Shown here: piece after piece, positions 1 through 64,000 of the stretch
Position numbering within the stretch: position 1 is the first letter of the stretch
Layout of the letters: every line of letters starts with the position of its first letter
Source of the DNA: Takakia lepidozioides
Lineage: Eukaryota; Plantae; Bryophyta
Assembly (NCBI GenBank): GCA_030704615.1
Contig: CM060734.1
Location: 40,734,001-40,798,000, forward strand
Direction: 5' to 3'
DNA length: 64,000 bases
Translations under genes and position numbers: made by a program
The notes under the pieces: model-generated
Seen by the model: the letters and a program-made list of their open reading frames with translations, nothing else
Told to the model about the DNA's origin: nothing
Databases searched by the model: none

Positions 1-884
1 TCAGATGGAGCTCCACTGCTGAAGTAACTAATTATAATACACGCGCGGGATCGCAGAAAAACGGGGGATTGTGTTGCACTACGGATCATACAGGTTCCCA
101 CACCCCTGATCCTTACAGACATCAGCAAGAAACTGTGAAAATGTAATGAACGTCAGCCGGTGCTCTATGAAACAATGTAATTATCAGCAGCTTTGTGGAA
201 TTTCCAGGCTTCATCCTATTCTCGCAACACCAGTGCTAGCCCTCATTCATGCCTAGGCTACGGAACCCAGCAGTAGTGAATTTTTTCGTCATACTTTCGC
301 AGACTGTGTTTTATTCGTTGATATGTTTTCTACTTTGTCAAGAGGTTCCAACTTCCAACTTCCAAGAGGCAACTGAGTCTCGATTCCAGCTTGTGGAATT
401 TCTCAAAAACCATGAGCTCATGATATATAACAACTAAGCATAACGGAGGGTGTAATATCCTACCCTAACAATTATAGAGGTCACACTTAAGGCGGTCTCC
501 CTTTATCTTTAAACAAAAAAACAAAAGGTGGTCGATTAGATGGAAAGTAATATTTATTAATATTATAAATAATTATTAAAATATATTAAAATTGCCTCTC
601 ATTTTTAAATAATTGGGAGTTTAAGTCTCATGTGTTTAAGTCCCCTTTAGAAAAAAGAAAAAAAAAGATGGTCGACTGTAGAAAGTTGTTGGGGCTGCCA
701 GATCCACTATGTAGAGATAAAAAAAAGAATGTAAGTTTATCTGGTTTTTTATTTCCAGATATGGGCACCGCCGCACATATCACAGTCTATCCGAACCTAA
801 GGTGGATCTTCCAATACCTCTATATTCCAAGAGAGATACGACAATCCAGGTATCCTTGTTGATTCCTTGTAGAATCCTTGCTGA

Positions 885-3565
885 TTCCTTGATTGTTTTC
901 CGGCCTGCTGGTAGATCTTCGATGGCCCACGTCTCATTTTCAATAAGTGACTCATACTCATCACGCATTGCCAGTAACCACTGGTCCTTCTGTGGGGACG
1001 CCATAGCTTCCTCGAATGTCTCTGGCTTTTCTGGCATGTCGTCCATGCTGGCAACACATGCATAGGAGTTCTTGTTAACAGGATAAATCCAATCCCCAAA
1101 ACGTGCAGATGGATTCCGTTGACTGGTTCCTGCTGATCCGCGTTAACTTGTTGGACCTCTGCCATGAGTTCGTCTTGGGCCCCCAAGTTCTCCCACTAGT
1201 CATGTCCACTCGAAGCTGCTGCTAGAGCTTCAACATCCCGCATCTCGTCATCCAGACACTGATCTATGAACTGATCGTCTTCTGGATCATTGGTGTCCAT
1301 GTCTGCGGGATCCCCAAAGCCACTATTGGGGCAGCTGAGTACAAGTGGGCTACTTAGAACGTCTTGCTGCGATAACGGTGCTGCCAGTGGTGTTGGTGGA
1401 ATAATTGGTGCGAAGACTGGTCGCCCTCGACTCGAAGCCATTGCATGGGATCAGATTGGCTCCCGCTGAGATTGGCTTCACTGAAGTTCTCATCAAAGAG
1501 AACATCCCTGCTTTCTTCAATATGACGCAATTCATTGATCCACACTCGATATCCTTTACTTGTGGCGGAGTAGCCCATGAAAACACCCTTTCTACTCTTT
1601 GCCGAGAGTTTCTTTCTGAGCGCTTTAGGGATGTGCACATATGCATCCGAGCCAAATGCTTTGAGATGTGCTACTGATGGTTTGAGCTTATACCATTCCT
1701 CATACGGTGTTCTCCCATATGTCGTTCTTGACACTGTTCGATTCAACGTGTATACTGCTGTGAGCTGCTTCGGCCCAAAACCTGATGTGTACATGTGCCG
1801 CATGTAACATGGTTCTTACAGCCTCAATAATCGTTCTGTTCTCCCCTTCCGAGGAGCCATTCTGTTCTGGCGTGAACGCGATGATGGGATCTTGCTTGAT
1901 CTACTATTCATCCAAGTATCTCATGAAGGCTCCGTTCGTGTACTCTGTACCACGATCACTTTTGAGGATCTTCACTGAGTTGCCTGTCTCACGTTTGAGC
2001 TGAGCCACAAACCGCTTGAATGCAGCAAGAGTTTCTGGCTTAGTTTTCAGACACTCATACTCTGAACCCGGATAAATGACCACACAAATCTATGTGTACA
2101 AGATCACCTGGAAATTGTGACCGTTGCCTTGGGCTCAGTGATTGGGAATGGGTTTCGATGTTGTTTTCCAAACGCACATCCCGGGCAGAACCGATGATTT
2201 TTACTAGTGAGCAATCCTTCCACCAGTTCTTGCGATGCCATCATCTATATCATCGCATGGTTGGTGTGTGAGAACCTCCGATGCCAAAGTTCAAGCGACT
2301 GCTTGCATTGTACGACTGTCGGTGCACCAACTGTGCTGGCGGACATCGCAGAGAGGGTGTCCTCAGGTGGGATAGCTTCAAACTGCATTTGATACATCCT
2401 GTTGTGAACTACTCCAGTCATCACAACCTTCCTTTCCTCCAGCAAATGACATTCAGTGTCCATGTGTAGTGTATAATGCTTCCGCTGTGCTGCAACATAT
2501 GACGAAAATAAATTCCGGCCAAGATTTGGAACATGCACTACACCTTTTAGCACTCCATAGATCACCCCACCGATACCTTCTACTGGGCGATTCTCCATCG
2601 AGATGTCTTTGTCAGTCGAGAAGAAAGATTGATTGTCCGTCATATGTTCAGTGCACCCACTGTCGACATACCAGAAAGTGGACTCACGCGCTCTACTGGA
2701 GCTGAAACTTGAGTCACTTGCCATATAGGCCTTGAACCCCACTAGCTTGTTCTTGCTACCTGAATCCATCTTGGTGGCTCGTTTCTTGGCATTTTGTGAC
2801 TCTTGGAAAATCTGTTGGTCTTCTTCTGATGCCATGCACTCACGGCCCCAATGACCAGGACGACCGCACTTCCAGCAGTCGGTGTTCTTCTTCCGATCAT
2901 CAATCTCCTTGCGTCTTGCCGCACATTCTTCAGGGGTATATTCCGATGGCTTATTGCCTCTTGTAGATGATGCCAAATAACCGCTGCTGTTGCTACGCTT
3001 GCATCCGCACGACTCTTGAGCATCCCTTCTGTCTGAAGAAGCTGCAGAGTCAAGTTTGCAAGAGTTTTGCTCTCTGCCGCCTGCATTCTCCATGCAGGTA
3101 TGAGAGTATCGAACCCTCCAGGAAGATTGCATAGGATCTTGGATATCACCGCTTGCTCATTGAACGTCTATCTCCATGACTTGCTAACTGCTGGACTATG
3201 AGCTGTAAGCGGCCAAGAAAACTGACAACAGTCTCCTCATCGACTATCACGCACTTATAGAAGTCTTGCTGGAGCGTGTGAACATTCTCGGAAGCATTCT
3301 GTTCGTGATACAGTTTGAGCGTATCCCAGACTTGCTTTGATGTCACACAACTCATAATGTGTGGCAAGACCACCTCATCAAGCGCCTGTGTCAAAAGACT
3401 GTAGGCAGCATTATCCCTCTTCTTCCAAGCTACTTTCTCCTCTCCGGTTGCTGTTTCAGCGGGTTTTGCCTCTGTCCCGTCTACTACTTCCATCAAGTCT
3501 TTTCCAAGAAGCACTAGAAGAGAATTCGGCTTTTTTTCACGGGTATGCCATCTCACACCTAGCAC
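885..3565 (-). mobile_element. Degenerate, 3'-truncated Ty1/Copia retrotransposon (gag, zinc knuckle, protease, GAG-pre-integrase, integrase, start of RT)
   Basis: Minus-strand ORFs in Copia order: gag (DLMEVVDGTE..W KKRDNAA..VWDTLK, 3146-3565), CCHC knuckle CWKCGRPGHWGREC, protease WYVDSGCTEHM, LWHRRFSH, integrase tail (RTPYEEWYKLKPSVAHLKAFGS..GVFMGYS..GYRVW), RT start PETFEEAMASPQKDQWLLAMRDEYESLIENETW..LPAGRKTI. Ends abruptly near 885. Frameshifts and stops; no LTRs recognised. Confidence 0.92.
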
Positions 3566-4931
3566 ATTCCACGGCTTTTATCACGGGTCTGTAGAGTGAG
3601 CCAAGGTGTGGGTCAAAATATGCCCTAACTGTGGGGTGTCTCACATGTGATCCACACCCGAGGCAAGAACGGTGTGAAAACAACCATGAGCGTGGCGGGA
3701 GTTGGCTTAGTTTACATGACATGTTACACACATGTGTGAAATGGGACCATAGAATTTCCACATTGTGGTGTATGGGGAGTTTGAGAATGATGCCCTTGGA
3801 AAACGATCATGAGCTTCATGTTCATGCTTAGAAATCTGCACGATGGGCTAGTAGCAAATGAAGAATCACCCCCTGCTACACCCCATTTTCAATCTCTACA
3901 TTATGAAGTCTATAATGCCCTTGGTGAAATGAGTATGTGGATCGCATTCAAAGGTGGCCCCGTTCCGTTGCAACCTATGACACAACTAGGACAAACAAGC
4001 ATAGGCATGATTTACACTTTTTGCCACAAATCACTTGCATCATCCTTACGTTGAACTCCTTGTCTATGTGACATGCTTGGACTTTGTCCTCTCACACATC
4101 AAAGAAAAAACCAGAATATTTCGAAAAAATCCATAGAATTTTAACAAGAGACCAATAAGGAAACCCAGGTCTAGGTGGGTAGCATGGTGAGTCTCTATAC
4201 AAGGTGATTTATTTTAAATTGTAAGTGGTTTCAACAACTTCATTAGCAACTCCACAATTATATTTTAAATTCATGTAAATTGAAATATATAAATCAGTAT
4301 TAGATAGAAATAATTGTTTTAACTACTCATTTCATGACTATGAACCTTACCCAATAAATAAATTAACCAGGGCCTTTGTACTTTGTTATATATATATATA
4401 TATTTCACCCTAACACATATATATAGCTAAAAATACCTTCACATAATTACATGGACCATATAATTATTTTATATAATGTTAGGGTGCAAAACGTTCAAAA
4501 ACTTAAAAAGTTGGCTCGAATTTAGGGCTACCTGTGTGCAGGGCTCGGACTTAGCGTTTTCTGGGGTCCGGTCTTCTTAGTGCCAAGCATCGTGATAGCA
4601 GGAACTCGAGGCCAATGTGGTGAGGATACCTTCTTCTTTGACCTATTTCAGCCTGTTTTGCCCTCTCATCAGACTCGGCCCTGAATTTGCAGCACAGAGC
4701 AAAGCTGGCATGAGTTTTACCCTTCACGATGGTGAGACAACAGCCATGAGTTTTCCAAGGATGCGAAGGGTGTGTTCGATGAAATGGCTGCCAAGATGTG
4801 GTGTCGTGGAATGCAATGATCGCAGTGTGGTACGAAGGCTTTGGAAACATATGAGGAAATGATGTCGGACAGGTTGAACCCTAACGCAGGCTGTGTTTCA
4901 ATCCCTGCCTGCTCAACTGCACCGTGGTGGT

Positions 4932-5016
4932 TGTCGTGCGCATACGTATCGCTACACAACTACATCGTTGTCCAAACCACACCACACATATATGCATAAT
5001 AAAGTAGTCTGCCACA
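4932..5016 (-). repeat. 85-bp direct repeat, copy 1 (probable LTR segment of the DNMT-Gypsy family)
   Basis: tgtcgtgcgcata...aaagtagtctgccaca is near-identical to 5372-5456. Confidence 0.7.
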
Positions 5017-5207
5017 ATAGATTGAAAACTAAACTCACATGTATGATGACATCGAAACACAAAACACAACACAATCACTCGTTAAAATAAGAGTCGAGCC
5101 AGGGGCACCCCACGCTATGGAGACTCCACCCCACAACATCCTATTCTCCCTTCATAAGTACACTCAGATTCTAAGCAGAAGGAGCTGGGTCGTGCAGGCT
5201 CAACTCG

Positions 5208-5369
5208 AGAGAGATGAGCCACACGACTGACGAGCTCGTGAAGATAAGATGGTTCAGGTGTCAAGCTAAACTTGACACCTGACTTAACACTTGAACTAAT
5301 TCCAAGTGTTAAATACAAATAACTAGATTTATTCTAGTTAGTTTCACACTGTGTTTATTTAACTTGACA
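5208..5369. repeat. 162-bp multi-hairpin repeat, copy 1
   Basis: Matches 32325-32486 with one mismatch seen. Three adjacent stem-loops; ends in CTTGACA. Confidence 0.9.
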
Positions 5370-5371
5370 GC

Positions 5372-5470
5372 TGTCGTGCGCATATGTATCGTTACACAAC
5401 TACATCGCTGTCCAAACCACACCACACATATATGCACAATAAAGTAGTCTGCCACAATCGCCCCCCTAGC
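5372..5470 (-). repeat. Polypurine tract plus start of the 3' LTR of the DNMT-Gypsy element
   Basis: Minus strand reads gctaggggggcgat|TGtggcagact: a G-rich PPT directly before TG, about 250 bp downstream of the PHD stop codon. The 85-bp segment recurs at 4932-5016. Confidence 0.6.
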
Positions 5471-5713
5471 TGGTGGTTAGGTCCCTCTAACTCCAGATAG
5501 CTACAAGATGTAATAGCCACAGCCGTACTAAGTCCTCTATCACTGTCCCTATTGTACTCAAACTCTATAGACCAAGAGGCCGGGTACAAGAGCAACCCCA
5601 TCGTTAGTCGCCGTCTTGCAATCTGTGAACTTGAGTCAGGATCTCATGTGTTGGTCTCCTAGTAGCTTGGCCTTGCATTTCTTGTTAGCCTTCCATGGTT
5701 GTATCCACCCCCA

Positions 5714-6016
5714 CTATCCAATGCAATGCGGACATAACCAATCCCCATCAGGAACCATCTCAAGAGGTGGAGTCAAGCATCCCATATGCCAACCTCTAGA
5801 GCATTGATCACACACCAGCATGGTGGCTGCCCCTCTAGTAGACCCACACAACATGCACCTCAAACTTGCAGGTACCACTGCCAGGTTTGGGTCACCCTTC
5901 CATCAACATTTTGGAAGGTGACATGGCGCGCAATTAGGCACATGGTCCTTCCAAATCATGCCATCCCGACCCTCCAAGATTAGGACTCCTGAGGGCAACA
6001 CCTCTCGAACCCTCAA
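5714..6016 (-). pseudogene. Integrase C-terminus plus PHD finger of the DNMT-Gypsy element
   Basis: Manual translation across small frameshifts: LRVREVLPSGVLILEGRDGMIWKDHVPNCAPCHLP-NVDGR-DPNLAVVPASLRCMLCGSTRGAATMLVCDQCSRGWHMGCLTPPLEMVPDGDWLCPHCIG*. Canonical C4HC3 PHD spacing at 5714-5857. Confidence 0.88.
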
Positions 6017-6535
6017 GGCTACAGGTGGAGTCTTGACTTCGCGGGGCCGTTGCCACTGACCATGCGCCACAACAAGTACATGTTGGTGATGGTGGAGCAC
6101 TTCTCCAAGTGGATCAAGTTGTTTCCATTGCCTGATAAGGCTATTGAGGGAGCTGCGTATGCATTCTTGGATTGTGTACTTAGCCGATTCGGTGCTCCAG
6201 CTGAGGTACTCACGGACCAAGGGAGAGAGTTCTTGGGGGAGTTTCAGGCGTTGTGTGACAAGGCCTTGGTAGACCACCGCCCCACTTCTCGGGATCATCC
6301 TGAGGCCGATGGCTTGGCAGAGAGGGTTGTTCAGACAGTGAAGAGGGGTTTGCGCAAGTATGGCTTGCAGAAGGGACACCTAGGAGATTGGGACCTTCAG
6401 TTACCTTGGTTAGCCATGGGCTACAGGATCCCCACAAGCATCACTTGCCTCCTTCTCCCATACTTTCTTCTCTTTGGCCGAGAGCTGGATTTGCCTGCAT
6501 CCATTCGTAGAGAAGCTGCTACAGTTCTCAACTTC
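6017..6535 (+). pseudogene. Integrase catalytic core (rve) of the DNMT-Gypsy element, locally inverted
   Basis: GYRWSLDFAGPLP..VMVEHFSKW..RFGAPAEVLTDQGREF..HPEADGLAERVVQTVK carries the D,D,E residues. Confidence 0.92.
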
Positions 6536-6911
6536 CCATGATCAGAAGAGGGTGCAATTGTGGAGTAGGGGCGTTGAATGAAGCACGCACCCTGTCACAC
6601 ACCATGCACCTAGCCACAATTTGTTGCACCTATGTGTGCATACCACCCACCAATACTGCCCCTGCAGTAGACTATGAGTGCGTTGCACCCCAAAATGCCC
6701 CAACTCCTCATGGGCATGCCGCACTAACCGTGCCCGCTGTGTTGGGTGAGGCACAATCCCACTCGACCATCCTCCCACACTCGAGCAGGTGTGTCCCCTC
6801 CCACTTGAACCTCTTGGCTCGTTGTAGGATCCGATCCCTCTCCTCATCCTTGGCAGTCACAGTGGCTGCCGTGTCTCCAGTGCGGAGGTAGTCCAACACA
6901 ACTGAATCCTA
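6536..6911 (-). pseudogene. Integrase N-terminal zinc-binding (HHCC) region of the DNMT-Gypsy element
   Basis: DSVVLDYLRTG..RDRILQRAKRFKWEG..IVPHPTQRARLVRHAHEELGHFGVQRTHSLLQGQYWW..CMVCDRVRASFNAPTPQLHPL (frameshifted). Confidence 0.85.
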
Positions 6912-7375
6912 TTCGAGGAGCAGCACGAGTTCCTGAGCCACAAGGTGCAGAGGTGGAGTTGGATTCACAACGTGGGGAGGCAAGCCGTCAGGCTAGGTTG
7001 CCTCAATCATTCATCTTGGCGAGATAGTGTCGACGACATCCATGGCACCTAATTCTCGCCCCACGGATCCGAGGCGGAGGTTATTGTGCCATTGGGAAGA
7101 GCTACACGTGCAGCAACTGACACCTGCTGCAAGGCTAGTGCAGCCATGGTTTGTTGGGGGCGGCCACCTCTTGTGTGTCAGGCCCCACTTTTCTCAGCAA
7201 CCATGATTGCGACTCCGAGGGTAAGACCAGCTGCATTGTTTCAGACTAGCAGCAACACTCTGTGAGAGTGGGGAGGTCACTTCATCTTCTGCGAAGTTAG
7301 TAAAGAATGTGTAGTGGCAGAGGATCCTCGGATTTGAGGGTCAAGACTGCCACGGCTGCGCCATGGCAAGCTGCA

Positions 7376-8099
7376 TGTCGCGGCCCTTTGCCTTGAGGGC
7401 AGGGGGTCGGGACACATGAGGGGCTGCCCCTGTGGTGGGGGCAGCGGCAGCGATAGGTATGGGGGGCTGAGGCACCCTTGAGTGCCCAAGGCACTCAGGG
7501 AGCGGAGGCGCTCACTAGGTGGAGCCCCGCACACCGGGTTGCGGTGGGGGTGGCTCCACAAGGGGTGGTGGTAGCTTAGTGGGACTTAGTGGGGGTGGCA
7601 TAGGACTCACCATGGGGGCGGAGACCTCGTGGTGGGAGTCGTGGGGAGTCTTGGGACTCATCACGGTCCATAGGGGCCGTGGTGAGCGGGCCAAGACTCA
7701 CCGCGACTCACCACCGGGAATCGAGGGTCTTCGTGGTGGTTCGCCATAAAATGGCATGGCTGGTTGTGAAACCCCCGCGGACAGCTACAGAAGTATATAT
7801 AGGGAGTAGTAACCCCGAGAACGGTGCAAGCCCGTTGGTGACCAAAAACTAGTGAGTAAGCGAGCGAGCCGGAAAGCGACCAAAGAGTGGGGAGCTGTTC
7901 CGGACTGCCATCTACCAAAGGGAATTCTCCTAGTCCCATTAGGTGGAGGGTTTTAGAGGGAAGCGAAAGGGGACCGTTATGTCCCGGTGAGCAGCCGAAG
8001 CTCCAAGTTGGCCCGGCGGCCAGGTTGGGAGTCAGGCGCGCGCATCAAAGCGAGTAACTATGACTTGAAGGGGAGTTTACCGAAGTGAGGTGCGCGACA
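7376..8099 (+). repeat. 5' LTR of chromovirus
   Basis: tgtcgcggccc...gtgcgcgaca; near-identical to the 3' LTR but about 135 bp longer. Confidence 0.96.
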
Positions 8100-8101
8100 C
8101 T

Positions 8102-8113
8102 TGGTATCAGAGC
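8102..8113 (+). promoter_or_regulatory. Primer binding site (tRNA-iMet)
   Basis: TGGTATCAGAGC two bases after the LTR end. Confidence 0.95.
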
Positions 8114-8154
8114 TTAGAGTTAAGTACGCGATCGTCCTTGGGATTGGCCTCATC

Positions 8155-11100
8155 ATGGGGTCGGGCAAGCCGAAGCGAAAGCGGAACGGCCCAAAAGATG
8201 ATGATCCCTGTGAGCCCGATGGGGGCGACGTGTCACCGAGGCGGCCGTTTGAGGAAGCGATGCATGTTTCCGAAAACGAGGCCGCTCAAGAGAGCGGGAG
8301 GAATCCGAGGAGTCGGAGCCCGAGGAATCCTTGAGAGCTCCGACAAACCAAGAGATGCCTCCCATGCCGGCAGCCTTTTGGGAAGGGTTGTTGGCGCAGT
8401 TTGGCGGGACGTTGAAAGACGTGTTGAAGGCGGCTAATGCCACTTCCACTAAGGCAAAGTTTAAGGTGAAGCCTAAGGAACCCCGGCACCTTCGAGGGCG
8501 TCCGAAATCGGAAGGCACTCAACACCTGGCTCCTTGGAGCTAGAGCAGTACTTCCGGGCGGCCAAGTTGAGTGACGAGGATCGGGTGGAAGTGGCCCCAC
8601 CTATTTGAGGGGCTATGCTCAACAATGGTGGCAGAAACGCCTTCACGACCGAGGTCTCAATTCCGGTGAAACCTGAACTGAGTGGGGTTCAAGGAATTGT
8701 GAAGAGACAGTTGTGCCCTTCAACGCTTCCTGGCTTGCCCGGACAAGATGAGGAATTTGAAGCCAACAGAATGACATTCGGGGTATGTCCAGACTTTTCA
8801 ATGTGCCTGTTGCCTCGAATCGCGGACATGGCAGAACCAGAAATGGTCTTCAACTTTGTGGCGGGACTGGCCCATGGGCCAGGCCGGAAGTTGAGGAGAA
8901 ACCACCCAAGACTTTGAATGGGGCGAGGCATTGAGAGGGCTGAATGTTTCTCGGATGTCCCTAGTGGTGAAAGACAAGGCCGTACGGAGCTAACCACAAG
9001 AAGATTTGGCGGGAAGGTGACTCCTTCCGACCAGAAAAAAGTGGGATAGGCCACGCGGCAAAAATGGCACGTGGAAATCGAAGGGAGGGCCTTCACACGT
9101 CAATGGCGGCTCCGGTGCTTCGAAAGGAAAAGCGGGGTGGAGCGGCTTATGGCGGACAGAAGGCGACCTTTTATGGAGTGTGTTTTCAATTGGGGGAGCC
9201 CAGGCCCAGGCACATGGCCAAGATGCACGAAGCCCCGACAATTGAACATGACTCGGGCGACCACGGAGCTGTCAAAGATACCATCAGTCCGCTTGGTGTA
9301 AGCGGTGGTTGCCAGGACTTGCAAGGTAGGCAATTTTCTTGTGAGTTGTATCAGGAAACTGGCGCCTTACGAAAAGGAGTCAGTTATTGTTCGTGGATGG
9401 ATAATATCCGGAACTAATGCCGTTGTTGGTGGACACAGGAGCGTCGCACTCCTTCATGACACCGGCAACGGCACAAAAGCTGGGACTCCCGACAAGTGAC
9501 GTTGGGGCCTCTATTGAGGTGCGTTCTGCCAAAGGAGAACCACAGTTGGCGACAAGGTTGGCGATTGATGTTCCTCTTCAACTGGGGAGTTGGGAGGGAC
9601 GTGAGAACTTCACCATCTGCGAGATCGATGGAGTGGATCTCATTTTGGGATGACCTTTTTGAGCAAATCCGGAGCGGTCATAGATGGCCGCAAGAGAGTA
9701 GTCACGCTGCCATATGGGAATGGTGGCGAGGTTTTACGAGTGTCTGAAACGCCCAAATCCGTGGGAGGACGAATAAACCTTCTATCAGCAAAGGAGTGGG
9801 CCGTGGAGGAGGCACACGAGCCCCAGTTTTTGCTTTACATTAGAGAAGTGAAAGGAGAAGGCGATGGGGAACCGAGCCCAGATTGGATCAAAGGGATTTT
9901 GGAGAAATACCAGGATGTGATGCCGGAGGATTTACCAAGCGGCTTGCCACCGCGAAGAGGAGTTGACCACAAGATTGAGGTGATACCGGGATCGGAACCG
10001 CTTGCCAAGGCGCCCCACCGGTTGAGCCACAGAGAGTTGGTCGAGCTGAAGACTCAGCTCAAGGATCTAATGTCAAAGGGGTACATCCGGCCGAGTAAGT
10101 CACCTTACGGAGCCCCGGTGCTATTCGCAGACAAGAAGGATGGGACGCTACGGATGTGTGTCGATTACATGGCTCTGAATAAGGTGACTATCAAAAACCG
10201 GTACCCTTTGCCAAGGATCGACGACCTCTTCGATCGGTTGGCAGGAGCGAAGTATTTCAGCCGGATCGACTTGCGCTCTGGCTATCACCAAATTCGGGTG
10301 GCGGAAGGAGATGAGGAGAAGACCGCGTGCAGGACAAGATATGGTTCATATGAGTTCTTGGTGATGCCTGTTGGGCTCACCAATGCACCAGCGACATTTA
10401 GCACGCTGATGAACAGCCTTTTCCAGGAGTGGTTGGATGACTTTGTGATCGTGTACATCGACGACATCTTGGTGTACTCGAAAACAAAGGAGGAGCACCT
10501 GGAGCACCTCAAAGGGTGTTCCAAAATTGCAAGAAGGGAAGCTGTATGCCAAAGCTTCAAAGTGCGAATTCGGGGTCACGAAAGTGGAGTTCTTGGGGCA
10601 TGTGATTACACAGGATGGGATCAAAATGGATGACAGAAAGGTGAGGGCGATCTTGGACTGGGAGCCTCCGACTTCGGTCCCGGGAGTGCGATCCTTCCTA
10701 GGACTCGCCTCCTATTACCGGAAGTATGTGAGAAATTTCGCCAAGATTGCGGGGCCGCTGTCAGACCTTCTGTGTAAATCTAAAGTCTGGGCATGGAACA
10801 CCTTTTGTGGCCAAGCTTTTGCTGAATTGAAGCAGCGGATGGCGGAAGCTCCAGTCTTGAAAATCCCGGAGTTCGATCGTCCATTTGAGATTCATACAGA
10901 TGCGTCGGACTTCGCAATTGGGGGTGTACTTATGCAAGATGGACGTCCAGTGGCTTACGAAAGTAAGAAACTGAATGAAGTGGAGCGACGGTGGCCGACG
11001 CACGAAAAAGAGATGAAGGCGGTGGTGCATTGCCTTGAGCTCTGGCGCCACTATGTTGGTTCCAACCCAGTGAAGGTGTTCACGGACAATGTCACGGTGA

Positions 11101-12718
11101 AGTATTTTGCCACGCAGCCCAAGTTGTCCCCAAAACAACTTAGGTGGCAAGATACTTTGGCAGTGTTCGACGTGGATATCCAGTACAAACCGGGACGGGA
11201 CAATGTGGTGGCCGATGCTTTAAGTAGAAAGCAGCAGCTCTTGTTGGTGTACAAGGGCGAGACGGCACTCCAAAGGAAGATCCGGAAGGCTTGCCGGAAG
11301 GATGAGCTGGCGAAGTCCGTGATGCAGGACTTGAGGATGGGGGTTAAATCGCAGTTCCACTTGCAAAATGGACTGCTCCGGTATAAGCAAAAGCGTCTCT
11401 ACGTGCCGAAGGGAGGGATCAGGGATAGTCTCTTGAGAGAATGCCATGATAGCCCGCTTGCGGGCCACGGTGGAGCCAAGCGCACTGCGGCACTCTTGAA
11501 GAAAGAGTATTTCTGGCCCAAATTGAGGGAGGAGGCAGAGGAGTATGTCAAGACATGCACCACATGCCAAACAAACCGGAGCGAGTACAAAAAGCAAGCG
11601 GGGCTGTTACAACCCTTGCCGATTCCAGAGGGGACTTGGGAAAGCGTCTCGATGGATTTCATGACTGCTATGCCGCTGTCAAAGGATTCGATGCAATCAT
11701 GGTGGTGGTAGATAGGTTCAGTAAAATGGGCCATTTCATCCCCACCAAGGAGACGGCAACGGCGCAGGAGACAGGGCGACTTTACTTCGCCCACGTCTTA
11801 AAGCATCATGGAGTCCCGAAGGATATTGTCTCGGACCGCGATCCAAAGTTTACGAGTAAATTCTGGAGAGCACTTTGGAAGAAGATGGGGACGAGGCTGA
11901 AGATGAGCACCGCCTTCCGACCTACGACGGACGGCCAAACAGAAAGAGTGAATTCCGTAGTGAAGCAATTCTTGCGGAATTACGTGTCGGCAGACCAATC
12001 AGACTGGATGGAACACTTAGACGCGGCAGAGTTCTGTTATAATAACACAGAACACTCCGCAACGGGAGTTTCCCCTTTCGTGTTGGTCTATGGAAAAGCA
12101 CCTCTGGTGCCGACAAGTTGGGCCGCCCAGGACGTTGAGGAACCGGCAGTAGCGGCGGTACTGGAAGAACGCGAGCGTTTGTTGAAGCTCGCAAAGTACA
12201 ATATTGCCAAAGCTAGGAAACGGTATGAAAGGCAGGCGAATCGGAAGCGGAGGGAAGTGAAGTTTGAGGCAGGCACAGAGGTCTGGTTGAACATCAAGAA
12301 TTTCCGACTACCTCCGGAAGTGAGTCCGAAGTTCGTACCTCCGTATGCGGGACCCTTTCGCATTCGGAAGGTTATGAATGAGGATGTGTATGAATTGGAG
12401 CTACCGGCAAACAGCAAAGTGCACCCAGTATTCCATGTCTCCCTTTTGAAGCCTTACTTCAAAGATGAAGCGCGTCCGAATCGACATCAAGTGTTGCATC
12501 CGCCACCTATGCTGTTGGATCATGAAAATGAACCTGAGTACGAGGTGGAGGCAATACTTAAGTCGAGGAGGTTCAGGAACCGAGAAACGGAGTATCTCGT
12601 CAAATGGAAGGGCTATCATCATGTGGAGGCATCTTGGGTGCGTGCCTCAGAAATGGGAAACGCATCCGAGGCGGTTGCAGCTTTCGAAGGGCGACCTCAA
12701 AAGTGGAAGAAGCGTTGA
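8155..12718 (+). pseudogene. Chromovirus gag-pol (frameshifted): gag, protease, RT, RNase H, integrase, chromodomain
   Basis: Protease LLVDTGASHSF (9417); [33 protein letters not shown]; RNase H TDASDFAIGGVL; integrase HDSPLAGH..CTTC..SDRDPKF..DGQTER; PYAGPF; chromodomain EYEVEAILKSRR..EYLVKWKGY..ASW. Confidence 0.95.
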
Positions 12719-13620
12719 TGGGGACATCAACCTTGGAGCGTGGGGGAGGAAATGCATGCTTAGCCCGGCTTAGCTAGCTTAGGAATCCGATTGCAAAAAC
12801 TTGTATTGTACAAAATGTGCTATAAATGAAATGGATTCCAAATGTTGTGCGTCCTATTTTGTTTGGAATGGTGATGCATGGTATGGTTGGCTAGTGTGTA
12901 GAATGCATGCTAGCTTATAAAAGTGGGAGAGGTAAATTGGGTTAATCGTGTGTTTGCGTAGTGCCGAAATCGGGTGACCCCATCCAAGGGGCAAGGAAAC
13001 TTGCGCCTTCTTTGGGAGTTCACGTGCTAGTGCGCACCTGGCGCGTGCGCATACTATAACTGCGCTACCGAGGGGGTTGCCTTGTAGTGCGGGCTAACGC
13101 GGAAGCTACGTGCTTCCGTTCACGTACTATAATCGTGTAGCCTCGGGACGAAGTCGTAGTGCGGCTTCGGCGTGTTCCCGTACCTCAGGCCAGCATTCCA
13201 AGGCGGACCCAATTGTAGTGATTGGGGCGCACGGTTGGTTCAAGGTTATCTTCCTAGTCAAAGAGGGTTCCAGGGAACCCTTGCTCAAGATGATGCCAAA
13301 AGCGGCATCATGAGCGGTCGCAAGCAATGTTGTTGCAGTAAGGCGATTCGATCCTCAAGGAGGATTGTTCCTTGGCCTTGAAGTAGGCCAAGAAGAGTGC
13401 ACAGGGAGGAGCTTGAGAGGCTCCACCCTTGGCCGGGACTTGGAGGAAGTCGGCCGAACTAGCTAGTGGAGAGTAGAGTCAAGTGTGGGGTTTGGTTCTT
13501 TGCCATGGGACGCCATGGTACGGAAACAAACTCCTTGATGTGGGACGCCACAACTTGGATGTTCGTTTCTACAAAACGACAAGTCGATGAGGACATCGAC
13601 TCCCTGTTGGTAGGGGTGTG

Positions 13621-14209
13621 TGTCACGGCCCTTTGCCTTGAGGGCAGGGGGTCGGGACACATGAGGGGCTGCCCCTGTGGTGGGGGCAGCGGCAGCGATA
13701 GGTATGGGGGGCTGAGGCACCCTTGAGTGCCCAAGGCACTCAGGAGTCGTGGGGAGTCTTGGGACTCATCACGGTCCATAGGGGCCGTGGTGAGCGGGCC
13801 AAGACTCACCGTGACTCACCACCGGGAATCGAGGGTCTTCGTGGTGGTTCGCCATAAAATGGCATGGCTGGTTGTGAAACCCCCGCGGACAGCTACAGAA
13901 GTATATATAGGGAGTAGTAACCCCGAGAACGGTGCAAGCCCGTTGGTGACCAAAAGCTAGTGAGTAAGCGAGCGAGCCGGAAAGCGACCAAAGAGTGGGG
14001 AGCTGTTCCGGACTGCCATCTACCAAAGGGAATTCTCCTAGTCCCAATTAGGTGGAGGGTTTTAGAGGGAAGCGAAAGGGGACCGTTATGTCCCGGTGAG
14101 CAGCAGAAGCTCCAAGTTGGCCCGGGCGGCCAGGTTGGGAGTCAGGCGCGCGCATCAAAGCGAGTAACTATGACTTGAAGGGGAGTTTACCGAAGTGGGG
14201 TGCGCGACA
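13621..14209 (+). repeat. 3' LTR of chromovirus
   Basis: tgtcacggccc...gtgcgcgaca, preceded by a G-rich tract; carries an internal deletion relative to the 5' LTR. Confidence 0.96.
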
Positions 14210-14211
14210 CT

Positions 14212-15069
14212 GCAGCTGCCAGGTTGACGGAGCTGCCAGCTAGGCCAGCCTTTGAGCGCGCCATGGTGACACCTGAAGTTGTCTTGTTAGACAACCAGGA
14301 TGGCATTTTCTCTTTGAGTGGACCGGCAGGCAAGAGGTACCGGCCATTGCGGGTCTTGTTGGACTCGGGAGCTCAGCCACTGATGGACAGAGCTGCTATT
14401 GCAAGTTTGGGCCTCATGGAGGCGGATATGGAGCCTTGTCATTTCCAAATACAGACATCTCTGGGAGGATCAGAGCAGGCTTGGGGCATGACACGGCGTG
14501 AGTTGGCCATTAGGCTACAGCTGGATCATCTTATAGATGGCTCAGTGATGCGAGCCAATGCCATTGTGACAGATGCGGTCTCTTACGATGTCCTCATTGG
14601 TAGGGCAGTGTTATATCCCATGGGCTTCACCCTGGATTTTTGGGAGGAGTCGGCATCCTACAGGCCTGGATGGCAGTCAGGGGATGGTCGTCGTATACAA
14701 CTCCCTGTGACATTCATTGGGGGTGTTGCTGCTGCCCAGTGGGGCAAGATGCTAACACCAGCCGCCTTTACAGCTGCAGTTAGTTGGCCTGGAGAGTTGC
14801 TGGAGGGCAATGCCCATGCAGAGGATGTGCCACCTCCAGCAAAGCATGATGACATGCATGGTACGGCAGAGTTGTCTGCCATGATTGCTCACACTCCATT
14901 GTGGGGTACGAGCAAGGATTTGCAGCAGGCTGCTGATAGATGGGTGCAACAAGCCTGGGTAGAGGCATTTGTACCGTCACGAGAGGAGGAGAGTGCGGTG
15001 ATTGCACCAGGACCACCTCAGTTGTCGCCATTGGACACCACACCTCTTGTGTGGCAGTGCCCGGATGAA
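14212..15069 (+). pseudogene. Aspartic protease region of the DNMT-Gypsy polyprotein (continues in frame from 6912-7375)
   Basis: RVLLDSGAQPLM..SYDVLIG. The frame joins across the TSD (..PWQAA|AARLTELP). Confidence 0.88.
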
Positions 15070-16020
15070 GGCATATGCCTTCTGGACTTGTTTGGCGGGA
15101 TTAGCACTGGATTGGCTGCAGTGCTACAGGCAGGTGTACGAGTTCGACGTTACCTATATGTGTAGAGGGATGAGACTGCACGACGCGTCTCACTGCGCCA
15201 TGTTGCTCAGTTGGTGCAGCAGTACCCTGATTTGTTGCCAGTGTCTGCAGTTTGTGGATACCAACAAGCCTTGCCAGCAGACATCTCATTGCTGGGGGTG
15301 CATGATTTGGAGCGGGTTGGCCCTATTCACTTAGTAGTGGCAGGTTGGCCCTGCCAAGGGCTTTCATCAGCTGGGTATGGCAATGGGTTACAAGACTCAA
15401 GGTCACGCCTGTTTTGGGAGATCTTGAGGGTCCTGCGCTATTTACAGCTTCAGCAGACAGACTCTCCGGCATATATCTTGGAGAATGTGCCATTGATGGG
15501 TGATTCTCGGGCCAAGGTGATGGCCAGTGTACATCAAGTGCGGTCTTGGCTTGGGTCAGCAGTGTTGCTGGATGCAGTTGCAGTGGGGTCACGGGCTCAT
15601 CGCCCACGACTATGGTGGACCAACTTGATGTCACCTGCATTGCTCAAGCGTGCATTTGATGGGGTGCAGCGGCCACCAAACCTGACGGTGGATAGCATTT
15701 TGGACATAGGGAGGCAGTCTCGGCGTGTGAGACACGATGACCAATCACCTTTGGCAGTGGTCAATAAGGTGGGTCACCCACAAGCAGCATTGCCTACACT
15801 GCTCAGTTTTCCAGGATCTCATGCTTTCCGGGATGGTGGACCTGGCCTCTTGTGGGATAGCCAATTGCAGCAATTAGTGGAGCCCAATGCTGACGAGCGC
15901 GAGCGGGCAATGGGTTTCACGACTGGTACCACGGCGGTGCCCTCTCTTTCTGAGGCATCACGTCGTCAGGTGTTGGGGCAAGCAATGGATCTCAATTGCT
16001 TGACCCGGATCATCAGCTTG
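15070..16020 (+). pseudogene. C5 cytosine DNA methyltransferase domain (DNMT3-like motifs) embedded in retrotransposon pol
   Basis: Motif I LLDLFGGISTG; II YLYV*RD (one TAG where E is expected); IV GWPCQ with catalytic Cys at 15352; VI ILENV at 15481; VIII AHRPRLWWTNL at 15601; IX ERERAMGF; X RRQVLGQAM. Same frame as the protease upstream and RT downstream. Confidence 0.93.
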
Positions 16021-16449
16021 GCTATGGCTGAGCAGCGCAGAGTGCAAAGTACACTTCCCTTCATGGTCTCCCTGCCTACCGAGATGGTACAGGCAGCGAG
16101 TGGGGGTGAGCAGGTGGGGACCACGAGGTGCAGGCCGCATCCATGGCACACGTGGGAGGTGCTCGAGGTTCAGAAGGAGTTGGCAGCCAAGGTGGCGGTG
16201 ATGGATCAGGTTGGGGATTTTTCTCGGATTGAGGAGGTCCTCAAGGATGGGATGATGGGGCAGGATGAGACATTGTCACTGACAGAGGAGGAAGTGGTCA
16301 CTGCTCAAGAGGTTGCAGCATAGCAACCACGGGACGCATCTTCTACCTCTAAGCCTGCTGGACTCAAGGTTGCAGTCATGGAGGACAACTAGGAGCCTGA
16401 TGTTGGACCTATAGTCACCGGAGGAGAGAGACGACGTATACGGCGGTTC

Positions 16450-18020
16450 TTGAGGGCTTACAGGAACTACTTTGCCTTCAGTTTGAAGGACTTAGGAGCA
16501 CTGAAGGGTCAAGAGATTCGCATTGAATTGGCTACTGACATGCCAATCTTTCGGAGACCCTATAGATACAGTGACATGGAGAGGTCCTTGATTCAGATGA
16601 GAACTCAGGACCTTTGGGAGGCTGGTTTGGTGGAGCTATCTGGGGGAGAGTATGCTTCAGCCACAGTGATGCCAGCCAAGAAGGATGTCTTTGGCAATTG
16701 GACGGAGAGACGTATGTGCGGTGATTACCGGCCTGTAAATCGTCAGACCAAGTCCGATAGGTATGCCATGCCAACACCAGAGGAGATCTTTGATGCCATT
16801 GGGCATGCCAAGGTCTTTAGTACGTTGGATTTACGATCCGGATATCACCAGTTGCCGATCAAGGAGGCGGATAAGCAAAAGACGGCATTCTGGGGGATCA
16901 ATGAGCACGGGAATGATTGCCTATACCAGTGGCGGTTCTTACCATTTGGGCTTAAGAACGTTCCGGCAGAGTTTCAGAGAGTCATGGACAGGATCCTAGT
17001 AGGGGTGGAGTTTGCTCGGTGCTACATATATGACATCATCATCTTTAGTACTACGGTGGAGGAGCATGAGAGACACATTCAGGTGGTATTTGAGCGGTTG
17101 AGGGCGCACGGATTGAAGTTACATCCGGGGAAGTGCAAGTTTTTCCACAACCAGATTGAGTATCTGGGTCACATGATATATCCTGGAGGATTGGGGGTAC
17201 AACAGACTAAGGTAGAGGCCATTGCACAGATTCCACGCCCCATGGATGTGAGCCGAGTTCGAGCTTTCATGGGGTTGGCAAACTATTATAGACGGTTTGT
17301 CAAAGGATTTAGTGCCATTGCAAAGGCTCTAATCAAACTAACCAAGATGGACCAGGAGTGGCAGTGGGAAGATGAGCAAGAACAAGCTTTTCAAGAGCTC
17401 AAGGCGAGGTTGACCTCGGCGCCTATCTTGAGACGACCTATCAGGGGGCGTCCTTTTCAGCTGCATACAGATTGGAGCATGTTGGGGCTTGGAGCGGTGC
17501 TCACACAGGTGGATGATGAGGGAAGAGAGTTCGTAGTGGCTTATGCTAGCCGCTCGAACAACGTTGCAGAGTCTAAGTATAGCTCATATGAGGGAGAATG
17601 CTTAGCTGCAGTGTGGGCCGTGGCACACTTTAGGTGCTATCTATACGGCAATCTCTTCACCCTTGTCACGGATCACCAACCGCTCAAGTGGTTGATGGAG
17701 TTAGACAAGCTTACGGGGAAGCTTGCACGGTGGGCACTCATCCTTCAAGAGTATGACTTTCAGGTTGTGCATCGACCGGGTTTGGTCAATGGGGATGCAG
17801 ATGGATTGAGTCGCAATCCATGCACGAGCTAGCAAGATGACACTGGAGCTCGGTGGCATGGTGAGACGGACGAGGAGGTGGTGCCCAGATGGCATGCATC
17901 TGCATTTCTGTGTATCTTGGCAGCGGAAGGCCAGGTTGAACCTGCAACAGGGATGACTGTAGATCAAGTGTCTGAGGACCCTGAGGCCAGCAATGAGCAA
18001 GGTGGCGCCAAAGATATACA
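16450..18020 (+). pseudogene. Reverse transcriptase plus RNase H of the DNMT-Gypsy element
   Basis: [38 protein letters not shown] (YxDD mutated to YIYD); RNase H LHTDWS..YASRSN..EGECLA..TDHQPL..ADGLSR. TAG at 17830, then linker to EQGGAKDIH. Confidence 0.95.
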
Positions 18021-19635
18021 TGACGGCTGCAACAGACTCCAGTGGTAGTGCTGCCCCACACATAAATCCCATGCCTCCCATGTCTCCTCCGTCAGGATGA
18101 CGCTGCTGAGGAAGAACAGGAGGTGGACCCTCAGGTCTTGGAGCTGGTACCACCTGAGCTGTGGCCATGGCAGCAAGCCTTTGCTCTAGCTGCTGAAGCC
18201 GGTTGGCCATACCTTTGTCAACACCCTGACCTCCACGTCCTTGGCCATACTATGCTTGCCCTCGTCCTGCACCTCGTGCCTGAGCACCTCGTCCTCTCTG
18301 AGGTGCTCCACCTGGCCCTCGGCCACCATTGTTCCCTTGGAACTAGCCTCGCCGCAACTCATGGTGCAAGTCATAACACTGGGCATCTTCATGCCCATAT
18401 TTGCCACAATGCCCACACTGCAACTGTGCAGGCTGTGCTTGTGCCAACCCTTTGCCACTTTTTGGGCAATCTTTCTTGACATGGGGTCCTCCACATGTCC
18501 AACATACCACCCCTGGTTGCTGTTGGCCTGCAAAAGAAGCTACTGGCCTCTGCCCCTGAGGTCCCCTGTAAGCTCCATGGAATTTGGGTTGGGAAACCTT
18601 GCCCCCCTGACCATGCTGTTGGGCAGTCCCTTGTGCCTGTTGGCTGGCAGCTGCGCCTCGTGTAGGCATGTCTTTGCCAAATCCAATGGTAACAACTCGC
18701 TCCTCTACCATGTTGAGCTCAATCCGCTCAGCCAGCAGAAACACATCTGCTAATGTGGGTTGGGCTGATTGTAACAGGGTTGCATCCTGCACCCTTCTCC
18801 TGAGCTCCTTGTCCAAAATTCCATACCAGAATTGGATTGCCTGAGCTTCAGTAACCCCTTGGGTCACACTTATCAAGCGCCTCATACGAGCGTAGGCCTC
18901 TCGCAAGCTCTCACTGGATTTGCGCTGGAAGTCTTGCAAACTTCGCAGCTTCTCTATCCGTACACCTTGGTAGTTCCTTCGCAACTCCTGGAAGAACTCC
19001 ACCACTGGGCTGAATCTAGGCACATATGTTGTAGTCGTGGCAGGAGGAGTAGGAGCACCTTCTGCAGAAGTACCGGCACTACTTGTTCCACTACTAGTGC
19101 TGGCCGTGGGAGATATTGGTGCTGATGCCGCTACTGGTCGCGTTGTGCCTCGAGTAATGGAGACGTGGTCAGGTGACCAATACATCCTCCACTCCTCAAT
19201 CTCTGCTTCATGTCCTCGCCTGAACTCGTGGTAATCGTCCATAGGCGGGCCTTTCAAATGCTGGAACAATCCCTTCCACGCCATGAATGGGATGAACAGA
19301 TGTGGATTGCGCATCTGCTGCAAATCACACCAGCTGTCGAACTCCTGGATAAAGTCATCCAGCTCGATTGTGCCCACAACTCCAGAGTACCTACGAGGCC
19401 CATTGGTAGCTCCATACATCTCCTCCATGTCGTCCCACAATAATGACGAAGAAAACTGCACACTTGTTGATGAAGCCTCCGGGTCTGTGTCAGACTCTAC
19501 AGTAGTCGAGGGTGGAGGTGAAGGTGGTCTGAACCGAATACCTCGTCTTGTGAACCCACTCTCACTGCTACTGCCTGTAGCCATACTCCCCTCACAACCC
19601 TTGGGTAACTCCGTGATGACACTCACAACGTGCAC
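18021..19635 (-). pseudogene. gag of the DNMT-Gypsy element (two CCHC knuckles, RG-rich tail)
   Basis: RYSG..ELDDFIQEFDSWCD..FQRKSSESLREAYARMRRL; knuckles CWTCGGPHVKKDC and CGHCGKYGHEDAQC. Continues in frame through stops to ..LESVAAVM at about 18021. Confidence 0.88.
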
Positions 19636-21642
19636 CTCCCCTACGTGACACTATAAGGCTCTAGTACTAATTCTAATAGTGACACGGGTGGGCACCTGTT
19701 GCAATTTAAGGGTCATATCCCAGTGGCTCAGGGCACCTACACCTGCATCCACGGCAAGAACTCCTATGGTTGGCTGGTCATCATTCCAGTCTCACCATAG
19801 AAGAAACACCGGTGGTCTTGCTGGTCATCACTCCAGCCTCACCACCGACAGCATACTCTAGGATTGACCGGTGATCAAATCCAGCCTAATCCCTATGAAA
19901 ACAAGCGCCCACACAAAACCAACATGGCGCACAGTCAAGCATGCAGGTGTTGGGGGGGATCCAAACACAAGAAATCAAAACATCAACACCCCCACACCAA
20001 AATCCATTTGCAGTGCTGATCCTGCAGAATATCCCAGCCCAAAAACCCCGGACTGACTGGCCTCCACCAAGAGAGGCTTTGGCAACTACAAGTACAAAGT
20101 AATGAAAATAATAAAGAGAAGGAGGGGAAGAATAGAGGCCCAACCAAGCAAGATCTAATCCTGATCTATGCTATGAACTGCCAGACTTCCCTCAAAGTGC
20201 CTCGCTCTACATGATGGTAAGGTGTAGGAGGTATATCTATGTCCAGAAACCTGCCACTAACCTTATCCCAAGCTACAGTAGCTTGCTCTAACCAACCCTC
20301 CTCCTCTCTCTACCAGGTAGAGACAAAGCAATACTCCCCTATCTCCCGCTCACTGAATACTAAAGAAAATAAAGGTAGGGTCTGACAGTCTCTCAACTCA
20401 AAAGCTTTGAGACGGTTGCGGGTGTCTGCATCTCCTTCAAGCAGAACAAACTTTTCATTGCTAATGAACCCCCGCTCGTGGTTGCCTTGTGCAGAGCGTG
20501 TCCGGCTGCAACCATGTCTGATTGCACAAACTTGTGTAGCTCCTGCTCCTCTGCTCCAATACACCACGGCCTTGTGGCTGAACACCTTGGTCCCTGGGGC
20601 TGTCTTTGGCTGTGTTCCAAGCCTAGCTTCCACCCACTTTGGTATTTCACCTACAGCTGCAGAACTGCTTGCTCCAACAGAGTTCTAACTGTCCAAAGCA
20701 ATATTGAGGCCCTCAATGCCAAGTACTGTAGTTTGTTGTCTATTGCTAATGCCTGACTCCCACTATGCAATCAACTCGTCCAACTGCTCTCCATTCACAT
20801 CAGTCTGAGTTCCTTGAGAAACATAAATCTTGTCTCCTTGTGTGCACAGGCTAAGAGAAGAGACCTGCCCTTCAATTACGTCCTCATTTCCCCCAGCCAT
20901 ACAAGGAGGACATCCACAGATTTGTCTCTCATGTAGACCACAACAGGTTCTAGAAACAGAATGTGGATCTTTCATAGCACACTCACACTCACACTCAAAA
21001 AATTCCATAGATTTTTAGCAGAGTCCAAAAAACTAAAACCAGGTCTAGATAGGTAGATTTCCCCTTTCTACAGCTATCCCCTCAAAAACGCCTCTCATTT
21101 TAAGATAATAGGGTCTTCAATGGGCACGTGCGATGTGGCCGGTGGGCCGCGCGCACGGACGCCCGGCTCCCCAGCACCCCGCCCGCCCCGCCCGCCGCTG
21201 CGCGCGGTCGCCCTGCCGCGGGCGTGGTTGCAGCAACCGCGCCCGCGCGGCTAGTCCCCCGCCCATGAGTCCGCTACCCTCCAGTCTGCCAGTCCGCTGC
21301 TGGCCAGTCTGCTGCCCAGCAGTCTGCTAGTCCGCCAGTCTGCCCGCCAGTCCGGTGTTGGCCAGTCCGGTGCCCAGCAGTCTGCCAGTCTGCCAGTCTG
21401 TCCGCCAGTCCGCTGGCCAGTCCCCTGCCATCCAGTCCGCTGACGGCGCATGATCGCCACCGTCCATTCCCATAACCCATCCGAGCCCTCCATTTTTAGG
21501 GCTGCAATTCAAACCTGCATCCCTGCCACTTGCCAGCAGCCGCGAACATGCGCACTGTTCTCCTGGCACGTTGTCGATCGTGTCCTGTACTGCGGCGCGT
21601 TTCTTGCATGTTCAAAAGCGTGTCCTTTGTATTGTATAGGGC

Positions 21643-24600
21643 ATGGACGTGGAAGCAAAACCCGATGATATACTGATCACGGAAAGCCCGCTTATACGGC
21701 CTCTTCAACAATGTTTGCAAACAACAAAACCAAGACCCTTCAACAGGAAGGATCTCCATTGGAAGAGTGAGACGCAATATGGGTTTATGGGTGTGCAAGT
21801 GAATGTTGAAAAGGCCTGCATACCTTGGGATAGAGTTGGTGACTTCGTCGTGGGAGAGGAGAGTTTGGAGGACTACCCCACTCAGTTTTGGGTGAATGTC
21901 CATTCTAAAGTGGAACCCGGCTCGCGAAAAGCACCCAGAGCCAACACATTTCTGTCCAGTATTATGTGTGCACCATCCTCAGTCCTTTTGACGTTTCATT
22001 GCATGTCTATTGCCATTTTTTGTTTCACGAGTTCTTTGATTTTATGCTTCCTCAAGTCGTTGGATATCGATTTTAGAATTTTCTGTCCAAGTATCAATGC
22101 TGCTACGGTCCTGATGACAAGCACACCAACAAGGCAATAGTGGAGGATCCAAAACAGAAGCGTGGAGGACCTCTTGTGGGTGTTGGAACATCTTGCCCTC
22201 ATAAAGGCTCAAGGAGAAAGAAGTTGGAGTATGGAGAGTCTTACAAACGTGGTTGCCAATGCTGTTTCAAGGTCCAGCAACTGACATCTGTGTCCTCACG
22301 TACTACAACAACATGGAGCATACAGATGCGCAAGGAAAACCCTCGCATGGGAAGTCCGCAGAGTTCAGGAACACCCGCCACGCCTATGCACCACACATTA
22401 GCGAGGAATTGAAATCCTGGGTCGTCGAGTGTTTGTGCGAGGCCTGTCGGTCGCCCAAATCATGATGGAGCATAAAGAGCACGTGATGAACAACACCGGC
22501 TTGGGCGATGCATGGACCCGCGATGATTTCTTGTTGGAGCAAGATGTTCGCAACCTTGCCGAGAAACGTGCGTGGCAAACCTTCAAAAAGCACGCCGATG
22601 ATGCAGAGAGTGTGCGCATGTGGAGAGACCAGAATCCTGCGTCCGTTTTTTTCTATCAAGAGGAGAAATTAGAGCCAACATTCGAGCATTTTGATGGAGA
22701 TTTGACATTCACTATTGGCATACAGACTCCGTGGCAGAAACGACGAATGCTGGAACTAGGACATGACCGTATCGTTGCATGTGATGCAACATTTGGGACA
22801 AATCATGACAAGGTACTATTCGAACGATTCCATGGACTTGTACGAGCATGATAGCATAGTACCATGCAACATTCACATAAAATTTGGTGTGCTGACCCTT
22901 TCTGTATGTTTTCATGTGTACGTTGCGGAAGACCGAGGGGCAGACCCATTGTGAACCGCTGCAGACCTCATCACTCTTATGAAGTCTTCTCGTGCAGAAC
23001 TGAGCGAAATTTGCATGCTCTGACCATCTTACATTGTGCATTTCAACAGTTCCCATTGTACACGTTGATGGTCTTCGACGAGTGGTTGAACGGTATACCA
23101 GTTGCCTATATCCTATCCGCGAGGAATCGGACAAGAGACCTGGTTCCGTGGATGAGAGCCTTGCGCGATTCACTCCTCGCAGATTTGCCGAGCTGGCGAC
23201 CCAATGCCTTCATTGTGGACGATGCCGAAGCAGAAATCAACGCTATTCGGTAAGTTTGTTGGTCCACAGTACCGGTCCATTGCCGAGGTCCACTGCAGCA
23301 GTCCATTGCTACAGTCCAGTGGCAAACTCCTGTGGCGAAACCCGATGGCAGTTCGCTGGGCAAATCCACTGGTAGTCCGCTGTCAAGTCCGCTCATCCGT
23401 CCCCTGGAAAGTCTGCTGGCAGTCCCCGACAAGTCCACTTGGCAGTCCGCTGCCAAGTCCGCTGCCAAGTCCACTCAGCAGTCCCTGGGGTCGGCCGTCC
23501 GCTGCCAAGTCCACTCTGGCAGTCCACCATTGCAGTCCGATCCCAAGACTCTAATGTGTACCATGTGTGTTGTGCATAATTGTTTTTGAAGGAGTACTCA
23601 TTTTCCTCTGCCTTTGGCATGTCCGCAAGGCATGGGTGAAGCAATCATGCAAGAAAACGAAGGATCCAGTGACCGCTGTAAACTTGTTGAAGGATATGGG
23701 AGACCTCATGTACTGTAGAGGGGGACCACGCAACGAGAAAAGAGCGCTTCGGTGGGTTGCAAAGAGAATCCGTCGTATGAGGTCAAAATACCTGAAAGGA
23801 CATGAATTTCTTGACTATATCGAACAGTACTGGAAGCCCAAAATAGTAATGTGGTGTACAGCAGCCCGCCATGTCCCTCATGCGAGCCAAGACACAAACG
23901 CAAGCATTGAGGCATACCATGGAAATCTGAAGGCAAGACTTGCCATGGGGAAATGCAAGATGAGTGGTCGTAGAGTGGACTGGCTTATATGGGAACTCAC
24001 TGGCCGTGTGCTAACACACTACTGGTACGCAATCCATTTGAAGACCCACGGGTTCATAAGAAATGACAAACACGAAAAGTACATATCCAGTTCTATAATT
24101 GCGGCACGAAACATTCCTGCTGAGAGTATTACTCTTCCCTTGGGTCCTGGTGAACCAGCCTACGTTCTCAGCAACAACCACCCCAACACAACATACATTG
24201 TTTACAATCCTGATTGCGATTGGGGTTGTTGCACGTGCCCATGGGCAATGAAGGGAAACTTATGCAAGCATCAGGTCCGTGTCCTGAAGATGCTTCACCC
24301 TGACCTGCAGGATGGCCTCCTGTGCGCGCTTGTGGCACGGCGCTGGAACCATTCATGGAGGATTACCTAACTTGCTCTTGGGCAATGGTGCCAGCGGCAA
24401 CGACGAATCCAATCAGTTCATGGAAAGACATCCTCCGGACGACTTCCCCTACGACGAGGCACCTCTGGAGGTCTCAGCCTCAATGGAACAAGAATTCGCG
24501 GACATACTTCGCATTGTAGGTGATGACAAATACCTGGAGGCACATGCCCGATCTGCTCTTCATATGTGCAGAGGGCAGCTCGTTGATATCCTGACGAAAA

Positions 24601-24830
24601 GTGCGGCTGGAATGTTGCACCCTGCGGCAGCGAAGGCTTTCCGTCCTCTGAACGACAACAACAACATGTCTCTGAAAAGGAGACGAGATTTCGTGGAGGC
24701 CTGGAAAACCCGGCCTAGGGTTTTGCGGAGAACCAGCAAGAGGGTGTCTGCACCTGCACCTGCAACACATATATACTCGAAAATTCGCAAGGTTTCAGGT
24801 CGTGTAGATGTCACAAAGAAGACAATATAA
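21643..24830 (+). mobile_element. MULE (Mutator-like) transposase gene with SWIM domain, intron-containing, degenerate
   Basis: YQCCYGPDD, KRGCQCCF, CDATFGTNHDK|FPLYTLMVFD (GT-AG intron 22813-23049), FIVDDAEAEINAIR (donor at 23250), FLCLWHVRKAW (CxxH), TNASIEAYH, SWIM CCTCPWAMKGNLCKH. Frameshifts present. Confidence 0.9.
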
Positions 24831-24975
24831 GTCTGCAATGCCTCGAAAAGAGACAAGGTTTCACGTCGTGTAGGTGTCACGAAGAAGACAATATAAGTCT
24901 GCAATTCCTCGAAAAGAGACAAGGCTTCACGTCGTGTAGGTGTCACGAAGAAGACAATATAAGTCTGCAATTCCT
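24793..24975. repeat. Tandem repeat, ~66-bp unit, about 2.8 copies
   Basis: ttcacgtcgtgtaggtgtcacgaagaagacaatataagtctgcaattcctcgaaaagagacaagg repeated head to tail with no spacers. Confidence 0.9.
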
Positions 24976-25599
24976 CTGGTGGCATTGTCCCTTTCTGAAA
25001 TACAAGTCCGCAATGGACTAATGCACAGTCTCCCAATGGACTCCTCCAGTCTCTCAACTGACTCCCACACAGTCTCCCAAGCATAGTCTCCCAACGGACT
25101 CGCATAGTCTCCCAACAGAGTCAGTCAAAGTACTCCCGTCGCTGTCAGTCTTTCTCACCACCTTCCACCTCATCCCTGCACTCTTCCATCATACTGCTGG
25201 AACACACTAAGTCTCTGCTGCAGACTCTCCACACACTCAGACTCAACATGGACCAGGCTCCAGTGACTAACCTCCCTAACGACTCATGCCAATCCAGCGT
25301 CCAGCGACTCAAGGACATGGTGCCTACCAGACTAGGTACCAGACCCCCAGTCCTAGCCTCGGCAACGTACTACTGCTTTGCACATTCAAGCTCAGCAGAC
25401 TCGGGTGCACAGTGCATGGAAAAAATTGACACCATTGTGTCCATTGAGTTAGTGACAACATTACAAACATCCAGCACCCACAGTACACAAAAGTGCTCAT
25501 CACCACTGGAAAAGACTCGCATTTTTTATTTCGGTACATAGACTTCACAGAGACAAGTACATCATACTCATGAGAGCAGTTTCTCTACATTGTCCAACC

Positions 25600-26613
25600 C
25601 CCGCACGATATACTTGCACACTGCATTCGCTGCCCAAGTGCAAAACTTGAAAGTAAACCATCCTTCGTGAAAGGTGTTCCTCTCTCTCTGGCTTTGCAGT
25701 CTTGGAGACATTTCCTCTAACTTTTACCCCTCATAAACACTTGAATGAATGACATGACGTAAAGCCACACCCCAGCTGAATGGTTGCTAGGGCACATCAG
25801 GCGCGTGGAACTGAAATGCTTGGACAATCTCATGCCACTCTGGTGAGTCCATCGAGTACCCTAAGCACTCAGCATGAAGCTTCCGAATCCACCTAGAACA
25901 AAGGGACATTTATGCGAGTCCCTGATAGAGTTCAGGTGAGTGTAATAGCCCTTGCGGAGGTCGATGATACAAACACTCCAGTGCCCCCTGCAATGGTATC
26001 AAACAACATGGCGTCATTGCACAATCATGATGGGCAGACTCGGCAGACCGACCACTCAGCAGACTCAGCACTCAGCAGACTCAATCTTCAAACCCAGTCC
26101 ACTGCACAAATACAGAGGTCAACTTAATCGCTCAGAGTCAAGACGACACTACGAAACCAGACTATGACTCAGGAGACAGTCTCAACAGACTCGGAAGAGT
26201 TCTTACTCGTCCCCAATTGGCACCAAAATGAAATCGCACTCTTTCAAGTCCTTGCCCAGTCCTTCAGTGCTGAGGCAACCTTTCAAGACCTCCAGAAGGC
26301 TTTCACGTTGCCCCACCCCCAATGACTTCAACACCGTCCACGTCGACGTTGGAAGAACAACAATAGTGTTGGTGAACGCAGCCTCAACCGACTTCTCATA
26401 GAATCGACACCACAGCTCTAGGAGTCTATCTGTGCACTCCAACTCAACCTTCTGGAGCGCCTTTATGTCATCCGGCGACAGTCCGCATTCAAACCGTGGG
26501 TCCCCTTCAAAAAACATCAGCATGGAATTACCCGCCTTCACGTGCAGAGCATGTGCTTTGCAAAACCGAGCACCCATCCTGCACAGAGCAGACCATCCTT
26601 CGGGAAGCCTCAT
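25600..26613 (-). pseudogene. Ulp1/SENP-like cysteine protease (Peptidase C48) gene of the MULE, multi-exon
   Basis: Exons translated by hand: ..CDFILVPIGDE|; GHWSVCIIDLRKGYYTHLNSI (~25990-25915; catalytic His, Asp position is Asn); ..DVP*QPFSW-CGxYVMSF (Gln/Cys motif). Confidence 0.75.
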
Positions 26614-26799
26614 GTACTGAACAGACTGACGTCAACATGGTACCAAACACTCTACAGGCTGAACAATTCATCAGATTGACAAGACTAACCACAACAGACA
26701 ATGATGAAACCAGCAGCAGACTGACCAGAGTGCAGACTGACCACAACAGAGCGCAAAGCACTTAACGACAAAGACAGACGAGGAGACTAAGCACAATAC

Positions 26800-29700
26800 T
26801 CACATGTGCTGCTCCAGGAAACGACCCACATCTTTGTCCATGTCCAAGGCCAGCTTGCGGTTCTTGTTCATAAAGACGACAGACTTTTTCTTCGCCGGTC
26901 TCTTGGTACTCGGACCCTCCTCGACCTCCTCAGCATGGTCCACGACAGTCCGCTTCTTGGCTTTGCCTCTCCCCTGGGAAGCAGGGACAGCTGTAGGCGG
27001 GCTGGATAGAGCAGACAAACGCAGCGCTGCTGCCCTACTTCGCAACAGAGGCTGGTCAGCAGGTTTGTTTACACTTGCTGGACCTGTCTTTGCAGCTTCG
27101 TGGGTCGCATGCCTAGAACTGACCCGCGCATCGGGGGGCGTGCTCACCCCCACACCTTTCTTGGTTGTCGATCCCACGTTTGCAGCATGGGCGGAAGATG
27201 TCATGTCCTCAGAAGTAGACAGTCTACCGACGGAGGGACGAACATCCTGTGAGGATACCGAGCAAAATGACGAATTAGCCCAATTTCACAATGTGCTAAA
27301 ACATAAACAACAGTGCTGAAAGAGGAAATGGCACAACCTGCCCAAGGGGTGAGGGAGCAGCCTCCTATGTAATCCAGCGCGCTATAACCAGACGGTGTCT
27401 GCGCCGCATGTGGTTCCTTTTCAGTGTGCCTGCCAGCATGTTCAGTCTGTTGCTCAATGTGGGCAGTCTGCTCAGCCGGCGGTTCTTCGTCGGTCCTTTT
27501 GTCTGTGAACTGTGCAGTCTGCTGGCAACTCTGCGGTTCAGTCTCTTCCTCAATGTGGGCAATGTGCTCGGTGGCAGGTTGGTCGTCAGTCCTTCCCTCT
27601 GTGAAGTGTGCAGTGTGCTGGTCAGGCCGTGCAGTCTGAACTGTGCAGTCAGAGCTGAGCTGTGCAGTCTGCCGCTCTGAGCCATCCTGGTCAGTCCTTC
27701 CATCTGTGACCTGTGCAGTCTGCTGGTTAGTCTGCGGTTCAGTCTGCTCATCAATGAAGACAGTATGCTGCCCCGCCAGAGGTTGCTCGGCAGTCCTTCC
27801 ATGTGTCCACTGTTCAGTGTGCTGGTCAGTCTGGTGGACAGCCGGCTGGGTGTTCATATCTCCATGGACTTGGGAAACATCAAGAACATGTATGGAAGAC
27901 CCACCGGCAATTGTTTCCTCAGACTCTTCTATAAGATCTATGATACGGTTTTGCGTTCCCAGATTGAGTTCAGTCATCACGTAAGACTCATCTATGGCTT
28001 TCGCCACTGAGCGCACGAAAACGGGACTAAGCTGGAAGGTCATAGAAGGCAGGCCACGGGGAGTTGGATAAGAATGCTTTACCGGTGACCTGATGACGTT
28101 GTCAGTGAATGTGCCTTGGAGAAAAGTGGACTCGGTTAAAACACTCATACTGGCAGATCCAAAAACATGTTGTTGGGAACTCAGCAGAAATTCATCCACA
28201 GGGTCCCGGTGAGGCCAGTGCATCCGAGTCTATTGCACAATCCAGGGAACAGACTGGCTGTTAGTCTCCTGGATAGTCTGCTCGGCCATCTGCTGAGTGG
28301 GTTCGCCAGTGTGCTGCACAGTCTGCTGAGGGCAATCTGCTGGCTGGATTCGTCGGTCTGCTGTACGGTCTGCTGAGGGGCAATCTGCTGGCTGGATTCG
28401 TCGGTCTTCTGCACAGTCTGCTGAGGGGCAATCTGCTGGCTGGATTCGTTGGTCTGCTGTACAGTCTGGTGGCCATGTTCGCTGGTCTGCTGCACAGTCG
28501 GCTAAAGGGCAGTCTGTTGGCCGGTCTGTTCTCCGGTCTGCTGCAAAGTCTGCAAAGTTTGCTACCCGCTCAGTACTGTTTGCACATATTGAGTATGTGT
28601 GTGCGGGGCAGTCTGCTGGAAGTGATCCGGCCTATTACCCGGGATGGTCTGATGCACATGCTCGGTCTCCAGCACTTGGGCAGTCTGCCCACATATGTCG
28701 TAGGGAATATGTTTTTGGACATTCTTGTGGCCAGTCTGCTGGACAGTCTCCCGAACTCCTTGTAAAGCCAGGACAAGGTCCCTTGCATCTCTGGCAAAAG
28801 AGTCGAAAGTAGCCTGCACTTGCTTGTCTCCCAGATCAACTCGCCCTGCAACACATATTTATGCAAATGTGAACTTCTAAAAAAGTTGGCAAAAGAAATT
28901 GAGCTGAAACACGAAAGTTGCCCGAACAGTTGCCCATAACAGTTACCTTCCAAGAGATTTCTGACGTGGCCAATGTCCTTGATTTGCCGGCACAGGCATG
29001 CTCCATCGAGATGAGTAATGGCGCCGATGCGGTCTTCAGTTGGGATCCCACACCACAGGACTTTGAAGACATTGGGATTCTGCAAAACAATGTCGAATAC
29101 TGCTCGCTCCATCACCAATGCAAACCAATGCAATGCGTCATCCACCACAAACTTCTGTGAATGGTCTGTTCCATGGAGTAAGTCCATCCTCAAACTATGC
29201 AGATCCTTCATCAACTTGTTGTATGAGCGGAAATTGCCAAATTGCATCCATCTGTGTTGTAGGAAGGAAGCTGCCATGCGCTCAAAGTCCTCCTCAGTCA
29301 ATCCGAACAAGTGCTTTCTTCGCACCCCAAAGGTTGGATGTGCCATAGGCATATGTCTGAGGTCTCCAGGCCGTGGGTCATCCATGAGAATCAGCTGCAC
29401 AAGTAGAGGCGGCGCATTTCGGTCGCTTGTGGCTTCAATGGCAACAGCAGGGCGGCTTCTAGAACATGGTTGGCTTCCTCAATAGAAAACTCCATGGAAT
29501 AATGAAAGGGTACAAATGACCACCGGCGGTCCGCAACAATCCGGTGGAGCTCATTATGCCAATCCAAATGGGGATTAATTTCTCCCCCCTAAGCCGGGAA
29601 GTGTGAGGTCTTCAGCTCCGGGTTGAATTACCGGTGATGGCGATCGCCAAACTGCAAAAAGCGCCGTGCTATGTGAGAGAAAGGCAGTCTGCTGGTCCGC

Positions 29701-31380
29701 AGTCTGTTGGATGACAGGACTTCCCATTGGCATGGGCTGCATGATGGGCTCCTGGAGAGGAGTCTACAGGATGATAGGCTGCTCGTTGGGAGTCTGCTCC
29801 GTTGGAGTCTACTGGATGACAGGCTGCTGAACGGGAGTCTGCTGGATGACGGCCTGCTGAATGGGAGTCTGCTGGATGGCAGACTCGGCTGTCCCAGACA
29901 CATTCCCCCCCCCCCCCCCGACGCGTCTTAATATGTAATGTCGCTATAGTAGCAGATGACCTAGGATACTTCAATAATATGTACTCTCGCACGCAGTCCA
30001 CTTCCGCACGCATTGCAGTCGCTTGTAAAGGAGCATCATTGCTAGGTATCCGCCAAGCCTGAATGGCCCTACGAATAGAAACACGTTCATCCTGGTACAT
30101 GGCAGAGAACTTGGACGTCAGGAACATGGACGTGGACTCTATATTCACCTCATGCAGCAGATTGGACTCACAGACCATCAGACTGTAACATGCGTACGTA
30201 AGGTGGAGGCAACTAGTAGACTATACCAGTGGACTGGACCAGCGGACTGACAAACGAACTCAGTAAGTATGCAGCGATATAAACAGACTAACTGACGAGC
30301 GGAGTGAGCCAGCGGACTGAGGAGATAACGCAGCGGACTGACCAGACTGAATAGGCAAGGTGACCCCGATGATGGACTCAAACAGCACAGAGAACAGACT
30401 GGGCGGTCAGACTGACCATTACCTCCTCTACTTCATCATCGTCATCTTCATCTTTAAAGCTGTTCAACCAGTTTTGTTCCGCCTGTTGGATGAATGTGCG
30501 TAGCAGACCTGACTGGGCAACTCTGTAGAAATAACGGAAGAAGTCTGGATCCCCAATTGGTGGGCACTCTGGTGGGAAAAGCCCAAAGTCAACGAGGCGC
30601 AATGTGCCAGGGCAGACTGGCCCTTCAGTGCTCTGTTGAGTTTTTGGTTTTGACCCTAAACCGATGGCATGGGTCGCGATATTTGTGTGAGTCTGCTGCC
30701 GAGTTTGGTCAGGCAAGTCAATGTCCACTGGACTTGTCACCCCTTCCAGGCCCTGAGCAGATTCACTTTCAGTATTAGTACTAATGGTGTGGGTCTGCCG
30801 CCCAGGACGGGGTTCAGTCTGTTGCGTGGATTTTGCCCTTGCCTCGCGAGTAGACCTTGCAGCCTTCTCATTTTTTTGCCTCTCCTTTTTTTGGGCCCCA
30901 TCACTCAGTTTACATTTTCTGGGAGCGTCCGGCGTTCCCTGCACTTGCAAATCCTCCATTGACAGGCCACCAGAATGGACGCCATACCGTGCGCGCACTT
31001 CGTCTAATTCCAAAGTGCGGGGGTCAAGCACTGATCCGCGCAAGCGCATTGTGGCCTCTTTGACAATCCACATTTCTTTCAGTATCGGCCAAGGCTTGAA
31101 ATCCCGTGGAATCATTGCAACAGTCTCTTTGCAACCCGTGTCAACACAATGCCGATTTAGTTGGATTTTGTCCTTGATAACCTCTTCACAGAAGGGACAG
31201 AAGAGCTTGTCCTTATGCCAATTCGAGTTTTTGGGCTTCCAGGCGCGGAGGTCTACAAATGCTTCCACTATTTTATGATCAAACTCGTCTGGTGAGTACT
31301 AGTACCTTCGCTCCTTCTTCAGTCTGGTTTGGTGCACAAAATCCACCCAGTCCGCTCCACCCTTTTCACAAGCATCCTCC
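26800..31380 (-). other. Additional MULE-internal ORFs/exons of unknown function (Q/T-rich repeats, putative Cys/His zinc motif)
   Basis: Long minus-strand ORFs at 26800-27204, 27201-28223, 28570-29400 and 30378-31268 (CPFCEEVIKDKIQLNRHCVDTGC). ~48-bp repeats at 28320-28470. Same AGTC-rich texture as the transposase region. Confidence 0.5.
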
Positions 31381-32324
31381 ATCGCTGCAGAATGAAACGA
31401 AGGTGCAAGGACAATGAGCGACAGATAGAAGTCCTATGAAAAAACTCACCCTAAGCAAGAAGAGGACACAGAATGGAATGGAAACACCGCAGCAAGTGAG
31501 AACCTCACCGAGCCGATGAACTTCGAGTTGTTACGAAGGCGAGCGTGTTTGCGACGCTTCGCGGCTCACCGCGACTCTCCACAGCTGGGGAAGAACGGTC
31601 GTCTTTCGTTACGGTGATGGAAACGCAAAGAGGAAAACAGAATAGTGCAAAACAATGCGAAGAAACAGGCGTGAAGAGAATGGAGTCGATCGCACCAGGA
31701 ACATGAGAAGAAAGTAGAAGTAGAAGGGGGAAAGCGAGCATGGCACTGCCAACATGGCGCGATTTCACAAGCGCCAACTATCCGCCGTCATCGCATTGAA
31801 TACGTCCACCGAACGAACGCATCGTACTAAATTCATCCACGGTCCTCGCAAGTGCAACAGACTCATTTCCCATCGGGCCGAGAGTCCACCATACCGCCAG
31901 TCCAGCGGACTATTCGCTTTGCTGAGGCGAAGCGGCTTCATATTGGAGGCACTTCCCTGCTAGTGGAATGAAGACAAAAGAGACTAAGGGGAGAACAGGA
32001 AAGTCGAACACACCCATTGCGAACAGACTCGCGGCACAACAGATTGATGCATGCACAGTCCAACAGACTGATATCCATAGAGGAGAACTGTCCAGCAGAC
32101 AGACGTTTCGCCAGACTGGCGGGAGAACAAGCCAAAAGACTGAAGGGAAAATAAGAAGTCAAACAGACTTAGTGCAAAAGACTTCCGACACAACAGACTG
32201 ACAAATTCACAAGTGCGACAGACTGATATCCCAACAGACGGACTTCCAGCAGACCGGATCCATCACAAAGCTGGGTTTCTTCAGATTCTCCACCCTTTTC
32301 CACAACTTATGCACGATGGATGCA

Positions 32325-32486
32325 AGAGAGATGAGCCGCACGACTGACGAGCTCGTGAAGATAAGATGGTTCAGGTGTCAAGCTAAACTTGACACCTGAC
32401 TTAACACTTGAACTAATTCCAAGTGTTAAATACAAATAACTAGATTTATTCTAGTTAGTTTCACACTGTGTTTATTTAACTTGACA
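32325..32486. repeat. 162-bp multi-hairpin repeat, copy 2
   Basis: Direct copy of 5208-5369; followed by tggt. Confidence 0.9.
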
Positions 32487-33273
32487 TGGTTCTCACTGAC
32501 CAATCCGACTACCAGACTATAGACACAAGTATCACACACAAGAGGTCCTCTTGGGTTCATGGTCAGTCAAATCCTCCATGGGTGATGACACAAGGTCGAG
32601 GACAATGTGGTGAGGGCACTTTCTTCTTCGCAAGTCACTTTGCTACCGACTCGTACTACTTGTCTTGTAGGAACTACACTCTGTACGTGGACACAACTCA
32701 CAAAGAGGTCACGCCGCCCTTCATTTCAGTTTTAGCCAGATACTGTGTTCATACCGCAAATCCTTGTTGATAATTTCGGAAATACTGACTCCCATGTATA
32801 TTTCCGGCATTACTATGAGATACTCTGATTGAAATGTCTATACAGTAGCTTTCGGGGGATACAATGGTCACTACAGCAATGCAGTTTGCATTTAATCCCT
32901 TCCACATCCTTTCATCTTCTGTGTAGTCCTACCCAGCTAGATTGTACGCTTGAAACTGATGGATGGACTGTACACCAGGTACACATCTTCAAGGCTAGTC
33001 ATGTGGAGAAGTCACGCCCGAAAATTCTGGAGTCTCTAGCAGCTGCTGCCTCTGCAGCAACTGCATTTTCTGTGTCACGATCTTCAGCTGCACCATCACC
33101 TTCAGCAAATGGCACAATACCCTCCTCTGGAGACCAGCAAGATATAAGGACCGAGGACATGCCCATGGAGAAGCCAACAGGGGTAGCGTCTCAAATCCTC
33201 TTCCATTGAATTGTTGCTAAAACTTGGAAGGCACGGCTTTCAACACCCACATAATGTTGTTACATGAGTGCAG

Positions 33274-33432
33274 AGAACCACGGAAGAGGAGGATGCAACA
33301 AGAGAGAAGCTGGTGGCAGCACTTAAAGGGAAGGAGGAACTAGAGGCAGCAGCCTTAGCAGCACATGTTGAGGCTATCAAGTTGAACCGTGAACTTGCTG
33401 CTGTTCTCTCTGCTTCATCTGAATTAGAACAG
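33274..33432 (+). other. Isolated exon-like coiled-coil fragment of an unidentified gene
   Basis: tgcAG|RTTEEEDATREKLVAALKGKEELEAAALAAHVEAIKLNRELAAVLSASSELEQ|GT with open frame and splice-like borders. Confidence 0.35.
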
Positions 33433-34759
33433 GTCTGTTACTATCTTTGAGGTTAACTCAATTGCAGGAGATTATGAGGAGGTAAATTTAAGCTTAGGAG
33501 TGAACTTCAAACTGTCAACTTTTGTTCATGGGTTATATACAACTAGTTATCTTTGATAAAAGGGAATGAAAATGAAGTCCAAGAGGTGATAGGAAGAATT
33601 TTGGGAGATTTAGGAAGATTGCATGTTGCGTGCTAAATAAGAGTAGCATGCACTGACATGCTCATATGGGCAGAGGTGGGAACTTGTGCATTGTGCTAGC
33701 AAGAGGGGTTTGCCGTATTTCCTTATTTTTTTGCTGGCACATTTTAGAGCACAACACTGCTTTCTGGTGTGGCTTGGATATCTCTCACTTTCTTGTGTAT
33801 GAAACTGCATTGTCAAGTTAACCGGCAGCTTACATGAACATTATCAGGTCTCTCATGGAGATTGTGTTGTGTTTTGACATGACTGTAGGTTAGCCACCGA
33901 AGGGTCAGTTAGATTTGTAATATTGTATTGGTCTACAAGGGAAAAAAATTGTTTTCTACCCTTGATAAAAGCATATATATCTAGATTAAGACATATGTTT
34001 AGTACTTGGATCTGCTTAAAGAACGCACCTGATTGTGACTGAAAGGTAGTAGTGAGCGGTGGATATCTTGAACCCACCCTACACCATGATCTTTGTGTTG
34101 TAGTGACTAAAAGGTGTTGTGTGTTATTGCTAAGTGTCAAACTCATGTTGTTCTATTGGCTGATGCTTTGATAATGGCTTACCAGGCATTTTTGAAACAC
34201 TGGTTTTGTACATGGCCACCTTGGCATGGTCTGTAGTAGCTACTGCACGGGGCATAACAGCTATTGCCAGTGAGGTTAGTTGCATCGTTTTTAAATGCTC
34301 TGGTAGCGAGTTGGTAGGATGTGGAAAGGGTGTGGTACAAGTATCTTCCTGCATAAACCTTGAGGATATGGGCTTGTACAACAAGCCCATTTGCAGGTTA
34401 GGCAATGTGGTTGTCTGAGAAGTGATGTGACGTGCTTTCAGCTTTTCATGTTCATTCGCTGTCAAAAGATGAAGTCAGGGGTTTATAAAATCCACTCCAG
34501 GAGTTCAACTTATGAATATTTGCCATGTTCATATAAAAGAAGCTGTGTATGCCCAAAGTGAACCTTGGTTTTGTTGTGGGCCACTGACAGGGCTTGAGTA
34601 TTGTGGCTGCTGATGTTTCCGGTAGCGCTATTCGTGTCTATCTCTTCATTGTGTCGTTGACCATGATTTCATTCCGCTTTCAATCCATGACCACAGCTTT
34701 TGAAAGAGGATAAAGAGAGGGAGTCCACAATGCCTCTTCTGCCACTTCTGGGCATGTGA

Positions 34760-35400
34760 AGATGCTTTGTGGCAGGCAGCTAACAGAGGCTCTACAAACT
34801 TTAAACCAATGAAGCATTTCAGCAGATTCAGGTACGTATGTCCGTCTCTTGCTTAAGTGCATCAAGATGGAAGGTTTGGAAGCTAGAAAGCAGGTGCACA
34901 CTTATATAATTCAAAGTGGATTCACGCCAAATGTTTTTCTACTCAACACCCTTGTCTCCATGTATATTAAGTGCGGGAGCATCATGGATGCTCACCAAGT
35001 GTTCAATAGAATGCCTCAACGATCTTTGATCATGTGGAATATAATGTTGGCAGGAGTTACCAAGCATGGGTGTGGTAGGAATGCTTTGGAGACCTATGAG
35101 CAACTGTTGCGCGAAGGGGTGAAGCCCAACCACATCACATTTGTTTGTAATGCATGTGCAAGCCTGGGAGCTCTGGAAAAGGGCAAAGAGGTCCATGGTG
35201 ACATCGTCAAATCTGGAATTGTACCTGATGTCATTCTGAACACTGCCCTGGTGGACTGCATGTATGCCAAATGTGGGTGCATCGAGGATGCAAAGGAAGT
35301 GTTCGACAGTATGGCTGAACGAGATGTGGTGTCATGGAGTTTGATGATTGCAGGATATACACAGCAAGGGCGCGGATGGAGGATTTGGAGACCTATGAGC
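34760..35400 (+). pseudogene. PLS-class pentatricopeptide repeat (PPR) protein fragment
   Basis: KQVHTYIIQSGFTPNVFLLNTLVSMYIKCGSIMDAHQVFNRM; GVKPNHITFV; GKEVHGDIVKSGIVPDVILNTALVDCMYAKCGCIEDAKEVFDSMAERDVVSW. Upstream stop and indels. Confidence 0.9.
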
Positions 35401-35414
35401 AATGATGCGGGAAG

Positions 35415-36200
35415 GGGTGATTCCCCGTGGAAAAATAGCTCCAAGAAACGTGCATGGGTAGATGGTCAACTGGAAGCCGTAGCAGCGGCACAATTGATAA
35501 AATCAGACAATGCTAATCAAGGCACCTTCTTCAAAACATGTACTCTGTTTTCCTCTCTTATCAGAATCGCCCTAAATTTTCATGTTTCAAGAATTCTACA
35601 AGTTAGCTGGTTGAGTGAACCTTTGATAGTTTGGAGTGACTTTGACATGATACTGCCAAAGTGACAATAGGAAAGTATCCAAAAATAGGTAACAGAGAGG
35701 AGAAGCTGTGGAATGAATATTTTTCTGACCCCAGTCAATGGTGGGACAACCGTCTTGGAAGGTAAATGCCTTTGGATTACAGAGTGGTAGATGCAATTGA
35801 GAATATGAACTGGTGTGGTAAGTTGAGTTGGGTGTTTGTTGGAACAAATCTAGGCTGCCATTGTCAGCTGCTAACATCAATGCAAGGATGTATGCATGAT
35901 CTGTGCAGAGGCATGGATACCTGAAGGAGCAGGGATAGAGTGTCATCCAAGAGGGCTGGATTTCAAGCTCCAGATTACTTATGATTCCTTGTGGAAGGAT
36001 AGCTACAAGAAACCTGCATGGGTAGATGGTACATAGTTTGGAGTGATTTTGACATGATACTGCCAAAGTGACAATAGGAAAGTATCCAGAAACATATAAC
36101 AGAGATGAGGAGAAGCTGTGGAATGAATGCTTTTCTAACCCCAGTCAAGGGAGGGACAACCGAGGGAAAAAGATGAATGTCTATTAGATTACAGAGAGTA
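35415..36200 (+). pseudogene. Degenerate OSB-type PDF (WWDNR) motifs in a ~405-bp tandem duplication
   Basis: EKLWNEYFSDPSQWWDNRLG|GT (~35700-35762); HPRGLDFKLQITYDSLWKDSYKKPAWVDG (~35945-36030). 35625-35790 is repeated at 36033-36200. Confidence 0.65.
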
Positions 36201-36559
36201 GGAAACACAACTCAACATAGACACTAAGGCACTCTCCTTCCCTGCAAAGGGTGTGTTTTGGCATCTGAGCGAATAAATGTAAGTTCTAAAAACATAATTT
36301 CAATATTTTGTTATTTAATAATGTTCTCATCAAGGCCACTGTCCATTTTTCTTGTAATAATGATTTCACACCTTGAACAAGCCATTATGCGACACGTGTC
36401 ATATTTCACACCTTCAACAAGTCACTATGCAACACGTGTTCGTTCGTATGTGGTGGTACACATTAATTAATTATTAATTGATTTCCAATATTAAGTTTGA
36501 ATATTAATGGATTTAATTTATTGTTATTATTATGATGATGATTACATGTCACACTGGCC

Positions 36560-36815
36560 TTTTTCACACTCTGCCATGTCAGCTATGCCATCGGCCATGT
36601 TAGCGGCCATGTCACCATGCACCCCGTGAAAAAACCCACCCGTGGAAAAAGCCTCCCGTGGACTTTTCCACAGGGCCACCCGAGAGCCAGGCCGTCCATG
36701 GGGTGTCCGAAAACACTAGTCGTTTCTTACACCCACGACATGTGTGGACTGCGGCTGATTCCACATCAAAAAGTGTGAGAAAAAGCCGTGGAAAAAGCCG
36801 GTTTCTCTTCTAGTG
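36560..36815. mobile_element. CACTA transposon terminus with subterminal repeats
   Basis: Ends ..ccggtttctcttcTAGTG (reverse complement CACTAGAAGAGAAACC). Several ccgtggaaaaa subterminal motifs. The other end was not found. Confidence 0.65.
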
Positions 36816-36866
36816 AAATATGGCTCTCATCTGAAACTTCCAGAGGTGAAAGTTGGACCCCTTGCT

Positions 36867-37261
36867 GGGGGGGGTTCACTATTCATATAAATCTCAAAAC
36901 ATGTGCGATCAAGACATGTTTTTTAATACCTTTGTATTCAACATTGTACACTGATATTGACCCCTTGTATGTATTTTAATTACGAATTTACCCATCCCTT
37001 GTGTATAAAAACTTGTACAAATTTTTATTTTTAAAAAAGTCCCTCCCCGTACAAAAAGAGAGAGAAATTTAAGTCTTAGGGTCAATCCCATCAACAAATG
37101 CAGAAAAAAAAAAAAACTTGTCCTCTTATATGTATTTATAGATCTTTGTAAAGTTTATGTAATCATACCCCTTCCCATACATATATTCGTGCAATTGTTT
37201 TTTTTCAAAACCCCCTCTCCGGGCAGATGGTGTTCTAGCCTAATGAAGAGTGACCCCCCCC
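36867..37261. mobile_element. MITE-like element with terminal inverted repeats
   Basis: gggggggttcactattcat ... atgaagagtgacccccccc around an AT-rich core. Confidence 0.55.
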
Positions 37262-38332
37262 AAGACCCCTTGAACCTAGATATGTAACCTAGATGCTCAC
37301 GGCTAGTCTCTGGCCGTGGTAGATACCAAGAACTGACACACACGAGATATACTAAAAGAGGAAAAACAAAGAATGTAGAGAAACATACTACTGTTTACTG
37401 GGCTAATACTAAAAGTCCGGCAAGAAGACCAATATACTCTCACACACACACACGGAGGCGCAACTTACAAGATAGCACATGAGCCCACAACCTATTGGAA
37501 GTACCAATAGAGCTATAGTACCTAGGGTACTAACATATCACAACTCTTACAAGCTGACTCCACACACTTGGCAATCAGAATATATTAAACAAGTAGTCAC
37601 TTACATGCTGTGTACCAAAGGCTTGGTACCAAAGCATACACTTACTTAGCCTCTTGCTAATCCCTAGCTCAGGCAAACCTCAGTGCTTCATACAAGACGC
37701 ACTACTCACTCTCATGAACAAGAAGAGAACAGTCCTGCAGGATTGTCTAAACCTTGAGTCTACTCTCCCGCCCAGGAGAGGCTGCCATGCAGATTACATG
37801 CTACGTGCACTAGCTAACCCTGCAGTAACCCCCCATCCCTCAGTGTACAGTTACGTGTTAAGTCTTCACAATGTGCTGACTTGGCCTACCACTAAATGCT
37901 GAAGTGGACATATCCAATAAATATCCCATAGACTCGGGTTGAAAACAACTGTCCGCCCATGAGTCAACTAAAAGTACCTACTGCACTTGCCGTTTGGCGC
38001 TGGCCCTGTGTTGTGGTGGGGTCTATATCCGATGCGCGAATCACACCTCGTAGCACCTCCACTTTGAAAGCGCCGCGTCAGACTATGTCCACTTAGAGTG
38101 TCGACGCTTCTCGCCGCCCACGAAGCCCTGGGCATCCGCTATGTAGATTTAGCACTTCCTCTCACTAGATTTCGACTCTTACTGTCTCCTTCACTCCCTG
38201 GCACATATAACCTCCTTCTTTGTTCTCTCACTTGAGTACCACTGAATCTACATCTTTAATTTGACCACCGATATTCTGTCACAACAGCTTATAGTCCGAC
38301 CACTTCTTGTGATCTCTTACTGATCCAGAGCA

Positions 38333-38660
38333 ATGAAGATGCAGCTCGAATAGATACCACTTTGGTAGTACTAGCTTTTCTTGATGTGGGGTTTTTGGAC
38401 ACTAGTTACAACAAGCTCTTTGCTACCACCTTGCAGAAGGGTGATGTTTTTGTGTTCCCACGAGTTCTTGTGCATTTCGAGCTCGTGGGCGACGGGCCAG
38501 CTTTGGCTATCGCAGGACTCAACAGCCATATATAATCCGGCAAGCCATCCCTGATGCTTTATTTTGTTCCGATATCGGCGACGCTGTGCTGGAGAAAGCA
38601 TTCAGCGTGGATCAGATGCCAGTGCAGTACTTGAAGTCTAAGTTTACTACAAAGGCGTAA
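38333..38660 (+). pseudogene. Germin-like protein pseudogene (internal deletion)
   Basis: Signal-peptide start and 3' half (LQKGDVFVFP..YLKSKFTTKA*) align to 46985-47650. About 330 bp, including the HTHPRATE box, is missing. Confidence 0.88.
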
Positions 38661-41600
38661 CTAGTGTTGCGATGGTGATCGACTGTGACAATGTACATGT
38701 ATCGTATGCTAGACAGTTCACTATCTCCATTCTTTGCCCGCACTTTGTGAATATGATGGGGGATTAGCTCATTGTTTCAAATGAAATTGGTTTATGGACC
38801 GTGTGGAGGGGTGCTGTCTCACATGTGCAATATCCAACTCACGAGCTCTGCAGCAAACTCATAACTAGTAAATACAGGCGGGCATCAGCATGCAACTTAT
38901 ATGGAAGTCGATCATTTAATATTAGGTCGCCTTACTTTAGAGCGTCTGTAGTGCAAATGTGGGTGGCAGAAGTTTTTTGGAATAGGTGGATTGTGCAAAT
39001 ATTTACATTGCAGTTTCCTGGAATTTTTGGTGACTGGTGCATCTGGTTGAGTTTTGATTATACGCGCTATAATCGTGGCATGGGCCAGATGACTTGTACG
39101 AGATATGTATTAATCTTGACGCCCTGACTTTTCCGGCATAGGAGCACACAGGATGCTTGAAGTCTCGCCGCCATTTCACCATTTGCTACAGACTCTCGGA
39201 CGTGGATGCCACTGTGCAGGTGTCATGAAAATTCCAGATAATTGGGGCGGGGTCTTTGTATATTGTCAGGAACTTGTGATACAGGTCTTCCAGTTCTAGC
39301 ACTCTAGATCTGTGGATCTAATGTGACCCTGACCCAGTTTTGGACTGATGAATTAAGAGGTGCACATATTCCTTCGCAAAACTTAGAGAATCTAGATGTT
39401 GTGAGCATCATCAGCCGCAGCATCTCCAAGATAGTATATCTCTCGCCTTTCCCTCCTTTTATCGTCACATGGAGAATATAGCCGTCATCCGCCGATCAAT
39501 ATATTACTAGCTGAGGCAGTCCATTTCTGATCATCAATGCATAAGCAACAGACTTCCACAGTGCCGGGCTACATGACAATGTTCCAATCTTCTTCCTGGA
39601 AGATCGGGTGTAAAATGGAGGGTTGTAACTTCAAAATAGAACTAGTTTAATCGATAAATGAATAAATTCAAAGATTCGAGCTTTTCTTTGACAATGTCCT
39701 CTAACTACTTTTTTTCCGGAATAAAGACAAACAGCATAAGATTAAGTACCAAGACATAGTAGCCCTTCATCCACTTCATTTTCGTGAATGGACAAAATCG
39801 CTAGGTAAACATGCCATATAGCCGTATGTAGCTGTCAAGTGATCATCGCGAATGGAAAACAAAGAGTTCTCTGTGACAACTACCCGAAAATATGCTAATG
39901 ATTGCTCGATAGATCTAATACCTCTAGCTAGCTGTGAGATATTTTGCAAGATTTGAGGGTATCTCACCTTGTTACTCATTGCAGTTAGACAAGTTCAAGC
40001 ATCTGATCATAGACAGCAAAGTGTGGAGACTAGTTGGAAGACTTTCATTGATCTCGCGCGAGCATTTGCTAAACTGAAAAATGCTTAAGTGCCTTTGAGG
40101 TATTACGATAGCACAAAATGTTTCCTTTATTTGTTTCCTTTAGAAAGAGGGTGAAGCCATCACTCACAATATAACTTACATACCCTTGCGCTGGTTGGAA
40201 TAGGACAGAATTTTCCTCATATTCCTGATATGCATATTTCTAGTTCTGTTCTTTCTATGCCGGTGTTAAAGACAGATGTCAAACAATTCAAAGACTTCAA
40301 GTTTGCATGTCAAACTATTCAAAGTGCTAAAATCCTTTCCGACCCAAATGTCAAATGGATTGTCTTATGAATATCCCGCTTTGCCACACACTATCCACCC
40401 CCTCCGCTGATCAGTCCGGGCTGGACATATGTAATTGAGGTTCTAATTTAGTGATCCCCACCCCTAGATTGACTATTCCACTCCGAATATGCCAACCCGA
40501 ACGCATTCTATTTTGGCACTCCAATTTCGGAAGTCTAAGTATGCCGACTTCCCATGGTCCCTTTCCATATGGCACATATCACAAATATAAAAATTGAAGT
40601 ACATTATAACATTCTATTTATCTTCATTACAAGCAGTAAAGTTCAATTGTTGCCCTTCAAGTTCGTAGTCGGCATACACTAATTATCCACTCCGGACATA
40701 CTCCATTTGGGCAATCTAACTTGGGAAGTATGTGCCGACATCCCAGGAATCCTTTCGGTACTCAGCAGATTTTGGCCAATCACACATGGCACTACTAAAG
40801 AAAAATCCATGTTTTTGGATTTGTGGTGTTAAAGTAAAGCGACATGCCTTCCTGGAGGTAAGTTGCTAGTATCCTGCCGCATTCCATTTGTTTAACATAA
40901 TTTGTGAAGTCTGTTCCCACTTGCCATTTTAGCCTTCATGTACTTACTACATTTACGAAATCCATGAAGGTCACTAGGTATTCCCGTCCGCAGTTATAGA
41001 AAAAATTCCTATTCCCATGGTATGCCTCACTCATTTCCAGTAGTTGAATACTGTACAAATTGGCACTGGCTTCAAAAATGTATCGAATAGCCGAACCTAA
41101 CTTCAATGTAAACCTCAATGTCTTGCGTCCGAACGTCCGAACCTAACTTCAATGTAACATGATGAGCCAAAATAGTGGCTTTTGTAAGTAGGGAAATCGT
41201 CAAAACACCACAGAAGATGTCGAAAAAGAGGGGCATATTCCAAAAATATACCCTGCTCGTGCTTATCTCTCCCCCCCCCCCCCTGCTCATTCCTAAATGG
41301 GCTCAGAAAATACACACCCACGATGGCGTTTGAGCGTTTTGCCACGAGTACCAACGTAATTTCTGTGTTCACCGTTACGAGCTGTTTTAGATCTGCGCGT
41401 AGTCTAAGAGTTGGAACACAAGATTATACCCACCGAACTGATGTGCATGTCCATTCAATTTCCCTGCCGGCCACGAATAAGAATTTCCGCATGGATCGAG
41501 TCCCGATAACGCTGTAGTTACACTCTTCTTGACACGTTGACAGCTTCATCGATAGATGTGTTTATACCACTCGCCATCTTCTCGCTTCTCACTGTGTGCA

Positions 41601-41805
41601 CATGTACATCTCTCTCAACCACGCAGATCACACTCAACTTTCTCTCCCAATCTCCTCTACAACAACTAGTTTTGCCTTCTAAAGTACTTCCGACATTTTG
41701 TAAAAGCGATAAGAGTCACCACAAACTGTCTCTGAAGCATACTGAGATTGGAGCTGCACACCTGCAGAAGCCACTTAGAGTAGTCCCGAGTTGTAATCTA
41801 GAACC

Positions 41806-42464
41806 ATGGGAAGAAGTAGGTTTTTACCTGCCAACTTGGTGCTACTAGTTGTGGTGCAGATAACTCTCGCACCTGTAATGGTGATGGCCTACGACTCCGA
41901 TGCTATCCAAGACTTTTGTGTGGCAGACCTGACCAGCACGGTCACCGTGAATGGCCTGGTGTGCAAAAACCCAAAAACAGTCACTGCGCAGGACTTCATC
42001 TTTCACGGCTTGGGAAATCTGGAAACACGTCTGGTCCCTCAGGGAGTGCGGTCACATCAGCAATCGCCACTACTTTTCCAGGCATCAACACACCGGGCAT
42101 CGCCTATGCGCGCCAAGACTTCGCACTTGGGGGCCTTGTGACACCACACACACATCCGCGGGCCACAGAGCTTCTGTTTGTGATGGAAGGCTCTCTCTAC
42201 GTGGGTTTTGTGAGCACTAATAACACGCTCTTTGCTGCTACGCTGCACAAGGGTGATGTGTTTGTGTTCCCAAGAGGCCTTGTGCACTTTTTGCTGAATG
42301 TGGGTAAGGGGCCAGCTTTGGCTCTCGCAGCACTCAACAGCCAGAATCCAGGCCGGGTGGCCGTACCGGTTACTATGTTTGGTTCCGGTATCCCCGATGC
42401 TGTGCTGGAGAAAGCGTTCAGTCTGAATGGGACGGCCATTGACTACATAAAATCCAAATTTTAG
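41806..42464 (+). pseudogene. Germin-like protein, single frameshift near 42015
   Basis: N-terminus (DSDAIQDFCVAD..CKNP) in ORF 41806, C-terminus (PHTHPRATE, GDVFVFPRGLVHF) in ORF 41916. One base missing relative to 50119; could be a sequencing error. Confidence 0.88.
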
Positions 42465-45400
42465 ACGTTGCCTGCATTTCTATATATGAACTCACAAGTG
42501 GAAATATACAGGTATCAACTAGTCAGCATGTAAGCCTACTGTCCAGAGAATTTCCTGCCTATGACTAGAGGGTATTCTGTTGGATTATGGACCGACTGGT
42601 ATCAATGGCCCGAATCCTAATATGTTCAATACTGTCTTGAATTTAAACAGCACATTAGGTAGCGCTGTACGTGGCTCGATCTGTATAATCCAATTTGAGG
42701 TAAGGTGATTCTTCAATTCTGTAACTGGATTCTGATCAATGCTTTCAAAACCTGGAGTTGATCGGCGGATAGATCCGAGTTGAAGTGCTGTCGGCCTTGG
42801 ACTTGTATCGTGTTTGTTTCGGACCTTGAAAGTTTCGTTGAATGGTTACCACCATAATCCCATTAACTAGACTAACTCGTTCACTGTGGGCATATCCCAA
42901 TCGCATTCCATGAGGCATTGCTTGATAATCTTCAACTTTGCCTGGGCTACACTGTTTGTTCGCATCGAATAAATTACTAATTAATATCTGACTATCATTG
43001 ATCAGAGTCGGATGTGATCGATCATGGACGCCATGCCAACGAACTCACACATTGTATAGAACCTGTTCTCCTCAGGTTCCATGTAAACCTGTCACAGGTT
43101 CAAACTGGAGGAATGTTATAGCGCCCTACTATGGAACCCAGCAGCAGTGAACTTTCCGGTCAGACCTTCGTAGACTTTGTGTTTTTTAATTGATATATTT
43201 TCTCCTTGTCAAAAGGTTCCAAGAGGCAGCTCCTCTGTTCCAGCATGTGGAATTCTCAAAACCCATGATGTCGAGGTGCATGGTAGATGGATGGTTGTCA
43301 TTCTTATTATAGAGATCTCATCAAACTAAATGACATTGGCTGAATCATGGCCTCATCATCGCACAAGTCCGGAGATCTGCACACACTGCACGCATTCCGA
43401 TGTACGGATGCTGGTTTGGACAAATGCCCCCACTAGAAAGCAGGCGTCTACGACTTGCTTGTGATATGAGGAAAACACTAGAAGGAAATGAAATGGTACT
43501 TTATAACGTCCGCGGAAAGCTCAAAGAGCTTATGGGACCAAATGGAAAAACCTAGAGAGAGGAAACAAAACCAGAGCCAAAAACAGCCCAAAAGGAAGAA
43601 AGGAAGAAAAGACATATATCCGGTTTATTATTCCCTGATACGGGCACCTCACCACATTGATCATACCGTACTCCACATTCCAGGACCGTCCAGGTGTCCT
43701 TCTGGATTCCTTGCCAGCCATCATGCCCAAAGAGAACCACGCCACTGCCACCGCAACCTAGCAAGATCTAGGCTAGGAGAACAATCCCGTTGGAGTGAGT
43801 GGTCACGCTTGAGCACTAAAGCAAAGCAGGAAATTGCAAAAAAAAAGTATCCTACCCAGTGAGAGGCGAGGGACAAAAATGGTGAGAGAGAGAGAACCAA
43901 AGGAGCAAGGTAGGCACGCTTGAACACTAATGTGGAGACTACAGCTAAGAGATTGAAATAAAATCGAGGAGCCAGGAAGGGGACCAAATTAAGATGCTAG
44001 AGAAAGTCAGGGAAGAACAAGTCAGAAAGGAAAAGCTCGAGCTGGAAGCCTACTGATCAAAAGTGACCAACGGAATGAGAAAATCGAAGTACACTAGCGG
44101 AACCTCTAAGAGAAAAAGGTGAAGAGGGGGTTGAACACAGCTGCGGGAGCAAGCTGTCAATGCTACACGCAAAACGAGGCAAACAGAAACGAGAGCAGAC
44201 AGGCAAGACAAGCCCTAGAAGCGAAATGCAGCCATAAGTGCCCATTCTGAAAAAATGAAGAGAGAGGAGATCGAGGAAAAAGCAGGATAATCATCTAAAA
44301 GCAGCGTAGAAGGACAATCAAAATCCAGTAAGAAAGAAGAGAATGCCAGCAGCTAAAGGGACGAGGCACAAGCTACGAGACAGACTACCCACAAATTCTA
44401 AGTCCCAACACTACACTACCGTGAAGTCACTACACTACACTACTGTGAAGTCACTACATTCCGACCGGCTTAGCCCAACTGCATATTGATAACCGGGAGA
44501 TTTTGTTTTGGGGACCCTTCTATTGATAACCTCTAACCGCCAAAATTTCCAAACCCCTACATTATATATAACCGCCTCCATTCCGCTTTAAGCAAAGATG
44601 CCTTACCGGACCCTTCAATATGCCCAAATTGTCATACCCGCCCAACAGCCCAACAGTGGTACGTACTGTGCAGGAATGCCAAACAATTTGCATTTCGAGG
44701 GGTTATGAGTAGTTGTCTTGACTCTTAGCCATCTTCTTCTTCAAGTTCAAGAAGTGGTTGAGCATGAAGATGGGCAGCTTTTGGCATCATGGCATATGTC
44801 AAGGTTGTCTTCTTACCATTCCAACTCGGTGAATGGGTTCAATTGCCTCAAACTCGTTTTGACTGTTGCTACTTTTCTCTCTCAACTACTACTGCACTGT
44901 CCATGTCATGTGTGTTTTAGGAATGCTTGCTTTCAATCCTTGTGCAGCATTTTTGAAAGATATTAAGGTATTATCTCAGTAGGCCGTCCGTCATCACCTG
45001 CAATGGTCGAAGCCGCTTGTGATGGAGAGCACATTTCCTGGACAAGAGCTGAGCGCACAAATATCCTCCCTCCCTCCCCCTACTTTGGTCAAACATGATT
45101 AACCGCTTCTGACATGCTTGAGAACAATGCACTTCAAGGGCATCTGCCAACTTAGCTGATTTACCATGAGGGTCAGTTCCTGGCATCCCATCCACTTTTC
45201 TAGGAAGCTGTGCGCAAGCTTCAGGCTCCTTTCTCTTTCTTGTTTCTTGCTTTCTCTGCCCATAAGCTCTTCGAGTTTTTCGCGAACGGTATAAAGTACC
45301 ATTTCATTTCGCTCTGCTCGGGTTGGATTTGGCTGGGCCGACGTCTTTTCTCCCTCTACCAATCCTCGGGGTATTGAATATTTAGGAGTAACTGGTAACC

Positions 45401-46356
45401 TTGAAATTTTGCTAGATCCGTGAACTCATGAATAGAACACTGGTTCACGAGTCTAGACACTAATGATGAAACTAATGATAACTTAAATTCTTCTTAACTT
45501 TTCCAATTTTTGATCCAATCCTCTTCCAATGTAAGTTCGAGAACAAATCAGTGAATCACAAACCACAACAGCTAGCAGCTGGTGCTCAGTGAGCAAGTCC
45601 TGGAATCAAGAGCTCATCTCGTACCAATGTCCAGACTCTATATAATTGTAATAGCAGGTTGAAGTCGTGAGAGAGAGAGAGATTGCTGAGGGCGAGCGAT
45701 CGGTAGTCTTCAGGACTTGAATACGAGAGAAAGAGGTTCTGAAGTAACTAGTGCTCACGAAGGAAGTGCTCTCCACTGCTTTTAATTAACTAACTTATAA
45801 CAAGGGTCCCAAATCCTGACAATACACGTGCGGTATTGCAAAAAACTCCGGGATTGTGTTGGAGAGCGGATTCTTATACATGTTCCCACCAAGTACCCTG
45901 AACCTTACAGACGTGCAGCAAGAAACTGTGAAAATACCATGAAGGTCAGTCGCCGCTCTATATTGAGACAGTGTGATTGTCAACATCTTTGTGAAGTTTC
46001 TAGGCTTAAATTCCTATTCTCGCAACACCAGTCCCTAGCCCTTAATGCCTGGGCTATGGAGCCCAGCAGAAGTGAACTCTCCTGTCAATATAGTGTCGCA
46101 GACTGTCTTTTTCATTGTATCTATATTTTCGCGTGTAACATATAATAGTTCATCAAACTCGATAACTTTGCTGGCTCAGAGCGCACGGGTCCATGATATG
46201 TTGTGATCTACACGTCTAAACACCGTGGACACATTCCGATTTGTGGATGCTGGTTTGTCCAGACAACTTGGATCGAGCAATGACATGCAAACCCCTCTTT
46301 TACTGCTGGTTCGAGCTGAGAGTGAAGCTACGACATCCAGACACTACGTAGATATA

Positions 46357-48438
46357 AGGGACACAATTGATGAACCCCCGAAGTGGTGGATCTTCCAATT
46401 TCTCTATACTCAAGGAGAGGTAAGACAGGTATCCTTGTCGATTCCTTGTGGAATATCCCGTAGATCCCCTGGGTTGAAGACAGCCATGAAGTACGACCAC
46501 CTCTTGATAACTGCACTTGCCGTTTGGCGTTGACCTTGTGTTGCGGTGGGGGTCTGTATCCGATGAAGGAAAGGCACCTCGTAGCAGCTCCACTATGACG
46601 CTCCGCGACAGACTGGGTCCACTTATCTACGTGTCTACGCGTCTCGTCGTTCAAGAAGCCCTGTGCATCCGTTAGGCGAACTGCTCATGTGCCCAGCACA
46701 AGACAAGACGAGGGCCGGCCGTGGCCGGCGTAACTAAGAGCCTCTTCGCCTTTGGGTGTGGGCCCTATTCCGTTATGTATATATACCACTCCACACCACC
46801 TTCCCTCTCACTGGATTTCTCTGTTTCGACTCTTATATCTCCCTCACTCTCGCCTCACTCCAGCACCATAACCAGCTCCTTCCTAAGATCTGGACTACTT
46901 GAATTTACATCTTGAGCACCGAATCTCTCTGTCACAACAGCTTATAGTCAGCCACTGCTTGTGATCGCTTACTGATCCAGAACGATGGGAACAAGCAGCT
47001 CGACGGGTACCACTTTGGTAGTACTAGCATTTCTGGCTCTCACAGCCGTCATGGTCACCGCATCCGACGGCGATCCACTCCAGGATTTCTGTGTGGCGGA
47101 CCTGACCAGCACCCTCACACTAAATGGTCTGGTATGCAAAAACCCAACAACTGTGACCGCAAACGACTTCGTCTTCCACGGCTTGGCCAAGCCCGGAAAC
47201 ACGGCTGTTTCATCAGGAAGCGCTGTGACGCCAGCATTCGCGACTGCGTTTCCAGGTCTCAACACTTTGGGCATCGCCATGGCGCGCCTAGACTTTGCAC
47301 AAGGAGGCCTTGTGACACCCCACACACACCCACGGGCAACAGAGATGCTATTTGTCGTGGAAGGATCTCTGTATGTGGGTTTTGTGGACACCAAGAACAA
47401 GCTCTTTGCTACCACCCTGCAGAAGGGTGATGTTTTTGTGTTCCCACGAGGTCTTGTGCACTTCGAGCTCAACGTGGGCAACGGGCCAGCTTTGGCTATC
47501 GCAGCACTCAACAGCCAGAATCCGGGGGTGCAACCCATCCCCGCTGCTTTGTTTGGTTCTGACATCAGCGACACTGTGCTGGAGAAAGCGTTCAGTGTGG
47601 ATCAGAAGGCAGTGCAGTATTTGAAGTCTAAGTTTACTACGAAGGCGTAACTAGTGTTGCGATAGCAATCCACTGTGTGACAGACAATGTACTTGTATCG
47701 TATGGTAGACAGTTCACTATCTCCATTCTTTGCCCCCCCATTGTCACTGTGAATATGATGGGGGATTAGGTCATTGTCTCAGGTCATTGTTTCAAATAAA
47801 AATGGATGCATATCTTTAAATTGGTGTATGGACCGTGTGGAGCTCATATCCCACCCTCAATGCAACAGTCTGCTGCAACATTGGATACTCCGTAACTAGT
47901 AAATGTAGGCATCTGCGGCCTTTCCATGCAACTTATTCTAAAGTCTATCATCTAATTCTAGCGCTGACCTCGTCTAGAATTATTTCTGAGCAGATTCTTC
48001 AAGATAAATGCGGTTAAATGCAAAGATTCCAACTTATTATATGCTTGACGTTGTCGGGAGCAGCAAGGGGCAGAGCCAAACCCACAGCGAACAAGTCAAA
48101 TACTCTTCTAATCGGCAGAGTAAAGAATATGTACAAGTCTTACCTAGATCCATTGGGGCTAGTCATTTAATTCCTCCCCAAATACGAAGCATTCGTAGAT
48201 TACACTAATTTTTTCCCAGTGATTTGAAGCCGCACTGACCTGTTAAGGTGACACATTGCTCTTCAATAAACACAATCCATTTGGTTGTCCAAAGGATCTT
48301 TCATACAAGAACCCAGCATTCTCAAGTGTTGGGATTTTCTATGGCCATAGCCTAAAGAGCAAGAGGAATTCATTAGGAATCGACAATCATGTGCCGCTGC
48401 ACTTGGAAGTGAGTTGTGAGAAACAAATTAGTGCGGAG
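46357..48438 (+). repeat. Left arm of ~2.1-kb inverted duplication containing a GLP
   Basis: Reverse complement of 51961-54018; identical 66-aa spurious ORFs at 48008 and 52207. Confidence 0.9.
46985..47650 (+). CDS. Germin-like protein (cupin), intronless
   Basis: Signal peptide; DPLQDFCVAD; CK; GLNTLG; PHTHPRATE; GDVFVFPRGLVHF; LNSQNPG. TATA-like tatata near 46780. Confidence 0.97.
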   Translation: MGTSSSTGTTLVVLAFLALTAVMVTASDGDPLQDFCVADLTSTLTLNGLVCKNPTTVTANDFVFHGLAKPGNTAVSSGSAVTPAFATAFPGLNTLGIAMARLDFAQGGLVTPHTHPRATEMLFVVEGSLYVGFVDTKNKLFATTLQKGDVFVFPRGLVHFELNVGNGPALAIAALNSQNPGVQPIPAALFGSDISDTVLEKAFSVDQKAVQYLKSKFTTKA

Positions 48439-48579
48439 TCTTGGCTGGTAATGTCGGGTGAACAGTGGTGTGCACACTTCTTGGTATTCTACCCCCGGAT
48501 TGTGGAATTGGGATCGCAACACAGCAGTAACTATTCTACGAGTTACGGCTACTGCCTACAGGTCGTTGCTGTACATGCT

Positions 48580-48913
48580 GGCATTCTATTCTAGAGTTTC
48601 TCGAAGGCAAGGCCAGCCATTCAGATTTCCACTGTGTTGAAGCCTGGAAACACGCTGACAAGTGCTGGTGTGACAGTGCTTCTCGAAGAACCAGAGTATT
48701 CCCGTTTTGGCCAAGTCATGGAACACGAAGTCTTTCACAGCTCGCATACTGTGATATTTGCGGGCCAAATAAGACAGAAGTCTGATGTGCAGTGGCCGGG
48801 CTATGAGAGAAGTCCTGCAGTGGATCGGAGGCGGCAACGCTCGACATAATTATAGGTGCAAGACTTATCTGTACTATCCAGACGACAGCTGGAAAAGTAT
48901 AAGTTCTTCCCAA
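48580..48913 (-). pseudogene. Degenerate germin-like protein 5' fragment
   Basis: MGRTYTFPAVVWIVQISLAPII..SDPLQDF, then KDFVFHDLAKTG in a shifted frame; truncated. Confidence 0.75.
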
Positions 48914-50118
48914 TTTATTGGAACTCCAAGCTCTTGTTAGCTGTCCTGGTCCCGCAGGAAGACTCGATGATGAGAGAGTAGAGATACAAACGAGTTTTGC
49001 AGGAGAAAGCTCATTCTGTACATGCAGGGAAACTGGCTGATCATGTCATAATTCACAACAGTACTTGAAATCATACCCCATATATACAGAATTCAGCGAG
49101 TCCTTAACATGTGTCCAATCCTTACTAACAGTTCTATGCAAGCTCTCTATTTACTAAGTCTGTACGTACAAGTAGTTGTAAAAGATAGTTCAGAGACACT
49201 TCGTCAACCACTTCCAGCTACGTGTCACTGGCACTTGAACTTGAGGTTGACTGGATACAGATCTGTCGATCTTCTCTCGTACAGAGTCCAGCCCAGTGAG
49301 AGGTTCACTAGATTTCTAGATACTAGACGAACGAAGTTGAACTGTGGGAGCCAAGCCGAGGGACGAGTGCACGATGAGTACGAGGGCCGGAAAGAGAGCC
49401 AGGTAGTGAGATGGGAAAAGGGTCCCCAGTGAGCTTGAAGGCATCGCACAGTGCGGGCTATATTGGGCTTCGTACTGGCGTGCAAATTGACTGATGTGCA
49501 GACCTGGTCTTGTGAAATCGCTACAGTGATCAATGTGTGCAGTTGCCTGCCGTCTTCGCATACGACAAAAGTTTTTAGTCAACCCATTTCAAGGTAAGTA
49601 CCAACGTAATCTCTGTTTAGGTCGCCGTGGTCACGGTTATAATTCATCTGATTGTGGGTTTGGGCTGTCGTGGATCTGCGCGTTACTATTCTAGGACTTG
49701 GAACAAAATTACCAACTCATTTGCTTGTCCATTCAATTTCTCGGCCGGCCATGAATAGGACAGTGCATATGAAAGGCACTTTTAAGCGACATATGCTAAA
49801 TTGATAGTTGCGGTGATGGGTCCCCATCACGCTGTAGATACAGTCTTCTTCCCGCGTTGACAGCTTCTTAGATAGATGTATATATACCACTCGACACTTC
49901 TCCCTTCCCATTCTCCCTTCTCACTGTGTGCACATGTACATCTCTCTCAACCACGCAGATCACACTCAACTTTTCTCTCCAATCTCCTCTACAACAACTA
50001 GTTTCGTCTTCTAAATTACTTTCGACATCTGGAAAAGCGAATCCTGACATATGAGATTGGAGCTGCACACCTGCAGAAGCCACCTACAGTAGTCCGGAGT
50101 TGTAAGATTTCTAGAACC

Positions 50119-50781
50119 ATGGGAAGAAACTTTAGGTTTTTACCTGCCACCTTGGTACTACTAGTTGTGGTGCAGATAACTCTCGCACCTGTAATGGTGA
50201 TGTCCTCCGACTCCGATCCTCTGCAAGACTTTTGTGTGGCAGACCTGGCCAGCACGCTCACCGTGAACGGTCTGGTGTGCAAAAACCCAACAACAGTCAC
50301 CGCGCACGACTTCGTCTTTCATGGCTTAGCGCAATCCGGAAACACGTCTGTTTCCTCAGGGAGTGCGGTCACGCCAGCATTCGCATCTGGTTTTCCAGGC
50401 CTCAACACACTGGGCATCGCCATGGCGCGCCTCGACTTCGCACATGGGGGCCTTGTGACACCCCACACACATCCGCGGGCCACAGAGATTCTGTTTGTGG
50501 TGGAAGGCTCTCTCTACGTGGGTTTTGTGAACACTAATGCCAAGCTCTTTGCTACTACGCTGCACAAGGGTGATGTGTTTGTGTTCCCAAGAGGCCTTGT
50601 GCACTTTGAGCTGAATGTGGGTAAGGGGCCAGCTTTGGCTATCGCAGCACTCAATAGCCAGAATCCAGGCGTGCAAGCCATACCCGCTGCTTTGTTTGGT
50701 TCCGGTATCAGCGACACTGTGCTGGAGAAAGCGTTCATGGTGAATGAGAAGGTCATCGACTACATAAAATCCAAATTTTAG
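50119..50781 (+). CDS. Germin-like protein (cupin), intronless
   Basis: All germin boxes intact; 220 aa. Flanks (~49600-51270) duplicate ~41345-42950. Confidence 0.97.
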   Translation: MGRNFRFLPATLVLLVVVQITLAPVMVMSSDSDPLQDFCVADLASTLTVNGLVCKNPTTVTAHDFVFHGLAQSGNTSVSSGSAVTPAFASGFPGLNTLGIAMARLDFAHGGLVTPHTHPRATEILFVVEGSLYVGFVNTNAKLFATTLHKGDVFVFPRGLVHFELNVGKGPALAIAALNSQNPGVQAIPAALFGSGISDTVLEKAFMVNEKVIDYIKSKF

Positions 50782-51960
50782 ACATGTTACCTGCATTTCT
50801 ATATATGAACTCACAAGTGGAACGATACATGTATCAAACTAGTCAGCATGTAAGCCAAGAATTTCCTGCCTGTGACCAGAGGGTATTCTGTTGGATTATG
50901 GACCAATTGGTAACAATGGCCGGAATCTTAATATAATAAGTACTGTCTTGAATTTAAACAGCACATTAGGTAGCGCTGTACGGGGCTCGATCTGTATAAT
51001 CGAATTTAAGGCAAGGTGATTCTACAATTCTGTAACTGATCAATGTTTTCAAAACCTGGAGTTGATCTCCGGATAGATCTTCCGACCTGAAAGGCTCGGC
51101 CTTGGACCTCTTTTCGCTTATATCGTGTTAAATGTTTCAGACCTTGAAAGTTTAGTTGAATGGTTACCACCATAATCCCATTAACTAGACTAACTAGTTC
51201 CATGTGGCCAGAACATCCCAGCTCGCATTCCATGAGGCATTGCTTGATAATCTTCAACTTTGCCTGGGTAATATGATTCTCTCCAGATCTCAGTTCAACC
51301 CAGTTCAAACTCGAGCCTGTTCAAAGCAATATTCACTTGATTTACAAATATTAACGTGGTACAGAGCTACACGATACGGGGTAGCTCTTCCGGTCCACCC
51401 TGCCATCATACCGTGCTCTCTATCTCTTCCTCATCTCAATTCAGGCTCATCCAACGCATAATGTGTGTGCAAGATCTTTTACGTCTGCTCTGGTTCCTAT
51501 TGTCTTGTGTACGCAACTAATAACATATCTCAGTGTGGAGCTAGCATACTAGGTGTGGGCCCATAACATGATTAAAAAATGATTAATACAATCAAAAGAT
51601 GTATATGACTGCAACTACAAAGAGCACAACTAATACTGCAGAACAAAGCTGCAATGTTCAAAACAATTTAGGAATGTTAGACTGGCAGTCGTAAAGCTAT
51701 GAAGACAAAATGGATCTAGTTACAAGCGTAAAGTTGGTGAGAAGAAGACACATTCACAAGGTGATTACTAAGTCTTAATAGGCGCGGTGCGATCACGTTG
51801 ATAATCAAAGAAGTCTATCTACCAATCTTGAAAAGAACATAACTTAGTCACTAGTCTAACAACCAGGTACATTAAGCTAAAGTATGGATTGTAGAATGTT
51901 TGATGATATATCGTGAACATATTTCTACACTTTCTAAAGTGAGTAACCCAAAGGCCAAGC

Positions 51961-54018
51961 CTCCGCACTAATTTGTTTCTCACAACTCACTTCCAAGTGC
52001 AGCGGCACATGATTGTCGATTCCTAATGAATTCCTCTTGCTCTTTAGGCTATGGCCATAGAAAATCCCAACACTTGAGAATGCTGGGTTCTTGTATGAAA
52101 GATCCTTTGGACAACCAAATGGATTGTGTTTATTGAAGAGCAATGTGTCCATCTGTGACACCTTAACATGTTAAGGTCAGTGCGGCTTCAAATCACTGGG
52201 AAAAAATTAGTGTAATCTACGAATGCTTCGTATTTGGGGAGGAATTAAATGACTAGCCCCAATGGATCTAGGTAAGACTTGTACATATTCTTTACTCTGC
52301 CGATTAGAAGAGTATTTGACTTGTTCGCTGTGGGTTTGGCTCTGCCCCTTGCTGCTCCCGACAACGTCAAGCATATAATAAGTTGGAATCTTTGCATTTA
52401 ACCGCATTTATCTTGAAGAATCTGCTCAGAAATAATTCTAGACGAGGTCAGCGCTAGAATTAGATGATAGACTTTAGAATAAGTTGCATGGAAAGGCCGC
52501 AGATGCCTACATTTACTAGTTACGGAGTAAAACCTCCAATGTTGCAGCAGACTGTTGCATTGAGGGTGGGATATGAGCTCCACACGGTCCATACACCAAT
52601 TTAAAGATATGCATCCATTTTTATTTGAAACAATGACCTGAGACAACAAAGAATGGAGATAGTGAACTGTCTAGCATACGATACATGTACATTGTCTGTC
52701 ACACAGTGGATTGCTATCGCAACACTAGTTACGCCTTCGTAGTAAACTTAGACTTCAAATACTGCACTGCCTTCTGATCCACACTGAATGCTTTCTCCAG
52801 CACAGCGTCGCTGATGTCAGAACCAAACAAAGCAGCGGGGATGGGTTGCACCCCCGGATTCTGGCTGTTGAGTGCTGCGATAGCCAAAGCTGGCCCGTTG
52901 CCCACGTTGAGCTCGAAGTGCACAAGACCTCGTGGGAACACAAAAACATCACCCTTCTGCAGGGTGGTAGCAAAGAGCTTGTTCTTGGTGTCCACAAACC
53001 CCACATACAGAGATCCTTCCACGACAAATAGCATCTCTGTGGCCCGTGGGTGTGTGTGGGGTGTCACAAGGCCTCCTTGTGCAAAGTCTAGGCGCGCCAT
53101 GGCGATGCCCAAAGTGTTGAGGCCTGGAAACGCAGTCGCGAACGCTGGCGTCACAGCGCTACCTGATGAATCAGCCGTGTTTCCAGCCTTGGCCAAGCCG
53201 TGGAAGACGAAGTCGTTTGCTGTCACTGTTGTTGGGTTTTTGCATACCAGACCATTTACTGTGAGGGTGCTGGTCAGGTCCGCCACACAGAAATCCTGCA
53301 GTGGATCGCCGTCGGACGCGGTGACCACGACGGCTGTGAGAGCCAGAAAAGCTAGTACTACCAAAGTGGTAACTGTCGAGCTGCTTCTTCCCATTGTTCT
53401 GGATCAGTAAGCGATTACAAGCAGTGGCCGACTGTAAGCTGTTGTGACAGAGTAGTTGACAGAACTCAGGAAGGAGCTGGTTATGGTGCTGGCCAAGGAG
53501 TAAGGCGAGAGTGAGGGAGAAGATGAGAGTCGAAATAGAGAAATCCAGTGAGAGTGAGAGGGAAGTTGGTGTGGGTATATATACATGGGCCAACGGCACG
53601 GGCTACCCTAGCACCCACGGCCGGCGTCTTCTCTTGCGTCTTCTCTTCTCTTCTGGGCACATGAGCTGTTCGCCTAGCGGATGCACAGGGCTTTCTTGGG
53701 CAGCGAGACGCGTAGACACGTAGATAAGTGGAGTTTGGACCTGGACCCAGTCTGACGCGGTTGTGCGTCATAGTGGAGCTGCTACGGAGCCTCGAGGTGC
53801 CTTTCCTGCATCGGAAACAGACCCCACCACAACAGAAGGTGAACGCCAACGGCAAGTGCAGTTATCAAGAGGTGGTGATACTTCATGGCTGACTTCAACC
53901 CAAGGGATCTATGGGATATTCCACAAGGAATCAACAAGGATACCTCGACTGTCTTTTGCCTCTCCTAGAGTATAGAGAATCTGGAAGATCCACCACTGGA
54001 TTCATCAATTGTGTCCCT
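51961..54018 (-). repeat. Right arm of inverted duplication
   Basis: Reverse complement of 46357-48438. Confidence 0.9.
52729..53394 (-). CDS. Germin-like protein (cupin), intronless
   Basis: 221 aa, differing from 46985-47650 at only a few residues. Confidence 0.97.
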   Translation of the reverse strand: MGRSSSTVTTLVVLAFLALTAVVVTASDGDPLQDFCVADLTSTLTVNGLVCKNPTTVTANDFVFHGLAKAGNTADSSGSAVTPAFATAFPGLNTLGIAMARLDFAQGGLVTPHTHPRATEMLFVVEGSLYVGFVDTKNKLFATTLQKGDVFVFPRGLVHFELNVGNGPALAIAALNSQNPGVQPIPAALFGSDISDAVLEKAFSVDQKAVQYLKSKFTTKA

Positions 54019-55119
54019 CAAATTGTCGGTGCATGTATAATTTTACACAATATATGTAGCATCCATGGAGACAAATTCAACGATGAATGATTGGCAGAGG
54101 CTACTGCAAAAGTCGGGCAAAGATCATGATTCTATGCAAAGTCCCATACGTAGACATTCATATGCAGAAAGACATGTCATACCTGGTAATTCACTCTCTA
54201 ATCTACGTGGAGCCAAAGACAACTCAAGGGAGGAGCTTGAGCTCATGAAAGAATAAGCGGTGAAAAAATATGAAGTTGTCATGCAATCTGGAGGAAAAAA
54301 ATGCAAATGAGTTATTAGCTAGAAGAAATAGCATAGCCGAATCGTTGTGGAATTCAAAGAAGATGACATTGGTTGATGAGACATTCCTTCACAATTAGGC
54401 CCCAAATAGTAGCGAATGAGCCATAATAGCAATTGACCTATATTTTGTCAACTAGCTTCTTCATTGTCCGTGTAGCTGTTGTGCTATCACAACAACTCGC
54501 TCATCTCGTAGCTTGCGCACCTACAGCTTTGTAAAACCCAAACTAACTATAAAACTAGTTTGACCCCGAGTTGTGGTGATGAAACTATCACCCACCCTGA
54601 ACTCACTCCCTCACTCATTGGATACTTTGTGTTTCATCCCATGTTTTTTTCCTTTGTATTAGACTAAACATTCAATCATGAGGCTCCTACTTCCAGATGC
54701 AAATTGAATAAATGTTGGAGAACGTTCTATCTCTATATTTCCGAAAGTATATAGAGAAGGGTCGTTACCCACTGCACATGGTTCCACATCATTGTCAATA
54801 TGGAAAGTTCCATATGCTTCTTCGTGCTCGTCAAATTCAGACTCCCATTCTCTCTCTATCCCATTCGAGTTCTTGATTTGACACAAGATGTCATACTTTG
54901 CTGTGGTAGTAGTTCCCTGAGTGTGGCCTATGAGGGTTTTCTTGACTAGAATATTCTGGTGGGTATGGCAGCGGCCCTGTTGTTCTTAAATTGCATCACA
55001 CATAAATTTTCTGCATCATAAACATTTACCATGCCATCGCATCCCTGGGACGGTAGAGTGGAGGGCACAGAAAGCTTGCTCGAGTTTGCAATTCCCACTA
55101 AGGCAATTCACTTCTGCAG

Positions 55120-55448
55120 ATTGTAGGAGCGTCCGTGGCAGTGGTGTTGTTTGCATTAATGCGACAAGCGCGCGCATGGGAATTGGACGTCCCGCTACCA
55201 TCTATTTTGGCCTACATTGAAGCCAATCTGCAACTACCCCTCCCCTTCTTTGTCTTGGCTGCGGGGCCTCTGCTGGTCTACTTCTCGATCGCAATTTTTG
55301 GAACAGAAACGCCCCCACGATTGATCGGTTTTATGGGAGTTTCAATATTTTGCTACATGTTTGCAAATGGAATTGTGGCTTTCTTGGTGGTTATAAGCAG
55401 TGCCGTTTTCTACACTGCAGCCTTTTTTCATGTGTTTTTAAAAATGAG
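55120..55448 (+). other. Exon resembling the C-terminal membrane region of plant GPI inositol-deacylase (PGAP1-like)
   Basis: ctgcAG|IVGASVAVVLFALMRQARAWELDVPLPSILAYIEANLQLPLPF..CYMFANG..VFYTAAFFHVFLKMR|GTatg. Recognised from memory of the family; no intact neighbouring exons seen. Confidence 0.65.
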
Positions 55449-55729
55449 GTATGTAATCACAGCTTACTCCAGCCACCAAGAGCTAATTAGAGATAAATCT
55501 GATACAAAATGTCTTTGTGGATGCAATGGATTTCTTGGGCTATATACTTCATGTAGCTATATGTTTTTGTGCTTGTCAATCCGTGATGGAAGTTTGAGCT
55601 TTGTGCATTATGGACCAATCCACAAACATATTCAAACTTCGACAATGGTGGATAATCATTCCCCATGACAAAAGGAAGTGTGGGATTGGTCTGTCAAGCG
55701 GCTTTTACTCACCCATCCCTTCGTTATCC

Positions 55730-58700
55730 GCGAGCCCGAGCCCTGTTAGTGGTTGGTGGAGATGAGTGTCGACTAGCTGGAACTTCCAACCCTGCATTAG
55801 TTTGAGAAAGAGGTAAATGTTGTGGTATAGGAGATCCCCGTTGTCTTTTGTCCGCCATTGCTAATTCATACTCCTCAGCCATGTCAAAATTGCCCTCCAC
55901 TGAACCAGTAGTATCAAAATCATCTTCACCCCTGCAGCCTTTAGGTGGTATGATCTTCTTGGGCGTCTCAGGAATCCTGCGTGGCATACAGTGTTGGCCC
56001 ACCATGTCTGGAAGCTTAAACTATACTACTTGCATCAATCACTTGCAAGCAAAATGAGTGTACTCCTTGAATTCATTGTCCGTATAGGTAAGAGGTGTGC
56101 CAATGACTTTGGAACAGTGTAAGTATTTCCAGGCTTCATGTCCCTTATAAAAACATATCGTCAGGGCCCAATTTTTCTTTGGCCAAGCCAAATTAAACCA
56201 TGAACGAAGTTGGGAATCCTTCTGCAACATGACTTTCACATCATACAGATACATATGGGGTGAAACTGAAGGTAAGACCCAATGATCCCCAGTGGAATAG
56301 CTTAGAAATCTTGACTGCATCTTCTGCTGCTCAATGTGATAACGTGCAATGAAACAAACAGCATAGTATAATCCACAGCCCATGACCAAACTAGATACCT
56401 CCTTGGTCTTGGTATAGATGTACCCATGAACAACCTGGAAGGCAATTAATTCCTTCAACATGGTGCCTGCCTCAAACCAGTACCTTGTAAAATGATGATC
56501 CTCAATAGGTCGATTGTTCGGAAGAACCTTAGTCTGAGTCGCCAGTGGCAACAAATGCGCATGATCTGGTAATAATGTGCTAAAGACTGTGGAGAACTGA
56601 ATTCATTCCAAGCCAAATCCATCACAATGGGAATTTGGTTGAAGGGCATAATCATAGCCCGATTATACTCAAGTGCAGCAGGAGTCTTAGGTGGGTTAAA
56701 AGAAGCATCCCCCCAAACCTCAGATTGTTGCAATGCCATGGTATCAACAGTGTCGACCTGCTGTGGTTGCTATGATATTGGCGTCACTGTCCCTCCTGTT
56801 GTTGACAAATCCCGCACCTCCTGTGATGAAGATTGGAAAATCAAAGTCTTGGCCTACAGATAAGTAGCCATGAGCTGCTCCTCAGGAACAAATGCTCTCT
56901 TGTCAATGTTTGAGCTCAAGTCATCCACTTGAGTCTGCAGCCCTTCCACATCATCATGCAACTCAGCTATTCTACTATAGACATTGTCTATAGTGGTTGT
57001 GGCAATGTTCTGCACCTGCAGCCTGAGATCATTCATCTCCTCCTGAGTGAGCTTCCTTGGTGTCTTCTCTTCAACCGGGCCTTGCGTTAACCATACTTGC
57101 ATAAGATGATTATCCACCAAGTCTTGGGTAGCACCCCGGAGATCCTACTCCTCCTTGAGTCTATACCTATCCAACTGCTGTTGTAAGGCCTCCATGCACT
57201 TCGCATGAGGTTCAACCAGAGCGGCATAGGCAGCAGATAGATTATTGGCTTCCTTCCAAGCCTTGTTAGCCACAGAGAGTTCATTCTTTTGGCCCGTGAG
57301 TGTTTGCTGCAACTCCAGGATGTACTTTTCCTTCTCAGCCTCAATCCGATTGTATTGTTGGAAGATATCCTCATTGCGACAGATAGTAGCCTGCAAGTCC
57401 GCAATGAGTTTTGTTTGCTCCACTGTTTCAGCCTCCACCATCATACATCTCTCCGTTTGTTTGTTAACTTCCAATGTAGTGTTCTCCAAAGTAGTTGTTA
57501 GTGTGGCACATTGGATTGTTATTTTCTGATGAATTGCCTCCAACTCTGTATGAAGCACCTTCACTTCCTGCAATTTTCCCTCATGCGTCACCTGCAACTG
57601 GTATAGTTGTTGCTTATGTACTTCATGCAACTTCTCCTGCTCTTCAATCAGATTCCCCTTTGCTAGCTGCAAAACAGCCTTCGTGTCCTCCAACTCTTTC
57701 TACAATTTGAGGTTGGCCTCCACATCTACCTTGTTTGCACACTCAGTGGCAATTCTAGCCTCAAACTCCTGCTTAAGTTCCTCCCTCAAAGCTGCCAATT
57801 GCGTGGATGGAACATGGGATTTCACATAAGTGCCCAACAAATTGAGTGTCATGCTTATGGAACTCATAAGCATGGCCTGTTGTGGGTCTTCATGGGAAAC
57901 TTGTTGATGATCTCCCTGATTCTCCATAGTGTGATGTTTCACCAACCATTCAGACCATGTTCCCACAAGATTTTCTTTCTGAACGACCTCATTCTCCATA
58001 GGTGCTGCAGTGCCCTTACATTCTACCCCTGGAACCTCCTCCACAGGTTCGGGCATCACATGCACAATAGGGATTTCCTTGGTCAAACTCTGTATCTTTG
58101 GTATCACTGGTTCCCTGACCAAGCCAGATTTTTCATAGAGAAGGTCATCCTTCTCAATTTCTGCCACTACCTGCTCTATAGTGGAGATGTCTAATTCTTC
58201 TCCTTCCACAGCAATAGGCTCTGGTGTAACAGCATGTACTATCTGAGTTACCCCTGGAACAACCGAGTCAACTAGCTGTGGTGGCTGTGATACCGAGGCG
58301 ACTTCTTCCTCCCGCTCCAAAGGTCGTGCCTCTAGCAATAACAACCTCTCGTGCTGGTGTTCCTCATCCTGTACAAGAGCTATGTAAACATCATCTTGCG
58401 GTTTCCTTAGAGCTAGTGGATCTACCACTACACTTGTATCCCGCTTCTGTGCTGCTCTTCCAATCTCTCTTCACCTTGTGAAGAACCCTGCTCCTCAATT
58501 GTTGTAGTTGCTGTCTCAAACACTCCCATTTCCTTGCGTTCTCGCGCATCAAGCAAACAAGAATCAAGGATAATTTGCAAAATTACTGGGCCAGACACAA
58601 TGATCGGAGACTTGGCAGCAGTGCCTTGTAACCGCTTCATCTCTTCCACCAGACCATTGTACATTAACTCCGCCCAAGCCACATCCTCTCCCCTCAAGGC

Positions 58701-59170
58701 TTTCAGTATCTCCTCCATGAATGATCTGCTAAGGTATTGTTGGTTCTGTTTCATGGCAAACAGAACGTTCAGTATTTGGCCTACTTCCCTTAACCCTGGG
58801 TACTCAGCCTTGGTGCAGGTGTATCCCTGAGTCTTAAAGAAACTCGTTTCTTGGAACAAATTCCCAATTTACAATCTTGCCCTGTGCTCATATTCACATT
58901 GCCCGATGGCAATTCAAACAATTGCTGCAAATATTGGGGAGTAATTTCAACTCCCCTCACTTGTGTAACCCCTGTCTGAGGCTCAAAGTTCTGAATGAAT
59001 TGCAGCATGAACCCCCGATGATGTAAGGACCATTCCTTGCGTAGCAGCCCTTCCAATCGCAACTCCTTCAGCAGCTGTACTGCCTGTGGTGTAGTAATTG
59101 TCTGCTTCTGCAAAATCGTGGTGCTTTTCACCCTGATATCCTCCATTCCCCTAATTCTCTTCATCTTAGA
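55730..59170 (-). pseudogene. Additional ~1100-codon ORF downstream of integrase (coiled-coil-rich), broken by stops and frameshifts
   Basis: Abutting ORFs 58790-59506, 58428-58859, 57700-58428, 57145-57693, 56854-57120, 56455-56739 and 56039-56554 on the pol strand. Confidence 0.7.
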
Positions 59171-62100
59171 CAAACAAGAAGGCCTTGTTTGGAATAGCTG
59201 TAGGAAAGCTTGCAAGGTGTAGAGCATGAAAGTATGGTTGGCACAGAAAGAAACGGGTAAGTGAGTGTAAGCCTGTGGGGCTTGCAAGTAATGAGTGAGA
59301 GAGAATGTACTCTCAACCCGTCCGTCCTTGCGCCACTGCGTAAGAAGTAAAGCGAGTGTATAATCTGTGATATCCGCCATAGCTACAAAGCTATAGCTTT
59401 GATTGCCCCTCCCGTCGAGACGCTGGCTATTTGGAGCAACCCCGACTCTTCCGCTCATAACTTTTCTAATTTCTTGTTCTTGTTTCTTGGAGGGAACCAC
59501 CTGCATGAAATTCTCGTTTCTGATTGGCTGTTGCCTCCTCGGGTAACTTCTAAACTCTACCCCATCTGCTCACATTCCCACCTGGAATGCCCACTAGGAC
59601 AGCACATGTGACAAAGGTCCCTCTTTGCCGGACGCATGAAGGGTTCCGTTACCTGTCCCTTTGATGCATTAATGGGTCCGTAATTAGTTTCAGCTGAGGT
59701 ACCGGGTAGGTACTTTGACGGCCCTGTTTGTCTTCTTGCATGATGGCACACGCTATGCGGAGCGCTTTGCATTTTAGGCCACGTGTTTGAACTCAAACAC
59801 TCTCCTGTCTCCCTCTGTCTGCGTGGCTTTTCCTCCGAGTTTGACTCCCAAGCTGACCTTTCACTTACCGGTCACTTTTCTGACGTTAACCCGCGTCCAC
59901 TTGTCACTGATCTTATGGACTGTGCAACCTGCGTGGGCTGTGTTGGGCTATGACATGTTGTGTCAAACTGTGACGTGCTGTGATAGGCTGTGTCATACTG
60001 TGGTAGGCTGTGATAACTATGTGAACACTTGTGTTCTCCGCCCTGGTCATATACTCGGCTTTAGGACAAGTGCTCCATGCTTCGTTGGTTTTACCGGTGT
60101 AATCTGTGACTGCATCTGTGTTTCAAGATGTAAATCATGTTGTAATGGTTTATCATGGATACCACTGTATCCCTTCAGCTTATTGGCATTGACTCTTCCA
60201 AGCATCTCCTTGTTAATGGTTTGTAACATAGCTGTATTATTATTATACATCTTCTATATGACATAAGGTCCTTTCCATGGTGATTTAAGCTTAGAAGCTT
60301 TAATCTTCCCCTTCTTCTGCAACCATAGTACCAAATCTCCCGTCTTAAAAGTCTTTAATTTACCCTCATCAAAACTGATCCTTCCTCTTCATCTGAATTC
60401 TGGTAATGTTATGTGCTGCATCAGCACGTACCTCTTCCACATGGTATAATTCATGTTTCCTGACTTTAATTGAATCCTCCAATTCCATCCTTCTTCCCCA
60501 TTCTGTTCTCATAGTAGGTAGTAAGAATTCAACTGGAAGTAAAGCTTCCATATCATAAACTAATTGGAATGGTGTATACTTGGTAGTGACTTTATATGAA
60601 GTTCTGTATGACCACAAAGCTGTCAGTAGCTTTGTATCCCAATCTGTTCTATTTGCATTGACTATCTTAGCCAGGATAGTAGATAGTATTTTGTTTGTGG
60701 CCTCTGCCTGTCCATTACCCTATGGGTAATAGGTTGTACTCTTCATGTGCACAATCATGAACTCTTTAGTCTATAGTTCTATAGTTTCGTTAATGAAGTG
60801 ACTTCCCTGATCACTGATAAATTCCAGGGGACAGCCAAATCTTGTGAGTATGTTCTCATAAAGGAACCTTGTTGTGGACTTAGCTGTATTGTCACTCAGA
60901 GCCTTAGCTTCCACCCACTTTGTAGTATAATCAGTGGTTGTGATTATATACTTGTTCTGTGTATTTCTGGCTGGTGGGTTTATTGGTCCAACAAAGTCTA
61001 GTCCCCATTTCTGAAATGGTTCAGTAGGCATCGTAGGATGCAAAGCCATCTTCCCTGATCTTTGCAAAGGTCCTAGCCTCTGACACTCATCACAACTCTT
61101 GCAATACATGTGTACATCTTTGAACAAAGTAGGCCACTAGTAACCTACAAGTAGTATTTTTCTACTGGTAGTCTCCTCTCCAAAATGACCTCTAGCCACT
61201 CCTTTATGAACTTCCTCCAAAACCTTATTTACTTCATGGTGGTACAAGCATCGTTTCAAAACTCCATCAGGTCCTAGCTTATACAATCTTCCACCTATCA
61301 TAGTGTAAGTAAAGCCTTGATAGCTATTCTCTTCCTCTGTTCCTTCCCATAATTGGGTGGGCACTGACCATGAGTAAGGTAATATCTGATCGGCCACTGC
61401 CAATCTAACCAATCATCTGCACTTCCTTGCACCTTCACTGCAAACAGACTCGCATCAGGTAATTGGTCGTCTACTCCCGTGGCGGGCTCTCTTGTCGATA
61501 GGCGTGACAAGTGATCTACCACAAGATGCGACCAGCCAGGCTTGTAAACAACTTCAAATTCAAACTCATGCAAGATTATTAACTATCTCGCTATCCTGCC
61601 ACTTATCAAAGGCTTGTTCACCAGATAAATCAAGGCCTGATGATCAAACATGAACTTCCTTCCCAATAGGTAATGCTTGAATTTCTTGACTACATAAATC
61701 ATTGTCAATGCTTCTCTTTCAGTTGTGCTATAGTTCCTTTCAGCACTGTTCAACAACCTGCTAGCATAGTACACAGGTGAATCTATGTTTCTTGTGACAT
61801 TTTGGGCTAACACCGCTCCCAATGCTTCTCCTGAGGCATCACAATGTACATGAAATACTACATGTCAATGTGGGTTAATTAGCACAGGTGTAGTTGTTAC
61901 TAACAATGTAAGTTCCTCAAATGCCCATTGACATTCAGCCATCCATGCAAACACTGCATCCTTCTTCAAAAGCTTGCTCAATGGTGCTACTATCTGTGCA
62001 TACCGTCTAATAAACCGTCTGTAGTAGTTGGTTTGTCCAAGGAATCTCCTTAGACTCTTAACGTTATTTGGTGGTGGTGAGGCTTTAATAGCCTCTATCT

Positions 62101-63839
62101 TTCTAGGATCCACAAGCAATCCCTTCTTACACACAATGTGTCCCAGAAGTACCCCTGAGTTCACACAGAAAGTACACTTTTCTGGATTCAGACCCAGACC
62201 TTTCATCCTGCATCTGGCCAAACATAATCCCAACTTCCGCAAGTGCTCATTCTTAGAGTTGTACACACTGAAGTTATCTAAGAACACTTGCATGAAATCA
62301 TCCAGATACTCATAGAAGAATTCACTTATCACTATCTGAAAAGTTGCTGATGCATTACAAAGTCCAAAAGGCATGACTTTGTATGCATAAGCACCCCAGT
62401 CTGTGATAAAAGCTGTTTTTCCTTGTACTTGGTTATACCCACTGAAACCATCCATGAATGAGTACATCTCATGGCCTGCCGCAGTGTCCAGTACAGCTTC
62501 TATGAAAGGCAAATGAAATGGATCTTTCTTTGTACAAGCATTCAACTTCTTATAGTTCACACAAACTCTCAATTTTCCATTCTTCTTGGGAACTATCACA
62601 ATGGGTGACAACCAAGTTGTATACTCTATCGGGTATATGAACTTAGCCTCAGCCAACTTCTTGATCTTCCCCAATCTTCTGTGCATAGTTGGGATTCATC
62701 TTGTACCTTGCCTGTTTGATTGGTACTGACCCTGGTTCCAGTTCAATCTTATGCTGACAGATCTCAGGTGGTATCCCTTTCAGATCCTCATAGCTCCAAG
62801 CAAATACATCTCTGTATTTGATGAACAGACTCTTGGCTTCCTCAAAGAATTCTGGCTCCAAGTCAGCCCCCACTTTCACCAATCTTGGTTCATCCTCCGT
62901 TCCCACATTCACTTCTCTCACCTGCTCTTCAGCTGTGATTGTCCATCCAGCCACTACTTCATCCTATAAACTCACAGTACCTGGTTCTTCTAGGATTTCC
63001 ATTTCTCCCTCTCTCTCTCTTCATAGAAATGTGGTGGGTAACTACTTGTTTCACCCTCAATTGGTGTTGCTGTTACTGCACCACAACAGATACCTTTAAA
63101 ACAACTTAGACCTCCCAGTTGCATTTCTGCAACCTGCTCCCACTCTGGGTGTGCAGCAAACAGGGTAGCATTCTGCTTCTCATCAAGTCATTCCCTCCAG
63201 TCATACTTGTCGCGCGGCTTTTACTCACCCATCCCTTCGCTATCCGAGGCGGAAACTCCAAGATAGAAGAGTTGGAAATCTCTAAGTACTCAGCCCGCTC
63301 AGAACAATCAGTCATGACCTACAGCTAGTGTATCATGGGGGTGTTTCCTATTTGTTTCCCTTTCCGCATTCATGTTAGCTACCTTACCATTGATAATTAA
63401 GTATCAGTTTGCTTCATCAATCTATCGGATTCCATCAACTCATCCATTCATTCCACAGCTTCACTCAGATCTCTATACACAGTGTGATTGTATCGTATAA
63501 GTATCAGATTATGATTTATCAGGTATCAGGCCGAAGCCATTGTGTCTCTAATCTGCTCTACAATATCACTACAGCTTTGCATATAACAAGCATCTACTAA
63601 TCATCTCTCCTCCTTCACCGTGCTCTCCATGCTTGCTTCCGTTCTTGCTCTCCGCCCGATCCCCTCTCATGCATGACCAAGAAGTGCCCCCCCGTGTAGT
63701 GCTGCTCCTCCTTTTATCTTCCTACCTGTGGCTCTAACCGTTTCCCTCACTAACCGTCGTCCGTGAACTAACATGTTCCATTTGCAGGTGTTGTTCCCCA
63801 CAGTCGTTCCCTGTCCTGCTCTCCATTCCCTATGGTCGT

Positions 63840-64000
63840 GACAGCTGTGTCAAGCTGTGACTGACTGTGTGAAACTGTGACGGGCTGTGACTGGCTGTGC
63901 GACTGTGTTTGGCTGTGTCGGGCTGTGACTGGCTGTGTGGCTGTGTCGGCTGTGACGGGCTGTGTTGGCTGTGTCGGGCTGTTACTGGTTGTGTGGTTGT
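63840..64000. repeat. Degenerate short tandem repeat (ggctgtg units)
   Basis: ctgtgactggctgtg and ggctgtgtc arrays; a similar array lies at 59930-60020. Confidence 0.75.

Follow-up and report, generated by a model that had tools for sequence, protein, structure and literature searches.

Does the C5 cytosine methyltransferase encoded among retrotransposon domains in the moss Takakia lepidozioides belong to the element, and if so, with which of the element's proteins is it made? We addressed this in a window of 64,000 nt (contig CM060734.1, positions 40,734,001 to 40,798,000). An earlier note, made from the sequence alone, had placed a protease, the methyltransferase, reverse transcriptase (RT), and RNase H in one frame with only isolated TAG stops, and had read the methyltransferase as an intronless domain inside pol. 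The shared frame was confirmed. Positions 14212 to 18030 on the plus strand contain four stops only, all TAG (15163, 16321, 16390, and 17830). With stops read as X, the Pfam search named beforehand as a check gave DNA_methylase (PF00145, E value of 3.7e-10, 40.2 bits with a cutoff of 22) and RVT_1 (1.5e-28), as well as RT_RNaseH (6.5e-35). The methyltransferase motifs are FGG (15091), PCQ (15349), ENV (15481), RPRLWW (15601), motif IX (15895), and motif X (15976).

This frame is the middle of the element only. The complete element occupies 4932-32486 on the minus strand, interrupted by two inversions (as assembled) and two insertions, and its gag, integrase, and ends were found elsewhere in the window (Table 1). 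It is a dead, internally scrambled Ty3/Gypsy-type retrotransposon copy carrying its own DNMT3-type methyltransferase, and many copies of the element are present in the host DNA. Contigs of runs X6 and X9 exit the window sequence at 18023 and resume with the minus-strand sequence of 6909; inverted repeats at the inversion ends do not exceed 7 nt. The frame appears to start at 14212 because the nested chromovirus inserted before it. The LTRs of this chromovirus agree at 98.7% over 469 nt, and it has RVT_1, RNase H, rve, and Chromo matches. The other insertion looks Mutator-like from weak SWIM and Ulp1 matches, both under the Pfam cutoff. The leader gave no Pfam match in three frames, and the Retrotrans_gag match of the N-terminal gag part is weak and under the cutoff. 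The protease has no Pfam match in the window copy, while Asp_protease matches were obtained in several homologs. The integrase core matches that of relative L025 at 73%.

Table 1. Parts of the element in the window, in element order from its left end
Feature	Coordinates	Strand	Evidence or remark
5' repeat A1	32325..32486	-	First 162 nt left; starts TGTCA; element's left end
Unrelated insertion, 11.2 kb, splitting A1 and leader	21090..32324		Family contig cover stops at ~21089
Leader region	19651..21089	-	Family contigs of three runs span it
gag, N-terminal part, one internal stop	18024..19650	-	55% to Marchantia Mp4g09160 residues 1-415
Large inverted segment (gag C-terminal part, nested chromovirus, protease, methyltransferase, RT, RNase H)	6910..18023	+
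gag, C-terminal part, decayed	6910..7375	+	72% over 36 residues to Mp4g09160 residues 445-480
Nested chromovirus-type Ty3/Gypsy	7376..14209	+	TG..CA ends; target duplication CTGCA
Aspartic protease	14332..14631	+	LLDSGA at 14356
DNMT3-type C5 cytosine methyltransferase (predicted)	15067..16041	+	Motif order unrearranged; interrupted by stop at 15163
Conserved in-frame stop and 3' context TAG-CAA-CCA	16321..16329	+	End of Gag-protease-methyltransferase ORF; candidate readthrough site
RT (catalytic motif altered) and RNase H	16462..17811	+	Pfam, motif alignment
Integrase zinc-binding region, frameshifted	6534..6909	-	Integrase_H2C2, E value of 2.9e-8
Small inverted segment with integrase core, ends approximate	6015..6533	+	rve, E value of 2.5e-12
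PHD finger, integrase C terminus	5723..5857	-	PF00628, E value of 1.7e-11, over cutoff
Repeat B1	5372..5458	-	Purine run (PPT-like) before it
Palindromic B1-A2 junction GACA-GC-TGTC	5366..5375	-
Repeat A2	5019..5369	-	Three short hairpins inside
Repeat B2	4932..5018	-	Terminates in GACA; element's right end

The repeats follow an A-coding-B-A-B layout in the window copy and in loci L043, L047, L050, and L053. In the window, A1 and A2 differ by 1 mismatch in 162 nt and B1 and B2 by 4 in 87 nt. The element ends are TG..CA, and 4-bp target duplications were found in the window (ACCA, at 32490-32487 on the left and 4931-4928 on the right) and in all four complete loci (three distinct sites; CATA, AAGG, and TCTC). 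The palindromic junction of B and A is present in nine loci, intact or with one or two changes. Titles of papers on "split direct repeats" point to DIRS-type elements. A tyrosine-recombinase element of the DIRS/PAT type was ruled out by the rve and H2C2 matches, which mark a DDE integrase in the coding region, and by the ends and the 4-bp duplications. The internal junction would serve as a template restoring both element ends, and its two middle bases would be the overhang trimmed by the integrase. Split-repeat ends combined with integrase hallmarks suggest an uncommon route of restoring cDNA ends, and programs that look for LTR pairs are likely to overlook such elements.

The methyltransferase is unrearranged from motif I to motif X, without the rearrangement of DRM enzymes. 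The DNMT3 resemblance seen earlier held in both sequence and fold comparison. The best solved relatives of the window domain are DNMT3A/3B (E value of 3e-13), ahead of M.HhaI (2.5e-4) and DRM2 (2.6e-3), and the predicted structure of a stop-free relative, L004 (pLDDT of 89), has DNMT3A/3B as its top Foldseek match (1e-19). Both this ranking and the existence of DNMT3 genes in non-flowering plants (PMC6453930) would also fit a DNMT3 gene or retrocopy of the host that happened to lie within a retrotransposon. We see practically no chance of this. The host plant gene is described as multi-exon with a C-terminal DUF3444 (PMC6453930), but the window frame has no introns and no DUF3444 match in Pfam, the domain sits at the same position in dozens of relatives, and it shows selection across lineages. 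Between lineages, its dN is 0.21-0.29 with dS from 1.7 to saturated, and its conservation is 65-70%, versus 52-54% for the protease; judged by these rates, the methyltransferase is under purifying selection across lineages. Near-copies in the largest family give the domain a dN/dS of 0.5-0.8, which is expected after death and lends no support to selection. CpG ratios are uninformative (element, 0.36-0.49; nested element, 0.86; unrelated Gypsy, 0.21; relatives, 0.27-0.98). The window copy itself is dead, as had been claimed, because it has a stop in motif II (15163) and an altered RT catalytic motif, shared by none of 45 and none of 43 relatives, respectively.

The stop at 16321 is of another kind. 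Of 41 aligned relatives, 39 have a stop at this position, mostly as TAR-CAA-CY, versus 14 loci for the second commonest stop position. All 38 loci with an in-frame methyltransferase-RT linker stop there, as does the window. The linker is 355, 400, 421, or 475 nt long in the four lineages and differs in sequence too, with the frame preserved; these counts come from the DNA of four independent lineages only, and most loci are decayed near-copies from one family. CAA-CC or CAA-CT follows the stop in 44 of 45 rows having the motif in frame, a count biased by the fact that the rows were found by searching for the stop motif, while the 39/41 alignment and the linker count are unbiased. Of the other in-frame stops, 592 in all, just 10 precede CAR-YY. 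The stop codon is TAA in 10 of the 45 rows, and the motif is absent from three of 50 linkers (L049, L052, and L075), all frameshifted. Among 49 close database proteins, 41 terminate 55-180 residues beyond the methyltransferase, Marchantia and Calypogeia ORFs included. Because of the conserved stop and these protein ends, the methyltransferase can be assigned to the end of the Gag-protease ORF. As read from these alignments, it is part of that ORF, and RT-RNase H-integrase-PHD lies downstream in frame. The earlier description thus stands in that all four stops are TAG and that the domain is element-borne between protease and RT; it does not stand in taking every stop for decay or in implying a continuous polyprotein.

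A single continuous Gag-Pol, with each TAG due to decay and the enzyme released from Pol at the RT level, does hold for the algal element KnitGypsy (PMC5890265), and 13 proteins of <45% identity run the domain into RT (e.g., P0108 and a Closterium protein). For the present family we regard it as highly improbable, since the stop is present in all 39 close rows whose linker is in frame. Relatives were found in Marchantia, Calypogeia, Sphagnum, and Closterium, and in Scenedesmus with the domain at another position; several Marchantia ORFs retain all motifs examined. A branch separates the proteins ending shortly past the domain from the rest (16 of 35 rows, support of 96/94) in a tree whose rows were chosen by hand from 103, with P0052 and P0142 left out; these two are classed as ending after the domain by rule, yet lie outside the group in a larger tree. 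The same branch has support of 0.95 and 0.98 in larger trees. Its status as a clade depends on the root because the tree has no true outgroup or host DNMT3. In the RT tree, we disregarded the row "L050 neighbour", whose translation is frameshifted; P0009 is a spliced gene model.

On balance, we think that the methyltransferase probably ends a Gag-protease-methyltransferase ORF at the conserved UAG and that RT-RNase H-integrase-PHD is made by occasional readthrough. Most ribosomes would halt at the UAG, and rare readthrough would yield the downstream proteins. Methyltransferase and protease would then be made at about 1:1 with Gag, in excess over RT and integrase, because most ribosomes would stop. 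A looser readthrough consensus is CAR-YYA, and we found no paper linking CARYYA readthrough to LTR retrotransposons. The triplet after CAA is CCC, CCA, CCT, CTA, or CTC, never UYA, with CAA-CCA in the window and CAA-CCC in the largest group. Type I leaky stops of plant viruses have UAG followed by CAA-UYA and allow 6-10% readthrough in transgenic Arabidopsis (PMC2754532). As in tobacco mosaic virus and BNYVV, two coding regions of the window family are divided by one conserved in-frame UAG, with CAA and then two pyrimidines behind it and the polymerase domain farther downstream (PMC2754532). The second triplet differs (CCA, CTA, or CCC, not UYA). The inexact match to CAA-UYA is a counterpoint to readthrough. 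Conservation of CAA-CC may also reflect a Gln-Pro protease site, or a 6-bp hairpin that surrounds the stop in two lineages. RNA structure 3' of the stop gave no signal (z-scores of +1.2, -0.6, and -1.0), and viral contigs gave just four weak matches to the motif. No variant falls at the stop among the 40 variant places listed of 742, which is uninformative.

The TAG ends in AG, a possible splice acceptor. The stop could be real and bypassed by partial splicing onto this AG, with the methyltransferase still on the Gag side. Ogre elements splice out the region between Gag-protease and RT in part of their transcripts (PMC6317226), annotated Marchantia and Sphagnum gene models fuse the methyltransferase to RT, and a U-rich stretch precedes the TAG in the largest family. 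However, the junction is different in each of the four gene models and never coincides with the stop, and the 60 nt upstream of the stop are just 18-35% U. Moreover, the 240 nt upstream are open in the coding frame only in all four lineages, and linker length differences preserve the frame. We therefore consider splicing unlikely. A contig of run X9 spans the stop region unspliced; the RNA origin of this run is a guess, and the contig was not counted as evidence. Reinitiation or a separate transcript downstream of the stop would be another source of RT-integrase, and an AUG does occur 2-4 codons past the stop in L001 and L039. The first AUG is 18 codons past it in the window and 47 in the near-intact L004 (a 6.2-kb frame with a single further stop), there within conserved sequence and beyond conserved pre-RT residues. 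As reinitiation would not need the frame that is preserved across the stop, we give this little credence.

Under readthrough, the protease would free the methyltransferase inside the particle, where it would methylate cytosines on new cDNA ahead of integration, most likely in CG by analogy with DNMT3. Methylation of the target site, suggested earlier beside that of the cDNA, is likewise conjecture. The PHD finger would steer integration through histone tail reading. Because the enzyme would be in excess, it may reach other DNA as well. With the conserved stop, one would expect a different dose, namely, a plentiful enzyme uncoupled from RT, contrary to the published cis-only argument (PMC5890265). 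Because it would be made without RT, the case of the KnitGypsy authors for action in cis, which relies on a shared ORF (PMC5890265, peer-review file), is weakened. The same uncoupling would fit a stricter reading of readthrough, namely, that the methyltransferase acts in trans by binding or methylating DNA of the host or of competing elements, or is a DNA-binding part of the particle, and leaves the cDNA unmarked. The KnitGypsy domain was without activity in yeast, in a test that its authors deem inconclusive (PMC5890265). However, catalytic motifs IV and VI are kept in all 12 long ORFs examined, and the fusion of the domain with RT or integrase in other branches suggests action on cDNA; we find such a role improbable. 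Readthrough with marking of the cDNA remains our preferred reading. More tentatively, and with more doubt than belief, we suggest an old green-plant lineage, from chlorophytes to mosses and liverworts, of integrase-using retrotransposons that combine a PHD reader with a DNMT3 writer and, having no tRNA primer site, rebuild their ends from the palindromic junction inside the element. The land-plant branch of this lineage may have moved the translational switch to the position right after the methyltransferase, which would give active DNMT3 at capsid-protein levels, able to mark the element's cDNA and, in trans, host DNA as well.

The kind of element is already published (PMC5890265); the window family differs by the stop between methyltransferase and RT. 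Charophyte examples had rightly been cited as reported, namely, KnitGypsy-Dnmt3 of Klebsormidium nitens (de Mendoza et al. 2018, PMC5890265), and streptophyte elements of this kind have been named "Gypsy-DNMT3" (bioRxiv 10.64898/2026.05.21.726589). The host was supported as a non-seed land plant. In line with the novelty claimed for embryophytes, we found no paper placing DNMT-bearing retrotransposons there, and the text available from PMC9289625, PMC9477723, PMC9516144, and PMC12344493 has nothing on them in land plants. Such elements are now placed in land plants, the model liverwort Marchantia among them. Since Marchantia ORFs keep the motifs, the use of the enzyme to the element becomes testable by genetics and methylomes. 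The spread over Scenedesmus, Closterium, and bryophytes questions an "independent acquisition in the K. nitens lineage."

Among known systems, the Phygy clade of Physcomitrium is likewise a bryophyte non-chromovirus Ty3/Gypsy group with a 4-bp class duplication (PMC6317226). Phygy prefers NCGN targets, whereas none of the four distinct sites of the window family, a small sample, is NCGN; "methyltransferase" and "PHD" are absent from the main text of the Phygy paper (PMC6317226). Ogre also separates a Gag-protease ORF from an RT-RNase H-integrase ORF, but by a spliced spacer of ~274 bp (PMC6317226), in contrast to one stop, with the coding frame uninterrupted before and after it, and a Gag-side methyltransferase here. 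SymbioDIRS-Dnmt3, which has two domain orders, shares a retrotransposon-borne C5 methyltransferase and the repeat layout (PMC5890265), and EpiLTRs likewise pair a methyltransferase with a chromatin reader (10.64898/2026.05.21.726589). The window element, with its DDE integrase, DNMT3-type enzyme, and PHD finger, differs from DIRS elements, which use a tyrosine recombinase, and from EpiLTRs, which have a DNMT4-related DNMT and a chromodomain (10.64898/2026.05.21.726589). The closest counterpart in design is KnitGypsy-Dnmt3, compared here by its published description; no protein among the database matches bore the name K. nitens, but rows without a species name may include it. The PHD finger, the 4-bp duplication, and the junction palindrome were not met in the available part of that description (PMC5890265). 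In both, the Ty3/Gypsy coding region includes an unrearranged, intronless DNMT3-type domain under purifying selection, and the repeats have the DIRS-like A-coding-B-A-B layout (PMC5890265). The KnitGypsy domain, in an alga, shares its ORF with RT and RNase H, whereas in the land plant family a conserved stop splits them.

The plus strand of the window holds a single reading frame at 14212-18030 with four stops, every one TAG. Searched against Pfam with X in place of the four TAGs, the frame matched DNA_methylase (E 3.7e-10), RVT_1 and RNase H; the PF00145 match was thus found where the earlier note had proposed a methyltransferase (14212-18020). The order of the methyltransferase motifs is normal in the alignment. 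The DNMT3 likeness seen in the same note was borne out, as DNMT3A/3B are the closest solved structures by sequence (E 3e-13; M.HhaI, 2.5e-4; DRM2, 2.6e-3) and rank top by Foldseek (E 1e-19) when the model of a relative without stops (pLDDT 89) is searched. DUF3444, described as a partner domain of host plant DNMT3 (PMC6453930), was absent from the element frame in the Pfam search. Between lineages, the methyltransferase shows purifying selection, and its conservation is stronger than that of the protease. The window copy itself is dead, as had been claimed, because it has a stop in motif II (0/45 aligned relatives) and an altered RT motif (0/43).

The idea of one frame broken by isolated TAGs held for the frame but not for TAG 16321, which is a family feature: a stop occupies the aligned position in 39 of 41 loci. 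The window's other three TAGs align with stops in 0/45, 0/45, and 4/36 loci. The stop is present in all 38 loci whose methyltransferase-RT linker keeps the frame, plus the window, and is kept while the linkers vary in length and sequence among four lineages. It is followed by CAA-CCA in the window and relative L004, by CAA-CTA in L040 and L041, and mostly by CAA-CCC in the largest group; L039 has TAG-CCA. CAR-YY follows just 10 of 592 other stops, and the motif was not found in three frameshifted loci. Among close full-length homolog proteins, 41 of 49 terminate 55 to 180 residues past the methyltransferase. The eight exceptions are five annotated models joined to downstream domains (the four examined each have a junction of their own), two proteins with an early end, and one distant continuous ORF. 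Proteins terminating after the methyltransferase share one side of a branch (support of 96/94 in a 35-row subset, 0.95 and 0.98 in 103- and 225-row trees), with two stray rows of this kind outside it. In 13 more distant proteins, no stop separates the methyltransferase from RT. The conserved stop sits within a 6-bp hairpin, GGTTGC paired to GCAACC or GCAACT, in the window (16311-16328), L004, and L040; this hairpin was seen in two of the four lineages and is weaker in the others.

Occasional readthrough of TAG 16321 appears to be the best fit, because the frame is kept across the stop, the context is similar to that of leaky type I stops in plant viruses, the near-intact L004 has no nearby AUG, and the sequence upstream is unlike an intron. 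The type I signal is UAG CAA UYA (PMC2754532); the match to it is imperfect and comes from four independent lineages only. No RNA structure was detected 3' of the stop. If readthrough holds, methyltransferase and protease would be produced with every Gag and RT-integrase rarely. By analogy with DNMT3 biology, the methyltransferase may methylate cDNA, prefer CG, and also work in trans; the PHD finger, as PHD biology suggests, may guide targeting.

The missing parts of the element were placed in the window by matching to homologs, and they read as a single minus-strand element carrying two internal inversions. Contigs from sequencing runs X6 and X9 depart from the window at 18023 and resume with sequence at 6909 (-), which argues that other copies are colinear. 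The frame seems to begin at 14212 because a chromovirus interrupts gag. In run X1, 51,100 contigs match 14215-21100 and cover all 30 bins, methyltransferase included, so host DNA holds many family copies, although contig depth does not equal copy number.

Features placed in the window
Feature	Position	Strand	Remarks
gag N-terminus	19428-18157	-	homolog mapping
gag C-terminus	from 6914	+	homolog mapping
Integrase zinc finger	6909-6534	-	homolog mapping
Integrase core	about 6015-6533	+	homolog mapping
PHD finger	5857-5723	-	homolog mapping; Pfam E 1.7e-11
B1	5458-5372	-	downstream of PHD
A2	5369-5019	-	downstream of PHD
B2	5018-4932	-	downstream of PHD
A1 (first 162 nt of A)	32486-32325	-	1 mismatch vs A2
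Chromovirus-type Ty3/Gypsy element	7376-14209	+	inserted in gag; target duplication CTGCA; young, with chromodomain; 3' LTR internally deleted; pol frameshifted
Large insertion	21090-32324		broken-up Mutator-like transposase region, weak SWIM match; weak Ulp1 protease match (-); degenerate CAGTCTGC-type repeats close to either end
62-nt stretch, 79% alike	4121-4182 and 20995-21056		outside element; element leader
Decayed copia-like element	780-3600	-	
PPR gene region	34813-36150		repeated units
At least five germin-like genes	38400-53450		cluster
Two of these germin-like genes	46927-47732 and 52647-53452		97% identical inverted duplication
Unrelated decayed Gypsy	60372-62700	-	CpG o/e 0.21

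The element starts with TGTCA, finishes with GACA, and has ACCA on either flank. Its layout of terminal repeats, A-coding-B-A-B, recurs in four complete loci of about 9.2 kb, all with a 4-bp target duplication (three distinct sites). Since the B1-A2 junction reads GACA-GC-TGTC, both element ends meet there with two bases between; these bases may be an overhang trimmed by integrase, and the junction could serve as template for both ends. It occurs, intact or slightly decayed, in nine loci, one from a distant second architecture. No tRNA primer site (TGG start) was present just 3' of A1 in eight of eight loci (L002, L009, L047, L050, L053, L054, L056, and L077). In some of these, the first 7 bases of A recur in inverted form at its end.

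The land-plant context suggested earlier agrees with a nearby germin whose best named matches are in Sphagnum (70 to 75%), Diphasiastrum (68%), Physcomitrium (63%), and Ceratodon (62%), which points to a non-seed land plant, probably similar to mosses, as host; the contig has no Ns. Marchantia Mp4g09160 and a Calypogeia protein each share 72% identity with the methyltransferase, which has further relatives in Sphagnum fallax and Closterium. Two Marchantia homologs, P0064 and P0065 (Mp_Vg00370 and Mp_Vg00540), are annotated as hypothetical genes and each consist of a long Gag-protease-methyltransferase ORF; such genes sit on the male V chromosome and autosomes. Against the methyltransferase-domain profile, 512 clusters at 50% identity reach E<1e-30.

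The second architecture, RT-RNase H-methyltransferase-integrase-PHD, includes Scenedesmus sp. PABB004 P0290 (KAF8056149.1) and loci L048, L055, L058 to L060, L062, L064, L068, and L072. It is very diverse and forms a separate branch (99/99, 35-row subset tree); L068 has GACA-GC-TGTC downstream. In an RT tree built without methyltransferase-free relatives, the group is nested among the others with modest support. One capture, then a later move of the methyltransferase, would fit this tree.

Capture of a methyltransferase by such an element is already published: KnitGypsy-Dnmt3 of Klebsormidium nitens is described with DNMT3 within its Pol ORF, DIRS-like repeats, purifying selection, and a domain that showed no activity in yeast, and the authors' reply to reviewers favors cis action because the domain shares an ORF with RT (de Mendoza et al. 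2018, PMC5890265). A 2026 preprint (10.64898/2026.05.21.726589) names a streptophyte "Gypsy-DNMT3" without detail where it mentions it. Searches of openly available papers turned up no account of such elements from land plants, in keeping with the earlier note, nor of the stop. The repeat layout is common to KnitGypsy-Dnmt3 and the present family, which probably work alike. New in this analysis are the conservation of the stop, the mapped element ends, and the intact Marchantia ORFs, all directly testable. Unlike KnitGypsy-Dnmt3, compared by its published description, the present family does not carry the methyltransferase in one ORF with RT.
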